Assembly: GCA_032718475.1 (NCBI GenBank)
Contig: JAUCBJ010004127.1
Location: 1 to 64,000 of the forward strand
Source of the DNA: Nemertoderma westbladi
Taxonomy: Eukaryota > Animalia > Xenacoelomorpha
Direction of reading: 5' to 3'
DNA: 64,000 nucleotides
The position numbers and the translations under genes are program-made. Within the stretch, counting starts at the first letter, position 1. Every line of letters starts with the position of its first letter. Shown one piece after another: positions 1 to 64,000 of the stretch. Under the pieces are notes generated by a model. The model made no database searches. It worked only from the letters and a program-made list of their open reading frames with translations, and had not been told where the DNA came from.

Positions 1-19
1 ATTACTAGCTGCTAACTGT

Positions 20-1354
20 TTATTTATGCAGTCTTGATTCTCCTGAATGTTTTCTAATTCTTACTAATTGGGTGATTTCGTCCGCCGCTTTCCTTTCTGC
101 TTCTGCCACTTTTGTCTCTGCCGCTGCCTCTGCCGCTGCCGCCTTTCTTTCTGCTTCTGCAACTACTACTGCTGCTTTCTTTCTGTCTTCTATACGTTTT
201 TTTCTTACTTGTTCTTCCCTTTCTCTAGCGATGCGGAGTTGTTCATCGAATTTAGCTTGGTTCGCCGCTAACCTATCCACATCAATCGCATCTAACACAA
301 GTTTGGCTCCTTCGCTATTAGGGCTAAGTCCCTCTAGCCTTCTCCTCAACTCTTTATCTCCCACAAAACGCTGATAGTCTGACAGATAGATATCAATGGC
401 ATCCTTCTTATGCGGTTTCTCTGCCGTCGCTTCACTTTCCACTTGGGAAAAAGTAGCGTCTGTTGATTCTCCATGGGTTGATCGCTCCTCTAGCTGAGCT
501 TTCCACTGAGCAGTTCCTCGAACCTGGAGATTCACTCTTTGAAACCAAGTCTTTACGGCAACTTGCAACGACGTGTCTTGCCTTCTTTTAGAAGCCTCCT
601 CAAAGGCGGATAAGATTAGCCTAATCCGCAGAACTCTTTCTCTAACTTGATAAAGCAGCGATCCCTGCTCTTGAGGTCCTGGAGGTTGTTGAAAAAGTTG
701 CTTTTCTATTCGCTCCATAGAGCTGAAGAATCCCTGTGCGTATCCGGCTGCGGACCTCTTCCACACAGCTGGATCGATGGTTTCCTTGGCTACTCCCATC
801 CTGTGTATGTCTTCCCAGGCAGCTTCTGATAAATCAAACGGGAGTCCGGGTCCGGGGAAGTTCCATTGCGACTCGACAATAGACTTCAGTTCTTCACTAG
901 TGTAGCCCGCGTAGCTATCTCTAGTTGACCGTTGACTTCTCGCCCAATCGATCTGGTGTTCTTCCACCGCGATCAATAACCCAGTGAGCACGGCTGCAGG
1001 AAGGATGAGAAGGGGATCCGTATAAACCGCATCCGTCATCTCTGCTCCGCTCTCGGGTGTCAGCTCTACAGTATCCTCACTACTGGAGCTGCTGGGCCGC
1101 TGAGGAATAAGTTCTTGACTAGCGGGTTGTTGCTGTTCCGCCGCTTGTTGGTCCCGCTTGACCTGAGCTCGGGTGCCTATGATAGACCTACGATGTTGGA
1201 CCAGCCTAGGTTCTGTTATTACTACTGGAGGGATGACCTTCCTCACAGTGGGAGGTGAACTGGATTTACGACCAGACAGTTGTACGTCTCTATCTGAGTC
1301 GCAGATAGTTACATCTAATAAACTGTCTGACAGGTTCTGCTTAGTATCAGACAT
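20..1354 (-). pseudogene. Family A gag N-terminal extension, frameshifted near position 65
   Basis: MSDTKQNLSDSLL start shared with A2/A3; the homologous ELENIQENQDCINKQL continues in another frame. Confidence 0.8.
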
Positions 1355-2671
1355 GACTATGAATACCGTTGAATGTCTACTGCTGTATTACAGTCTGAGT
1401 AATTCTAGTAACGCAGTATTACCTGCTAGCCTAGTAATTAATTACCGTTACTGCTACTCAGTGTAGCGTGATATATATATAATATATTAGAATACCGGTA
1501 TGCTTATAGTATATATAACTATTATTACAGACTAGGTTTATCACAGAATACCGGTATAATTTTAGCACAAATATATATAAATATATAATAGGCCTATCTG
1601 AATACCGGTATACAGCTTACAGTTTGTAGTATATATAATTCTGGACTAGAATTAATTACAAGTACCGGTATAATTTCAGCCAAAATTTATAGAAATAAAG
1701 ATAATAGGCCTATCGAAAATACCGGTATATCAATTATTTTAAATAATTGAATTTCTGAATTTTAGGGTTACTTGGTTACTTTAACTTACTTTATTACCGT
1801 TATTTGAGCAGTAATCCAACTGATATTGAGGCCTAATGGTTGTATGGTAGGCCTACGATTTATAAATCGTTAGATTTGATTTATAATATATATATACCCG
1901 TTTTAATGGGTTTTGTCAATGTTTGAAATAAATGTTATTATTTCTGGGGAGTAATCACTACACAAAGCGGTGCGCTTTCAGTGAAGTGTTACGTACAGGA
2001 CACTAAAACAAATAATACTAATTTACCTAAGTTACTTAATACTACAAATTACGTACAATTCGGGTTGAGATTACAATCTCTAAATAAACACAAAAATTTT
2101 ACAAAAAACACAAATACGAATTTTTAGGGTAATTTTACAAGAAGTCTACAAACCAGCCTAACAAAGGGTTAGAAATCTGATTATTACAGCGGACAGGGTA
2201 CTACGGTATTTGAAATAATAAGTAGTAGTAAATACACTGCGTTGTCCAGATAGAAAAATACCACCGCCTGACGACCTATAGCCGTATCGCTATAGGTTCT
2301 ACGTTATGTATCACGGAGTGTTCCTACCTAGAAGTTAATAGAGCTAATCGAATGTGCCTATCAACCACTTTACAACACAGATATAATGTCTACAATAATT
2401 ACTTCGGAAAGTACTGTACACTAAACCCTAAATTAGGTACGAGTACTTGTATAACAAATAATCAGTAGTTAAATATACTTGAACAGCTAAAAGAACCACG
2501 GCATCTGCTGGAGTGACCGATGCACAAAATCACCAGTCTTTACCTACGCCGAGCAGCCCGTGTAGTACCGGGGTTAATTTAACTATAGCGGTATGTATAA
2601 CAAACACAATTACTGTAGGAACAAACTTGGGGAATGAATGTTGCGAATAATCGCATAAACTCTGAATAATA

Positions 2672-3250
2672 AATATTACGCTACGCGTACAAACTACTCA
2701 AACAAAATACAGACCGAACACTGACAGACTACTATCAAGCCTAAACAAACTACGGTATATGCAGACTCCGAAATGATTAGGGAGTATGCGCTCTAACCCA
2801 GTAGTGCGACTTATTCTTTAGTTGGGGGTTTACCTTACAGCGTTCGCTGCCCCTACTGCCTAACCGTACTTAATCGGACAGATGATCTACACACGCGGCA
2901 ATCCGTTCAGACCTAATAACAGCCAGACAACTATCCAGCCTACAAATTATCTAAATAAAATTATACGCTACCCGTACAGACTTACACAAACAAAGTACAG
3001 ACTAAACGATGGCAGACTACTCTCAAGCCTAAATAAACTACAGGACATGCAGACTCCGAAATGATTAGGGAGTATGCGCTCTAACCCAGTAGTGCGACTT
3101 ATTCTTTAGTTGGGGGTTTACCTTACCGCATTGGCTGCCCCTACTTCCTAACCGTACTTAATCGGACAAGTGCTCTACACACACTGCAATTCGTTCGGAC
3201 TTAACAGCAATCAGACAACAGCTCAGCCTACAAATTGTCTGTACAATCTG
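2672..3250. repeat. Tandem duplication (~290 bp x2) in family A leader
   Basis: gcagactccgaaatgattagggagtatgcg... occurs at ~2761 and ~3049; same duplication in A2 (~27800-28380); single unit in A3. Confidence 0.85.
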
Positions 3251-3506
3251 ATCAGGTTTACACGCCTTCTGTTCAATACTGGCCTACAAACAAATAAAAC
3301 TGACAGAAATAGGCCTAAGTAAAATCCCAATAAAAACCAGGCGTCCCCGATTAATTATTAAGACCTACCGGCATATATAATCAAATCGAATAATACTGCT
3401 GTACTTATACGGAAGTAGGTACCGGTCCGGATGATCAGGCAGTCAGGCCTACTGGTTACCGGTCGACCGGTACTTTCGACTTTATTGCTTACTGCAATAA
3501 AGAAGC

Positions 3507-3518
3507 TATATCCTTTAA
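3507..3518 (-). promoter_or_regulatory. A1 PBS position: TTAAAGGATATA, non-tRNA, complementary to LTR-internal 4283-4294
   Basis: Directly follows the LTR end ...GCGCGAACA; no TGG; exact 12-nt inverted match. Confidence 0.75.
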
Positions 3519-4760
3519 TGTTCGCGCTTTCAGACCTTTGGCAGTTTAACCCACCAAATTAAGATGTCTTCTAGATATTAAATCTGTTTTTAGTCTATGA
3601 CAAGTATTTGATTCACTACACTAGTCGAAACCAATCCGTGCGCGACCATTCACCCGCTGGATATTCCCGGGAGATTGGGTTCGACGGTTTAATTTTATTG
3701 CTATGTAAGCCTAATGTATTATTCGACTGACAGTACTATATAATCTCTGACAATATTATTCACCTTCGGTAATATTAACAGTTCCTTTAGGACGTGGCGC
3801 TTTATCTATATAAACAGAGTTATGACTTAAACTACTCACAACGATATGGCTTAATTATAATTCACATATATGGCGCATTCTTTAGGAATTGCTTCTTTAA
3901 CAGACTCACTCATACACAATGCTGCACAATACTGCACACTAATCTGCCAATCTTCACTGATTTTAGTCACATATAAAAGGAACACAGGCTGACTCATGTA
4001 GGGTCTATCAAATAACATTAGATTCACTTCAAACCACTTCAACATAAGTCACAATCGTTATTGGTAACCTTTCTCTCTTACCTTCGGTATATCAAGAATA
4101 TTGGGTTTCGGGGTTATTTATCGTTATTCCAAATATAATAATTCATCAACCATATTATGAAGAACTGACAGTAAATAGCAGTATAAAACAACAACTGAAC
4201 ACTGATTGTTACGAGTTTGCAATGTTTCAGCAGTCAGTATGTATGATCAGTTAGCAGTAGTCGTTAGGTGCGGTCAGGTCAGTTAAAGGATATATGCCCT
4301 TTATAATTAAACCTACTAGTGTAAGACTAAAAACAGTAAAGCACAAAATACTTCCAAGCCGTTCTTTCTTAGGCTCAGGACTGAATGTAAACACTGCACA
4401 TAGGCATTGCGTCATTTCTCGGAAATTTTCTGTACAAGGAGCCACAAAAACGCTCTGATTGGCTGACTGAACTGAGAGACGCCGTAGAACAAAGGAAATC
4501 AACACGTATGAATGTCAGCTGTTAACCGTAGTCATAGTAACTACTGTTCAAGAGTAGCTATCACCCTTTTGCGTCACGAATTGCCATAGAATCATAAAAT
4601 ATGCCTTTCACAGTACACATACGGAGGAAATAGGTCTTAGATCCTCTAAAAACACCGATACAGCAATAATACGGTCTCTTACACTTATTAAATCAACTAC
4701 AGAGTATTTTAATGTAAAAGATAATAAAAATAACGGGGCAATTCAGCAAAGGCTTTTACA
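3519..4760 (-). repeat. A1 5' LTR (divergent subfamily, ~1240 bp)
   Basis: TG...CA termini (sense TGTAAAAGCC...GCGCGAACA); homologous to 31288-32475; CCAAT box at ~4455-4462. Confidence 0.85.
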
Positions 4761-5140
4761 ACCTCCATTGGTGAAGCAGAACATCGCGAGTGTCTCCCTT
4801 TCCCTTTCCAACCAATGGTGCCCCTTAGGCCCTCTTCATCATGTTATGCGGGTCAGAGCTGAGGTCGTGTAATTTCACTGCCAAATCTGGGACTCGCGGA
4901 TCAGGTGTGAGTGGCTGCGTCACATAGACGGGAACCGGAATCTGAAGCTTCTGCGCATATTCTGATGTTGCTCTTGGTGAGAGGAGTGTTGTCATTGGGG
5001 ACCAGCATTTGGCTTATGGAATCTAATTCTAAAGAGGAGTGGTTCCAGTCCGGAAGGTGCTGTTTTGTGGGTCATTTTTTGATGAAAAATGGATTGGAAT
5101 GGGTGTCTGTGGTAGTGACGATAACGAGCGTGATAGAAGG
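4761..5140 (-). pseudogene. Degenerate CRE-like non-LTR retrotransposon ORF fragment, split from 35697-35860 by element B
   Basis: Rejoining at the GAAGG TSD links a Cys-rich N-terminus (CCCGCCVSGKCGCIKAQQPCVSCL) to MMKRA*GAPLVG; resembles N-termini of invertebrate CRE-like elements (from memory, no search run). Confidence 0.35.
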
Positions 5141-5732
5141 TGTGACGGGATCCGAGAATCCCGATTTATCCGGTGTCTTATCTACGCATCCCCGCAGTGT
5201 GTGTGTGTGAAAAGAGTTCTGGGGTTGTTGACTGATCGGTATGTATTAACATATAGCGTATAATATAGTTGAATGAAGTATAGCACAGTTGATTGATTAA
5301 ACAGTTGATTAAATCTACCAGTAAATAACTGAATGATGGTGGTGGCAGTAGACGGAGACGGTGATAAGAGTTCCGGTACTGCCCTAACTAACTGACTTAC
5401 TGAAGTGAATGAAATGACACAATAACTGGTAATATATTGCACTAGTTGGCCATATTACATTACTCAGTGGATGCCTTCCGCCCATTGGCTAATAACTCAC
5501 TTCTCGCCCTCCCATCTCTCTGGGAGTGTTTCCCCCTGCTACTGTCACTCTCTCCCTCCCGGAGGTGTAACCTCTGACCCCCGCTGTGTGTGTGTCCCTT
5601 TGGGGTTTGGCGCCCCGTTTATTGGGGTGATACGAGGTTGATTGGCAATCAACCTCGTACTCCCAATATTGCTTAAAGCTCTTGCTTGGCCAACTTTGTG
5701 TGGGATGGTTAGCGGAATTGAATACGCTAACA
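5141..5732 (-). repeat. Family B 3' LTR (592 bp)
   Basis: About 97% identical by eye to 35107-35696. Confidence 0.95.
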
Positions 5733-5741
5733 CTCCCCCCC
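5733..5741 (-). promoter_or_regulatory. Family B polypurine tract GGGGGGGAG
   Basis: Purine run abutting the 3' LTR. Confidence 0.85.
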
Positions 5742-6729
5742 ATGCTATCTTCCCGGTGAGAAGATAGCATCCACCTTTAGTGCGCTACAATTCCGCTGGA
5801 TCCCGATCTACCATCGGGTGTGGGGTGGAGTTATTTTTCTTCGGAGCCGGCTTTCCAGGCCGCTCCCTATTGGTATGATATCGCTACCCCGTCTTGGTGC
5901 AACTTTATCTATCTTGCACCAAGACATCTGGCGTCCCGTGTCGGGCCGATCGTGCGCTTCTCTCACATAATTTTTGTTTCCCCAACACTCTCACCACTCT
6001 AACTCTGCTCTATCCCTTACTCCTACTTCTCAACCGCTCCAACTCTTACTCCTCCCCCCCACACTCGAATTGCACTCCTCTCACTGTCCCTCATCCTGTC
6101 AAAAAAACCTCCTCTCCGTTCTCGCTTTCATCCCTTACACACTTATCGGGCCCCACACATGTGCGCACATGTTACTGGGAGCCGTCTAAGTCCCGTCCTG
6201 TCGCCCTAGTCAATTAATCCCCAGTCCCAGTAGCTAATTGGAAAAGGTTATGCTTGACTACGGTACGTACTATATAATATATATATGTGAGTTACTTATA
6301 TGATTATTATAAGGCTATTATTATCATATATTATATTATATGCTCGTCTACATAACGCGCCTCATTCTCTCTCGGCCTTTCTCGCCTGGCGACTTCTTCC
6401 AGTCGTTTCTCCCCAAATCTATCCATTTCCAACTTCTCCCACGTGATATGTGTGTCCACCTCCCTGTCTACTAGATGCCGGCTGTTGTATTACGTCGACT
6501 CGCCCTCCAGCCCCGGGTGGTCTACCAGACCTTCGAAGGCCACCTAGAAGGCCCTTCTGTAGTTCGGAGGTGATCCTGATATTATTAACTTTTATTTTAA
6601 TTTTTTCTTATCTCTATTTTGTGCTATTACCCTACCTACCTTTCTGGCTACTACTTCTATGGTATATTGTGCTCTCTAGTCTCTTACTATATACTATATC
6701 TTATACATATCCTCCTATCACTAATTCTT

Positions 6730-7125
6730 GCTACTAACGGTACTCTACGTACCCTCTTACTAACTAGTTCTACAACTAACTACTACTCTTACTAACCGGT
6801 ACTACGTACCCTCTTACTAACTTCCAACTCCACTAACTCTTACTAACCGGTACTACGTACCCTCTTACTCACTTCTAACTCCACCAACTCTTACTAACCG
6901 GTACTACGTACCCTCTTACTAACTTCTAACTCCACCAACTCTTACTAACCGGTACTACGTACCCTCTTACTAACTTCTAACTCCACCAACTCTTACTAAC
7001 CGGTACTACGTACCCTCTTACTAACTAACTAACTATCTAACTAATGGTACTACGTACCTTCTTACTGCTTAACTAACTATCTAACTAATGGTATTACGTA
7101 CCCTCTTACTACTAACTAACTAACT
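6730..7125. repeat. 51-bp minisatellite in B 3' UTR
   Basis: tactaaccggtactacgtaccctcttactaacttctaactccaccaactct repeated with 51-bp period and degenerate flanking units. Confidence 0.9.
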
Positions 7126-7270
7126 TCTATCTGCCTATTTACTGCGTACCTATTATGTACTATTACTTTATATTATTTTTATTTTATTTTTTGTTTTATG
7201 TGTGGGAAGGGCGTCTCGCCCTCAATCCCACCCCCTCAGTCCAATATTTGGACGACTAAACTCTACTCGA

Positions 7271-10200
7271 CTAAGGTGCCCCCTCTAGTAGGCAGCACTT
7301 CCCTACAGCCCTCCTGTAGGTCTTCCTATCTTTCGCTCCTATCTTACCACCTATCCGCACTTCTACCGATCGGACTCTTCCATCCTCATCGGAGTAAGTG
7401 CCCACAACTCTTGCCAATCGCCATTGATTGTTGATGATGGTATCGTCCGTGACGATCACCAGATCACCCTCCTTTAACTCCCTGTTTGTATTTCTCCACT
7501 TGCTTCTCCTATGAAGCGTGGGTAGATATTCCTCGACCCACCTCCTCCAGTACTCCGCGCTTATCGCCTTAGCGACATTCCAACTCTGTCGGGAGTGTAT
7601 ATCGTCTGGGTCTACACCCCGCATGTCGATGGTCGCTGGCCTTTCCATTGGAAAGTGACTGGGCGTCAGCACATCTAATGACTCTGGATCATCATTTTCT
7701 GGATATAGCGGTCTGCTATTAATGATACCCTCACACTTTGCTAGTACCGTCCTCAGTACGTCTTCTGTTACCATGTGGGTGTTCATCAACTTCGTCATCA
7801 GACGCTTTGAACTGCCCACGAGTCTCTCGACGCATCCTAGAGTATGCGGAGCATACGGCGTCCTCCTCTCCTACTTCACCTGTCATCTTCTCATGGCTGC
7901 CCTGACTTCCTCCCCTTCCAGGATATCCAAGGCCTCTGTCATCTCGTTCTCTGCCCCCACAAAGTTGGTTCCACTGTCGGAGTATATTACTGCGATCGTC
8001 CCACCTTTGCGGTCTCTGAACCTTTCTAGGGCATTAATGACTGCCGATGCGGTTCTATCTTGGGCGAGTTCTATCCCTACCGCCCGCGTGTTGTTACATA
8101 CGAAGATAATACTGTAGCGTTTCTCCATGTGTCGCATCACCTTAATCTTTATCGGCCCGAACATGTCCACACCGCAGTGCGTGAATGGCGGGTCGTGCTG
8201 TCTCACCCTACTGGCCGGTAGTGGTGCCATCTGCTGTATGGCTCGTTCCTTCTTCATTCGTCGGCAGGTCTGGCACTGCCCCACCACCGCCTTTACCTTC
8301 TTCCTCAACTGTTTGACCCAAAAGGTCCTTCGTATCTCCGTGAGGGTCCGGTTGGTGCCCCCGTGCAATATCGACTTGTGGGAGTCCCAGATAATCTGGT
8401 GGACCATCGGCGATCCATTAGGGATGATGATGGGCTTTGGCGGAATGATAATACTGTTGTTGTTCAACACCCTAGAGTTCATTACTAAGATCCCGTCATC
8501 ATTGAGTTGTGGCGACAGCACGATCAGCTCACTGTCCCGTCGGAGATGCTGTTGTTTACCGACGCGTTCCACCTCGTCGCCGTAATTCTTTCTCTGTTTG
8601 TAGCGGATGACAGCCTTGGCCGCTCCCTCCAGATCGATGGTTGTTCTAATTTTTACGTCTTTGCCGACTCCCTTGAGGAAATCCCCGAAGGCTCTCCAGT
8701 ACGCCACTAACTTCTTGGTCTTGTACCAACTAGAGCTGTAGCTAAGGAGTTTGTCCGTCGGGTTATCGCACAGTTCTTCCGGTTTTGGTTGCACGTCCCT
8801 TATCTCCCTCACCATTTGGCTATATATCTCTTCACCCTCTGAATCTCCCTCCTCTTCTTCTAATGCTACTGTCCCTGAGCCTGGGTCCACCTTTCTCATC
8901 GGCGGCCAGGCTGTCTTATCGTTCAGAAACTGCAGCCCGTGTTGCCACAATACTTCCTTCTTCAAGAAAGTGTGGCGTGCCACGCCCCTCGATAACAAGT
9001 CCGCTGGGTTCTCGTCCGTTGGGCAGTAGTGCCACCTTTCTAACTCTGTGGTCGCCCTTATTTCGTCCATCCTATTTGCGACGAATATAGGGTATCTCGT
9101 CCTTTCGTTATGTAGCCAACCAAGCACTACCATGGAATCCGTCCAGTAGTGTGTCTCCACTATGTTGGGAATAACGTCCATTAAGTAGGTTGTGGCCCTA
9201 ACTCCTAGCCTCGCAGCTGTTAACTCGAGCTTCGGAACCGATGCTGAATCTGGTGGCGTCGACTTCGCCTTGCTGAATGCGAGTCTGGGCTTGTGAGCCC
9301 CCTCTCGTTGTACTATGTAGAGTGCCGCTCCGTATGCCTCTAATGATGCATCGGAGAACATGTGTAGATCCAGATTCGTCATGTCCCCATCCGGGAAATA
9401 CACGTGTGGCATGCTGTATGTTCCTATCTGTTCTAAACTCTCTGTCCACTTGCACCACTGCTTGCTGATCTCTCCCGGTACCTCTGTGTCCCACTCCTCC
9501 TTTAGTTTGTATACTTTCTTAAGTATCTGTTTCCCCGTGACTAACAATGGGGATGCTAGGCCTAGGGGATCGTATATCCTTGCTATGTACGACACATAGC
9601 CCCTCTTTGTGTGGATGTCTGCGCCTTCCTGGCTCAATTGGTACTTTAGTTCGTCTGTCTCTCTGTTCCACACGATCCCTAGTTCCTTCTGTTGGGACTC
9701 TATCCTCTTGTTCGCCATGTCCTGTCCCTTGGCTGTCGTGGGATTATCCATAGTCGATTCTGGCCTCCTGTCCTCTATGGCCTTGATAAATTCTCCGAAC
9801 TGGATTGGAACTTGGTTAGGTTAAAGCCGGATCCTTTAAGGATATCGCGAACCTCGCGCCCTGTGTCCAGTAGTTCCTTAACCGTGTTTCCAGACTCCAT
9901 TCCGCCATCCACATAGAAGCCGCGTCGAATCATATCGACGGCTTTGGCGCTTTATTTATCTTCCTTCCCTTCTACCGTGTCTCTTACGGCCATAGTCGTT
10001 GTAAACGAAGACGACTTGGCTCCCATATTCTGTATTACCATCTTGTACATCGGTATTGTCAACGGTTCCTCGTCGCCGTTGTACCATAAGAAGCGTTGAT
10101 TGTCGCTATCCTCTTCCGTTACACGGACTTGGTTGAACATGCCTTCGATGTCGCAGGTGAAGGCGTGCTTCCCGTTCCTGAATCTAAGTAGGACCTCGAT

Positions 10201-12518
10201 CCCTGAGTTATAGATATTGGGACCCTCCAGCAGATAATCAATTAGGCATTTGCCGTTGGTCTTCGCCGATGCGTCAACTACCATCCGCAGTTTACCTTTC
10301 TTCGTGTCTAGAGTCACATGGAGTGGCAGGTAATAGGTCCTGTCCGTGTTCAGTTCGTCGACCGGTAACTCTACGGCCCATCCTTTCTCGACATACTTCC
10401 TAATTGTCTTATGAATGTACTCATTCTTTTTGGGGCTCCGTTTTAGTGTTTGCTTCAACTTGCGAAGCTTCGTGAGTACCATTCTTTTGTTGTCGGGTAA
10501 CGGTAGCTTCTGTAGTTTCCATACCATCCCTATGGTATACCGCCCCTCGTCACATCTCATCGACTCCTTTACGCTTTGTAAAGCCTGCTTGTCTTCTACC
10601 GAGGTTCCGACCCCGGTCTCTTTCAATCCCTCAAAATCTTGCCTGAGCAGTCTCCTGAGCTGCTCCTCCGCTCTCTCATCTCCCATCTCTCGCATAGTTC
10701 CCGCGAACATGCACCCTGATGTCTCCGACATCCTAAATGGTATCCTGGTCTTAATTGGGCCGCTCAGCGTCCACCCGAATGGTATTAAAATCGCCACCGG
10801 GTCACACTGCCTGTCTTCGCCGAAGACCGTTTGGATTCTCTCGTGGGCCGTCAGGCAGTCCATTCCTACTATAATGGATACCTTCCTAACGTCCACCTCT
10901 GGGATTGAGAAGTCGGTATTGTCCAGGAATTTATACTGTTCGACCTCGATGTTGGTTGGTCGCCTGGCATTGATATTTATCGACTCTATCACCTGGGTGG
11001 GGTCGATGGTCGCCCCATAGTCGCATCCTGGTGCTATCGCTGCTATCGCGCACCGTCCGGTCCTCATCTCCAGGACCTTATCTTTGCTGGAGATGGTTGT
11101 TACCGCTATTCTACTTGGCCTCGTTCTCAATCCTATCTCTTCGGCCACCCAATTCTCGACTAATGTGAAGGCTGCTCCACTGTCGACCAGCATCAGTGTG
11201 GTTACTGATCGATTGCCTTCCCCGATTATCCTTACTGGTACTACCCTGAGTAGTACCGTTCCTCTTTTCTTCGCCCCTACGGTGCTTGTCGCCATCGTCT
11301 GCCCTTTACTTTGACCGAATTTAATTGGCGTTTCTTCGCATTGGTCGGCTCTATGTCCACCCGTCACACACCGAGAACAAACTTCGTTTCTCCTCGCGTA
11401 TTCTACCTGATCTTCCCTGGGTAGCGCTTGCCAGTACCTGCAGTTCATGGTCTGATGAAGTGCATTTGTATGCAATTGGCATTTGCTCTTTGGGTTGTAG
11501 ACGTCCTTATACAGTGCGCTGCATATCGCACTTACATTTGTACCAAAGTCCCTACTATTCTTATTGTTTGGGTTCGGCCTACTGGGCATGTTGGGGTTTT
11601 GTTTATTTGTGTTGTTATTTTTTCCTGCCCGCTCCTTGATGTGGTCTTACCCCCGGCTACTTGTGGACTAGCAGTCCCCTGCGTCGCCGCGTACGGCAGT
11701 GACTGTCTGAGCTTTGGCAATGCGTTCGACGTGTTGTGTTCTGGTTTCGGCCTGTGGTAATCGGTCTTTGGTCCCTTTCCCAGGCTATCCTCGCTATAGA
11801 CTGGGTCCGTTATTAGTTCAGCTTCATAGTTTAAGAAGCTCGACATTTCTTCTAAACCCGGTTCCGCACCCTTCCTGTCTCGAGTGGAGAAAGCAATCTT
11901 CCTCCACTTGTTGCGCAGCCACATCGGTAGTGCCTGCGCTATCGTGGTGATGTTAATAGACGCGTTGAGTTCGTATGGTGCGTCCAGCATCTTTAACACG
12001 ATTAGCGCTTTCTCGACTTTGTTCGCAAATGTCTTTATGCTAACGGGGTTATCCTGTAGGCCACCCGATGTTATACCTCTCAGGGTTTGCCGGATGATCT
12101 TGGCTGGGAGCCCGTATTCCCTGTCTAGCGCCAGCCAAGCTGCCGTGAAGCCGCCCTCGATGCCCTGATACTGCCTCACGATGTCGTATGCTGGGCCTCC
12201 TGTATACACTTGCAGATATTTTAGGCACTCCGCCTGCGTCAGGTTCTTCATCAATATTTCATTGCTGTACATGCGCCGAAACTGCAGGTATTCTTCCGGC
12301 CTACTTCCATCGAATTTAAATGGCTCTACAGGTGGCAGTTCGATCCTGGTCTTTAAGGCATTGATTAATGTAGCCATTCCCATCGCCTGTGCCTCCAATG
12401 GGTTCGATGGATGCTGTACAGATTCTGCCGTTGGGTGCGGTCCGTTCGTCCTATCTGCTGCCCTTCTCTGTGTTGGGTATGTCATAGGGGGTAGCGGCCC
12501 CCTCCATATCTCGGTGTC
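7271..12518 (-). pseudogene. Family B gag(capsid)-PR-RT-RNaseH-IN, multiply frameshifted
   Basis: PFKFDG capsid-like motif, CSRCVTGGH knuckle, LVDSGA protease, DIEGMFNQV and degenerate YVDG (RT), HMFSDAS, HHCC plus GVDMFGP and SDSGTNF (integrase), DGRVRSVEV C-terminus. Confidence 0.93.
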
Positions 12519-13705
12519 TGTTCGCGCTTTCAGACCTTTAGCAGTTTAACCTGCCAAATTTAGATGTCTTCTAGATTATAAATCGACTTTAGCCTATGAC
12601 GAGTATTTGATACACTACATTAGCCGAAGCCAGTCTATGCGCGACCATTCACCCGCTGGATATACCCGGGAGACTGGATTCGGAAGCTTTGACCTTATTG
12701 CGGTGTAGGCCCACTGTATTATTCGACTGATTGTTAATATATAATTTCTGACAAATATTATTCACTTTCGGGAAATATCAACAGTTCCTTTAGGACGTGG
12801 CGCTCTAAATATGTAAACAGAGTTATGACTTACACTAGACACAATGGGATGGCTATTGATTCACGTATAAAACGCATTCTTTAGGAGATGCTTTGTTATC
12901 AGTCACAATCATGCACACTACCGCACAATGCTGCACACCGATCTGCCGACCTTCACTAATTTTAGTCACATATAAAGAGAACAGCAACCGACACATGTAG
13001 TGCCTATGAAATAGCATTAGATTCACTCCAAAACCAATATAATGTAAGTCGCAATTGCTATATGTAACCTGTCTCTTACCTTCAGTATATCAAGAAGATT
13101 GGGGGTTTTATGATTATTTATCAATATTATCCAAATATAATAATATTCCATCAACTGATATAATTAATAACCGACAGTAAATAGCAGTAAAAATGTGGTG
13201 TTTGTAGGTGACAATATGATTTGTGTTGAGTTGGTATGGTTTGATTTGTGGTTTGATAACAGTTATACGTTTCTATGACCAAAGCCTACTAATGTTTGGC
13301 TAAAGCCTGAAACACAGAAATTCCAAAGCCGGTCTTCTGGCTGTGGACAAAATACACATACTGACTCAATTGCATGATTTTCTGTATACAATCTCCAACA
13401 CAGAGTCAAAAAACGCTCTGATTGGTCGACCGAACAAAGAACGAACAAAGAACAAAGAAAAAGCTACACGTGTACATATCAGCTGTTAGATGTCGTCATG
13501 GTAACTACACTGTATCAAGAGGATTTTGGCTTATTGCGACATAAGATCGCTAGTTATGTCCGCTAAAGTACACATACAGAAGAAATGGCTTTTTTTGTCC
13601 ACTAAAACACCGGTACAGTAAGGAAACGGCTTTTTATGTCCGTTAAAACACCTACAGAGTACTTTGCGGGGAAAATAACTAGCTAGATCCGCAAAAGCCT
13701 TTACA
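12519..13705 (-). repeat. A2 3' LTR
   Basis: About 99% identical to 31288-32475; preceded by PPT-like GGGAGCGG at 13706-13713. Confidence 0.95.
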
Positions 13706-13783
13706 CCGCTCCCAGAAAATGGCATTTAATTCTATAAAATATAAAAAATCACAGTTTCTAAAATATAAAAATACTCTAAACAG

Positions 13784-14230
13784 TTAGTTTTTCTTGCGCG
13801 GACGGCGTTTACGCGGTTTTTTTTTGAGGCTAGCAAGAGTCCTTTTCTCTTTGGGGCGAGCCACTTTACTAGGAGGGTTATAACCCTTGGGTGAAGGGTG
13901 CAATACAATTGCATCAGAAGGTTTAGGGTTACGGTCGGTGTATCCGCCCGTCGAGGTACCCGGTTGATCGGTATCAACCTCAGTGGAATGAGGTCGAACA
14001 ACCTTGAGAGCGCGTTTTGAGACAGCAGCTCTTACTGGTCCCTGATGGGTCGTCTGAACGATAGCGGTAGGTGGACCGTGTATAGTGAGAAATTTCCTCG
14101 GTTTGATGATTCTTTCCAACTCGCGTTCTCGGGCTCTATCGGAATCGATATGCTTCTCCTCGAGCTGATTTTCCTCCGCTTGTCGTTGAAAACATTTGTA
14201 CAAACTCTTGCAGAAAGTAGAGCCGTCCAA
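13784..14230 (-). CDS. Family A 3' accessory ORF3 (basic C-terminus), unknown function; start uncertain
   Basis: Homologous frames in A3 (56539-56811) and A5 (63663-63878) all end in K/R-rich LKK(P/L)RKR..RKK. Confidence 0.35.
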   Translation of the reverse strand: MDGSTFCKSLYKCFQRQAEENQLEEKHIDSDRARERELERIIKPRKFLTIHGPPTAIVQTTHQGPVRAAVSKRALKVVRPHSTEVDTDQPGTSTGGYTDRNPKPSDAIVLHPSPKGYNPPSKVARPKEKRTLASLKKKPRKRRPRKKN

Positions 14231-14424
14231 GTTCGATATCTTCTTAGAGATTCTGGATTTCCTGATCGAACTGAGATAAAGCTAATTCGTTTACCGCTTG
14301 GACTTGTTGCTGAAATTTACGTTTCTCTAAACAATTGTAGGTTCCTTTTCCGATCTTTTGAAGAATAGTGTCCAACACGTTTCGTACAACTCTCTCCTCC
14401 GCCTCAGTGACAGGTTGTATCGGG

Positions 14425-14724
14425 TTAAACCGGGATGATGATACGGTTGAATGGTGATATTAGATGTCCGCGTCCCAATCCGGCTAGGTAAGATGGGCGA
14501 ATATTTAGGGAGCCCACAACCGGAGTGCCCCCGACTAACTGTTCGGGTAACACTAGATCTTTGAACAGTGAGTACAGTTCGGGAGGATCCGTGATACTAT
14601 TAGGTTCAAGAGTCTGAGGTCTAACTAGGGAATGAGGAGGTCTGACCGAGTATTCCGGAACTCTGATCATAGGTTCATTCAAGGACCGCTTGAATCGAAT
14701 GAGCGTAGGTGATACATCGAACAA
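14425..14724 (-). CDS. Family A 3' accessory ORF2, unknown function; start uncertain
   Basis: Homologous to 55769-56173 with the same stop position. Confidence 0.4.
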   Translation of the reverse strand: MFDVSPTLIRFKRSLNEPMIRVPEYSVRPPHSLVRPQTLEPNSITDPPELYSLFKDLVLPEQLVGGTPVVGSLNIRPSYLAGLGRGHLISPFNRIIIPV

Positions 14725-14890
14725 GTTTCGCTCGAAACTCCCGTAAATATAGCGAGTAAAACCGTGTTTAGCTTAACGTCTCCGCGGATGTTTATGTCTT
14801 TCCGTTTGTTGGTTGGGTCTTGGGCATTCATCGCAATAATACCAAAGACGCACGTCTTGTAGGGGAAACGCGGGTGATATTTATTCGGTT

Positions 14891-15337
14891 TTACAATGTT
14901 TCTCTCAAGAATTCCAAATATACGTTGGAGTTACCGCGTTTATCCGGTTCTTTAACGTCTTCTCTTTCGATTCGATTTCGAATAGAATTTTCGCATTCGA
15001 TTTTCAGTTTATCGTTCCGACTCCGCTGGGTAGGATATTTAAATAGTACCATTTCCCTTTCGGTGTCGACATCGTCCGTATCGTGTAAATCGATAGGATA
15101 ACCAGTAGTTAAGAAGCCCATATGCGTACCATTACGATGCGTATAGCGAGCAGTGAATTTTCGATAGTCCAATTCACGCGTAAGTTGCTCCTGGGACATC
15201 GGCGGTTCGATATAACGACCATCGTCCTCCGTAGTAGTTGGACTAGCGTCGCTGCGTATCAAGCTATCAACAAACGCTTGCAACGGTAGAGTATATTTCT
15301 CCCTGATACCAAGATCATCTTCTATCAACTCAGTCAT
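14891..15337 (-). CDS. Family A 3' accessory ORF1 (148 aa), unknown function
   Basis: ATG-initiated; same length and ~87% identical to 55263-55709. Confidence 0.55.
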   Translation of the reverse strand: MTELIEDDLGIREKYTLPLQAFVDSLIRSDASPTTTEDDGRYIEPPMSQEQLTRELDYRKFTARYTHRNGTHMGFLTTGYPIDLHDTDDVDTEREMVLFKYPTQRSRNDKLKIECENSIRNRIEREDVKEPDKRGNSNVYLEFLRETL

Positions 15338-16974
15338 AGCTGCTATATGAGTTTATCAATATTATAATGAGTTTATAATTAGGCTAGCGGGCGTCGCTGC
15401 CTACCCCTCTCGGCCCCCGGACAGCGCAAGATCCTCAGCGCTGGTGTACTTTCGCCGATGTGCCTATCGCCAACGTAGTAGCTGCACAACGACCACAACA
15501 ACCAGCGCGAGTCACTCCACCGTCCGTCCCAAAGGCTTAGATTTACTTCAGGTTCTTACTGGAGAGTTAGGGCTACTTTCACAATTGCGACTCGCTACTG
15601 TAAACACACTTTAGTAGTAACATTCACCTATAAACGCACAAATTCCACACAACTGTCACAAACCGCACACATTCGGGCCATTTGTACATTAGTCAAGTGC
15701 CTTCCAGAATGTCACGTTATTATCGGGTATCTTTGGATACTAGCAGTGTGCTATTTTATTCCTTATGCTATTCAATGGGGCAAGCCTTTATTGTTCTTTT
15801 AACTCACTTCTAATTCTAGCGTGGTTGTTGCCATGGTGACATTATGGAAAGCTAGCAGTAGAATTAGGGTAATTCTCATGCATACAGATCTGGGATGCTA
15901 TTTAATAGTAATTCTTTAATTGTCAATATTCCTCTTTATACATGATTTTATGAATTTTATCGGCTATTGACTATATATTGGAGATTCTCGCACACTAATA
16001 TACTTAATAGGGTGAATCTCCGCTCCCATGATCTATTAATTAATGGAATTTTGGGAATGTTATAAATTGTATAAAATTGACAATTTATCAAATTCATTAC
16101 AAAGATGAATTTAAATTTATTCCCGTAAATTTTATTATTTAATATTAAAATAGACACCATTTTATTCCAGAACATATCTGGGGACTGGGATCCTTGATTC
16201 TAGGAAATTTGTCCTTTTAAGAGTATCGGTAAGTGCTACGATATCTTAATTGACTAGAATTTTAAAGGATCTAAATTTTGACAGATTTTATAAATATTAA
16301 TAGTTAATATTTAAGATGGGCACCGGTTTATTCCAGAACTTGTCTGGGGACGTTAACCACTGATTCTAGAATTTTGTCTTTCAAGTATATCGGTGGGTGC
16401 TGCGATATCTTAATCGACTAGAATTACAGATGGTCAAAGGGTTTAACAGATTTATTTTGCGTTTTACGCTACTGTTAAAGGGACATCACGCTACTATATG
16501 TATTATTTAATATACGGTATGAGAGCAATATCGCAAGAAGCAATGTCAGTGAGAAGAGGCAAGTCGTTTCCAAGGTCTACCCAGAGCTTGGTTTAGCCGA
16601 GACACGAGGATCTGAACTTTGCATTCCTAATACTCTACTTACCAATAATACTTGAATATAGTAGGAGCTTTATTGTACTTTAATAAGTATGGATATTTCA
16701 TCTTACTGTAGTTACGTATTTGTAATGTAATACGGACAGTAAGGAAAGAGAAAAAGAATTATTTCTCGCCGTCGCTCTAAATATATAATATATAAGTAAT
16801 TAAGTAATAAACACTAATATATATTGCACTAATTTACTAAATAATCGCTAAAATAACATTCTACTAAATAAAATTAAAGAAAACGATTATAATAAAATTA
16901 CACAATAATACATACATAAATATAAAATAATAAGAATATAAAATAATATAGTCACACACCCACTCCAGACGTTG

Positions 16975-19900
16975 TTAAGTTGGGGAGTCCCTAGATGTTT
17001 GTTGGATTAGGGAGGTGGTCGTGGGAAGAGTATCTTGCCTTCCATAGTTTCCGGAGAGTTCTCTGTCTCTTTCTAGTAAACATAAACGACCAACTGGGCG
17101 ATTGAGCTGCTGTGTCTCGAAGACAATTCCCGGTTTCTTAAAGTTACGTCGCATGACAACGAGTTCTACCGATCGCACCAAACCATCATCCGAGATGTGA
17201 GTCTCGATGATACGACCTGTCTGCCACCGCTTACGTGGAAGATCTGAATCCACAATAAGGACCATGTCTCCAGCGCTGACGTTTTCTTGCTGCACAAACC
17301 ACTTAGTTCGAAGTTGTAGCGTGGGCAGATAATGTTTTTCGAAATGGTCAGCGAAACGACGGGATAACAACTGCATAAGTTGCCAAGTTTGCCGGCAGTA
17401 TTCGTCTCCGTCTGTGATTTCCGATCGTGGGAGCATGGCTACAGGTTTCTTCAGTAGGAAGTGCGCGGGTGTTAGCGCTTCCAGGGAATCGGGACTCGAT
17501 GAGACTGGCATAAGCGGTCTCTCGTTGAGATAGGCGGCGATTTCCTCCATTAACGTCCGCAAAAGTTCGTCGGTGAGATACGCGCGGCACGGCACTATGA
17601 AGTGAAATGCGGTCTTCACGCTCCTGATTAATCTCTCCCAACTTCCTCCCCACCAAGGGGCGTCGGCGGCGTTGAAGGTCCAGCTAGACGCTGTTAACCT
17701 TAGCTGATCGTCCACCTGTCTTTGGTTCCAATCTTTGACGTAAGCTTTGATTTCATTGTTGGCACCAATGAAGTTCGTTCCCTTATCAGATCTCATCGTG
17801 TTACTAGTTCCAAAGCGAGCGATCTGTCGCCGTAAGCTCAATAGGAAGCTGTTGGTAGATAAATCGTTCACCATATCGAGATGGATAGCTCTACAAGTCA
17901 TACAAACAAAGATGACACACCATCTCTTGACTATAGTCCTAGCACGGTATACTTCAATAGGGCCAAATATATCTACACCGGTATTAGTAAAGGGTGGTTC
18001 ATAGAAGCTTACTCGTTCCCTAGGTAATTCTGCCTCTCGCTGTGTTAAAGGCCTACTGAATGCTTTCCTACAGGGTATGCAGTTCCTAAGAACTTGGTTC
18101 AGAGCTCTACGGGGTTTATAAAAATAATAGCGAATTCGAATTTCGCTAAGAACTCGTTCTCTACCAGCATGATAAAGTTTGCTGTGAACATCTACAATCA
18201 TCTTGATTTGTATTTCAAGATTTCTAATGAGTATGGGAAACTTGGTGTCAAAGGATAATGGAGCATTAGTTAATCTTCCTCCAACACGTATCAACCCATC
18301 TATCATTGTGCTAGAGAAACGATCCCTTAAGCGCATCTGTGGATTTCTCAACAACAGGAAATACTCATCGGAATCCTCACAGCATTGCAGGAGTCTCAGC
18401 ATCTGCTTGTTGGTTTCTTCATGCTCCTGATAACTGATCTTCTCCTTCAGAAACCTGTCGCATATCTTATATTTGGGAAGATCTTTAACAACATGGACCT
18501 GCACAGATGTCAGTGGAGCGGTATCACTATTGGTCTTCGCCCTGGAGTAGTGATGATGAAAACATCGCTTTAAATATGTAACGGCCTTACAGAGCCGATT
18601 CCAGGAACTGTAGTGATATATCGCTATCTGCAGGAGAGGTGAGAGTCCTTGCGAGACGTCTGGTATTCCAGATTTCCAATCCCTCTCTCTGATTTCCACA
18701 ACAGACTTATTTGCGGCTGTGGGTTTCGGATCCAAAGCGTCGTCTCCGGAAGTGTGTAGTACAGACAGATCTACCACGGGTTTAAATAACTTCGATTTAC
18801 TCGCCCGAGTTTTAGGTTTGACTTTCTCCACTCCCTTGGCCTGTCTAATCTCTGCCGTAGTAAGATGAGGAGGCCATTCATCCTCTTCTTTGCTTAGGAA
18901 GTCGGGTCCACCTAACCAGTCTGGAGTATCTATCAGTTCTTGTGGAGTTGCTCCCCTGGAGGCGATGTCTGCTGGATTAATCGTTCCGGGGCAATGTCTC
19001 CATTGATCCATCTTCGTGCGACTAAGTATAATGGCTACTCTGTTGGTAACGAAGACGCTGAACTGACAGACTTCATTGGTTATATACTCCAACACGAGTA
19101 AAGCATCGGTCCAATAGACAGTTTTCTCCAGTGGATAGTCGATCTGTTCTGTTACATTCCGGCCGATGGCTGTAGCATATAAAGCCGCTTTTAACTCCGC
19201 TCGAGGAACTTTCAACTTGTTGTTTATCAATGCCTTAGAGGTAACCAAGGCGACTTTGATTCCATCCGGAGTTTCCACTCTCAGGTAGGCTACTATACCT
19301 ATTCCCATATCGCTGGCGTCTCCAAACACATGGAGTTGATAGGAATACGTAGGGAGAACATGACCAAAATATGAACGGGAAATTATAAAGTTCTCGATGG
19401 CTGGTAGAGAATCTTCCCATTTCATCCACTTCTTTAATAATTCTCCCTTAAGTGGATCGTCCCATGAGTGGTTTTCAAGCCACATTTGTTGTACTAAACT
19501 CCGAGCAATCAATATAACTGGGCTAATAAATCCCAATGGATCGAAATAAGTGCTCAGGATACTTAAACAAATCCGTTTAGTCCGAACTGGATTATCTCGC
19601 TGTTTTAGCTGGAAAAACAGGATATCTCTCTCTGTGTCCCATTTCAAACCAAGTGTCTTGGTTTCTGGAAGATCATCTTTGATTAGGTCTAGGTCTTTCG
19701 CTCCTCGATCTTCTACCAGGATCGATTCTAGAAACTCACGGGAGTTGCTGGTGAATTTAGTTAATCGAAATCCACCTCTTTTTAAGCACTCTACCGTTCC
19801 TTTGGCGACATCAATGGCTTCTTCCACAGATGGAAGGGACTTTAAATTGTCATCCATGTATATATCCCGTTTGATGTTGTCGATCACCTCTTTTGAGAAG

Positions 19901-22900
19901 GCGTCCCGGTTGTCATCAGCAGTGGTGCGCACCACTGAGCAGGCGTTTGAAGGGCTTGAGATGATCCCAAAAGCCTGGATGGTCATCCAATACTCCACCG
20001 GTTTCTGGTTGAGGTCTCCTTCAGGCCACCACAGAAATCGTAGGCTGTCTCGATCCCTATCCAGCGCCTTGACTTGTAAGAACATGCCTTCTATATCGTA
20101 GGCGAAAGCGATTGAATATTCCCGATTGTATTCCCAACAAGGATTGGAGTAAGTTGGGTCCTGGTAACAACTCGAAATTAAGGGATTGGCCCATGTAGAG
20201 GGCGGAGCCATCAAATACTACTCGTACCTCATGGGGTTTACCGGGTTTGGGAACGTAATGATGTGTTAAATAGTACATTCTCTCAGTTAGGGGTGTTCCT
20301 TCCGGTACTCGCTCCGCATATCCCTTGTTAATAAATTTCTTCAACTGAGTCTGATACATTTCTTTAGCTGAAGCATTTGCCGTAAGGCGTCGATGTAGTT
20401 GAGCAATTCTTTTCTCCGCCAAGGGTCGGTTGTTTATGAATTTTGGTTCTCGCTTTCGGAATGGGAGACCGATTTCATATCTACCTTGATCTTTAAGAAA
20501 ACGTGTAGTTGTCTCCTGGATCTGCTTGGCTCTTTCTTCTTCTACCGATAGGGCCTTATCGTAGGAATTGGGCTCTACAGCCTCTTGAGTAAAGAATCGT
20601 ACGGCGTGTTCATCTCGAGTTTTCGCGTTATATCTCTCGATTACGTCATTCAGTTTGTCGTTATAGTCGACTTGTCCTGATGGACGAATGACTTGACATA
20701 GGTTCACTTGGTTTTGCCAAGTCTCGTTTTCCGTAAGGATATCGATGGTATTCTCCTCGTCGAAGAGCTGGTGGATATCGTCATTATCTGAGGAGTATGG
20801 TGTTCCCTCAGTTGGGTCATCAACTTCACTGCTCTCCACTTCCCATTCACTTAATTGATATACCTGTTCTTTTGGTACGCTTATGTCCTTCTGGGCTCCT
20901 CCCCGAGGCGCACCCATGAGGCGGATGCTTTTCCACCACCCTTGGGGCCAGTCCGACTGATGTTTTTATCAGACCGGGCCGGAGGGTAGCCCGATGCTTC
21001 CCGGGTTCAATTTTCAATCCCCCGATCACACCGGCACAGCTCGTCAGTGTAGCCAGATGGTCGGCTACTGTCAACTTACTGTGGCCTGACTGTACATTGA
21101 GCCAACTCAGAGAGTCAACCGGCGGGTGGACCAGTCGATAGCGATCGAGCATCAAGGTCGCCCTTGAGCCAAACCGACGGTCTTGTCCCAACGCTACCCA
21201 ACATGGAATATTGACACGTTTTCACCCGCCTCGCAGGCAGTATTGAGGGGAAGTCAGTTCCGCAAACAATACTGACTAGCTCGAAAGCTAGGAACAAGTA
21301 AACACTTACCAGTCACTGTACACGTGTACTCAACAGATGTTCACAATATCAAGTACACTACGGTAAACACAAAATCTGACACATACCATGCACACACAGA
21401 GGACATAATCGGGAAAGACAAAATCGGGGACAAAATCAGAGGGGACAAAATTGTATCGACTGTTAAAAGAGTCGAGAGTACCTTATTTTGCCGTCAGGGC
21501 AAAATATTTTTGTGTGCACAAAGTATGCTGGGGCGCAGTAAAGATATGGTCCTACTAATACCAGCGGCGTCTAGACCAACCGGCAAGGGTTCCCATACTC
21601 ACTCGCAGTGGCCATACATACACTCACGTATACCACGTACCCACAGCAACAGAAAGCTCAAGCAAACTGCCACTGATCGTCCACACGCAAACCACAGATT
21701 CCAGAGTATCATTCACTCGGACCACACTACGACACCAACCCCTCCTTGCAGCCGATATTCCGGGTGCTACCTCCATTCCAATAGTAGTACCAACAGAATC
21801 ATCAGAAACCTGCCCATTCCGATGCAACACCTCCATTCCAATAGTGCTACCCTGGGAAAAGACACGTTTTGGCAACCGATCGGAGACAGTAAAGAGTCTG
21901 GTCAACTCATACATACCAAACATAGACCTACCACATAGACCACAGATCACACTAAGCCACCACCCCTACTGTGTACAGGACTGGCAGTACGGCAACAGGC
22001 CGACTAGACGGTACCACGGCACCATGTTAATTCATGGTTCGCAAGACACGAGGGCCTTCAGTATCTCCCTTGCACTATACATGGGATTTAACGTGCCCCC
22101 AGACCCTCACGAGTCCGCCGCCGCCTGTTAAATACCCCCTATAGAGACCTCACCTCTTTAGGATCTTTCCATGAGAGTTCTACGGGAAGGGCCAGTAAAG
22201 TACCAACCTACTCTAGTTCTTCCCGCATAGACTTGTAATGGTTGCGGTTGAGCAGGCCGTTTCTCCAATGTCTCAAGCGCTTCATGCGCATTTTGGCCGA
22301 TGAGTATTTGCACTCCAGGGTAATCTGTGTTGAATCTAGGTATATAAGCTGCTGGGTGGAATCGTCCTCATCCCAGTTATAAGGTTCTACTTGGCTGGTA
22401 GCGAAGTTCTTTATCGCCACCATTTTTACTGACCTTATACTGTGTTCTCCTAGTTCATCCTGGGGGGTGGACAACGCACCTACATAATAATCTGCTATTA
22501 CTGTAGATTTCTAAACCTGCATAATTCCTGACATGTTTAACTTAGTTCGGAACTTGGGTTGTCCAGCAAAGATGTCTTCGGCTAGTTCTTTGTCGATGAA
22601 TGTTCCTGTGCTACCGGAGTCAAGGAGGGCGTTCACTATATAACTCCTTTTAGGTCCGTGGACCCTCAACTGTACTACGGGAAATTCTCGGATTCCTACA
22701 TTGGAAGTTGGTGCTTTCCAAGATGGTTGTCGGTCAGAAGTAGTTAGGGGGAGCTCGCTATCGGTATCCTTTTCATACGTAAGTGCTCGATACACTGCGG
22801 TATTTATCAGGTAACAGGATTCGTTTTCGTCGGAGAATTCGTCCGTATAGAATCCTTCCATCTCAGAACTTTGGTCAGTGTCGTTCACATCACTGAATTG

Positions 22901-25900
22901 GACATGTAGTTCGGAATCACTTACCTGACTCGGGCTGTTTCTTTCGAATTCAGTGTGCAACAAGAGATGATGTTTTGCGCCGCACTTCGCACACCTTGCG
23001 TCGGAGTAACAGGTTCGCCGTTGGTGTCCTTGTCTGAGGCAATTATAACACAACCGCTTATCCCACATGACTTCCCGTCTATCCTTTAATGATTTCTTTA
23101 GGAATTCATCACACACATTCAAACGGTGGGTCCCGTCACACAGCGCACATTTCGGTTTGATATTACTTACCTTATTTTGAGTAACGTTGTGCACACTCGT
23201 TCTTTCTTCGGGCTTTCTTACCTGAATTCTCTTAGGAGACGTAGGAGGAGTTTTTCTTACCTGTTCTCTCCTGTCATTGGTTTGAGACTTGAATTTACTT
23301 ACGTCTTTAGGCGTTTTATTGACATAATAAGATCTTTCAGTGTCTTTCCCGCTGTCTTCTTCTTGAGAAGCCTGGCTTTCGCCGTCGTCGGTATAACACA
23401 CTGGTGTTACCTTTCTCCTAGAAACGGGTTTCTCACTTACCTTGTTTTCCGGTGTCTTCTCTCTGGACTGCTTTAGGAGCTGTAATTTCACTTCTCCATC
23501 TAAGAATGACATGAGATCAGCCATGGTAGGGTCTCGTCGTTGTTGTTCCATCATATATAACACTTTCTTATCCCAGCGTGTGCCTACTCCACCCTTAGGT
23601 AAAGTAGAGGCCACGGCTCCAATAACCATAGAACTCTGATATTCATGAGACTTACCTAGCCAATCTAATTGTCTACAGATCTCCTGAATCTCATCGGAAA
23701 ACTCTATAATCCCGCTGCTAATGAATTTTCGGGGCGCTACCAATTTTGCATACAAATACCTAGCTATGTTATTCCTATTACCATACCTGATGTTTAGGGT
23801 ATCCCAAACTTGTCTTAATCCATCTGGATGTCCAATAAACTTTAACGCCATTAACTTGGGAGATCCTTCCAAGCACTCGATGAGGAATCTAAGTTTCTCT
23901 CCGTTAGATAGCACAGAGTTCTGTATGTTATCTTTGTAATATTCATTAAAAGGTAACCATTTCATCTCATCTCCATTGAACTTGACGATCTCTCCCACCT
24001 TTACCGCTTGACGGGCTTCGGTTCTAGCCATTTGACGCGTAAAACTTTCTTGGGCCATCGTATTATTTAATATCGAGTTATCGGTATATAAATTTCTCGG
24101 ATTATGATCAGGTCTATATGGAATATCATTGTCAACAGGTTTATAATTACCCTTAATAGGGTTTACTATAGGAGTTTCCACTTCACTAGCAGTATAGATG
24201 CGTGTAGGCTCCACACCTTGCGCATGAAATACTTCAGACCTAACAGGTTGACACATTGTTACAGGGGGTGGTGGTATACCCTTTTGGATATTTACTAATT
24301 TATCGCGTTCTAACGCGATACTTTGCTGCACTTCTTGCAACTCTAACCTACCCTCTCTAATTGTTCCCTTTAACTGCTGCACAGTCTCCCCCATCTCCTG
24401 GACCTGCTGAGAGGAGCAAGAACGGTGTTCCCTCAGCTGCCCGAGCAGGAGACCCATCTCCCGTCGTCCCTCATCTACCCACTCGACCGCCGAAGCGGGA
24501 GGCGCCAACGTTGTAGCGGGCGGACGAGGGACAACGGGCGACAAATCATTAATATTTCGCTCGGAGTCCAGGACATGAACATTTTCAGGGGTGGTTCTGT
24601 GGGGCACAGGTAGCTTAGTGCTGTGCAGAGGGAATTTAGAGGTAGGTTCAGGGAGTACAGGTGTCTCTATCACCGAAGGGGTGGCTTCGAGAACAGGCCT
24701 AATTATTTCAGGCTCATCTACTATAGTAGGGAGTCTTTCTATTTTAATTATTTGGTCTGTGGGTTCTGTACTACCTAAGTCTGTGTTAGTTAGTTGCCTT
24801 CTAACAGCTGGGGGCAAATCAGGCAATTTCTGACGGTGGGACATTCTTCTACGTCTGCTTAGACGAGATCTATTTCCTCCGCCTTCAGGATCGGTGGTAT
24901 CGCCTTCATCAGATGATGTATATCCCTGTCTTTTGGGAGTAGATCGACTCATCATCTGCATTTGACTAGCTGTTAACTGTTTATTTATGCAGTCTTGATT
25001 CTCTTGAATATTTTCCAACTCTAGTTGGGTGGTCTCTTCAGATGCTCTTCGTTCTGCTTCTGCCACTGCCTCTGCGCTTTTCTTTCCGCTTCTGCCGCTG
25101 CCGCTTTTCTTTCCGCTTCTACTGCTCGCTGCCGCTTTTGCCTCTGCCACTGCCGCTTTTATTGCTGCAGCTGCCGCTTTTCTTTCCGCTTCGTCCTGCT
25201 GCCAGCTGCCGCTTTTGCCTCTGCCGCTGCTCTGCCGCCTTTCTTTCCGCTTCTGCCCTGCCATTGCCGCTGCTGCTGTCTTTCTGTCCTCTATACGTTT
25301 TTTCTTGACTTGTTCTTCTTGGACCCTAGCGATGCGGAGGCTTTCATCAAATTTAGCTTGGTTCGCAGCTATCATATCCGCATCGATTGCGTCCAACACA
25401 AGCTTGGCTCCTTCACTATTAGGGCGAAGTCCAGACAGCCGTCTCCTCAACTCTTCGTCACCTACAAATCGTTGATAGTCTGACAGATAGATGTCAATAG
25501 CATCCCTCTTATGCGGTTTCTCTGCTGTCACTTCACTTTCCACTTGGGAAAAGGTAGCGTCTGTTGATTCTCCATGGGTTGAGCGCTCAGCCAGCTGAGA
25601 TTTCCACTGGGCAGTTCCTTGAACTTGGAGACTCACCCGCTGAAACCAAGTCTTTACGGCAACTTGCAACGACGTGTCTTGTCTTCTTTTCGAAGCCTCC
25701 TCAAAGGCCGATAAGATTAGTCTGATTCGTAGAATTCTTTCTCTAACTTGATAAAGCAGCTCTCCCTGCTCTTGAGGTCCTTGGGGTTGTCGAAACAGTT
25801 GTTCCTCTAATCGCTCCATAGAGCTGAAGAATCCCTGTACGTATCCTGCTGCTGACCTCTTCCACACAGCTGGATCGCTGGTTTCTTTTGTCACTCCCAT

Positions 25901-26455
25901 CCTGTGTATGTCTTCCCAGGCAGCTTCCGATAAGTCAAACGGGAGTCCGGGTCCGGGGAAGTTCCATTGCGACTCGACAATAGACTTCAGTTCTTCCCTT
26001 GTGTATCCCGCATAACTATCCTTGGTCGATCGCTTACTTCTCGCCCAATCAATCTGGTGTTCCTCCACCGCAATCAATACCCTAGTGAGTACGGCTGCAG
26101 GAAGGATGAGAAGGGGATCCGAATAAACCGCATCTGCCATCTTTGCTCCGCGCTCGGGTGTCAGCTCTACAGTATCCGCACTACTGGAGCTGTCGGGCCG
26201 CTGAGAAATAAGTTCTCGGCTCGAGTGTTGCTGCTGTTCCGCTGCTTCTTGGTCCCGCTTGACCTGAGCTCGAGTGCCTATGATAGACCTACGGTGTTGG
26301 ACTAGCCTAGGGTCTGATATTACTACTGGAGGGATGATCTTTCTTACAGTAGGAGGTGAGTTGAACTTCGGTCTCACACGTTCCACACTCCTGTCTGGGT
26401 CACAGATGGTTGTATCTAGGAGACTGTCTGACAGGTTTTGCTTTGTGTCAGACAT
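16975..26455 (-). pseudogene. A2 gag-pol polyprotein (originally ~2700 aa), with stop at 22511, frameshifts and a 1.3-kb insert
   Basis: Three BEL Cys-His boxes (CALCDGTH, CYNCLRQGH, CAKCGAKHHLLLH), ALLDSGS, YMDD, HVFGDAS, HHCC, GVDIFGP, SDKGTNF, GGSWERLI; the TAG at 22511 is TGG in A3. Confidence 0.95.
20879..22163. mobile_element. Unclassified ~1285-bp GC-rich insertion in A2 pol
   Basis: Absent from A3, where ...LER-LPKDQV... is contiguous (~49735); no TSD or TIR seen. Confidence 0.7.
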
Positions 26456-28391
26456 GTTTGTTTGTACAGTTGAATGCCTACTGCTATATTACAGTTAAAG
26501 CAAGTCTAGTAATTCAGTATCAACTGTTAGCCTAGTAATTAATTACCGATACTGTTACTCAGTGTAACGTGATATATATATATAATATATTAGAATACCG
26601 GTATACACTTATAGTATATATATAAGTATTATTACAGACTAGGTTTGTCACAGAATACCGGTATATAATTTCAGCGCAAATATATATAAATATATAATAG
26701 GCCTATCGTGAATACCGGTATACAGCTTACACTTATAGTATATATAAGTATAATTATGGACTAGAATTAATTACAGAATACCGGTTATAATTTCAGCCTA
26801 AATTTATAGAAATAAATATAATAAGCCTATTGTAAATACCGGTATGTCAATTATTTTAGAATAATTGAATTTCTGAATTTTAGGGGTTACTTGGTTACTT
26901 TACTTTACTTTATTACCGTTATTTAAGCAGTAGTCCAACTGATATTAAGACCTAATTGTTGTATGACAGGCCTACTATTTTATAAATCGGTTTGAGTTGA
27001 TTTATAATATATATACCCCTATAATGGGTTTTGTCAATATTTGAAATAAATGTTATTATTTCTGGGAAGGAGTCACTGCACAGAAGCTGTACGCTCTCAG
27101 TGAAGTGCTACTTGTTGGACACTAAAACAAATAATTCTAATTTACCTAAGTTACTTAATACTACAAATTACGTACAATTCGGGGTGAGATTACAATCTCT
27201 AAATAAACACAAAAATTACACGTACGAATTTTTAGGGTAATTTTACAAGAAGTCTACAAACCAGCCTAACAAAGGGTTAGAATATCTGGTTATTACAAAC
27301 AGACAGGATACTACGGTATTTGAAAATAACAAAGCAGTAGTAAATATACTGCGTTGTCCAGATAGGAAAAATACCACCGTCTGACGACTTATAGCCGTAT
27401 CGCTATAAGTACTACGTTATGTATCACGGAGTGTTCCTACCTAGAAGTTAATTACCGCGGTCTACCAGAACCAACGTGCCTATTAACCACTTTACAACAC
27501 AAATATACTGCCTACACACTAATTACCTTCGGAAAGCACTGTACACTAAACCCTAAATTAGGTACAAGTACTTATACAACAAATAATCAGCAGTTAGAAA
27601 TACTTGTACAGCTAAAAGAACCACGGTATCTGCTGGAGTGACCGGGGCACAAAATCACCAGTCTTTACCTACGCCAAGCAGCCCTGATGTAGTACCGGGG
27701 TTAATTTAACTATAACGGTATGTATAACAAGCACAATTACTGTAGGAATAAACTTGGGGATATGAATGTTGCGAATAATCGCATAAACTCTGAATAATAA
27801 ATATTACGCTACGCGTACAGACTACTCAAACAAAATACAGACCAAACGCTGGCAGACTACTATCAAGCCTAAACAAACTACAGTATATGCAGACTCCGAA
27901 ATGGTTAGTTAGTATGCGTTCTAACCGAGTAGTACGACTTATTCTTTCAGGGGGATTTACCTCACAGCACTGGAAGCCCCTACGTTCCTAACTAGTACTT
28001 TATCGGACATACACTCTACACACACCGCAATCTCTTCAGACCTAACAACAGCCAGACAACAATCCAGCCTACAAATTATCTAAATAAGAAATATTACGCT
28101 ACCCGTACAGACTACACAAACAAAATACAGACCAAACGCTGGCAGACTACTATCAAGCCTAAATAAACCACAGTATATGCAGACTCCGAAATGGTTAGTT
28201 AGTATGCGTTCTAACCGAGTAGCACGACTTATTCTTTCGAGGGGATTTACCTCACAGCACTGGAAGCCCCTACATTCCTAACTAGTACTTTATCGGACAT
28301 ACACTCTACACACACTGCAATCTCTTCAGACTTAACAACAGTCAGACAACAGTCCAGCTTACAAATTATCTGTACAATCTGGGCAGGCTTA

Positions 28392-30956
28392 CAGTCCCTA
28401 TCTCATTCTGAATATTATTTCTCAAACTGGGTATCATTTCTCAAACCTTTTACTAATGATAGTCAAGGGAGAATTTCAGTAGGTAAGACTGGGGTAAGAG
28501 TTGAGAAATCAGAAAGATGCAGCCAGCTCAATCTAACTCAAACTGGAGTCTGGCGCCATGGTTTGAGTTAGGTTGACTTCCAACTGTGCCATACTCAGCA
28601 TTACTCTTCCTGTACGGGATGGATAATTACTCTGGTTGAGTGAGGCACCACCACATGGGGAAGGGGCCTCTGTCTGTTGCTTGGGCTCTTGAGTTAATGG
28701 GTTGAATTACATAAGCTGGGCAGGCCGGCTTGCGCGTGTGTCTCATAAAAGACATGTCAATCACGCAGTTCCTTTGTGGGCTCTACTAAATGTATGTTGT
28801 TAACTAAACTACACTGGCTCGGTCTGTTTGTAGAGAAGTTTTAATTCTGGGAATATTGTTGTGGGAAATTGGTGCTCTGTTGTCTGTCTGTTTGATGTCA
28901 ATTGGTGCCTTACAAGACATATCAGTTTAAAAATCTAATGGTTAAATAAGAATTATTAGTGCATATGGGACCTCGGATTAAGCCTCATGCGAATTTAGTT
29001 CCAATGGAAACGAATTTAGTTCCAATTTAGGCGAACTTAGTTCCAATAACTGGAGAAAAACGAAAACGAATTTAGTTCCAATGGATGCGAATTTAGTTCC
29101 AATGGATGTGAATTTAGCTCTAATTGATGCGAACTTAGTTCCAATGCATGCGAATTTGGTTCCAATGGAAACGAATTTAGTTCCAATTTAGGCGAACTTC
29201 GTTCCAATAACTGGAGAAAAACGAAAACGAATTTAGTTCCAATGGAAACGAATTTAGTTCCAATTTAGGCGAACTTAGTTCCAATAACTGGAGAAAAACG
29301 AAAACGAATTTAGTTCCAATGGATGCGAATTTAGTTCCAATGGATGTGAATTTAGCTCTAATGGATGCGAACTTAGTTCCAATGGATGTGAATTTAGTTC
29401 CAATGGATGCGAACTTAGTTCCAATGCATGCGAATTTAGTTCCTCCAATGGATGCGAATTTAGTTCCAATGGAAGCGAATTTAGTTCCAAAGGGGCGAGC
29501 CACGTAGTTGGCGTAGAATCTGTTTAATGACACTATTAAGAGGCTGGTTAAACAATAATTGTAAATAACTAACCCAAAACGCCCAACCTCCTGACGAAAA
29601 CAATCTTATCCCAAACAACGCCCAAGCTCATAACCCAAACTACGCCCAACCTCCTAACCCAAACAACGCACATCCACCTAAACCGAAAGAACTAGTAAAT
29701 ATTGTATTTGTTGTGATAAATGGCACAATGTGCATGACTTGAGTATATAATACTACAGACTCAGTCAGTCAGTATCAGTATACTCGTCATTAATATATAA
29801 TTCAAAATGTGTAATTATACATTTAATAATAATTCGTTTTTTAAAAATGACGGAACGGTTTTACAATTATTTACAATTATTGTTGACCCTGACCCACCCC
29901 AAATATTGACAATACGCAATAGGCTTCGCCTACTACACGTGGCTATCCCCACGATTGAAACTTTGAAACTAAGTTTGTACCCATTGGAACTAAATTCGCT
30001 TCCATTGGAACTAAATTCGCTTCCATTGGAACTAAATTCGCATGCATTGGAACTAAGTTCGCATGCATTGGAACTAAATTCGCATGTCGCATCCATTGGA
30101 ACTAAGTTCGTTTTGATATTCTGGGAGTGATTGGAACTAAGTTCGCCTCGATTGGAACTAAGTTCGCTTTGTAAAATTTATTTTCGAACTAAATTCGTTT
30201 CAATTGGAACTAAGTTTGCCTTTGAAACTGTGCGATTGGAACTAAGTTTGTGCTACCGGGACCTCGCAACACCCACCCCCCCCCCCCCCCCCTCCCATAA
30301 ATATGGCCCTGTCTATAATTACAGAGGTTTCCTCTGGCCCCTTTGCCCGGTATACCCACCCCACACCCGGATGTATTGCGAATAATTGTGTTGACGATGT
30401 AATAGAGAATTAAACATTAGTAAAACATTAGTAAAACATTAAAGTTAAACATTAGAAACATTAGCGAAATATACGCGACATTAAATTAAATTTATAAAAT
30501 TGGTTGGTTATATTATATGGTTATATTTTAATGTAAAATAACGTTAATATGTTATGAGTCATACATACTTAATAAATGTAATAAAAAATTATTAAATCTT
30601 CAGTTTAATTAATTTAGCATATAATTTTTTTATTCTGAAATTTAAAAATAAATTGAGTCACTGAGTCTGCAACTTAATTCTCACGATCTACTGGAGTTAA
30701 TTACACACAAACAAATCAAGTTTAGGGAATGTTATAACACAGCAGGAGACCATCAAACCCGTAGGCAGAGTATAACAGAAACCATGGGCCATTAAACACA
30801 GACAGCTTGTTGTATGACTGCTACACAGTGCACAGTGGGTGGATATGCGAGTTTGAGTTGGGTTTGAGTAAACCAGACAGGTTTGAGTTAGTAAGAGTGA
30901 TGTAAGAGAAAAGGTACCCAGTTTGAGAAAGGGTATCTAGAATGAGATAGGGACTG
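28392..30956. mobile_element. Non-autonomous Tc1/mariner-type DNA transposon in the A2 leader
   Basis: TIRs CAGTCCCTATCTCATTCT / AGAATGAGATAGGGACTG; TA duplication; empty site in A1 (~3259). Confidence 0.88.
28976..30257. mobile_element. Foldback/Mutator-like non-autonomous insert
   Basis: 9-bp direct repeat GGGACCTCG at 28967-28975 and 30258-30266; arms built of 21-bp units (gcgaatttagttccaatggat) in opposite orientations. Confidence 0.7.
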
Positions 30957-31276
30957 TACACGTCTTCTGCTCAACATTAACCTACAAATAAATAAAACTG
31001 ACAGAAATAAGTAAAATCCCAATAAAAAACCAGGGCTGCAGTCCCTGATTAAATATTAAGGCCTACCGGTATATAATTATCAAAAATCGAATAATACTGC
31101 TTTACCTGTACTGCTGTAAGTACCGGTTCGGCTGGTTAGGTTGTTAGGCCTACTGGGTACCGGTTGACCGGTACTTCAGCTTTATTGCCTACTGCAATAC
31201 AGAAGCAATAACTGTTATTGTTCTTACCAGAACAATAGACAACTATATTTATTGCCTACACTGCAATCTGAAATCA

Positions 31277-31287
31277 ATAACTGTTAT
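31277..31287 (-). promoter_or_regulatory. A2 PBS position: ATAACAGTTAT, complementary to LTR-internal 32026-32036
   Basis: Abuts the LTR end; no TGG; exact 11-nt inverted match; duplicated at 31208-31218. Confidence 0.75.
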
Positions 31288-32475
31288 TGTTCACGCTTTC
31301 AGACCTTTAGCAGTTTAACCTGCCAAATTTAGATGTCTTCTAGATTATAAATCGACTTTAGCCTATGACGAGTATTTGATACACTACATTAGCCGAAGCC
31401 AGTCTATGCGCGACCATTCACCCGCTGGATATACCCGGGAGACTGGATGCGGAAGCTTTGACCTTATTGCGGTGTAGGCCCACTGTATTATTCGACTGAT
31501 TGTTAATATATAATTTCTGACAAATATTATTCACTTTCGGGAAATATCAACAGTTCCTTTAGGACGTGGCGCTCTAAATATGTAAACAGAGTTATGACTT
31601 ACACTAGACACAACGGGATGGCTATTGATTCACGTATAAAGCGCATTCTTTAGGAGATGCTTTGTTATCAGTCACAATCATGCACACTACCGCACAATGC
31701 TGCACACCGATCTGCCGACCTTCACTAATTTTAGTCACATATAAAGAGAACAGCAACCGACACATGTAGTGCCTATGAAATAGCAATAGATTCACTCCAA
31801 AACCAATATAATGTAAGTCGCAATTGCTATATGTAACCTGTCTCTTACCTTCAGTATATCAAGAAGATTGGGGGTTTTATGATTATTTATCAATATCTAT
31901 CCAAATATAATAATATTCCATCAACTGATATAATTAATAACCGACAGTAAATAGCAGTAAAAATGCGGTGTTTGTAGGTGACAATATGATTTGTGTTGAG
32001 TTGGTATGGTTTGATTTGTGGTTTGATAACAGTTATACGTTTCTATGACCAAAGCCTACTAATGTTTGGCTAAAGCATGAAACACAGAAATTCCAAAGCC
32101 GGTCTTCTGGCTGTGGACAAAATACACATACTGACTCAATTGCATGATTTTCTGTATACAATCTCCAACACAGAGTCAAAAAACGCTCTGATTGGTCGAC
32201 CGAACAAAGAACGAACAAAGAACAAAGAAAAAGCTACATGTGTACATATCAGCTGTCAGATGTCGTCATGGTAACTACACTGTATCAAGAGGATTTTGGC
32301 TTATTGCGACATAAGATCGCTAGTTATGTCCGCTAAAGTACACATACAGAAGAAATGGCTTTTTATGTCCACTAAAACACCGGTACAGTAAGGAAACGGC
32401 TTTTTATGTCCGTTAAAACACCTATAGAGTACTTTGCGGGGAAAATAACTAGCTAGATCCACAAAAGCCTTTACA
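31288..32475 (-). repeat. A2 5' LTR
   Basis: Sense TGTAAAGGC...GCGTGAACA; CCAAT at ~32190, TCAGT Inr-like motif at ~32132. Confidence 0.95.
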
Positions 32476-32480
32476 GTGTC

Positions 32481-35039
32481 GCATGACCTGTTCTCGTCCA
32501 AGGGGTTCGATGTTCTTGTTCCTATTGGAGTATATTGTTGATATTGTGATGGGGGAATGTCACCCTGTCCCCCCCCACAGGTATGTTTGATACTGGGGTT
32601 GATGTTAATATATTGGGGCCCATGCACCTATCCGCAATAATTCTCCCTTCCCCTGGATATATGTTATGCCCTTGCATGCTGTAGTCATACTGCTGTGCTG
32701 GTACCGGTATAGGCCTATCCACTTCTGGCCTACCTACCGGTATGTACTCCGCGACTTCCGGGTTTAATCCCGTCGTCCATGCCACCCTATTGCCTACATT
32801 ATCTCTCCCAGCATGGCCTATGGTATGTGCAGTAAGGCCTACAGTATGTCCTGCAGTCTGTATGTGTCGCTCGGGATCGAAGTTTAATCTTCTCGAATAA
32901 TCCTCCTCGTGGTTACCGTATTCTCGATCGGTAGGTAGATCCCGTCGGGAAGTTTCTCTTCAACCCCCTCTACTGTTCTCGTCCTTCACTTCTACACCCC
33001 TCTCTAGTCGACACACTAACCCTAATGCGACTGGGTCTATTCACCCCCGCCTCTCCCTCTACTACTGTGTGGCCTACCAGGCCCCCCTCGGGTTGACTCA
33101 AGCCCGCCACTTCCTGCCTACTAACTACGCGGCCTACCAGGCCCCCTTCGGGTTGGCTCAACCCCGCCACTTCCTGCCTACTGACTACGTGGCCTACCAG
33201 GCCCTCACTTGCCGGGCTACGCACGTCCGCCTCGTTCATATTAATAGCACCATTCCCAATATTATCTGTTAAATCAATTAAATCTTCTAAATCATTTAAA
33301 TTATTTGAATTAATAGAATTTGAAACAGGATTATTATTTAAATTATTTTGTGTATTTAAATTTAAATTATTTGAATTATTTTGCGTAATTATATTATTTG
33401 AATTATTTTGCGTAATTATATTATTTGAATTATTTTGTATATTCGGGTTTAGACTATTATTTAAATTATTCGGACTACTTTGTACATTTATATTAGAATC
33501 GTTCGGATTTAAATTACTACTGTCGGGCAAAATATTATTTCCTGCAATGAAAGTTTGGTTAGAATTATCCACTACGGTACTATTAATATTAACGTCATCT
33601 ACTGTATTATTATTATTACCCCCCCCCCCCCCGGCCCCGCCCGTACGGTCACACCAGTCTTGGGTCTGTCGTCTGGTCCCTGTAAGTGGGGTATTAATAA
33701 ATGTTTCCCTAACTCCTGGCTCCTCGTAAATACTACTCGAGCCAGCCTCGCTCTCTGACAGCCCCATCTGCGCCAGTTCTAGTCGGCGCTTCTGTTTGGC
33801 TTGATATTGAATAAGCCCCTTTAGGCAGGCATGCAAACCATCCTGCACACGTTTTCCCTCTATCTCCCTCTCTATTATGTCCTCGCGTAAACTCTGATCG
33901 GCTAACTCCGCCTCTCTCACAACTCTCTCCAGTCGTCTCGCCTCGCGCTCTTTTCGCTCACTCTGCTCTCTCGCCTCACGCTCTTTACATTCTTTCTCCT
34001 CTCTCGCCTCACGCTCTTTACGTTCACCTTTACGCTCGCTCGCCTCTGCCGCCTCTCGCTCTTCTTGCTCCTTCCTTTCCATCCTCCCTATTTCCTCACA
34101 CTCCTTAAAGCTTCTCGCGACCTTCTCGGCCCTCTCTCTATTCTCTCTAGCCAGTTCTTTCTCCTTCTCTAGTAACGCACACCCCTCCTCTAACTGTCTC
34201 TCTAATTCTCTCTGGTCTAGCGCCGCCAGATCGAGTTGGCACACTAGATTTATTTCTAACACCCGTCTTTCTTTTGCGGAGGATGTAGCAGACTTATCGG
34301 TCGTGACGGACTCCCGTCGCCTTCCCGTCCTACTAACTTTCCCCCGCCTTCCGGAATTTCCTCCGACTGACGAGACCGAATCCTCGGGGTTATCCTCGGA
34401 TTCGCCCTCCTGCGGTCTCCTCCAACCCACTAATTTTATTCCCCGGGCATCGACTAAGTATGGCCCTATGTACACTACACCAGGCTCCATACCCCTGCAT
34501 TCCCACAGTTCAAACAGTTCGGTGGCAACCCCTCTCGCTCTCTCATCGGCTAGTTCTCCCTGCCCAAAGCGCATTAAGTAATCAAAATGTTTGTTCGACT
34601 CACCTAGCCACTTCTCTAACTTCACCTGGTCTATCTTGGCCCCTCCTTTGGCTTCTCTTAGTTGCTTTCGGGTCGCGGTGTAGGCTAGTCGGAGCCGGTC
34701 GCTAACCCCGACGTCCTCGTCGCCGACGTCTCCTCTATCCCTCCGTGTCCAGCGTCGTACCGGCGGCCCCACCGTCGCCGTTCCGGTGGGCAGTCCGTCG
34801 CCCTCGGCCTGTGGCTGGCCGGCGACATCGGCACGTCGACCGCCGCTGTGTGTCGACTCGTCTCTCTCCTCTCTCGACTCGTCCGCTCGTTGTAGACGGC
34901 CCCCCTCGGTTTGGATCGCCGGATCGCATATGGTCGACGAATCCGGCGTCGTGGGTCGGTACCGTCGCGTCGCGGCCTCGCGGATCGTTAGGTCGCCATC
35001 CGGGGTCCGCGGCGGTGTCGTCTTTCCTTCTCGACTCAT
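32481..35039 (-). pseudogene. Family B gag N-terminal extension (coiled coil, Asn-rich tract)
   Basis: 689-aa ORF starts 67 bp after the 5' LTR; E/R/K-rich repeats; frameshifted continuation up to the A2 TSD. Confidence 0.8.
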
Positions 35040-35097
35040 GGTTGGCAGTCAGTTTCGGGTCGTTGGTCTTTTAATACTTCTCGGGCAGCTACTAGTA

Positions 35098-35106
35098 TCT
35101 TATCAC
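35098..35106 (-). promoter_or_regulatory. B PBS position: GTGATAAGA, complementary to LTR-internal 35325-35333
   Basis: Abuts the LTR end; no TGG; imperfect pairing extends over 35083-35109 versus 35322-35348. Confidence 0.75.
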
Positions 35107-35696
35107 TGTGATGGGATCCGAGAATCCCGATTTATCCGGTGTCTTATCTACGCGTCCCCGCCTTGCGTGTGTGAAAAGAGTTCTGGGGTTGTTGACTGAT
35201 CGGTATGTATAAACATATAGCGTATAATATAGTTGAATGAAGTATAGCACAGTTGATTGATTTAACAGTTGATTAAATGTACTGGTAAATAACTGAATGA
35301 TGGTGGTGGCAGTAGATGGAGACAGTGATAAGAGTTCCGGTACTGCCCTAACTAACTGACTTACTAAAGTGAATGAAATGACACAATAACTGGTAATATA
35401 TTGCACTAGTTGGCCGTATTACATTACTCAGTGGATGCCTTCCCCCCATTGGCTAATAACTCACTTCTCGCCCTCCCATCTCTCTGGGAGTGTTTCCCCC
35501 TGCTACTGTCACTCTCTCCCTCCTGGAGGTGTAACCTCTGACCCCCGCTGTGTGTGTGTCCCTTTGGGGTTTGTCGCCCCGTTTATTGGGGTGATACGAG
35601 GTTGATTGGCAATCAACCTCGTACTCCCAATATTGCTTAAAGCTCTTGCTTGGCCAACTTTGTGTGGGGTGGTTAGCGGAATTGAATACGCTAACA
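35107..35696 (-). repeat. Family B 5' LTR (590 bp)
   Basis: Sense TGTTAGCG...CCCATCACA; TSD follows. Confidence 0.95.
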
Positions 35697-37374
35697 GAAG
35701 GGAAATGGTGCCCGTGTGAGGGTGTCTACAGCCCCCTCCTGTCTGGAATTGTAAGCACGAAACGCATGGCTGTTGTGCTTTAATGCAGCCACATTTGCCG
35801 GAGACACAGCATCCACAACAGCATGGTAATACCGCACTGACAGCACCGCTCAGCAGCACGCTATCTAAACGATCCTGTCTAACTCACTCCCAATCCTTTG
35901 ATAACCAGTTATACCCCAGATGCAGTGCTCAGTGCAGTACAGTCGTTACGTATATCTACCACTCCAGTTACCTAACAAAAATGGTCTTAAAATGTTCTGA
36001 TATATTTTGGTGTTTGCCAAAAAATTTAATAAAATATATTATTATTTTAAAAATTTGTCGACTTATAAAACCAGTCCGGTTTGGCAAAATGTAAAACTGA
36101 ACCTTGATATTCGTTGTCAGAGACCTCGAATAAACTAAATGCTGTAAAATGTTTTCTAACGATTTCGAGACGATTTAGTGTTTACGGAACAAATTTTGAA
36201 ATTATGTCAATATTCTCGAAATTTCGTTGCCTATAAAAGACTGACTATACAGTAGGTAGAGAGGCAAAACTTACTTGAAAAGCGGAATCAGCGACCGCAA
36301 ATTAACTAAACAAACGATTTCAGCCGATTCCGAGAAAAAAAAACGATTTTGAACTCTAAAAATCTGAAAAAACCGCTGGGGATAACCGCTGTAGATATAA
36401 AACCCGAAAATAATAATCAAACAATCTACAGTACAAAATCTCGCTTTCAGTAAGATATAGTAGGCCTAGGTATTATTAGAATGCACACTTTACATTTTTT
36501 AATCAATAAAATCCGATAACTTCGCCCCATTTTCGACCTTTAAATGTTATTTAATACCAAATACTGTCTGCTGGTTGGTTGTTACTGTAGTTGTTGAGCA
36601 ATGGCGGCTTAGATGAATCAACTCAGCATCAGCAGAACAGTGTAGGGGCCTACTGGTGTTAGTAATGTATTACAATCAAGGTACAGTCTGAAGGGGCAAA
36701 GTTGAAGGAAGCGGTCCGGTGAGTCAGGCAGATTGGGATTTTGTGGAGCCAGTTAAAATCCCGGTGTCACAGGCGAAAATGTTGAAGGAATTTTGAAAAA
36801 AATCAATAAGGGCCGAGCTACGAAACTTTGAAGTATGCTTCGAGGGCCCAAGTGGACCCAAATTCTGGGACTTTAAAAAGTCGTTTTTGTGGAAAATAGT
36901 GTTAAGCGATTTAGTAGAGAATGAAGGGTTATTCTTTCCTAAATGCCAGATGATTGGGTTTCTCGAGATATTTCGCTTCGAATATCGGGTTTTTTTGTGA
37001 GTCGCAAATATTCGCCCCCACTTTTCAGGAGAAAAACTCTCTCGAATCAAAAATCAGTCGGAATAGTTACTACCTGTCTATTAAAAAAAGTTGTTGCAAG
37101 GTCGTAGCTCCGATTATAAAAAAATAGCGTGGAATGCCGTTTTTCCATTTTTGCGCATTTGCGATATTTACAATTATTGCGACTTCGTTTATTGCAACTT
37201 CCCGACCGCTTTCGAAAAAAGTGGTTGATATTTCTGCCAGAGCTATCTTTCCTCTATCCAACAACGAAAAAATCGTAATAAAATCGGAATATATTTTTCA
37301 TTCTCTATACACCTCCAACGAGGTAAAATAACACTATTATCACATATAATTATAGCATAATACTGTACATATAG

Positions 37375-40320
37375 TCACATATAGTTATATACAATCACAT
37401 ATAGTTCAATTATTAATACAGCAAATAAGCACAGGGAATAGGAGCACAAATAGTATTTAGTTCGACATAAGTTATGTATTTGCAAGTATGGGTATTGGCG
37501 GGCATGCGGCACATTGTAGAACATCGCTGTGTGAAATATCGCTGTCGCTGATATCGAGATATCGCTATCGTGAAAGTGTGTGGAAAGGCTTTTCGTTTGT
37601 ATAGAGTTTATGGTGAAAACCGCGAGCGGTCGTCCTGGCAATGATGTGTCGGTTTGTCTGTTTGGCCAGTTTCCATGTAGATGTAGTAAATGCCTGTCCC
37701 ATTTCGTAGAGTTCAGAAAGAAAATTGTTTTCTCGGTCCTGTCTAAATTCATGGAATTTTTCAAGTACACCAGTCACCAGTGTCAAAAATGGTTGGATAT
37801 TTTAGTAAAATGTCAGAAATGAATGTTTTCTCCCTGAGTAGGTGCAGCGCCAACGTCGATGAAGCTGATATATGTAGACCCAGCATTCTCTTTATGTGTG
37901 TTGTTTTAATTAGGGCTCTTTCCTTTAGGTGTGATAGCTTAAGAAAACGAGCGAATATTGGAAAGGCATATAGGGCAATGGGGGCAATTTTCATGTGAAA
38001 TATTCTTAGACCTGTTTCAATGGAAACGAGCTGCAAGTTTTTTATTGATGCAATAATCCTATAGCACTTTTTCTTTTTCGATTTTATTTGTTCACTGAAG
38101 CTGAGTGAAGTTTGTACTATTACCCCCAGATATTCATACTGGTTCAGATTGGTACGGTTTGACCCCTGCAAGTAAAGTTATCAGTGCAAGCTACTGTAGG
38201 TGCCCTCCTTTGCGAAATTTAATTATCTTTGTCTTGTCCATATTAATTTCCATATTAACTTCCATATTTTTGTTTATACACCAGGTGTGAGTTATGTCTA
38301 GAGCGTTTTCAATTGCCTGTTTGTCCGTTGAATAAAAAACAAGATCGTCCGAATAGAACAAGAACTTTAAGTGTGTAATTGCCTGACGTAACATAGTTGC
38401 CAAGTCAGCGATAAATATAATAAAACACGTGGGCGAAAAGCAGTCTCCCTGTAGTATGCCTTGGTACTGCATAATTTTGTCGGTGATGCAAAGCCCATCG
38501 AAAATATGAATATAGTTAAATTGTAATAAATCCTTGATCACGTCAAACAGTTTACCTTTGATGCCAAAGTCATAGATTTTCGACAGCAGAATCGCTCGGT
38601 GTACAAAATCAAAGGCTTTACGAAAATCAATGAAGCAGATGTATACTTTCCTATCCTCTCGGTTAGCTGGTTGTAAGGCTGTGGCTATGAATGTAAGTAA
38701 GATTTGTATGGCGTGGGAACAAGATCTGCTAGGTCGGAATCCGAACTGCTCGTCAAGAAAAAGTTGTGAAACAAACAAACCTACACGAGTATTGATTATG
38801 GAAGTAAACGTTTTTAACAGAACTGAAATCAAGGCGATTCCCCTACAGTTATTGGGGTTGTTTATTGCTCCGTTCCCTTTGTAAAGAATCATAATGAGGC
38901 TTTCATTCCAAAGAAGCGGTATCCGTCCTAAGTTGAGGCACGCGTTGTATAAAGTCACTAGTATCATTAGGGTAAACGGCATTGTTAATTTAAGATGCTC
39001 GTAGTAAATCCCATCTAAACCATTGGCTTTCCCATTAGCGGAATTATTAATGCTGGCTGTAATTTCATCTTCTGTTATAGGCGAGTTAATAAAATATGCG
39101 ATTAAAGTTTTGATAATGATGTATGGAGCAGCTTGCTTGATGCTGGAAGGATTTAAATGCGATTTGCATAAATCCATAAGATCCCCCGATGGACATCCCC
39201 TAGTTGGTTTGACAGCTGCCTCCGAGAAGCAGTAGTATAATTAGTGGTGATGTGAGACATCAGTGTATAGAGTTTCAGTCAGGAGCACAACATCTGCGTT
39301 GCCATAAAGTTCAGAGTCAGTCAGAGTGTCTGCTAAATATCGAAGTCCCTCCACATTCAAACACATACCTTTGTGCTCCGATCCTAGTCACTGTTGCTAA
39401 TATCCGTATTCCTTCGTGTATTTCCTCCATACGTGTTACCGGAACTCTCGCGTTGTTGAAGACGCAACTCCTTTCGGTCTTGTTCACTGAGTCGATAGTT
39501 GCGGATAGTGATTCCGGTCATCCACAACACCGGGTTCATGACTTCCTCGCGATTTTTCTGGTTACATATGATATGAAAGCTCTTGAACATCGAGGTGCCA
39601 TCCTTCAGTGTTAGCTCGTTGACATCCTCAAAAGTAATATTTTCACCCCTGAAGAAACCGGCAATATCTTCCTTCGTTGTTTCATTGTGTAAGCGGCTGA
39701 TGTGAATGTGAGCTCATCCACCATTTGCGGGTTCCACTGGTGCTGCAGCGTGGAGAAGGCCATCCGCCCTACTTCCCCGAACTAAAGGCCGTGGTTGGTA
39801 TACTGACTGGTGGATATCGTTTGCGTGTGCGAATTGGTGGTGTTGTTTGGTGGAGTTTGACATGTAGTTGGAGTTTCCAACTGAACTTTGGCATCGATCC
39901 GAGTCCGAGGCAGCAGCAACGGACGCAGGGGTGCACCATGCAGCGTCGCGGCCACGAGAGTCCGCCCCGGCGTTTCCACTTCCCCGAACAGCGTTGCTGT
40001 AAGGACGGCGAGTGGGATATACGGATGGCAGGTGTGCGGTGCGTTTCCTTGTGGTTGGTGTCGGCTGTCACCATCCCTAAGAAACTCTAGCAGCTCATTC
40101 TTTGCTGCCAGCGTTTCCTTGCGAGCATCGGCAACATCCTTCCTCATTTCGGCCAGATCACCTAATGAGGCTGTGTACAATGAACCTAGCGCCATAAGCC
40201 AGTCCATTAACTGTTTCTCGTCATCGTTTGATGTACTTTTCTTGTGGCGGATTGTTCTAATAATAGACAGAATGTTGTTCTGGATTGCAGTAAAGCTGTC
40301 AGATTCAGATTTTCATGGCG
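37375..40320 (-). mobile_element. Degenerate LINE (L2/Crack/Daphne-like): ORF1 remnant, partial endonuclease, RT
   Basis: RT motifs QFGFRP, FIDFRKAFD, LQGDCFSP, YSDD, YEYLGV; endonuclease start DVVLLTET; ORF1-like HISRLH...SFHI...NPVLW.TGITIR. Confidence 0.8.
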
Positions 40321-40689
40321 TTATTTATCGGTAGAGGCAATCAATACATAACCAATGCTAAAAGCTCAACGCCTAACTGGTAAATGCAGGTTGTACTGTA
40401 ATTGGGCAAGTGTAATTGTAAATTAACAATTATTAGTTCTCTGAAAGCCATTGAAAGTGCGGATTATCTCATAAAAGTAATGAATGATGCATGCTGCAGC
40501 AATGCAGCATGATGCCGATTGTAGATAGATTATTTATTATCATACTGAAATACACAAATGCACAAAGTCCAGAGGAACGCCTCTGGATCTGATAATAACT
40601 ACACACAATAATAAATAGTATGTAAAAAAAACAACTAGATAGATTTACATATTTTCAATAATAATTATTATATATTCAGACAATTTTTA

Positions 40690-41404
40690 ATGATGAGTCG
40701 AAAAGTGATACGGATTTGTGTTACAATTATTATTACCATTGTAATCTTAAACTTTTCGCATGATGTAATGGTGATAGTTGATGACAGAGCACCTCTTCGA
40801 AGTAGGATAATTAAACTTTCAATGGAGAAAAACCAAACCTTATTAAACAATGAAAAAGTGTACACTACAAATTCTACGAAACAACCAGTTGATAGATTTA
40901 TTATAGAGAATCCCAGGGCGTGCCATAATATTACAAACGGTAACCCAAGTTTTATTATCCTTCAACTTATAAAAACGCGACCGTCATCTACAGAAAAACG
41001 ACTCGCTATTCGCGAAACATATGCAACAAGAAAAGTAATCAATGGTACCAACATAAAGCACTTGTTTGTATTGGGTTATCAGCCAGAATTTCAACAAAAA
41101 ATTATAAATGAAAATTTCATATATGGTGATATAGTGATATTTCATTTCGAGTGATCTACTTTTTCCTCTACTAATTCTCGTCCCATTTCATCCATTAATA
41201 TCTGTGGACGACGCTTATACTGGGATTCTAATGGCTTCCATTCTGATTGAACCCACATACATTCGTAACATAGACGTTTTTGGTGAAATGAGTCATACAT
41301 TTAATGCCTCAGTTTGGGATAGAGTTATTGCGACCCATAGCTACTCAACCCAAAACTTTAAATTATATTGGAAGTGGTTGTTGGAGGGTTACGCTAAGGA
41401 CTGA
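40690..41404 (+). pseudogene. Beta-1,3-galactosyltransferase (GT31) pseudogene, central domain deleted
   Basis: N-terminal TM anchor, KRLAIRETY, LFVLG, ENFIYGDIV; then out-of-frame junction at ~41150 to SDLL...ISVDDAYTG...IATH. Confidence 0.8.
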
Positions 41405-42417
41405 TTAATGCAAATCACCAACAAAGATCTTTGGGATCGCGATTATCATCAGTAATGAGCAATGGATGATCAGTGATCATTTAAATTGAAAGAGTACATC
41501 ATTATCTTACAGTATTTTCAGGATGTATGAATGTATAGCCTGAGATAAATAACTGATCTCTTCATACTACAAAATAAAACAGTATGGTTTTGCAGTGCTT
41601 TTCCAACAATTCCTACAGTAGGCCTATGGTACTATAGTTATCATTAGTCTGTAGTTATCATTAAGGTATTAATAACAATTAATATTCATTATCATTAATT
41701 AATAATTAAGGTACCTTGAAATGTACGGTTGAGGCTATTGTAATCTATTTATGTGAAGGGAATTCAATAACACAACAATTAAATATGGATTGAAAATAAC
41801 TTGTCGTTGAAAATAATAATCAATATTCCACTCTTGATTTAGGCTTTTCAATGGAGGAATGCAAGTTCTCAACCAGTTCCACAGGTTGATCTTCTACAGC
41901 ACATCCTTCCATCCAGTTTCCCAAGTTCCATTATTCGTTTTATACCACATGTCACCACTACACAGATTTTTCAGATTTAGTGGGGAAAACACGGGACCGG
42001 AGGCGACCCAAAGCCCCCCCCCCCCCCCTGATCCCTTAGCTGTTACCAATGTGGAATGGGTGGGGGGGGGGGGGGGGGAGTGAACACTAACTCCCAAGGA
42101 TAAACACTCCATAGCCCTCCAACCATTTCGTTACTCCCCAATCCTCAGGCCGAAACCGGAATGTCTAAAATGCAGTGCCTATTCTAAGGAAGGGGGGGGG
42201 GGGGGGGGGGCGTAGCCAGTAATTCTGCGTGGAGGGGTGGAAAATCCCTATCATGTGGGGGAAAATTTTTAATGATCCTACAGTAAGGTTATACATAACA
42301 AATTTAACTTATTTAATTCCAAAACTCTGCAAACCATAGCAACATTAAATAATGTTTCTAGTGACGGGCCTAGCGGCCCGATAAGGAACCAACTTTCTAT
42401 TTAAAATAAGAGACAAC

Positions 42418-42750
42418 GAGCTCGGCTCGGTCTGGCACGATTGTGCTCGATTCAGTTCGACTTGGCTTGATCGGCTCGGTTTGGCTCGATTGGGCTCGAC
42501 TCGGCTTGATTGGGCTCGACTCGGCTCTATTGGGCTCGACTCGACTCGATTGGGCTTGACTCGGCTTAGTCTGGCTCGACTCTGCTTGATTGGGCTCAAC
42601 TTGGCTCCGTCCGGCTCGACTCGGCTCGATTGAACTCGACTCGGCTTGATTGGGCTCGACTCGACTCAGTCCGGCTCAATTTGGCGTGACACGGTTCGAC
42701 TCGGCTCGATTGAGCTCGGCTCGGCTCGGTCTGACTCGACTCAGCTGAGT
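42418..42750. repeat. Pentameric (CTCGR/CTTGR)n simple repeat
   Basis: ctcggctcgactcgattggg... 5-bp periodicity. Confidence 0.85.
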
Positions 42751-43259
42751 CTGGTGGTGCAACTGTTGTACTGTAATACAGTAATAAAGCCTGTTGACCA
42801 GCAATTTGGCCGAAAACGACTACAGAATAGCCCAATTTGACCACAAATATGCATCCACAAAGGGCATATACAGGCATCTGGGCTGAGCATATGCATAAAA
42901 GTATTATACAGTATATAAAAATGTAGCTTCGAGATAATGACGGTTCACGTTCACACGTGCTTAGACCGATATGCATCACGTAGACGTACAAGATAAGCCC
43001 CAATGTGTAGTGCAGTAGCGCAGCTGCAGACTGAACTGCTAGGCCTACCACGAGCCCCACATCAGCGACCATGAATTAAGCTTTCACGCAAACAAACGTG
43101 TAAAATAAAACCCTGAGACAGTGACAACTGTTTGCATCGTGTTAATACGCATCGAATGAGCCATAAAGCAAGGAATGAGAGCGAAATCTGACGACGTGTA
43201 TCGATGGACATACATATGTACAAACTGAGCAGATTTATATATATTATTACAGTAGATAG

Positions 43260-43299
43260 ACTAGAAAGCCAGTGGCCCTTCGGGCCACGGCTTTCTAGT
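43260..43299. other. Palindromic hairpin resembling a Helitron 3' end
   Basis: ACTAGAAAGCC-a-GTGGCCC-ttc-GGGCCAC-GGCTTTCTAGT, ending CTAG|T. Confidence 0.45.
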
Positions 43300-45481
43300 T
43301 CACAAGCCTATTCAGCATTCCAAACATTAATTAATTAATTAATCACTTCCAAAGGATTACAAATTGTAAAAATATGGAAGAAGGTTAAACTGTAGAACTG
43401 CAGGTCGTTACCATCCTCGTAAACACAACCTACTGTATAGTTTAGGGACTGCCAATAATCAAAATGGGAGAAGGATTTCACTTTCAGACAATTCGTCCCC
43501 TATAGTCGCGGAATGGAAAACTGTGGACTGGTCAACGTCCTTCACAAAGATGTAGCCTTATGATGTACATACATTAGTACAGTAGACCTCTGACAATTAG
43601 CAACCTAAAAGCATTTTTAATAAGTAGCTGTAGGCCTAACTACCTAACCACCCGAACCGGTACTTACCGGTACTAGTATTATTTCAATTGTGATATTGTA
43701 TATTGGTAGGCTGTTTAAGAGAGTAGGGACTGTACAGTGTACACCCCTTATTTCTTTTGGAGCTTATTTATTTCTGTCAGTTTTATTTATCTGTAAGTGT
43801 AATATTGAGCAGAAGGCGTGTAAGCCCGCTCAAATTGTACAAATAATTTGTAGGCTGGATTGTTGTCTGGCTGTTGTTAGGTCTGAAGCGATTGCAGTGT
43901 GTGTAGAGTGTATGTCCGATAAAGTACTAGTTAGGAAGGTGGGGGCATCCAGTGTTGTAAGGTAAATCCCCCCCGAAAGAATAAGTCGTACTACTCGGTT
44001 AGAACGCCTACTAACTAACCATTTCGGAGTCTGCATATACTGTGGTTTATTTAGGCTTGATAGTAGTCTGCCATCATTTGGTTTGTATTTTGTTTGTGTA
44101 GTCTGTACGGGTAGCGTAATATTTATTATTCAGAGTTTATGCGATTATTCGCAACCTACATAAATTCCCCAAGTTTATTCCTACAGTAATTGTGCTTGTT
44201 ATACATACCGTTATAGTTAAATTAACCCTGGTACTACATCATGGCTGTTCGGCGTAGGTAAAGACTGGAGATTTTATACTTTGGTCACTCCGGCAGATAC
44301 CGTGGTTCTTTTAGCTGTACAAGTATATTTAACTGCTAGTTATTTGTTGTATAAGTACTTGTACCTAATTTAGGGTTTAGTGTACAGTGCTTTCCGAAGG
44401 TAATTAGTGTGTAGGCAGTATATTTGTGTTGTAAAGTGGTTAATAGGCACGTTGGCTCTGGTTGGCTGCGGTAATTAACTTCTAGGTAGGAACACTCTGG
44501 GTACATAACGTAGTACTTATAGAGCTGTAAAGCTAGAGACTATAAGTCGTCAGACGGTGGTATTTTCCTATCTGGACAACGCAATATATTTACTACTGCT
44601 TTATTATTTTCAAATACCGTAGTATCCTGTCCGTTTGTAATAACCAGAAATTCTAACCCCTTGTTAGGCTGGTTTGTAGATTTCTTGTAAAATTACCCTA
44701 AAATTTGTACGTGTAACTTTTGTGTTTATTTAGAGATTGTAATCTCACCCCGTAATTGTACGTAATTTGTAGTAATAAGTAACTTAGTAAATTAGAATTA
44801 TTTGTTTTAGTGTCCAATACAATAAGTAGCACTCCACTGAGAGCGTCTAGCTTCTGTGTAGTGACTCCTTACCTAGAAATAATAACATTTATTTCAAAAT
44901 TGACAAAAACCCATTAAAGGGTATATATATTATAAATCAACTCAAACCGATTTATAAAATAGTAGGCCTGTCATACAACAATTAGGTCTTAATATCAGTT
45001 GGACTACTGCTTAAATAACGGTAATAAAGTAAAGTAAAGTAACCAAGTAACGCCTAAAATTCAGAAATTCAATTATTCTAAAATAATTGACATACCGGTA
45101 TTTACGATAGGCTTATTATATTTATTTCTATAAATTTGAGCTGAAATTATATACCGGTATTCTGTAATTAATTCTAGTCTATAATTATACTTATATACTA
45201 TAAGTGTAAGTTGTATACCGGTATTCACGATAGGCTTATTATATATTTATATATATTTGTGCTGAAATTATATACTGGTATTCTGTGACAAACCTAGTCT
45301 GTAATAATACTTATATATATACTATAAGTGTATACCGGTATTCTAATATATTGTGTATATATATCACGTTACACTGAGTAACGATATCGGTAATTAATTA
45401 CTAGGCTTATAGTTGATACTGAATTACTAGACTTGCTTTAACTGTAGTTCTAGCAGTAGGCATTCAACTGTACAATCAAAC

Positions 45482-48400
45482 ATGTCTGACACAAAACAAA
45501 CACTGTCAGATAGTCTCTTAGAAAGTGCTAGAATGAGTGTTAGCCAGGGTCTTAAAAAGATCTGGGACTCAGCTAAGAGTATAGAACGTCTGAGACCAAA
45601 GTCCAAGTCCCCTCCTACTGTAAGCAAGGTCATCCCTACAGTAGTAGTGTCAGACCCTAGGCTAGTAGAACACCGTAGGTCTATCATAGGCACTCGGGCT
45701 CAAGTCAAGCGAGACCAAGAAGCAGCTGTTAAACAGCAGCAACACTCGAGCCGAGAACTTATTTCCCAGCGGCCCGATAGCTCCAGTAGTTCAGATACTG
45801 TAGAGTTGACACCCAAGCGCGGAGCAAAGATGGCAGAAACGGTTTATTCGGATCCACTTCTCATTCTTCCTGCAGCCGTACTCACTAGGGTATTGATTGC
45901 GGTGGAGGAACACCAAATCGATTGGGCGAGAAGTAAGCGATCGACCAAGGACAGTTATGCGGGATACACAAGGGAGGAACTGAAGTCTATTGTCGAGACG
46001 CAATGGAACTTTCCCGGACCCGGACTCCCGTTTAACTTATCGGAAGCTGCGTGGGAGGACTTATACAGGATGGGAGTGACTAAGGACACTAGTGATCCAG
46101 CTGTGTGGAAGAGGTCGGCAGCCGGATATGTACAGGGATTCTTCAGCTCTTTGGAGCGATTAGAGGAACAACTGTTTCAACAACCCCAAGGACCTCAAGA
46201 GCAGGGAGAGCTGCTTTATCAAGTTCGAGAAAGAATTCTAAGAATCAGACTAATCCTATCGGCCTTTGAGGAAGCTTCGAAAAGAAGACAAGACACGTCG
46301 TTGCAAGTTGCCGTAAAGACTTGGTTCCAGTGGGTGGGTCTCTAGGTTCAAGGAACGGCCCAGTGGAAATCTCAGCTGGCTGAGCGCTCAACCCATGGAG
46401 AATCAACAGACGCTACCTTTTCTCAAGTGGAAACGAAGCGACAGCAGAGAAACCGCAGAAGAAGGACGCTATTGACATCTATCTGTCAGACTATCAACGA
46501 TTTCTAGGTGATGAAGAGTTGAGGAGAAGGCTGGCTGGACTTCGTCCTAATAGTGAAGGAGCCAAGTTTGTGTTGGACGCAATAGATGCGGAAATGTTAG
46601 CTGCGAACCAAGCTAAATTTGATGAAAGCATCCGCATCGCTAGGGTCCAAGAAGAACAGGTAAAGAAAAAACGTATAGAAGACAGAAAGATAGCAGCAGC
46701 GGCAGCGGCAGAAGTGGAAAGGAAAGCGGCAATGGCAGCGGCAGAAGCGGAAAGAATAGCGGCAGAAGCAGAAAGAAAAGCGGCAGAAGTGGAAAGGACA
46801 GCGGCAATAGCAGCGGCATAAGTGGAAAGGAAAGCGGCAATGGCAGCGGCAGAAGCGGAAAGAAAAGCGGCAGAGGCAGTGGCAGAAGCAGAACGGAGAG
46901 CGTCTGAAGAGACCACCCAACTAGAGTTGGAAAATCTTCAAGAGAAGCAAGACTACATAAATAAACAGTTAACAGCTAGTCAAATGCAGATGATAAGTCG
47001 ATCTACTCCCAAGCGACAGGGCTTTACATCATCGGATGAAGGCGATACAACAGATCCTGAAGGCGGAGGAAATAGATCTCGTCCCAGCAGGCGTAGAAGA
47101 ATGCCTCACCGTCAGAAATTGCCTAATCTGCCCCCAGCTGTGAGAAGGCAACTAGCTAGCACAGACTTAGGTAGTACAGAACCCACAGACCAAATTATAA
47201 GAGTAAAAAGACTCCCTACTATAGTAGATGAGCCTGAAATAATTAGGCCTGTTCTCGAAGCCACCCCCTCTGTGATAGAGACCCCTGTACTTCCAGAACC
47301 CAACTCTAAATTCCCTTTGCACAGCACTAAACTACCTGTGCCCAACAGAACAGCCCCTGAGACAGTTCCTGTCCTGGACTCCGAGCGAGATATCAACGAT
47401 TTGTCGCCCGTTGTCCCTCGTCTACCCGCTACTATGTTGGCGGCTCCCGCTTCGGCGGTCGAGTGGGTGGATGAGGGACGGCGGGGGATGGATCTCCTGC
47501 TCGGGCAGATGCAGGAGACTGTTCAACAGTTCAAGGGAACAGTAAGGGAAAGTAGGTCAGAGTTGCAAGAAATGCAGCAGAGTATCGCGTTAGAACGCGA
47601 TAAATTAGTAAATACACAAAAGGGTATACCACCACCCCCTGTAACAATGTGTCAACCTGTTAGGTCTGAAGTATTTCATGCGCAAGGTGTGGAGCCTACA
47701 CGCATCTATACTGCTAGTGAAGTAGAAACTCCTATAGTAAACCCTATTAAGGGTAATTATAAACCTGTTGACAATGATATTCCATATAGACCTGATCATA
47801 ATCCGAGAAATTTATATACCGATAACTCGATATTAAATAACACGATGGCCCAAGAAAGTTTTACGCGTCAAATGGCTAGAACCGAAGCCCGTCAAGCGGT
47901 AAAGGTGGGAGAGATCGTCAAGTTCAATGGAGATGAGATGAAATGGTTACCTTTTAATGAATATTATAAAGATAACATACAGAACTCTGTGCTATCTAAT
48001 GGAGAGAAACTTAGATTCCTCATCGAGTGCTTGGAAGGATCTCCCAAGTTAATGGCGTTAAAGTTTATTGGACATCCAGATGGATTAAGACAAGTTTGGG
48101 ATACACTAAACATCAGGTATGGTAATAGGAATAACATAGCTAGGTATTTGTATGCAAAATTGGTAGCGCCCTGAAAGTTCCTTAGCAGCGGGATTATAGA
48201 GTTTTCCGATGAGATTCAGGAGATCTGTAGACAACTAGACTGGTTAGGTAAGTCTCATGAATACCAGAATTCTATGGTTGTAGAAGCCTTAGCATCAGCT
48301 TTGCCAAAGAGTGAAGTAGGTACTCGCTGGGACAAAAAGGTTCTCTATTTGATGGACCAACAACATAGAGATCCAACCATGACGGACCTTCTGTCATTCT

Positions 48401-50498
48401 TAAACCGAGAGGTAAGATTACAACTCCTAAAACAGTCTAGAGAGAAGACTCCTGAAAGTGAGGTAAGTGAAAATTCCGTTTCTAGGCGAAAGGTAACACC
48501 AGTGTGTGATACCGACGACGGCAAAAGCCAAACCTCCCACGAGGAGAACAGCGGGAAAGACACCGAAAGATCTTACTATGTCAACAACGCACCTAAAGAC
48601 GTAAGTAAATTTAAGTCTCGAACCAGTGACAGGAGAGAACAGACAACAAAAACTCCTCCCACGTCTCCTAAGAGAATTCATGGAAGAAAGCCCGAGGAGA
48701 GAACAAGTGTGCACAACACCACACAAGGTAAGGTAAGTAACATCAAGCCCAAATGTGTATTGTGTGACGGGCCCCATCACTTGAGTGGGTGTGATGAATT
48801 CTTAAAGAAATCCCTAAAGGATAGACGTGATGTCATGTGGGATAAGCGGTTGTGTTATAATTGTCTCAGACGAGGACACCAACGGCGGACCTGTTACTCA
48901 GATGCTAGGTGTGCTAAGTGCGGCGCGAAACATCATATCTTGCTGCACACAGAATTTGAAAGAACCCGCACGAGTCAGGTAAGTGAGCCCGAACTACATG
49001 TCCAATTCAGTGATGTGAACGACACTGACCTCAGTTCTGAGATGGAAGGATTCTACACGGATGAATTCTCCGACGAAAACGAATCCTGTTATCTAATAAA
49101 CACCGCAGTGTATCGAGCACTTACGTATGAGACTGAAACTGATAGTGAGTTCCCCCTAACTATTCCTGACCGACAACCATCTTGGAAAGCGCCAACTTCC
49201 AACGTAGGAATCCGGGAATTTCCCGTAGTGCAGTTGAGAGTCCACAGGTTAAAAAAGAGCTATATAGTGAACGCCCTCCTTGACTCCGGCAGCACAGGAA
49301 CATTCATCGACAAAGAACTAGCCGAAGACATCTTTGCTGGACAACCCAAGTTCCGAACTAAGTTGAACCTTTCAGGAATTATGCAGGTTTGGAAATCTAC
49401 AGTATCTACAGACTACTATGTAGGCACGTTGTCCACCCCCCAGGATGAACTAGGAGAACACAGTATAAGGTCAGTAAAAATGGTGGCGATAAAGAACTTC
49501 GCTACCAGCCAAGTGGAACCTTATAACTGGGATGAAGACGATTTCACCCAGCAGCATGAGATACCTAGATTCAACACCGACTACCCAGGGGTACAGATAC
49601 GCATCGGCCAAAATGCGCATGAGGCGCTTGAGACATTAGAGAAACGGCCTGCTCGAATGCAACCATTGCAAACCTATGCGGGAAGAACAAGAGTAGGTTG
49701 GTACTTCACTGGACCTTCCCGTAGGACACTCCTGGAAAGGCTACCCAAAGATCAGGTCCATCAGGAGAGTGAATGGGAGAAGAAGACATCAGTGAGGGAG
49801 AGACGACCACAACTGAGGGAACACCATACTCCTCAGATAATGACGATATTAACTCTAATGTAGATCAATGGAGACATTGCCCCGAGACGATTAATCTAGC
49901 CGACATCGCTTCCAGAGGAGCAACTCCTCAAGAACTGACAGATACTCCAGACTGGTTAGGTGGACCCGACTTCCTAAGTAAAGGAGATGAATGGCCTCCC
50001 CATCTCACCACGGCTGAGATTAGACAAGCCAAGGGAGCGGAGAAAGTCAAACCTAAAACCCGGACGAGTAAATCAAGGTTATTTAAGCCCGTGATAGATC
50101 TGTCTGTACTACACATTGCCAGGGACGACGCTGTGGATCTAAACTCCCCCACCGCGAACAGATCTGTTGTGGAGATCAGAGAGAGAGACTGGAGATCTGG
50201 AACACCAGACATCTCGCAGGGACTCTCACCTCTCCTGCCGGGAGCGATGGACCACTATAGCTCCTGGAATCGGCTTTGTAAGGCCGTCGTGTATTTGAAG
50301 CGATGTTTCTATCGTCACTATTCCAGGACGAAGAGGAAACCTGGAATTGTATTCGAAACACAACAACTCAATCGCCCAGTTGGTCGTTTATGTTTACTGG
50401 AAAGAGACCGAGAACTGTCCGGAAACTATGGAAGGCAAGATACTCTTCTCACGACCACCTCCCTAATCCAACAAACATCTAGGGACTCCCCAACGTAA
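45482..50498 (+). pseudogene. A3 gag-protease with stops/frameshifts plus pol remnants
   Basis: Cys-His boxes and ALLDSGS retained; deletion junctions at ~49855 and ~50335. Confidence 0.9.
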
Positions 50499-52009
50499 CA
50501 GCGTCTGGAGTGGGTGTGTGACTATATTATTTATATTTGTTTTTATTATTTTATATTTATGTATGTATTATTATGTAATTTTATTATAATCGTTTTCTTT
50601 AATTTTATTTAGTAGAATGTTATTTTAGCGATTATTTAGTAGCTTAGTGCAATACATATTAGTGTTTATTACTTACTTACTTATATTATATTATATATTT
50701 AGTGCAATGGCGAGAAATAATTCTTTTTCTCTTTCCTTACTGTCCGTATCATATTATAAATACGTGACTACAGTAAGATGAAATGTCCGTACTTATTAAA
50801 GTACAATAAAGCTCCTACTATATTCAAGTATTATTGGTAAGTAGAGTATTAGGAATGCAAAGTTCAGATCCTCGTGTCTCAGCTAAACCAAGCTCTGGGT
50901 AGACCTTGGAAACGACTTGCCTCTTCTTACTGACATTGCTTCTTGCGATATTGCTCTCATACCGTATATTAAATAATACATATAGTAGCGTGATGTCCCT
51001 TTAACAGTAGCGTAAAACGCAAAATAAATCTGTTAAACCCTTTGACCATCTGTAATTCTAGTCGATTAAGATATCGCGGCACCCACCGATATACTTGAAA
51101 GACAAATTTCTAGAATCAGTGGTTAATGTCCCCAGACAAGTTCTGGAATAAACCGGTGCCCATCTTAAATATTAACTATTAATATTTATAAAATCTGTCA
51201 AACAAATACAATAGAGTAAATACTTACAAGTTAACTCTAGAAAATCTATAAATTAAAATCTGTTAAATTTAGATCCTTTAAAATTCTAGTCGATTAAGAT
51301 TTCGTAGCACTTACCGATACTCTTAAAAGGACAAATTTCCTAGAATCAAGGATCCCAGTCCCCAGACATGCTCTGGAATAAAATTGTGCTTATTCCATAT
51401 TAAATAATAAAATTTACGGGAATAAATTTAAATTCATATCCTTTCATGAATTTGATAAATTGTCATTTTTATACAATTTATAACATTCCCAAAATTCCAT
51501 TAATTAATAGATCATGGGAGCGGAGATTCACCCTATTAAGTGTATTAGTGTGCGAGAATCTCCAATATATAGTCAATAGCCGATAAAATTCATAAAATCA
51601 TGTATAAAGGGGAATATTGACAATTAAAGAATTACTATTAAATAGCATCCCAGATCTGTATGCATGAGAATTACCTAATTCTACTACTAGCTTTCCATAA
51701 TGTCACCATAGCAACAACCACGCTAGAATTAGAAGCGAGTTAAAAGAGCAATAGAAAGCTTGCCCCATTGAATAGCATACGGAATAAATAGCACACCGCT
51801 AGTATCCAGGGATACATAATAATAACGTGGCATTCTGGAAGGCACTTGACTAACGGACAAATGGCCCGAATGTGTGCGGTTTGTGACAGTTATGTGGAAT
51901 TTGTGCGTTTATGGGTGAATGTTACTACTAAAGTGTGTTTACAGTAGCGAGTCGCAGTTGTGAAAGTAGCCCTACCTCTGCAGTAAGAACCTGAAGTAAA
52001 TCTGAAGTA

Positions 52010-52640
52010 AACCCCAGTAGGGGGTGAGACAGGCAGCCGGTCAGGAATTAACTGACGCCTGTGAGGCCGATTCTGTTCGGTAATTCCACTGGCCTCTAGT
52101 GGCCGGACCTCAGCATTGCTAATGTAATACATAGTGGGGGTTGGGGGGTGCTTTTTTGCCGAGTCAGCTCTCGGGGCAAATACCACACCCTGGTTTGCCA
52201 TTCCACAGGGTGGGTGTCGCAATGGAGTCAGATATGAGGCCCATCACCCATATCTACTCTGGCGCACATGACCCACCATTGGCTGTTGCAGCTCATCTGC
52301 TGGGTCATGCCCTGTACCCTTGCTGCCAGGTGCAGGTCGCAGTGAAGTGCTCTCAGAGTGGACATGAGAACACTCTACTCCTGACCAGCCATTGGTAGAT
52401 CACCATCTGCCTGGTCAGGCCATATACCCCTGCAGCCAAGTATATGGGTCCTTAATCCAGGACCAAGGGCGTCCTTATCCCAGAACGAAGGGGGTCCTAG
52501 TTACAGGACCAGATTTGCCCTAGTAAGAGGGTCTATACAGCTACAGGTGGCACCTCCTTTATGCTGCATGGAGGTGGCAAGTTTTCTTGATCAATGACCT
52601 AGAATACCTGACCTGACCATACCTGACCACACCAGACCCC
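52010..52640 (-). mobile_element. Hairpin-dense segment, possibly the 5' UTR/ORF start of an RTE-like LINE, inserted in the A3 3' UTR
   Basis: Not in A2; about 10 consecutive stems followed by ATG MYYISNAEVRP... Confidence 0.35.
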
Positions 52641-53517
52641 ACCCACCACAACCCACCACCACCCCACCCACTACCCCCCCTCAACCACCACCCCCCTCCG
52701 GGGCCACCCTAATCCACCCATTCAAATACAGCCAAGTGAAATGTAGATTGCAACATGTTACCCATTATTATTGATAATGTGTGCTCAGATTACTTCAATC
52801 AAATAAATCACTGAAATATGTCACCAATAATAGCGCATGTATCCCATAGAATAGCAGCAATACGTTTACACTTATAAGTAACATATGTTAATAAGTCAAC
52901 TGCAAATTTAATACGACGGGATTCACTTAAATTAATTATATCGACATAACAATACTTTGTAAACTATAAATATATTATCATTAGATTTTATAAACTGGTA
53001 TTTATTAAGTATTTCGTACAGTAGGTTCTGTAAATATTACAATTATTACTATCTATCATATAGATAATATGCAGCAAATTAGGCATTAAGGGGGGTGGGG
53101 GGGGGGGGGGGGGGGGGGGGCTAATGCCTCCTTATTATTAATAATAATAATTTACTGTGTATAGAACCGTTATAATAGCACTGGAAAGAAAGCAAATCAG
53201 AACTACCAAAACAAGCGAGTACATGTAATAAATATAAGTAATAACTTTGAAAACAATCCAAGTAAATAAATAAATGTAAAGCAATTCAATTAAATAAAAG
53301 TTCTCGATTGTTATTTAGTAATTTCCCAAGCGCTCTCCTGGAGAATCTGCCTTGACCTCGGCAGTTGGTCGGCAGCAGTATTCGATCGATTCAGTTGGTC
53401 GGCAGTACTATCAATAATAGTATTGATAGCATAAACCTGCTGGCTGATTTGCTCTGCCTTATTAATCGAGTATTGCCTGTTTAGAAATTTCACTGCGACT
53501 TTCACTGCATTTTTTGC

Positions 53518-55017
53518 AGATTTTGTGTTTGTGCGTCGGCTACGATACTCTTAATGTTACTATTATCGTTACAGATTTCGAGTTTGTGCGTTGGCTACGA
53601 TACTTTCTTAATGTTACTATTATCGTTACAGATTTCGTATTTGTGCGTCGGCTACGATACTCTTAATGTTACTATTATCGTTACTTATTTTGTGTTTGTG
53701 CGTCGGCTACGATACTCTTAATGTTACTATTATCGTTACAGATTTTGTGTTTGTGCGTCGGCTACGATACTCTTAATGTTACTATTATCGTTACAGATTT
53801 CGTGTTTGTGCATCGGCTACGATACTTTTAATGTTACTATTATCGTTACAGATTTCGTGTTTGTGCATCGGCTACGATACTTTTAATGTTACTATTATCG
53901 TTACAGATTTCGTGTTTGTGCATCGGCTACGATACTTTTAATGTTACTATTATCGTTACTTATTTCGTGTTTGTGCGTTGGCTACGATACTCTTGATGTT
54001 ACTATTATCGTTACTTATTTCCTGTTTGTGCGTCAGCTACGATACTCTTAATGTTACTATTATCGTTACAGATTTCGTGTTTGTGCGTTGGCTACGATAC
54101 TCTTGATGTTACTATTATCGTTACTTATTTCGTGTTTGTGCGTTGGCTACGATACTCTTGATGTTACTATTATCGTTACTTATTTCGTGTTTGTGCGTCG
54201 GCTACGATACTTTCTTAATGTTACTATTATCGTTACAGATTCCGTGTTTGTGCGTCAGCTACGATACTCTTAATGTTACTATTATCGTTACAGATTTCGT
54301 GTTTGTGCGTTGGCTACGATACTCTTAATGTTACTATTATCGTTACAGATTTCGTGTTTGTGCGTCGGCTACGATACTTTCTTAATGTTACTATTATCGT
54401 TACAGATTCCGTGTTTGTGCGTCGGCTACGATACTCTTAATGTTACTATTATCGTTACAGATTTCGTGTTTGTGCGTCGGCTACGATACTTTCTTAATGT
54501 TACTATTATCGTTACAGATTCCGTGTTTGTGCGTCGGCTACGATACTTTCTTAATGTTACTATTATCGTTACAGATTCCGTGTTTGTGCGTCAGCTACGA
54601 TACTCTTAATGTTACTATTATCGTTACAGATTTCGTGTTTGTGCGTTGGCTACGATACTCTTAATGTTACTATTATCGTTACAGATTTCGTGTTTGTGCG
54701 TCGGCTACGATACTTTCTTAATGTTACTATTATCGTTACTTATTTCGTGTTTGTGCGTCGGCTACGATACTCTTAATGTTACTATTATCGTTACAGATTC
54801 CGTGTTTGTGCGTCGGCTACGATACTCTTAATGTTACTATTATCGTTACAGATTTCGTGTTTGTGCGTTAGCTACGATACTCTTGATGTTACTATTATCG
54901 TTACTTATTTCGTGTTTGTGCGTCGGCTACGATACTCTTGATGTTACTATTATCGTTACTTATTTCGTGTTTGTGCGTCGGCTACGATACTCTTAATGTT
55001 ACTATTATTGTTACAGA
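53518..55017. repeat. 55/57-bp tandem satellite, ~27 units
   Basis: ttcgtgtttgtgcgtcggctacgatactcttaatgttactattatcgttacagat head-to-tail with no spacers. Confidence 0.95.
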
Positions 55018-55262
55018 ACGAATGCGTCCATAACTAGACAGAGGTATAACGTGGAACGTACTGGTACAGAGCATCGGACAGTGGAGTGACTCGCGCTGGT
55101 TGTTGTTGTCGTTGTGTAGCTACTATGTTGGCGATAGACGCAGCGGCGACAGTACATCAGCGCTGAGGATCTTGCGCTGTCCGGGGGCATTGAGGGGTAG
55201 GCAGCAACGACTGCTAGCCTAATTATGATTAATTATAATATCGATAAACTCATATAGCAGCT

Positions 55263-55709
55263 ATGACTGAATTGATAGAAGATGATCTTGGTATCAGGGA
55301 GCGATATACCCTACCATTGCAAGCGTTTGTTGATAGTTTAATACGCGGCGACGCTAGTCAACCTACTACGGAGGACGATGGCCGTTATATCGAACCGCCA
55401 ATGTCAAAGGAACAACTCACGCGTGAATTGGACTATAGAAAATTCACCGCTCGCTATACGCATCGTAATGGTACGTATATGGACTTCTTAACTACTGGTC
55501 ATCCTATCGATTTACATGATACGGACGATGTCGACACCGAAAGGGAAATGATCCTATTTAAATATCATACCCAGCGGAGTCGGAACAATAAACTGATAAT
55601 CGAACACGAAAATTCTATTCGAAACCAACTCGAAAGAGAAGACGTTAAAGAACCGGATAAATGCAGTGACTTCAACGTATATTTGGAATTCTTGAGAGAG
55701 ACGTTATAA
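55263..55709 (+). CDS. A3 accessory ORF1 (148 aa)
   Basis: Homolog of 14891-15337. Confidence 0.55.
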   Translation: MTELIEDDLGIRERYTLPLQAFVDSLIRGDASQPTTEDDGRYIEPPMSKEQLTRELDYRKFTARYTHRNGTYMDFLTTGHPIDLHDTDDVDTEREMILFKYHTQRSRNNKLIIEHENSIRNQLEREDVKEPDKCSDFNVYLEFLRETL

Positions 55710-55768
55710 AACTGGAGAAAGATCACCAGCGTTTCCCCTACAAGACGTGCGTCTTTGGTATTATTACG

Positions 55769-56173
55769 ATGAATGCCCTAAACCCAACCAACAAACGGAA
55801 AGACAAACATCCGCGGAGACGTTGCGCTAAACACAGTTTTACTCGCTATATTTACGGGAGTTTCGAGCGAAACTTGTTCGACGTATCACCTACGCTCGCT
55901 CGACTCAAACGATCCTTAAATAAACCGATGATCGGAGTTCCGGAATACTCGGTCAGACCTCCTCATTCCCTGGTGAGACCTCAGACTCTTGATCCTAATA
56001 GTATCACGGATCCTCCCGAACTGCACTCACTGTTCAAAGATCTAGTGTTACCCGAACAATTAGTCGGTGGCACTCCGGTTGTGGGCTCCCTAGATATTCG
56101 CCCATCTTACCTAGCCGGATTGGGACGCGGACACCTAATATCGCCATTCAACCGTATAATCGTCCCTGTTTAA
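55769..56173 (+). CDS. A3 accessory ORF2 (134 aa)
   Basis: Homolog of 14425-14724; ATG start here, frame open from ~55670. Confidence 0.4.
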   Translation: MNALNPTNKRKDKHPRRRCAKHSFTRYIYGSFERNLFDVSPTLARLKRSLNKPMIGVPEYSVRPPHSLVRPQTLDPNSITDPPELHSLFKDLVLPEQLVGGTPVVGSLDIRPSYLAGLGRGHLISPFNRIIVPV

Positions 56174-56889
56174 CCCAATATAATCTGTCACCGAAGTGGA
56201 GGAGAAAATTGTACGCACGCGTTAGACACTATTCGATAAAAGATGGGAAAAGGAACCTACGATTGCTTAGAAAAACGTAAATTGCAGCAACAAGTCCAAG
56301 CGGTAAACGAATTAGCTTTATATCAGTTCGATCGGGAAATCCAGAATCTCTAAGAAGATATCGAACTTGGACGACCCTACTCTCTAAACGAGTTTTAGAC
56401 GAATGCTTCCAACGACAAGCGGAGGAAAATCAGCTCGAGGAGAAGCATATCGATTTCGACAGAGCCCGAGAACTCGAGTCGGAAAGAACCATCAAAACGA
56501 GGAAATTTCTCACTACACATGGTCCACCTACCGCTCTTGTGCAGACGAATCGTCAGGGACCAGTAAGAGCTGCTGTCTTGAAACGCGCTCTGAAGGTTGT
56601 TCGACCTCGTTCCACTGAGGTTGATACCGATCAACCGAGTACCTCGACCGGCGGATACACCGACCGTCATCCTAAACCTTCCCATGCAATTGTATTGCAC
56701 CCTTCACCCAGGAGTTATAGCCCTCCTAGTAAAGTGGCTCGCCCCAAAGAGAAAAGGACTCTTGCTAGCCTCAAAAAACTGCGTAAACGCCGTTCGCGTA
56801 AGAAGGACTAACTGTTTAGAGTATTTTTATATTTTAGAAACTGTGATTTTTTATATTTTATAGAATTAAATCCCATTTTCTGGGAGCGG

Positions 56890-58082
56890 TGTAAAGGCTT
56901 TTGCGGATCTAGCTAGTTATTTTCCCCGCAAAGTACTCTGTAGGTGTTTTAGCGGACATAAAAAGCCGTTTTTACGTGTTACTGTCTGTATGTGTACTTT
57001 AGCGGACATAACAAGCCATTTTTGCCGCAATACGCCAAAATACTCTTAATACAGTGTAGTTCAGATGACGACATCTATCAGCTGATATGTCGACGTGGAG
57101 CTTTTTGGCTTTCTTTGTTCTTTGTTCGGCTCGACCAATCAGAGCGATTTTCATTTTATCTTGGACAGTGCCTATAGAAACTCATGCAATTCAGTCAGTG
57201 TGTATCTTTCTAAGCCCAGAACACCGGCTTAGGATTCTTCTGTACTTCTGTGGAAGTTTCAGACTTTGACCTAAACCTCAGAAACATCAGATGGCTTTGA
57301 TCAAAGGAACGTAAAACTATTAACATAGCACACAGCAGACTCACGGCGCAGCACACCGCCACATCGCGGCATCACGCAACGCGATTCAACTACACATACT
57401 GACTGTTCACCGCATTATTTGATTCTGTTATTAATTGGTGTTACTGTGTTATGTTGGTATATATTGCTGATATATTTGGAGAATACCGATGAATAATCAT
57501 AAAACCCTCAATCTCTTTGATTACTAAAGGTTAGAGGAACAGGTTTACCGGTAGCAACTGCGACTTACATTATAGTGGTTTTGTGTGAATTGAATGCTAT
57601 TTCATAATCCCTACATGTGTCAGTTGCGATCCTCCTTATATATGATCAAATTCAGTGACGGTTGGCAGATCAGTGCGCAGTAGTGTGAACTAGTGTGAAG
57701 TCGTGTGAAGTAGTGTGAAGGTTAATAAAGCATCTCCTAAAGAATGCGCTTTTTACGAAACTCAGTAGCCATCCCGTTGTGATTAGTATAAGTCATAACT
57801 CTGTTTTATACTTAAAGCGCCACGTCCTAAAGGAACTGTTAATATTTCCCCGAAAGTAAATATATTGTCAGAGATTATATATTAACGATCAATCGAATAA
57901 TACAGTAGGTCTACACTGCAATCACTATCAAAGCATCCGAATCCAGTCTCCCTTAACTGTGGGTGAATGGTCGCGCACAGGCTGGCTTTGGCTGATGTAC
58001 CTTCAGTACATTAAATAATTGATATACAAAAAGACACCTAAAATTGGCAGGTTAAACTGCTAAAGGTCTAAAAGCGCGAACA
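56890..58082 (+). repeat. A3 3' LTR (third LTR variant)
   Basis: GGGAGCGG|TGTAAAGGC...GCGCGAACA. Confidence 0.9.
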
Positions 58083-59311
58083 GCTCGATCTACTGAGCAA
58101 GTCCAAGATTTGGAAGGAACTGTTAAATTATTAAAGGGAACAGTACGAGACAGTAAAATACGGCAACACATCGCTCTCGAACGCGATAAATTAGTCAATA
58201 TACAAATGGGTATACCACCACCCCCTGTAATAGTGTGTCAGCCCTTTATGCCTGAAGTACCTCATGCGCAAGGTGTGGAGCCTACACGCATCTATACTGC
58301 TAGTGAAGTAGAAACTCCTATAGTAAACCATGTTAATAATATTAATAAACCTATTGATAATGATATCCCATACCGATCTGAAAATAATCTGAGAAATTTA
58401 TATACGGATAATTCAATATTAAATAGTACGATGGCTCAAGACAGTTTCACGCGTCAGATGGCTAGGATGGAAGCTCGTCAAGCTGTAAAGGTGGGAGAGG
58501 TTGTCAAGTTTAATGGGGATGAGATGAAGTGGTTACCTTTTAATGAATATTACAAAGATAACATACAAAACTCTGTACTATCCAACGGAGAAAAACTACG
58601 ATTCCTCATCGAGTGCTTAGAAGGTCCTCCCAAGTTAATGGCGTTAAAGTTTATTGGACATCCTGACGGATTAAGACAAGTCTGGGATACACTTAACATC
58701 AGGTATGGAAATAGGACTAACATAGCTAGATATCTTTATGCGAAATTAGTAGCGCCCAGGAAGTTTCCTAGCAATGGGATTATAGAGTTTTCCGATGAGA
58801 TTCAGGAGATTTGTAGACAGTTAGATTGGTTGGGTAAGTCTCATGAATACCAAAGTTCTATGGTGGTAGGAGCTGTAGCGTCAACTTTGCCAAAGGGCGG
58901 AGTAGGCACTCGTTGGGACAAAAAGGTTCTATACTTTATGGACCAACATCAGAGAGATCCAACCATGGTGGACCTTATGTCATTCTTAAATGGAGAGGAA
59001 AGATTACAGCTAATAAAACAGTCCAGAGAGAAGACTCCAGAGACCAAGGTGAGTGAAAAACCTGTTGCTAGGAGAAAGATAACACCAGTATGTTATACCG
59101 AATATGAGAGTCAAACATCCTATGATGAAGACAGTGGCAAGGACACTGAAAAGACTTATTACTCGAGTAAATGTAAGGACATAGGTAAACCCAAGGTTCG
59201 ACCTAGTAATAAGGGAACACAACTTAGTTCTCCTCCTATGTCTCCCAAGAGAATTCCTGGTAGGAAGCCCAAAGAAAGAACTCACGTACAAAACACCATG
59301 CAAACCAAGGT
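58083..59311 (+). pseudogene. Family A gag fragment (copy A4)
   Basis: Homologous to A2 residues ~680-1095 (KFNGDEMKWLPF capsid region). Confidence 0.88.
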
Positions 59312-59660
59312 ACATTGTGTCAAGTACAATGCACACATCTCCAACCAGACACTATATAACATTGGAGGTGTCTCATTGGTTCCCCCAAGCTTGACACTAG
59401 AACAAAATCGCCTCCGCTTTGCAGGACATTGCTTTCGCCGTGAGGACCAGCCAGTGCATAATCTTGTACTTTGGCAGCCTCATGGAGTGAATAAGCATGG
59501 TGTACAGCCCCTGACTTTCTTGAGACGCATCTTAAAGGACACTGGCCTTGATCTAGCAAATATCATGGGTGATAGGGAGTTGTGGCGGTGCAATTTTGTT
59601 GACAAGCCGGCACAGCATTCTTAAAAATGCAGCTGCAATGCAGCATGCCGATCCTAGTAG
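59312..59660 (+). mobile_element. 5'-truncated RTE-clade LINE 3' end
   Basis: RLRFAGHCFRR..QPVHNLVLWQP...DTGL...DRELWR is typical of RTE ORF C-termini. Confidence 0.75.
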
Positions 59661-60242
59661 CATTTCTACGCTCCTGTCAGCGACAAAAGAAAATGAATTT
59701 CGTTTACGGTTTCTGCTCTTGTTAACGGTTAAATATGTTAATTAAAGACTATGTATTGGTACGACCGACGGCGCCGGCAACAGGTATAATCAGATGTAGA
59801 TGTACATACAGACATATCAATCTGCCAATACAACAATAGCAATAGGCTTACCCCTACCAACCATCCATCGACTCGGCAACTGCAACAATGGAAGTTATGC
59901 GGACTAACCAGCTGACCGGCATTCTAAGTTCAGGTAGGCCTACCCACTACCAGAGTCTACCCAGCTGCCCAGAAAAGTGTTGGAATTGAAATCAAACAAC
60001 TCACCACCAAGGCCGCCTCTGTCTGTTGACCTCGACTTTCGGTATCGCTGCCGCTACGGGCAAACTGGACTAACCGTAACCGAGGATGAAATCCGGTTTT
60101 TTAATCTCACTCTGCCATCAACCAGTGCCCGGCGGTGTTGAAATTGACACGCATTGTGCAAGCAGTAGGCCTATTGCTCCGAGTTTCCGGCTGGTCGGGT
60201 GCAACTACTGCATCTACATTGCCACACTATAACTCGGGCTCA

Positions 60243-60915
60243 TGAGGACGAGTGCTGCGTATACTATATTCCTATAAACCAAAACCATACCTGGCTTCGC
60301 CTATTGAACGCATTATAAAGATCGTCAGTCTTCGTTTAAGAAATATATTTAAATACAAAACAGGACGAGCACAACGAGGCTTATAATGAAGGCGAGTACT
60401 GCGTTGACTATTATTATTATATAAACCACCTGGCTTCACATATTGAACGCATCCCTAGTTATTATTATTATTATAAAGATCGTCAGCCTGCGTTTAAGAA
60501 ATATATTTAAATACAAAACAGGCCGAGCACAACGAGGCTTATAATGAAGACGAGTACTGCGTTGACTATTATTATTATATAAACCACCTGGCTTCACATA
60601 TTGAACGCATCCCTAGTTATTATTATTATAAAGATCTTCAGCCTGCGTTTAGGAAATATATTTAAATACAAAACAGGACGAGCACAACGAGACTTATAAT
60701 GAAGACGAGTACTGCGTTGACTATTATTATTATATAAACCACCTGGCTTCACATATTGAACGCATCCCTAGTTATTATTATTATAAAGATCGTCAGCCTG
60801 CCCATTAAGAAATATATTTAAATACAAAACAGGACGAACGCAACGAGCCTTATAATGAAGACGAGTACTGCGTTTATTATATTCCTATAAACCACCTGGC
60901 TTTGCATATTGAACG
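60243..60915. repeat. ~156-bp tandem repeat, ~4.3 units with internal (TTA)n
   Basis: gacgagtactgcgtt recurs at ~60248, 60392, 60549, 60704, 60860. Confidence 0.9.
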
Positions 60916-62299
60916 TGCGATTGGAAATAAGTTCGTGCTACCCTTCCGTGGGTGGTAGATGTCGCGGTTATGTATTGGTGGGTGGGAAGGGTGGGGGGGG
61001 GGGGGGATTAAAAGAGGTGAACACGTACTGTACCCCTTTCTTTAATTGATTGGTGGTGTGGGTAAATTTCTCAAATACTGATTTTGTGATACAGTCGCTC
61101 AATTTTAATTTGTATCTCATAACTGGGCCTCGTGCTGCGCGAAGGCCCCACGAACGTGTACTTAATACACATGATTTCAATAAATAGAAAAAGTTTTTCA
61201 TTAACATTTTTCTGTGTAACCGATAATCTTGTTTTACACGATTTTTTTTAACCGTGTTAAATTTTCTCTATCGCGCCGCTTTTTATATGCTTGTTTAAAA
61301 TACTCTGTATAACAACCACGGTGCATTTTTTCTCTGTACTTATTTAACCGCTCCCTGGCGTTTCTCTGCAACTGATTCAGAGACGTCCATTACCTCATCC
61401 AATAAACGGATTTGACTAAACTTATCACAATAATATAAGTAGTGCACAAGTCCGTCATGTAAGTCAGTAAGTGATGTCAAGGCAATGATTTAGAAATTGA
61501 TAGTAAAATATAGGCCTTTTATACGTATTCGAGTATTTAATCATTAGAGTAAATTATAATCTTACATTGAAGTTACACAAGACTCACTGATAACAGTCAC
61601 TGGATTATTTACTTTTGTTTATTTACTGCTTCATGTCAGATGAAATTAGACATACAAATTTATTGAAGTCTATCTATATACTGTACACGTACAGTACGTC
61701 TGCAGACCCTAATCATGAAAAACGAAAAACAAAACATTGGGCAAAGCACCGTCTGTACAATATATTGTATGTTAAAAAAAACACCGTCTTGTAGGAAATG
61801 TATCTTTTACAATTCTAAACGAAATGAAGCAAAATTTTCCAGAAAGCACATTTTATTAATACATAAAATGTATAGGATAGAGATTGTATACTTGCAATTA
61901 ATTCCTAAATTATTTACCACGGACCCAGAAGCTCTGGATTCATACAATTTCATATGTGAAGTGAATCTGTGCTTTACTCCCCAGAATCCACAATCACCTC
62001 TTCCCGGATAGAGATAAACAGGAATCCGTGTTTTACTCCCCTTACGGGATCCAGTAACACTTGGCAATGAAAATTAGCTCGAATTCGCATTTTGCAATCA
62101 TTTCCGGATTTCATCAAAATCCGGATCCGCGTTTTAACCTCAAAATCCGGGTACCGATCCGGATCCTGCATCCGGTTCCGCGTTTTACACTTACCCATCT
62201 TACACTACCACATTACCATGAGCAGTTAGGATGTCAGTAGGAAGACGAAGAACGTATCAAACGCGTAGGCATTCAAGTATTGTCAGTGATGCCTTATTG

Positions 62300-62448
62300 T
62301 ATTTCAGGATGAAACTCCGTTACAGATAGGACTATCATACAGATACGGCTGAAGACCTACAGTCTGTAACGCATCGATAACTGGTTATAGAATGCGTTAC
62401 AGATGAGACATGCCCTATCTGTAACGCACTGCACTGTAACGGGCGCCT
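62300..62448. mobile_element. Probable Harbinger-like MITE end truncating the A5 LTR
   Basis: Internal inverted cgttacaga/tctgtaacg motifs; terminus AGGCGCCCGTTACA (minus) next to TTA. Confidence 0.35.
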
Positions 62449-64000
62449 TTAGCAGTTTAACCTGCCAAATTTAGATGTCTTCTAGGTTATAAATCGACTT
62501 TAGCCTATGACGAGTATTTGTTACACTACATTAGCCGAAGCCAGTCTATGCGCGACCATTCACCCGCTGGATATACCCGGGAGACTGGATTCGGAAGCTT
62601 TGACCTTATTGCGGTGTAGGCCTACTGTATTATTCGACTGATCGTTAATATATAATCTCTGACAAATATTATTCACTTTCGGGAAATATTAACAGTTCCT
62701 TTAGGACGTGGCGCTCTAAATATGTAAACAGAGTTATGACTTACACTAGACACAACGGGATGGCTATTGATTCACGTATAAAGCGCATTCTTTAGGAGAT
62801 GCTTTGTTCAGTCACAATCATGCACACTACCGCACAATACTGCACACCGATCTGCCGACCTTCACTAATTTTAGTCACATATAAAGAGAACAGCAACCGA
62901 CACATGTAGTGCCTATGAAATAGCATTAGATTCACTCCAAAACCAATATAATGTAAGTCGCAATTGCTATATGTAACCTGTCTCTTACCTTCAGTATATC
63001 AAGAAGATTGGGGGTTTTATGATTATTTATCGATATTATCCAAATATAATAATATTCCATCAACTGATATAATTAATAACCGACAGTGAATAGCAGTAAA
63101 AATGCGGTGTTTGTAGTTGACAATATGATTTGCATTGATATGCAGTGTGTTGAGATAACAGTTATACGTTTCTATGATCAAGCCTACTAATGTTTGGCTA
63201 AAGCCTGAAACACAGAAATTCCAAAGCCGGTGTTCTGGCTGTGGACAAAATACACACACTCCCTGAATTGCATGAGTTTCTGTATACAATCTCCAACACA
63301 GAGTGAAAACCGCTCTGATTGGTCGACCGAACAAAGAACAAAGAAAAGTTACACATGGACACAGCTGATAGATGTCGTCATCGGAGTTCTGATGTTTAGA
63401 GTATTTGGCTTATTGCGACATAAAATCGCTAGTTATGTCCGCTAAAGTACACATACAGAAGAAATGGCTTTTTATGTCCACTAAAACACCGGTACAGTAA
63501 GGAAATGGCTTTTTATGTCCGTTAAAACAACTTCAGAGTACTTTGCGGGGAAAATAACCAGCTAATTCCGCAAAAGCCTTTACACCGCTCCCAGAAAATG
63601 GGATTTAATTCTATAAAATATAAAAAATCACAGTTTCTAAAATATAAAAATACTCTAAACAGTTAGTCTTTCTTACGCGGATGGCGTTTACGCAGTTTTT
63701 TGAGGCTATCAAGAGTCCTTTTCTCTTTGGGGCGAGCCACTTTACTAGGAGGGCTGTAACTCCTGGGTGAAGGGTGCAATACAATTGCATCGGAAGGTTT
63801 AGGGTTACGGTCGATGTCTCGTCCATTTCGATATGCTTCTCCTCGAGCTGATTTTCCTCCGCTTATTGTTGGATGCATTCGTCAAAAACTCTTGCAGAGA
63901 ATAGGGTCGTCCAAGTTCAATATCTTCTTAGAGATTCTGAATTTCCTGATCGAACTGAGATAAAGTTAATTCGTTTACCGCTTGGACTTGCTGCTGCAAT
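62446..64000 (-). mobile_element. Family A copy A5: 3' LTR (62446-63584, last ~16 bp missing), PPT and ORF3 remnant
   Basis: Closely similar to A2 12535-14310. Confidence 0.92.

Follow-up and report, generated by a model that had tools for sequence, protein, structure and literature searches.

Nested LTR retrotransposons with Pao-type proteins

The window, that is, the whole stretch of 64,000 nt analysed from the Nemertoderma westbladi contig JAUCBJ010004127.1, is a nest of LTR retrotransposons, in which three 5' LTR-PBS junctions are readable, those of A1, A2 and B (Table 1). The internal region of A1 extends past the left window edge, and no polypurine tract was found upstream of the A1 LTR. 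A2 is inserted in the gag of B; its LTRs show 13 differences in 1188 positions, and this pair together with the 5-bp duplication GACAC fixes the LTR end. The B LTRs show 20 differences in 592, and the duplication CCTTC fixes the ends of B. The pol of A2 is interrupted by frameshifts, its leader of ∼4.8 kb contains tandem repeats (28969-29490 and 29963-30219), and the ∼3.3 kb after pol include two short ORFs (13784-14281 and 14891-15352) without a Pfam match. Elsewhere in the window, A3 belongs to a nest at 43630-59624, has a 55-bp satellite inside it (53459-55033) and an A-type gag fragment after its 3' LTR, and at 38191-39240 on the minus strand the translation points to part of a non-LTR (LINE-type) reverse transcriptase.

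Table 1. Positions of the elements, LTRs, PBS positions and predicted primer sites in the window.
Feature	Position	Strand	Remarks
A1 5' LTR	3519..4760	-	1242 bp, TG...CA; followed by leader and gag ORF 20-1387
A1 PBS position	3507..3518	-	12 nt TTAAAGGATATA, without TGG
A1 predicted self-primer	4283..4294	-	exact complement of PBS +1..+12; 764 nt from LTR end
A1 second-helix arm in LTR	4297..4304	-	pairs with 3504-3497
A1 second-helix arm in leader	3497..3504	-	PBS +15..+22; also in local 9-bp hairpin
A2 element	12519..32475	-	19,957 bp with both LTRs; lies inside family B; target duplication GACAC
A2 5' LTR	31288..32475	-	1188 bp
A2 3' LTR	12519..13705	-	identical primer site at 13266-13256
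A2 pol ORF	16975..20217	-	C-terminal part of reverse transcriptase, RNase H (D, E, D motifs), integrase
A2 PBS position	31277..31287	-	11 nt ATAACAGTTAT, near-palindromic
A2 predicted self-primer	32026..32036	-	exact complement of PBS +1..+11; 738 nt from LTR end
Second A2 PBS copy	31208..31218	-	within 69-nt tandem duplication, unit 31292-31224
Family B element	5141..35696	-	both LTRs, target duplication CCTTC, ∼10.6 kb minus A2 insertion
B 5' LTR	35107..35696	-	590 bp
B 5' LTR motifs (motif match)		-	CCAAT (LTR position 245), TATA-like (297), initiator-like (330, 338)
B 3' LTR	5141..5732	-	identical primer site at 5369-5361
B PBS position	35098..35106	-	9 nt, without TGG
B predicted self-primer, 3' part	35325..35333	-	exact complement of PBS +1..+9
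B second helix	35348-35340 with 35092-35083	-	imperfect
A3 3' LTR	56890..58082	+	homologous site 57313-57323, a third variant; 5' LTR and PBS outside the window
A4 3' LTR	62446..63584	-	end truncated; site 63165-63155 same as that of A2

The ORFs of A2 and B matched the Pfam families Peptidase_A17, DUF1759, DUF5641 and Integrase_H2C2, and both elements showed a Pao-type gag and pol with the motif order PR-RT-RH-IN. Among the matches listed, PF05380 was present in all of at least 120 homologues, and the named homologues came from corals, echinoderms, molluscs, fish and insects at 28-41% identity. Both elements have TG...CA LTRs, 5-bp target duplications and a purine-rich run ahead of the 3' LTR, and the D, E, D motifs of RNase H are directly readable in both. 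Given these Pao-type domain matches, the elements are of BEL/Pao type; membership of the Tf1/sushi group was considered and rejected, as the proteins are Pao-type and not those of a Ty3/gypsy chromovirus. In a quick tree of 108 rows, which included no named reference elements, the A2 and B rows stood on long branches with unsure placement. The named clades of BEL/Pao are Sinbad, Suzu, Sparrow, Surcouf, Tas, Dan and Flow. Some BEL/Pao clade names are given in PMC6238403.

The ICTV profile of the Belpaoviridae describes elements of 4.2-10 kb whose replication is primed by a tRNA, with an 18-nt PBS that pairs with the 3' end of a host tRNA-Arg or tRNA-Gly, and calls the replication of the family poorly understood (PMC8742986). 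The window elements resemble this description in their LTRs, their gag and pol with the order PR-RT-RH-IN, their Pao-type Pfam families and their polypurine tract, but differ from it in the absence of a tRNA-type PBS and in the length of A2, which at ∼20 kb is twice the given range. Since the ICTV description includes a tRNA-type PBS, the label BEL/Pao-type rests here on the proteins and departs from the description at the primer site.

PBS positions and their complements within the LTRs

Pairing with the CCA end of a tRNA needs TGG at the PBS. TGG was absent within 58 nt of the 5' LTR end at all three junctions and first occurred at +180 in A1, +59 in A2 and +109 in B, so pairing with a tRNA CCA end is impossible there. 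The nucleotides directly after each 5' LTR are exactly complementary to a site inside the same LTR, and in A1, A2 and B the orientation fits a primer, with the 3' end of the LTR site pairing with the base that adjoins the LTR end. Both LTRs of A2 and both of B carry this site. An earlier sequence-only reading had reported the PBS without TGG and the exact LTR-internal complement for A1 and A2, and all its coordinates hold; family B, which has the same layout, had escaped it. The imperfect pairing to about 22 nt that it described in A1 corresponds to a second helix of 8 bp at +15..+22, including 2 G-U pairs, beyond a 2x2 loop. It had also placed the LTR site at a homologous position ∼740-760 nt from the LTR end in both copies, and the A1 and A2 sites indeed align, at the distances given in Table 1.

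The same reading had called for shuffled controls. We used dinucleotide shuffles of the LTR (5000 per element) and exact complements anchored at +1. The observed match length was reached in none of 5000 shuffles for A1 (12 nt), 10 of 5000 for A2 (11 nt) and 28 of 5000 for B (9 nt). When LTRs and PBSs were swapped among the three elements, the matches did not exceed 6 nt (5-6 nt for the swaps between A1 and A2). Without anchoring, the 25-nt duplex was unusual in A1 (-20.3 kcal/mol, 3 of 200 shuffles) and in B (-26.7 kcal/mol, 0 of 200; 12 of 200 at 14 nt) and ordinary in A2 (15 of 200 at 14 nt, 40 of 200 at 25 nt). Unanchored energy therefore separates A1 and B, not A2 or most relatives, and the anchored match is the informative test. 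A published rule asks for a complement of at least 10 nt that starts 0-5 nt after the 5' LTR (PMC6317226, in part); A1 and A2 lie within it, and the 9 nt of B fall below it. The near-palindromic PBS of A2 makes its LTR site a 10/11 direct repeat as well; the PBSs of A1 and B are not palindromic.

Comparison of A1 with A2 revealed co-variation of the PBS with the LTR site. The two PBSs, which the sequence-only reading had called entirely different, have 7 of 11 bases in common, so that this description was too strong; the co-variation that it claimed is borne out, as the differing positions (1, 5, 6 and 8) are Watson-Crick compensated in four of four cases. Identity between the PBSs was 7/12, compared with 106/120 in the flanks (53/60 in U5 and 53/60 in the leader; Fisher p 0.015), and identity between the LTR sites was 8/12, similar to that of their own flanks (35/61 and 35/67). 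The divergence of the PBS thus follows the LTR site and not its own flanks, which in these two copies fits the behaviour expected if a self-primer is copied. A tRNA primer would restore one constant PBS in each cycle, whereas with a self-primer, plus-strand synthesis would run into the attached primer and copy it, so that LTR changes would end up in the PBS. Such rewriting of the PBS from the LTR site would explain the perfect co-variation. Tf1 cDNA keeps a copy of the PBS at its 3' end (PMC11042837, in part).

Two other explanations bear on these observations. First, the matches might have arisen by chance, or inverted duplication might have left them behind in repeats that are AT-rich and decaying. 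The PBS of A2 is AT-rich as well as near-palindromic, its duplex energy is ordinary, and a 69-nt rearrangement is located exactly at it; against this, all three 5' LTRs in the window are anchored at +1, the position is homologous in A1 and A2 with four of four compensations, and the pattern recurs in the held-out relatives described below, which makes this explanation highly improbable in our view. Second, the pairing could be an RNA structure serving packaging, dimerisation or translation control, the primer being a piece from within a host tRNA or another small RNA; this seems very unlikely to us. Half-tRNA primers without TGG are known from some Ty1/copia lineages, namely Osser, Bryco and Bianca, in which the PBS complements an internal part of a host tRNA (excerpt of PMC6317226). 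Competing local hairpins in the leaders of A1 and A2 also favour this possibility, and no tRNA genes were found in the 64-kb window. A tRNA would, however, keep the PBS constant, yet the PBS varies more than anything around it; the PBSs of the relatives also differ, the best match of each being to its own LTR, and a long-range helix covering the PBS would keep a tRNA out.

Contiguous and spliced matches in distant relatives

Alignment of the A2 pol with 40 homologues led to 93 loci from public contigs, and both LTR ends were available in nine of them. Two of these, L078 and L006, have TGG at or near the PBS start and matched their own LTR over 4 nt only. In the seven relatives without TGG, the contiguous match from +1 was weak (4-8 nt), and only that of L036 was unusual (6/1000 shuffles). 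Under a splice rule that requires a GTRAG donor, a pyrimidine-rich YAG acceptor and an offset of 0-3 nt, six of the seven (L021, L036, L014, L015, L081 and L086) showed matches of 10-12 nt across a GT-AG junction, each reached in 0-2/1000 shuffles, values that are post hoc since the rule was designed after results on these loci had been seen. The seventh, L080, reached 8 nt only (53/1000 shuffles), or 10/11 with one mismatch. In a wider search, 2 of 132 mismatched LTR-PBS pairs reached 9 nt and none exceeded it. L081 and L086 differ at three bases, all of which are compensated across the junction.

The same splice rule was applied to held-out loci. A first scan comprised 12 loci with known start, the LTR end being left free, and gave eight rows at ≤3/100 shuffles, among which L017 repeats L015 and L067 repeats L065. 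L013, L018, L028, L053 and L065 showed 10-11 nt (0-3/100), and the best match of L074, 12 nt, lay away from the true LTR end. A second scan covered 38 loci, five of them repeated from the first and three unusable, and 8 of 35 were at ≤3/60 shuffles: spliced matches of 11-13 nt were found in L056, L062 and L084 (0-2/60), L074 had a spliced match of 11 nt at the LTR end that its LTR pair points to, and L008 had a contiguous one of 11 nt (1/60). The matches of L012 and L083 were judged spurious, and L027 is a repeat of L021. No match at a credible LTR end was found in L004, L012, L046 and L093, and most negative loci of the second scan span only part of the LTR. In A1, A2 and B a splice-joined primer was rejected, the best joined matches being 8, 6 and 4 nt, lengths reached in 46, 186 and 192 of 200 shuffles, respectively.

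We incline slightly to the view that self-priming may be normal in a large share of non-insect BEL/Pao elements and that in most of them the spliceosome would join two LTR exons into the primer, families A and B being intron-free with a PBS that would be rewritten in every cycle. In the quick tree, the spliced elements were scattered over both main groups and the window families were of unsure place, so that origins are not countable from it.

Several minor features of the relatives and of the LTRs were also recorded. In L021, L036, L014, L028, L053, L065, L062 and L074, the pairing starts 0-3 nt past the LTR, and most predicted primers of the relatives end in AC, opposite GT. Families A and B and L015 have zero spacer on both the PBS and the polypurine sides. 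The family A LTRs contain an intron-like stretch of 75-76 nt on the minus strand (4081-4005 in A1, 31848-31773 in A2) with a GTAAG donor, an ATAG acceptor and, in A1 and the A2 3' LTR, a branch-like CTAAT. Situated ∼180-200 nt downstream of the primer site, it leaves the primer unsplit and resembles in length the 71-77 nt introns of L015, L036 and L014. In addition, 23 contigs filed under bacterial genomes (L071-L093) carry BEL/Pao elements and are probably host DNA; L078, with its TGG-type PBS, is a Wolbachia record and falls among insect elements in the tree.

A candidate self-priming mechanism and its place among known systems

A1, A2 and B likely start their minus-strand DNA from an LTR-derived fragment of their own RNA. 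This proposal, which the sequence-only reading made for family A in the form of a tRNA-independent primer encoded in the LTR, explains best, in our view, the lack of TGG, the anchored complements, the compensated differences, family B and the contrast between the relatives and the TGG controls. According to the model, the 3' end of the LTR site would pair in vivo with the first base after the LTR, the site folding onto the PBS with the aid of a second, imperfect helix and closing a loop of 218 nt (B) to 764 nt (A1). By analogy with Tf1, the RNase H domain would cleave at the paired stretch's 3' end, leaving a free 3' OH, from which the reverse transcriptase would copy U5 and R as far as the cut. 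The primer of many distant relatives would be complete only after removal of a GT-AG intron from the LTR, and in the window families it is contiguous.

The motif matches around the site were compared with this model. Family A has a conserved CCAAT 169-179 nt upstream of the site and an initiator-like motif ∼35 nt upstream, and no TATA box is common to its LTRs. In A1, TATAAA stands 6 nt upstream of the site (4305-4300), and it is missing in A2, A3 and A4; if this were a TATA box, the site would precede the transcription start. The motifs of B suggest that its primer would extend some 25-35 nt in the 5' direction. In L014 the site starts ∼30 nt past a TATA box, a Tf1-like geometry, and in L021, L081 and L074 it lies 90-190 nt further on.

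TATAAA is also a possible variant poly(A) signal. This matters for a related explanation, that the element's own RNA does supply the primer, but from its 3' LTR copy: the genomic RNA, or a partner RNA, would fold back with its 3' end onto the PBS. The site does occur in both LTRs, AATAAA directly follows it in L081 and L086, and the TATAAA of A1, ∼16 nt before the 3' end of the site, could act as such a signal. We nevertheless regard a 3' LTR origin as very unlikely: the A2 LTR has neither AATAAA nor ATTAAA, B has neither close to the site, the hexamer of A1 is unconserved, and a TATA-like box stands upstream of the site in B, L014, L021, L080, L081 and L074.

Self-priming with a primer from the 5' LTR would have counterparts in other superfamilies. 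Tf1 is self-priming, an LTR-derived RNA primer taking the place of the tRNA 3' end, and priming of this type reportedly needs a U5-IR-like stem-loop. Folds of the LTR end and leader gave differing local structures in A1, A2 and B. In Tf1, the RNA's initial 11 bases anneal to the PBS, with RNase H cutting after base 11 (PMC7175516, in part). Self-priming Ty3/gypsy elements include Tf1/Tf2 of Schizosaccharomyces pombe, Tj1 of S. japonicus, the Tf1/sushi group and, by prediction, Tcn1 (parts of PMC7175516, PMC4600332, PMC5341516 and PMC6317226). Like Tf1/sushi and Tcn1, the window elements have no tRNA PBS, have ∼11 nt right after the 5' LTR that complement an LTR site, and possess RNase H; unlike Tf1/sushi, they have BEL/Pao proteins and a loop of 218-764 nt, and they are known from sequence alone. 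Their primer would probably not be the very first bases of the RNA as in Tf1, and in many BEL/Pao relatives, again unlike Tf1, it is split by an intron-like stretch. The PBS of A2 starts with ATAAC, as does that of Tf1 (excerpt of PMC11042837), probably by coincidence because A1 and B differ.

For the Houba, Osr-1 and TAR lineage of Ty1/copia, self-priming was likewise predicted from sequence alone, under the rule that includes A1 and A2 (PMC6317226, in part); these are, however, plant elements with another domain order, and B has 9 nt plus a second helix. One further source treats self-priming only as a hypothetical ancestral state and describes hairpin priming for chromoviruses (PMC3601003, in part). 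The open literature yielded no report of self-priming in BEL/Pao; subscription journals, Repbase Reports, GyDB and supplements were outside the scope of this search, so an earlier remark is possible. Neither 'PBS' nor 'tRNA' occurs in the main text of the BEL/Pao surveys PMC3118150, PMC554778 and PMC6238403.

Self-priming is already known in Ty3/gypsy and Ty1/copia. The BEL/Pao case, a departure from the ICTV description, would if true make BEL/Pao the third superfamily with this mode, which would then occur in all three superfamilies of LTR retrotransposons. Primers built by splicing, if real, would make replication depend on splicing and establish a new link between splicing and reverse transcription. 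A self-primer would free the elements from the host tRNA supply and plausibly from tRNA-fragment defences, and such elements could go unnoticed in pipelines for which a tRNA PBS is obligatory. The model makes exact predictions for the RNA start, the cut position and the molecule attached to the first cDNA.

Finally, the 69-nt duplication of A2 (31292-31224, minus strand) ends in an imperfect inverted copy of the LTR end and PBS (∼15/18 letters). This inverted arm could sequester either PBS, and the duplication may be the trace of a primer-cDNA junction. Contigs from DNA runs include forms with and without it, seen as joints that skip or go back 69 nt. In 40 of 320 variant rows from contigs of four DNA runs (31050-32600), no variant fell inside the A2 PBS or LTR site; these contigs are short (90-473 nt for the listed ones), so that a PBS is not linkable in them to the LTR site 740 nt away. 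One contig of run X3 showed a family A LTR end followed by a PBS variant starting with GT, not AT.

Follow-up and report, generated by a model that had tools for sequence, protein, structure and literature searches.

The window, the whole 64,000-nucleotide stretch of Nemertoderma westbladi DNA analysed here, contains nested BEL/Pao retrotransposons with Peptidase_A17, DUF1759, DUF5641, and integrase domains (Table 1). In two of these elements, A and B, the pol and gag domains score above the Pfam cut-offs. Element A, on the minus strand, extends from the 5′ LTR A2 to the 3′ LTR A1, which show 13 differences from each other, and is inserted inside the gag of B. Both elements have a TG...CA LTR pair, a purine tract, and a short target site duplication (TSD). 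Their pol frames are 28% identical to each other, and the closest proteins to B among the best 120 matches reach at most 36% identity. A Pfam search finds no chromodomain in A or B, and their pol is of the Pao type, not that of a Ty3/gypsy chromovirus. The LTR patterns have no match in viral_contigs or metagenome_contigs, and B pol together with a 32-row alignment finds no relative in viral_contigs.

Table 1. Features of the BEL/Pao elements in the window (positions of the 64,000-nucleotide stretch; primers and cut sites are predicted).
Feature	Position	Strand	Remarks
5′ LTR of A (A2)	31288..32475	-	1188 nt, TGT...ACA; TSD GACAC
3′ LTR of A (A1)	12519..13705	-	preceded by purine tract 13713-13706
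5′ LTR of D	3519..4760	-	~80% like A2 over its 3′ half
5′ LTR of B	35107..35696	-	3′ LTR at 5732-5141; TSD CCTTC
3′ LTR C, A family	56890..58082	+	third 11-mer at primer position, 57313-57323; PBS of C lies outside the window
Truncated 3′ LTR A3, A family	62446..63584	-	A primer at 63165-63155
pol reading frame of A	16975..20217	-	Pao peptidase A17/RNase H region, integrase, DUF5641
pol reading frame of B	7883..9820	-	Peptidase_A17, integrase
CCAAT box of A2 (NF-Y type)	32184..32197	-	CCAAT starts at 32195
TATA-like word TATACAGA in A2	32151..32158	-	TATACA starts at 32158; weak
Inr-like TCAGT in A2	32130..32134	-	A at 32132; 63 nt downstream of CCAAT
Putative self-primer of A	32026..32036	-	11 nt, perfect PBS complement; predicted cut after 32026
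PBS of A	31277..31287	-	abuts LTR end; no TGG
Second copy of A PBS	31208..31218	-	within 69-nt tandem duplication
Primer 11-mer copy in A 3′ LTR	13256..13266	-	expected from LTR duplication
Putative self-primer of D	4283..4294	-	12 nt; columns homologous to A primer
PBS of D	3507..3518	-	
Putative self-primer core of B	35325..35333	-	9 nt
PBS of B	35098..35106	-	
B sequence upstream of primer	35340..35361	-	can pair with leader 35092-35083 and 35054-35047
Strong splice-donor-like site	31842..31851	-	175 nt downstream of A primer; conserved in A, A3, and D, variant in C

In A, D, and B, the primer-binding site (PBS) adjoins the end of the 5′ LTR without a gap and is complementary to a stretch inside the element's own LTR. 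This self-complementarity is solid. Dinucleotide shuffles equal the complement in 1 (A2), 0 (D), and 9 (B) cases, each of 2000, while the flanks of four 3′ LTRs, which served as controls, offer a complement of only 3–5 nt that is reached by 885–2000 of 2000 shuffles. The primers of A and D differ at 4 of 11 positions, with every change compensated in the PBS. Behind the LTR ends of A2, D, and B, the first 45 nt contain no TGG start, and a tRNA-type PBS was not seen there. The loop from primer to LTR end spans 218–764 nt. The D primer also resembles what we take to be a U12 donor word, a likeness that we ascribe to chance, as A and C differ there. In A, the last LTR bases and the PBS are repeated in a 69-nt tandem duplication (31292-31155, minus strand), of which the proximal PBS copy was the one used, as the 3′ LTR end shows.

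The first-pass annotation, made from the letters alone, had placed the 3′ ends of these primers at 32026, 4283, and 35325, with CCAAT, TATACA, and TCAGT motifs about 95 nt or more upstream of the A2 primer and a similar layout offset by ~25–40 nt in B. Its coordinates and offsets are correct. The Inr-like A of A2 is 96 nt upstream of the 11-mer, and the Inr-like A's of B, 35374 and 35357 among them, are 24, 41, and 46 nt upstream of the 9-mer at 35333-35325; in D the corresponding A is at 4382. Also as described there, the 11-mer recurs in the 3′ LTR of A, and the sense strand of the A2 LTR has no AATAAA, nor does it have ATTAAA.

The CCAAT box of the A family lies in a 12-mer, CCAATCAGAGCG, that does not change across A1, A2, A3, C, and D. 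RRCCAATSR, which we take to be the extended NF-Y-type consensus, has 13 matches on the two strands of the 64 kb, and 7 of them fall in the 7 LTR copies, which belong to two unrelated LTR families. The distance from this match to primer base 1 is 119 nt in B, 157–159 nt in A, 169 nt in D, and 178 nt in C, and CCAAT is found at 4462 in D and at 35452 in B. The typical position of NF-Y is −60/−100 from the start site, according to the available text of PMC4889920. An Inr-like TCA[GT]T follows CCAAT by 58–95 nt in 6 of the 7 LTR copies and is missing in A3; as background, 13 of the 160 CCAAT words in the window have an Inr-like word at this distance. Measured from the primer, Inr-like words are 24–120 nt upstream, again in 6 of 7 copies. 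The TATACA word is not kept at the aligned columns of C or D, and B has TATATT at 35400. A match to TATAWAW with up to one mismatch is absent at −34 to −24 from primer base 1 in 7 of 7 LTR copies. Together, these motifs favour, but cannot prove, a start site 90–120 nt (A family) or 24–46 nt (B) upstream of the primer. An ordered CCAAT-TATA-Inr pattern (4 matches in 128 kb, in the A and B LTRs only) is not counted, because it was tuned after seeing the LTRs. We also discarded an intron beginning at the TCAGT of A2, whose donor-like letters are lost in A3, C, and D and overlap the predicted start.

Relatives of these elements were fetched by motif scan, which yielded 91 BEL/Pao loci: 14 from genome bins and 77 from metagenomes, the latter out of the best 80 of 565 confirmed stretches. 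In a FastTree phylogeny of 86 of these 91 loci with A, B, and 21 proteins (five loci were too short and left out), A and B form long branches in one clade with at least 21 loci (support 0.849), separate from loci with a tRNA-type PBS; the tRNA-type label of L009 in this tree is wrong, owing to a motif match inside its reading frame. Eleven of the 21 clade loci show an LTR end and a PBS, and the other ten are truncated or unresolved, three by automated scan only. The 14 BEL/Pao loci from bins (L078-L091) sit on contigs of prokaryotic genome bins and are probably animal DNA carried into them.

In all 11 informative relatives, the PBS complement starts within the LTR at an AG acceptor rich in pyrimidines. 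When this is joined to a GT donor further upstream, 9–13 bases are paired, versus 5–9 unspliced. The spliced complement is longer in 10 of 11, and L014 gains nothing with its top donor. These introns are predicted from motifs and donor weights. Ranked by intron-side letters only, the matching donor comes first in 5 of 10 relatives and 3rd, 5th, 6th, and 20th in four others, the last being L078 (20th of 60). Foreign PBS sequences reach at most 7 nt, and shuffled PBSs do as well in 6, 2, 6, 15, 0, 0, 65, 0, and 0 of 5000 cases, with L067 not captured by the thresholds. L014, L030, and L060 are close kin and do not count as independent. On contigs with a single LTR, the position of the LTR end could be suggested by the match itself, so we ran a scan blind to that end. 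It recovers 9 of 11 relatives as the top match, missing L067 and L078, and all nine recoveries lie behind a CA or TA terminus with 3–8 of 8 bases of terminal inverted repeat. In 12 tRNA-type controls, one of which started a few bases off, the same scan gives four chance matches of 9–10 nt and none at the LTR end.

Only 2–7 nt of the primer come from the upstream exon, so a start of the Tf1 type, at primer base 1, would need a first exon of 2–7 nt. In addition, none of the 10 relatives checked has a TATA-like word at −25 to −34 of the primer. A primer laid across a predicted intron and the lack of such a word make it very likely, as far as motifs can tell, that transcription of the junction-type relatives starts well upstream of the primer. 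The window primers are contiguous (11, 12, and 9 nt in A2, D, and B), and a search of these three with the top three donors found no junction-spanning primer and no spliced match. The argument from the relatives thus reaches A2, D, and B by kinship only. In one in-clade LTR (L018:4940-5150), whose PBS is off the contig, the first strong donor is preceded at a distance of ~170 nt by a textbook TATAAAA and an Inr. The PBS starts with GT in B (35106) and in 10 of the 11 junction-type relatives (L001, L010, L012, L014, L019, L030, L037, L060, L067, and L078), and A, D, and L011 differ.

Downstream of the primer, all LTRs of the A family carry a conserved, near-perfect splice-donor word of their own, with copies at 31851-31842, 13082-13073, 62991-62982, and 4084-4075 on the minus strand and at 57527-57536 on the plus strand. 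If genomic RNA were spliced from this donor, the element would lose the intron when copied. Therefore, it may serve another RNA, be it PBS-less, translation-only, or subgenomic.

Direct sequence support in the window for an internal primer is limited to B. The 28 nt upstream of the B core add pairing with the leader, and an upstream start raises the predicted primer:PBS pairing from 0.39 to 0.99. For this single element, tested at three window sizes, the shuffle p is 0.017 and 0.007 at two sizes and 0.51 at the smallest, and 0 of 13 foreign leaders are as good at the two larger ones. Upstream pairing is not significant in A2 (p 0.44–0.58), weak in D (p 0.03–0.13), and not significant across the 11 relatives (Fisher 0.18–0.32). 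We reject it as a general sign of an internal primer, B excepted. Pairing on the 3′ side flanking the PBS is not significant in A2 or D. The predicted primer:PBS pairing of A2 is ~0 at all three starts.

We suggest that A, D, and B prime with their own RNA, and that the primer is internal to the transcript and freed by a cut of the 5′ LTR copy, a reading to which we give a probability of about 0.55. It sets out from the complementary, co-varying pair of PBS and LTR stretch at the LTR end. Transcription would start 60–100 nt downstream of CCAAT: at ~32132 in A2, at ~4382 in D, and in B near either 35374 or 35357. If priming proceeds as in Tf1, the LTR stretch of the 5′ copy would base-pair with the PBS, and the RNase H of the element would cleave behind the last primer base, at 32026, 4283, and 35325. 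The product would be a capped 5′ fragment with a 3′-OH, of ~107 nt in A2, ~100 nt in D, and 33–50 nt in B, perhaps trimmed further. Sequence upstream of the cut would have to be copied from the 3′ LTR, as follows from retroelement replication, and plus-strand copying of the primer would maintain the match between PBS and primer. A second cut that trims the primer would be one answer to how plus-strand copying stops after ~11 nt. The first-pass annotation had offered internal cleavage, releasing a primer of ~20 nt or longer, as one of two possibilities. Its view of the primer as internal is partly supported, being the better-founded of the two by the promoter anchor, the missing TATA at −30, the junction-spanning primers of the relatives, and the upstream pairing in B, and the primer predicted here exceeds ~20 nt, at ~100 nt in A and D and 33–50 nt in B.

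In the relatives, the primer would be assembled across an LTR intron that is spliced in the cap-proximal copy and retained in the 3′ copy, and an intron removed from the 5′ copy alone would survive through copying from the 3′ LTR. The window elements A, B, and D may be intron-less versions of this scheme. It is conceivable, at somewhat less than even odds, that a whole aquatic BEL/Pao lineage primes with a long capped internal fragment, that splicing assembles the primer in most members, and that A, B, and D are intron-less derivatives. Splicing of an LTR intron by the host would then set the two copies apart, the 5′ one as primer and the unspliced 3′ one as template; A, B, and D would have lost the intron and kept the internal cut.

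The main competitor of an internal primer, unlikely in our view, is a TATA-less promoter that starts at primer base 1, so that the PBS pairs with the first 9–12 nt, which are then removed, with CCAAT as a distal element. The 11-nt primer of A has the same length as that of Tf1, whose cut falls between bases 11 and 12 (PMC7175516, as far as its text is available), and the long RNA of Tf2 begins at the start of R in the accessible part of PMC5341516. Furthermore, the primers of A, C, and D open with a T|A step, which would be appropriate for an initiator, the perfect pairing in A2 ends sharply at 11 nt, the window primers have no internal junction, and the best fold of D is the one that has its start at the primer, the primer:PBS pairing predicted for D falling from 0.95 to 0.00 with the longest leader. 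The B core, however, begins at C|T, CCAAT would sit at −119 to −178, and the relatives would require the very short first exons noted above. The TATA word missing at −34 to −24 in all LTR copies also speaks against this geometry, as TATA boxes are predicted ahead of the primer in the relatives of Tf1 from fission yeast (bioRxiv 2022.12.06.519325).

The second possibility raised in the first-pass annotation was that the genomic RNA's own 3′ end, in the 3′ LTR, folds back on the PBS and closes the template into a circle. The 3′ LTR copy would then prime, with the RNA either ending or being cut at 13256. This has little support and seems improbable. The 11-mer at that site simply follows from LTR duplication. 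The A2 LTR, with neither AATAAA nor ATTAAA, would fit, as would a TATAAA, a variant of the poly(A) signal, found in D at 23 nt from the primer end and 12 nt from primer base 1, upstream of both. However, D is one LTR in five: over the 46 nt leading up to the primer end, the other four checked (A2, A3, B, and C) have no signal variant. AATAAA or ATTAAA occurs 7–88 nt downstream of the primer in 7 of the 11 relatives, and an AATAAA of D, at 3699, follows the primer by 584 nt and aligns with an AATAAG of A2 at 31468. Judged by these signals in the relatives and D, the RNA 3′ end is likely downstream of the primer, and the 3′ copy would then need the same cut. A poly(A) tail on the RNA 3′ end would block priming. 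In the relatives, fold-back would also call for splicing of the 3′ intron, behind an exon of several kb, and for retention of the cap-proximal intron, which would reverse the usual order. Finally, that the helix is no primer at all but a structural or regulatory one (in packaging, splicing, or translation control), with a host RNA or tRNA fragment priming in its stead, agrees with the tRNA priming that ICTV gives for the family (PMC8742986) but is hardly likely, as the end of the helix coincides with the LTR/PBS border in both A and D, tRNA-type relatives reach only 4–7 nt contiguous and at most 4 nt spliced complement (11 of 11), and the PBS is different in every lineage and changes in step with the LTR copy, something that a conserved primer RNA from the host would not permit.

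An internal self-primer in A, D, and B would recall the Tf1/sushi group of Ty3/gypsy chromoviruses (Tf1, Tf2, Tj1), which likewise has a 9–12-nt PBS that abuts the 5′ LTR and is complementary to the element's own LTR, and the two would share release of the primer by RNase H, a step predicted here. The elements in the window differ in that they belong to the BEL/Pao family, their primer appears to lie inside the transcript and not at base 1, the loop is 218–764 nt long, and the relatives build the primer across a predicted intron. In the yeast group, primers are at RNA 5′ ends and the RNA folds into a "pretzel" of three duplexes (bioRxiv 2022.12.06.519325). The pretzel is only partly seen in the window elements: the A2 LTR end can pair with the leader, and a putative hairpin lies near the LTR end in A2 and D. 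The hairpin of A2 (31327-31306) is retained in D with altered letters. With the Belpaoviridae as profiled by ICTV, A and B share a Gag DUF1759, Peptidase_A17, DUF5641, TG..CA LTRs, a purine tract, and a 5-bp TSD. The profile gives an 18-nt PBS for tRNA-Arg or tRNA-Gly (PMC8742986), whereas A, B, and D have no tRNA-type PBS.

Self-complementary PBSs found from sequence only are also known in copia or gypsy families, not BEL/Pao: self-priming has been predicted for the plant TAR (Houba, Osr-1) and Tcn1 lineages (available text of PMC6317226), and Cryptococcus Tcn2-5 possibly use a novel priming mode (PMC7175516, in part). Neither of these texts places the primer relative to the transcription start. 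Half-tRNA priming in the Ty1/copia elements Osser, Bryco, and Bianca, as described in the accessible part of PMC6317226, is like the internal primer proposed here in that the 5′ part of a longer RNA is used, the cut is internal, and only the 3′ end pairs with the PBS; it draws on a host tRNA, the elements in the window on their own transcript. The literature searched holds no self-priming, internal primer, or splice-made primer in BEL/Pao, including the available text of PMC4600332, PMC3601003, PMC4558846, and PMC6934838; a prior mention in older BEL papers is possible. In the portions of PMC554778 and PMC3118150 available, the PBS or primer binding goes unmentioned.

If the primer is internal, its RNase H cut must be independent of a nearby RNA 5′ end, and the working U3/R border moves to the cut site. 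It would also pose the problem of how plus-strand copying is halted when the primer is long and unmodified. Half-tRNA priming is the mode of Drosophila copia. A primer of this kind would explain why a PBS is missing from the reports of many BEL/Pao elements, and the coordinates given here allow cheap mapping of RNA ends for an internal primer.

The window holds several further features. A 24-nt block deep in the LTR (31572-31549, minus strand, and homologues) is invariant in A1, A2, A3, C, and D. The leader of A contains a 2.6-kb insertion with inverted arrays of a 21-nt unit (28969-30219), which looks like a foldback or MITE-type DNA element. Between the integrase and the 3′ LTR of A, ~3 kb (13784-16900, minus strand) hold short frames without a Pfam match and may be the remains of an additional, decayed gene. 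At 53459-55033 and 42432-42791 lie tandem arrays, with units of 55 and 10 nt, respectively, and a fragment of a LINE-type reverse transcriptase (RVT_1) is found at 38191-39240 on the minus strand.

Follow-up and report, generated by a model that had tools for sequence, protein, structure and literature searches.

A candidate two-helix self-primer at the LTR edge of a BEL/Pao retrotransposon in Nemertoderma westbladi

How does an LTR retrotransposon with no tRNA-type primer binding site (PBS) begin reverse transcription? The question is raised by element B, found in a 64,000-nt stretch of Nemertoderma westbladi DNA that was analyzed as a whole (the window), whose leader is complementary, from the first base after the 5′ LTR, to a segment of its own LTR. 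The ICTV profile of the Belpaoviridae assigns this family a PBS of 18 nt, complementary to tRNA-Arg or tRNA-Gly, and a host tRNA as primer, and calls its replication poorly understood (PMC8742986). Self-priming has been described for the Tf1/sushi group and predicted for the plant elements Tcn1 and TAR (PMC6317226, PMC4600332, PMC5341516). Tf1 pairs the initial 11 nt of its RNA with the PBS, and an RNase H cut separates base 11 from base 12 (PMC7175516), the primer being set within a three-duplex pretzel (bioRxiv 10.1101/2022.12.06.519325). For BEL/Pao elements, we found no account of self-priming in the openly available literature, to which subscription journals, Repbase Reports, GyDB, and supplements may add a mention. 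A term look-up in the available text of four BEL/Pao surveys (PMC3118150, PMC554778, PMC6238403, PMC8556966) returned no mention of PBS, priming, or tRNA, and the available text of PMC8220671, PMC3601003, PMC13524379, and PMC3286476 contains none of BEL/Pao self-priming.

Element B is a BEL/Pao LTR retrotransposon on the minus strand (Table 1). Its domains follow a gypsy-like order (DUF1759, aspartyl protease, RT, Peptidase_A17/RNase H, integrase, DUF5641; Pfam), the acidic motifs of RNase H are visible in the alignment, and PF05380 is present in all 120 of the 120 matches listed in a protein search with B Pol, the closest match among the longer proteins searched sharing 34% identity. Pfam gives BEL/Pao domains and no chromodomain, which sets B apart from the Tf1/sushi group; the N-terminal part of gag (32970-35048) has no Pfam match. 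In domain content and order, LTRs, polypurine tract, 5-bp target-site duplication, and length (about 10.6 kb without the nested insert), B resembles the Belpaoviridae, and it has the LTR of 0.2 to 1.2 kb with TG...CA ends, the polypurine tract, and the target-site duplication of the family profile; in contrast, the tRNA-Arg or tRNA-Gly PBS and tRNA priming of that profile are absent in B (PMC8742986). The class assignment rests on proteins, the tRNA PBS being a descriptive trait of the profile. The two B LTRs are 96.6% identical. This copy is dead, its RT region being disrupted by a stop codon and a frameshift and its catalytic motif degenerate. The family is multicopy and diverse, with 1,833, 1,076, 1,103, and 27 contigs matched in four DNA runs, and two scans of viral contigs found no relative.

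The window is a nest of BEL/Pao elements. Inserted in the gag of B is a family-A element (A1), which is younger than B; a second family-A copy (A2) lies nearby, and broken family-A copies or LTRs occupy 43630-58082 (plus strand) and 58056-59624, 62446-64000, and 20-4760 (minus strand). The window also holds a fragment of a non-LTR-type reverse transcriptase (38191-39240, minus strand; RVT_1, E 8e-30), a galactosyltransferase-like fragment just below the Pfam cutoff (40639-41154, plus strand), and tandem arrays with units of 55 nt (53459-55033), 10 nt (42421-42790), 21 nt in both orientations (28969-30219), 51 nt (6719-7151, in the B 3′ UTR), and 158 nt (60242-60915).

Table 1. Coordinates in the window of the features of element B and of its family-A neighbors.
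Feature	Position	Strand	Details
B 5′ LTR	35107-35696	-	590 bp, TG...CA ends
B 3′ LTR	5141-5732	-	592 bp, TG...CA ends
B target-site duplication, 5 bp	35697-35701 (left, element sense); twin 5136-5140		Direct reading
B polypurine tract abutting 3′ LTR	5733-5741	-	Direct reading
B gag, N-terminal part	32970-35048	-	692 codons, split by family-A insertion
B gag, capsid part	11532-12545	-	DUF1759, Pfam E 5.8e-11
B nucleocapsid, protease, RT start	9952-11646	-	Pfam
B RT end, RNase H (Peptidase_A17), integrase	7883-9820	-	Pfam E 1e-39
B integrase end	7271-7870	-	DUF5641, Pfam
B PBS core	35098-35106	-	9 nt from first base after 5′ LTR
B PBS middle	35089-35097	-	Unpaired or weakly paired internal loop, variable between copies
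B PBS distal clamp	35083-35088	-	6 nt, GC-rich, in register with core
Candidate self-primer, 3′ segment	35325-35333	-	LTR positions 364-372; cut predicted at 35325/35324
LTR partner of clamp	35343-35348	-	LTR positions 349-354
24-nt primer segment, copy in B 3′ LTR	5361-5384	-	
Promoter-like motifs upstream of primer	35393-35452	-	CCAAT at LTR 245, TATA-like at LTR 297; motif scan
U5 hairpin	35113-35128	-	6 bp, ends 6 nt before PBS; predicted, -7.5 kcal/mol for last 40 nt
A1, family-A BEL/Pao element nested in B gag	12519-32475	-	LTRs 98.9% identical, 5-bp target-site duplication
A1 PBS	31277-31287	-	Pairs with LTR 32026-32036
A2, second family-A copy	3507-4760	-	5′ LTR 3519-4760; PBS 3507-3518 pairs with 4283-4294
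Family-A second helix, A1	About 31254-31267 with 31465-31480		
Family-A second helix, A2	About 3487-3501 with 3693-3711		

The original prediction held that the 24 nt following the 5′ LTR (35106-35083) pair with the LTR of B (complement from 35325, and from 5361 in the 3′ LTR) through nine perfect base pairs at the LTR edge, a bulged or wobble middle, and a 6-bp GC clamp. The sequences and coordinates are exact, and so are both helices: in ungapped pairing, PBS positions 1 to 9 form nine Watson-Crick pairs with LTR positions 372-364, and positions 19 to 24 form six with LTR positions 354-349 in the same register, while the 9-nt middle (positions 10 to 18) offers one Watson-Crick and two G-U pairs. 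The 24-nt LTR segment is identical at 24 of 24 positions between the two LTRs of B. A comparison with dinucleotide-shuffled LTRs found the match rarer than chance, with a core of at least 9 in 67 of 20,000 shuffles and a core plus a distal run of at least 6 in 0 of 20,000; at other registers of the B LTR, a distal run of at least 6 occurs at 2 of 559. Co-folding of the 5′ LTR with the leader, a check that the prediction had proposed, gave pair probabilities of 0.95 to 0.99 for the core and 0.98 to 1.0 for the clamp under all four assumed transcription starts. Substituting the 3′ LTR copy left the clamp at 0.99 and the core at 0.43, and the fold of B is therefore sensitive to a few letters.

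No TGG occurs in the first 60 nt of the B leader, which thus has no tRNA-type 18-nt PBS, and the 64-kb window contains no tRNA genes or Rfam families; two sub-threshold Rfam matches near the primer site are at chance level. The CCAAT and TATA-like words upstream of the primer, together with initiator-like words at LTR 316-343 (motif scan), suggest that transcription would start upstream of the clamp. A perfect donor-like GTAAGT stands at LTR 333 (35359-35364), 9 to 16 nt upstream of the B primer arm. It has no usable acceptor before the primer; splicing to an acceptor near LTR 403, if it occurred, would remove the primer and separate mRNA from genomic RNA. Two further candidate pairings in B were set aside: a third helix of 8 bp between LTR 336-343 and the leader at 35047-35054, which is weak and post hoc (146 of 5,000 shuffles), and a 7-nt U5 decoy for the primer, which is at chance level (129 and 291 of 1,000).

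Other copies of B were read from contigs, of which run X2 supplied 182 over 35030-35375; the variants given for this run come from 40 of its 41 variant rows. Its PBS differences fall at 35091 (five of five contigs), 35094 (one), and 35096 (two), all three in the loop and none adding an in-register pair (five contigs cover the loop), and the covering contigs have no core or clamp variants in the PBS among those listed. On the LTR side, 35325-35348 varies at 35328 (core, 10.6% of contig depth) and 35337 (loop, 4.5%); the former has no PBS partner among the X2 variants listed. Conservation of the clamp is thinly based, since only five contigs cover the PBS loop, and its LTR-side partner is not singled out by conservation because all of 35338-35375 is invariant. 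In single contigs of runs X2 and X3, the gag-proximal leader is joined to 35098, with the 9-nt core kept and a different sequence beyond it. In other contigs (X2, X5), the match begins at 35105, and these may carry a different PBS with its partner out of view.

As to whether the match recurs in other B copies, then, the PBS core is common to them and the clamp is common to the few that are readable, while no compensatory PBS/LTR change was seen within family-B contigs. Base 35324 differs from this 5′ LTR both in the 3′ LTR and in all covering contig depth (four of four runs), so the proposed extension to 12 bp through the terminal ACA holds for this 5′ LTR only; because the base is private to it, the family-wide duplex ends exactly at the LTR edge. 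Of the roughly 24-nt duplex that was proposed, the 9-bp core and 6-bp clamp stand but not a continuous helix, for the middle, though weakly paired as foreseen, is a variable loop in which all three X2 PBS differences lie. The 9-bp core is firm, and the 6-bp clamp is significant but read in few copies and without covariation in B.

Covariation is found in family A, where A1 forms 11 perfect PBS:LTR pairs (18 of 20,000 shuffles) and A2 forms 12 (9 of 20,000). The two PBSs differ at 4 of 11 positions, each matched at the gap-free homologous LTR site, and these four compensatory changes are the strongest covariation in the window. Pairing resumes in register after a short mismatch, with distal runs of 4 in A1 and 6 in A2 (58 of 1,157 and 7 of 1,211 other registers, respectively), and the layout of core, loop, and clamp thus recurs; between A1 and A2 the distal runs show two double changes and two wobble-neutral changes. 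In family A, the leader immediately beyond the PBS can also pair with U5 to give a second long-range helix (6 and 13 of 500 shuffles, post hoc), whose location is homologous in A1 and A2 and whose letters differ; the A2 distal run overlaps it. The A1 leader contains, at about 31180-31225, a degenerate second copy of the LTR end and PBS some 70 nt downstream of the first.

We also searched for the trait among relatives, using 78 BEL/Pao loci from one metagenome scan. Primers built across a splice junction were examined because several candidate partners followed an acceptor-like AG. A strict test was applied to the 19 of 78 loci with an intact open reading frame of at least 1,400 amino acids and enough upstream DNA. 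Five of them (L018, L019, L020, L034, L066) have a PBS match of at least 10 nt (10 to 14 nt) across a GT-AG junction in the LTR, compared with 1 of 570 shuffles. Four more (L039, L041, L049, L056) came from a looser test of 15 loci, with matches in the same length range; these had failed the strict filter and are scored as misses in the strict test. The predicted introns of these spliced-type relatives span 37 to 530 nt. In all nine, as in B, the primer ends in AC and the site starts with GT, and eight of the nine lack a distal run of at least 4, L049 being the sole exception. No splice-junction match of the PBS was found in the LTRs of B, A1, or A2, and contiguous matches of at least 9 are not clearly enriched among the relatives (3 of 19, versus 36 of 570 shuffles). 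In two loci (L011, positions 61-78; L007, positions 23-40), the LTR end is followed after 5 nt by a TGG-type PBS, which we take to be tRNA-Tyr-like. Their branch also holds the spliced-type L066 (support, 97.6), suggesting that the priming mode has switched more than once.

Whether B is an instance independent of A, as originally proposed, has two answers. By sequence it is: blastn (E up to 1, word size 7) found no match between the A and B LTRs, in line with the dissimilarity first noted, and identity over RT end, RNase H, and integrase is 28%. By origin it need not be, for self-complementary primer sites occur across the sampled BEL/Pao relatives and the trait may be shared by descent. Of the trees made for the proposed phylogeny, one, built from 146 sequences and 967 columns, grouped A and B at 0.91 and two left them ungrouped, one of the latter being built on 32 chosen rows; all three consist of BEL/Pao sequences without a non-BEL outgroup or named clade references, both elements sit on very long branches, and the placement of B is unstable. 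An A+B clade is not stable over the three trees, and we treat A and B as separate lineages.

That B primes its own reverse transcription in some form is, in our judgment, very probable. The geometry argued for originally, with the 3′ end of the LTR-derived strand exactly where minus-strand synthesis must start, is upheld: the duplex is anchored at the first base after the LTR, takes the place of a TGG-type site, exceeds chance, and covaries in family A. We favor, with fair but lesser confidence, a primer formed by a long 5′ arm of the RNA of B that includes core and clamp and is cut after LTR position 372. The transcript would start upstream of LTR position 349, giving a primer arm of at least 24 nt, and in the particle the RNA would fold so that LTR 364-372 pairs with the 9-nt site, likely steadied by the clamp. 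A cut after LTR 372, probably by the element's RNase H, would then free the priming 3′ end, with the 5′ rather than the 3′ LTR copy serving as primer. During plus-strand synthesis, about 9 primer bases at most would as a rule be copied back into the PBS, or else any longer copies would be purged. Copying of the full arm at plus-strand strong stop would tend to make the loop complementary; because the loop stays noncomplementary and variable, copying presumably stops at around 9 nt, or its longer products disappear. The clamp, for its part, would be kept by selection on RNA structure and not by copying.

By analogy, B likely works like Tf1 without belonging to the Tf1 group. Like B, Tf1 and Tf2 of Schizosaccharomyces pombe, Tj1, and the Tf1/sushi group, as described in the accessible sources, have no tRNA site and a PBS beside the 5′ LTR that is complementary to their own LTR RNA, and in both Tf1/sushi elements (Ty3/gypsy chromoviruses) and B the primer would be released by a cut at the end of the paired segment. 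They differ in superfamily (Ty3/gypsy for Tf1, BEL/Pao for B) and in core length (11 nt versus 9 nt). The Tf1 primer consists of the initial 11 nt of the transcript, while pairing in B extends upstream in register via the loop and the 6-bp clamp. Helices like the two that flank the primer in the Tf1 pretzel were not detected in B (161 and 64 of 300 shuffles were as good); family A has a single candidate, its second helix, which resembles one arm of the pretzel. The counterparts in B of the Tf1 cut and start site are predicted from sequence alone. Prediction of the same kind underlies self-priming in TAR (Houba/Osr-1; Ty1/copia) and Tcn1, which like B fall outside the yeast group; unlike B, these are plant copia and gypsy elements, and no two-helix primer is described for them in the available text (PMC6317226).

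A closer copy of the Tf1 scheme, in which transcription begins with the 5′-most base of the 9-nt core or close to it and a short capped oligomer is the primer, would make the clamp either the relic of a single copying event that ran too far or a sequence that pairs only with the 3′ LTR copy. The clamp does stand in exact register with the core, as a remnant of a once-perfect 24-nt copy would, and most spliced relatives lack one. We nevertheless consider this unlikely, as such a relic should decay evenly along its length but the observed differences sit in the loop, in-register distal runs recur in A1 and A2 (the A2 run overlapping another helix), and no TATA-like word lies 30 nt upstream of LTR 364. 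Quite unlikely, too, is self-priming from the 3′ LTR copy, by an RNA 3′ end that is processed at LTR 372 and folds back on the PBS. The same 24 nt are present in the 3′ LTR, and the clamp sequence would be there whatever the start site; but the only AATAAA of the B LTR is at position 110, with no ATTAAA, the CCAAT and TATA-like words precede the cut by 75 to 127 nt, the spacing to be expected of a primer near the 5′ end, and the literature searched yielded no published precedent.

Could the duplex instead be a structural or regulatory element (for packaging, translation control, or circularization), with a host RNA such as a tRNA fragment as the primer? In favor of this, the ICTV profile describes tRNA priming for the Belpaoviridae (PMC8742986), Ty1/copia elements include cases of half-tRNA priming (PMC6317226), and self-priming in B is itself a reading of its letters. 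Against it, B, A1, A2, and nine relatives all have a helix beginning on the base that directly follows the LTR, a position required by a primer alone; A1 and A2 could not differ at 4 of 11 PBS positions if they relied on a fixed host primer; and no Rfam family matches the site. We regard a host primer as very unlikely. Chance complementarity in B is hardly credible, for although the core is short when taken by itself (0.3% of shuffles) and was sought once the family-A pattern was known, core and clamp together never arose in the shuffles, and the same layout is found in A1, A2, and relatives.

The long-arm model for B makes a definite prediction, namely one RNA 3′ end at LTR 372 together with a start upstream of 349. 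A wider reading, which we hold with slightly more doubt than confidence, is that tRNA-free self-priming is normal in much of BEL/Pao and comes in a splice-built form, common among the sampled relatives, and an intron-less form, A and B having a long 5′ primer arm, with two in-register helices around a loop, that is cut at the LTR edge and has only its first 9 to 12 bases copied back, an architecture not described for Tf1. If this is true, PBS-based annotation tools would overlook such elements, whose primer sites would be out of reach of silencing by tRNA fragments. It would also bear on the order in which hairpin and tRNA priming arose (PMC3601003). Should B, A, and their relatives indeed self-prime, the tRNA-primed entry would be wrong for much of the Belpaoviridae (PMC8742986), and self-priming would occur in all three LTR retrotransposon superfamilies.
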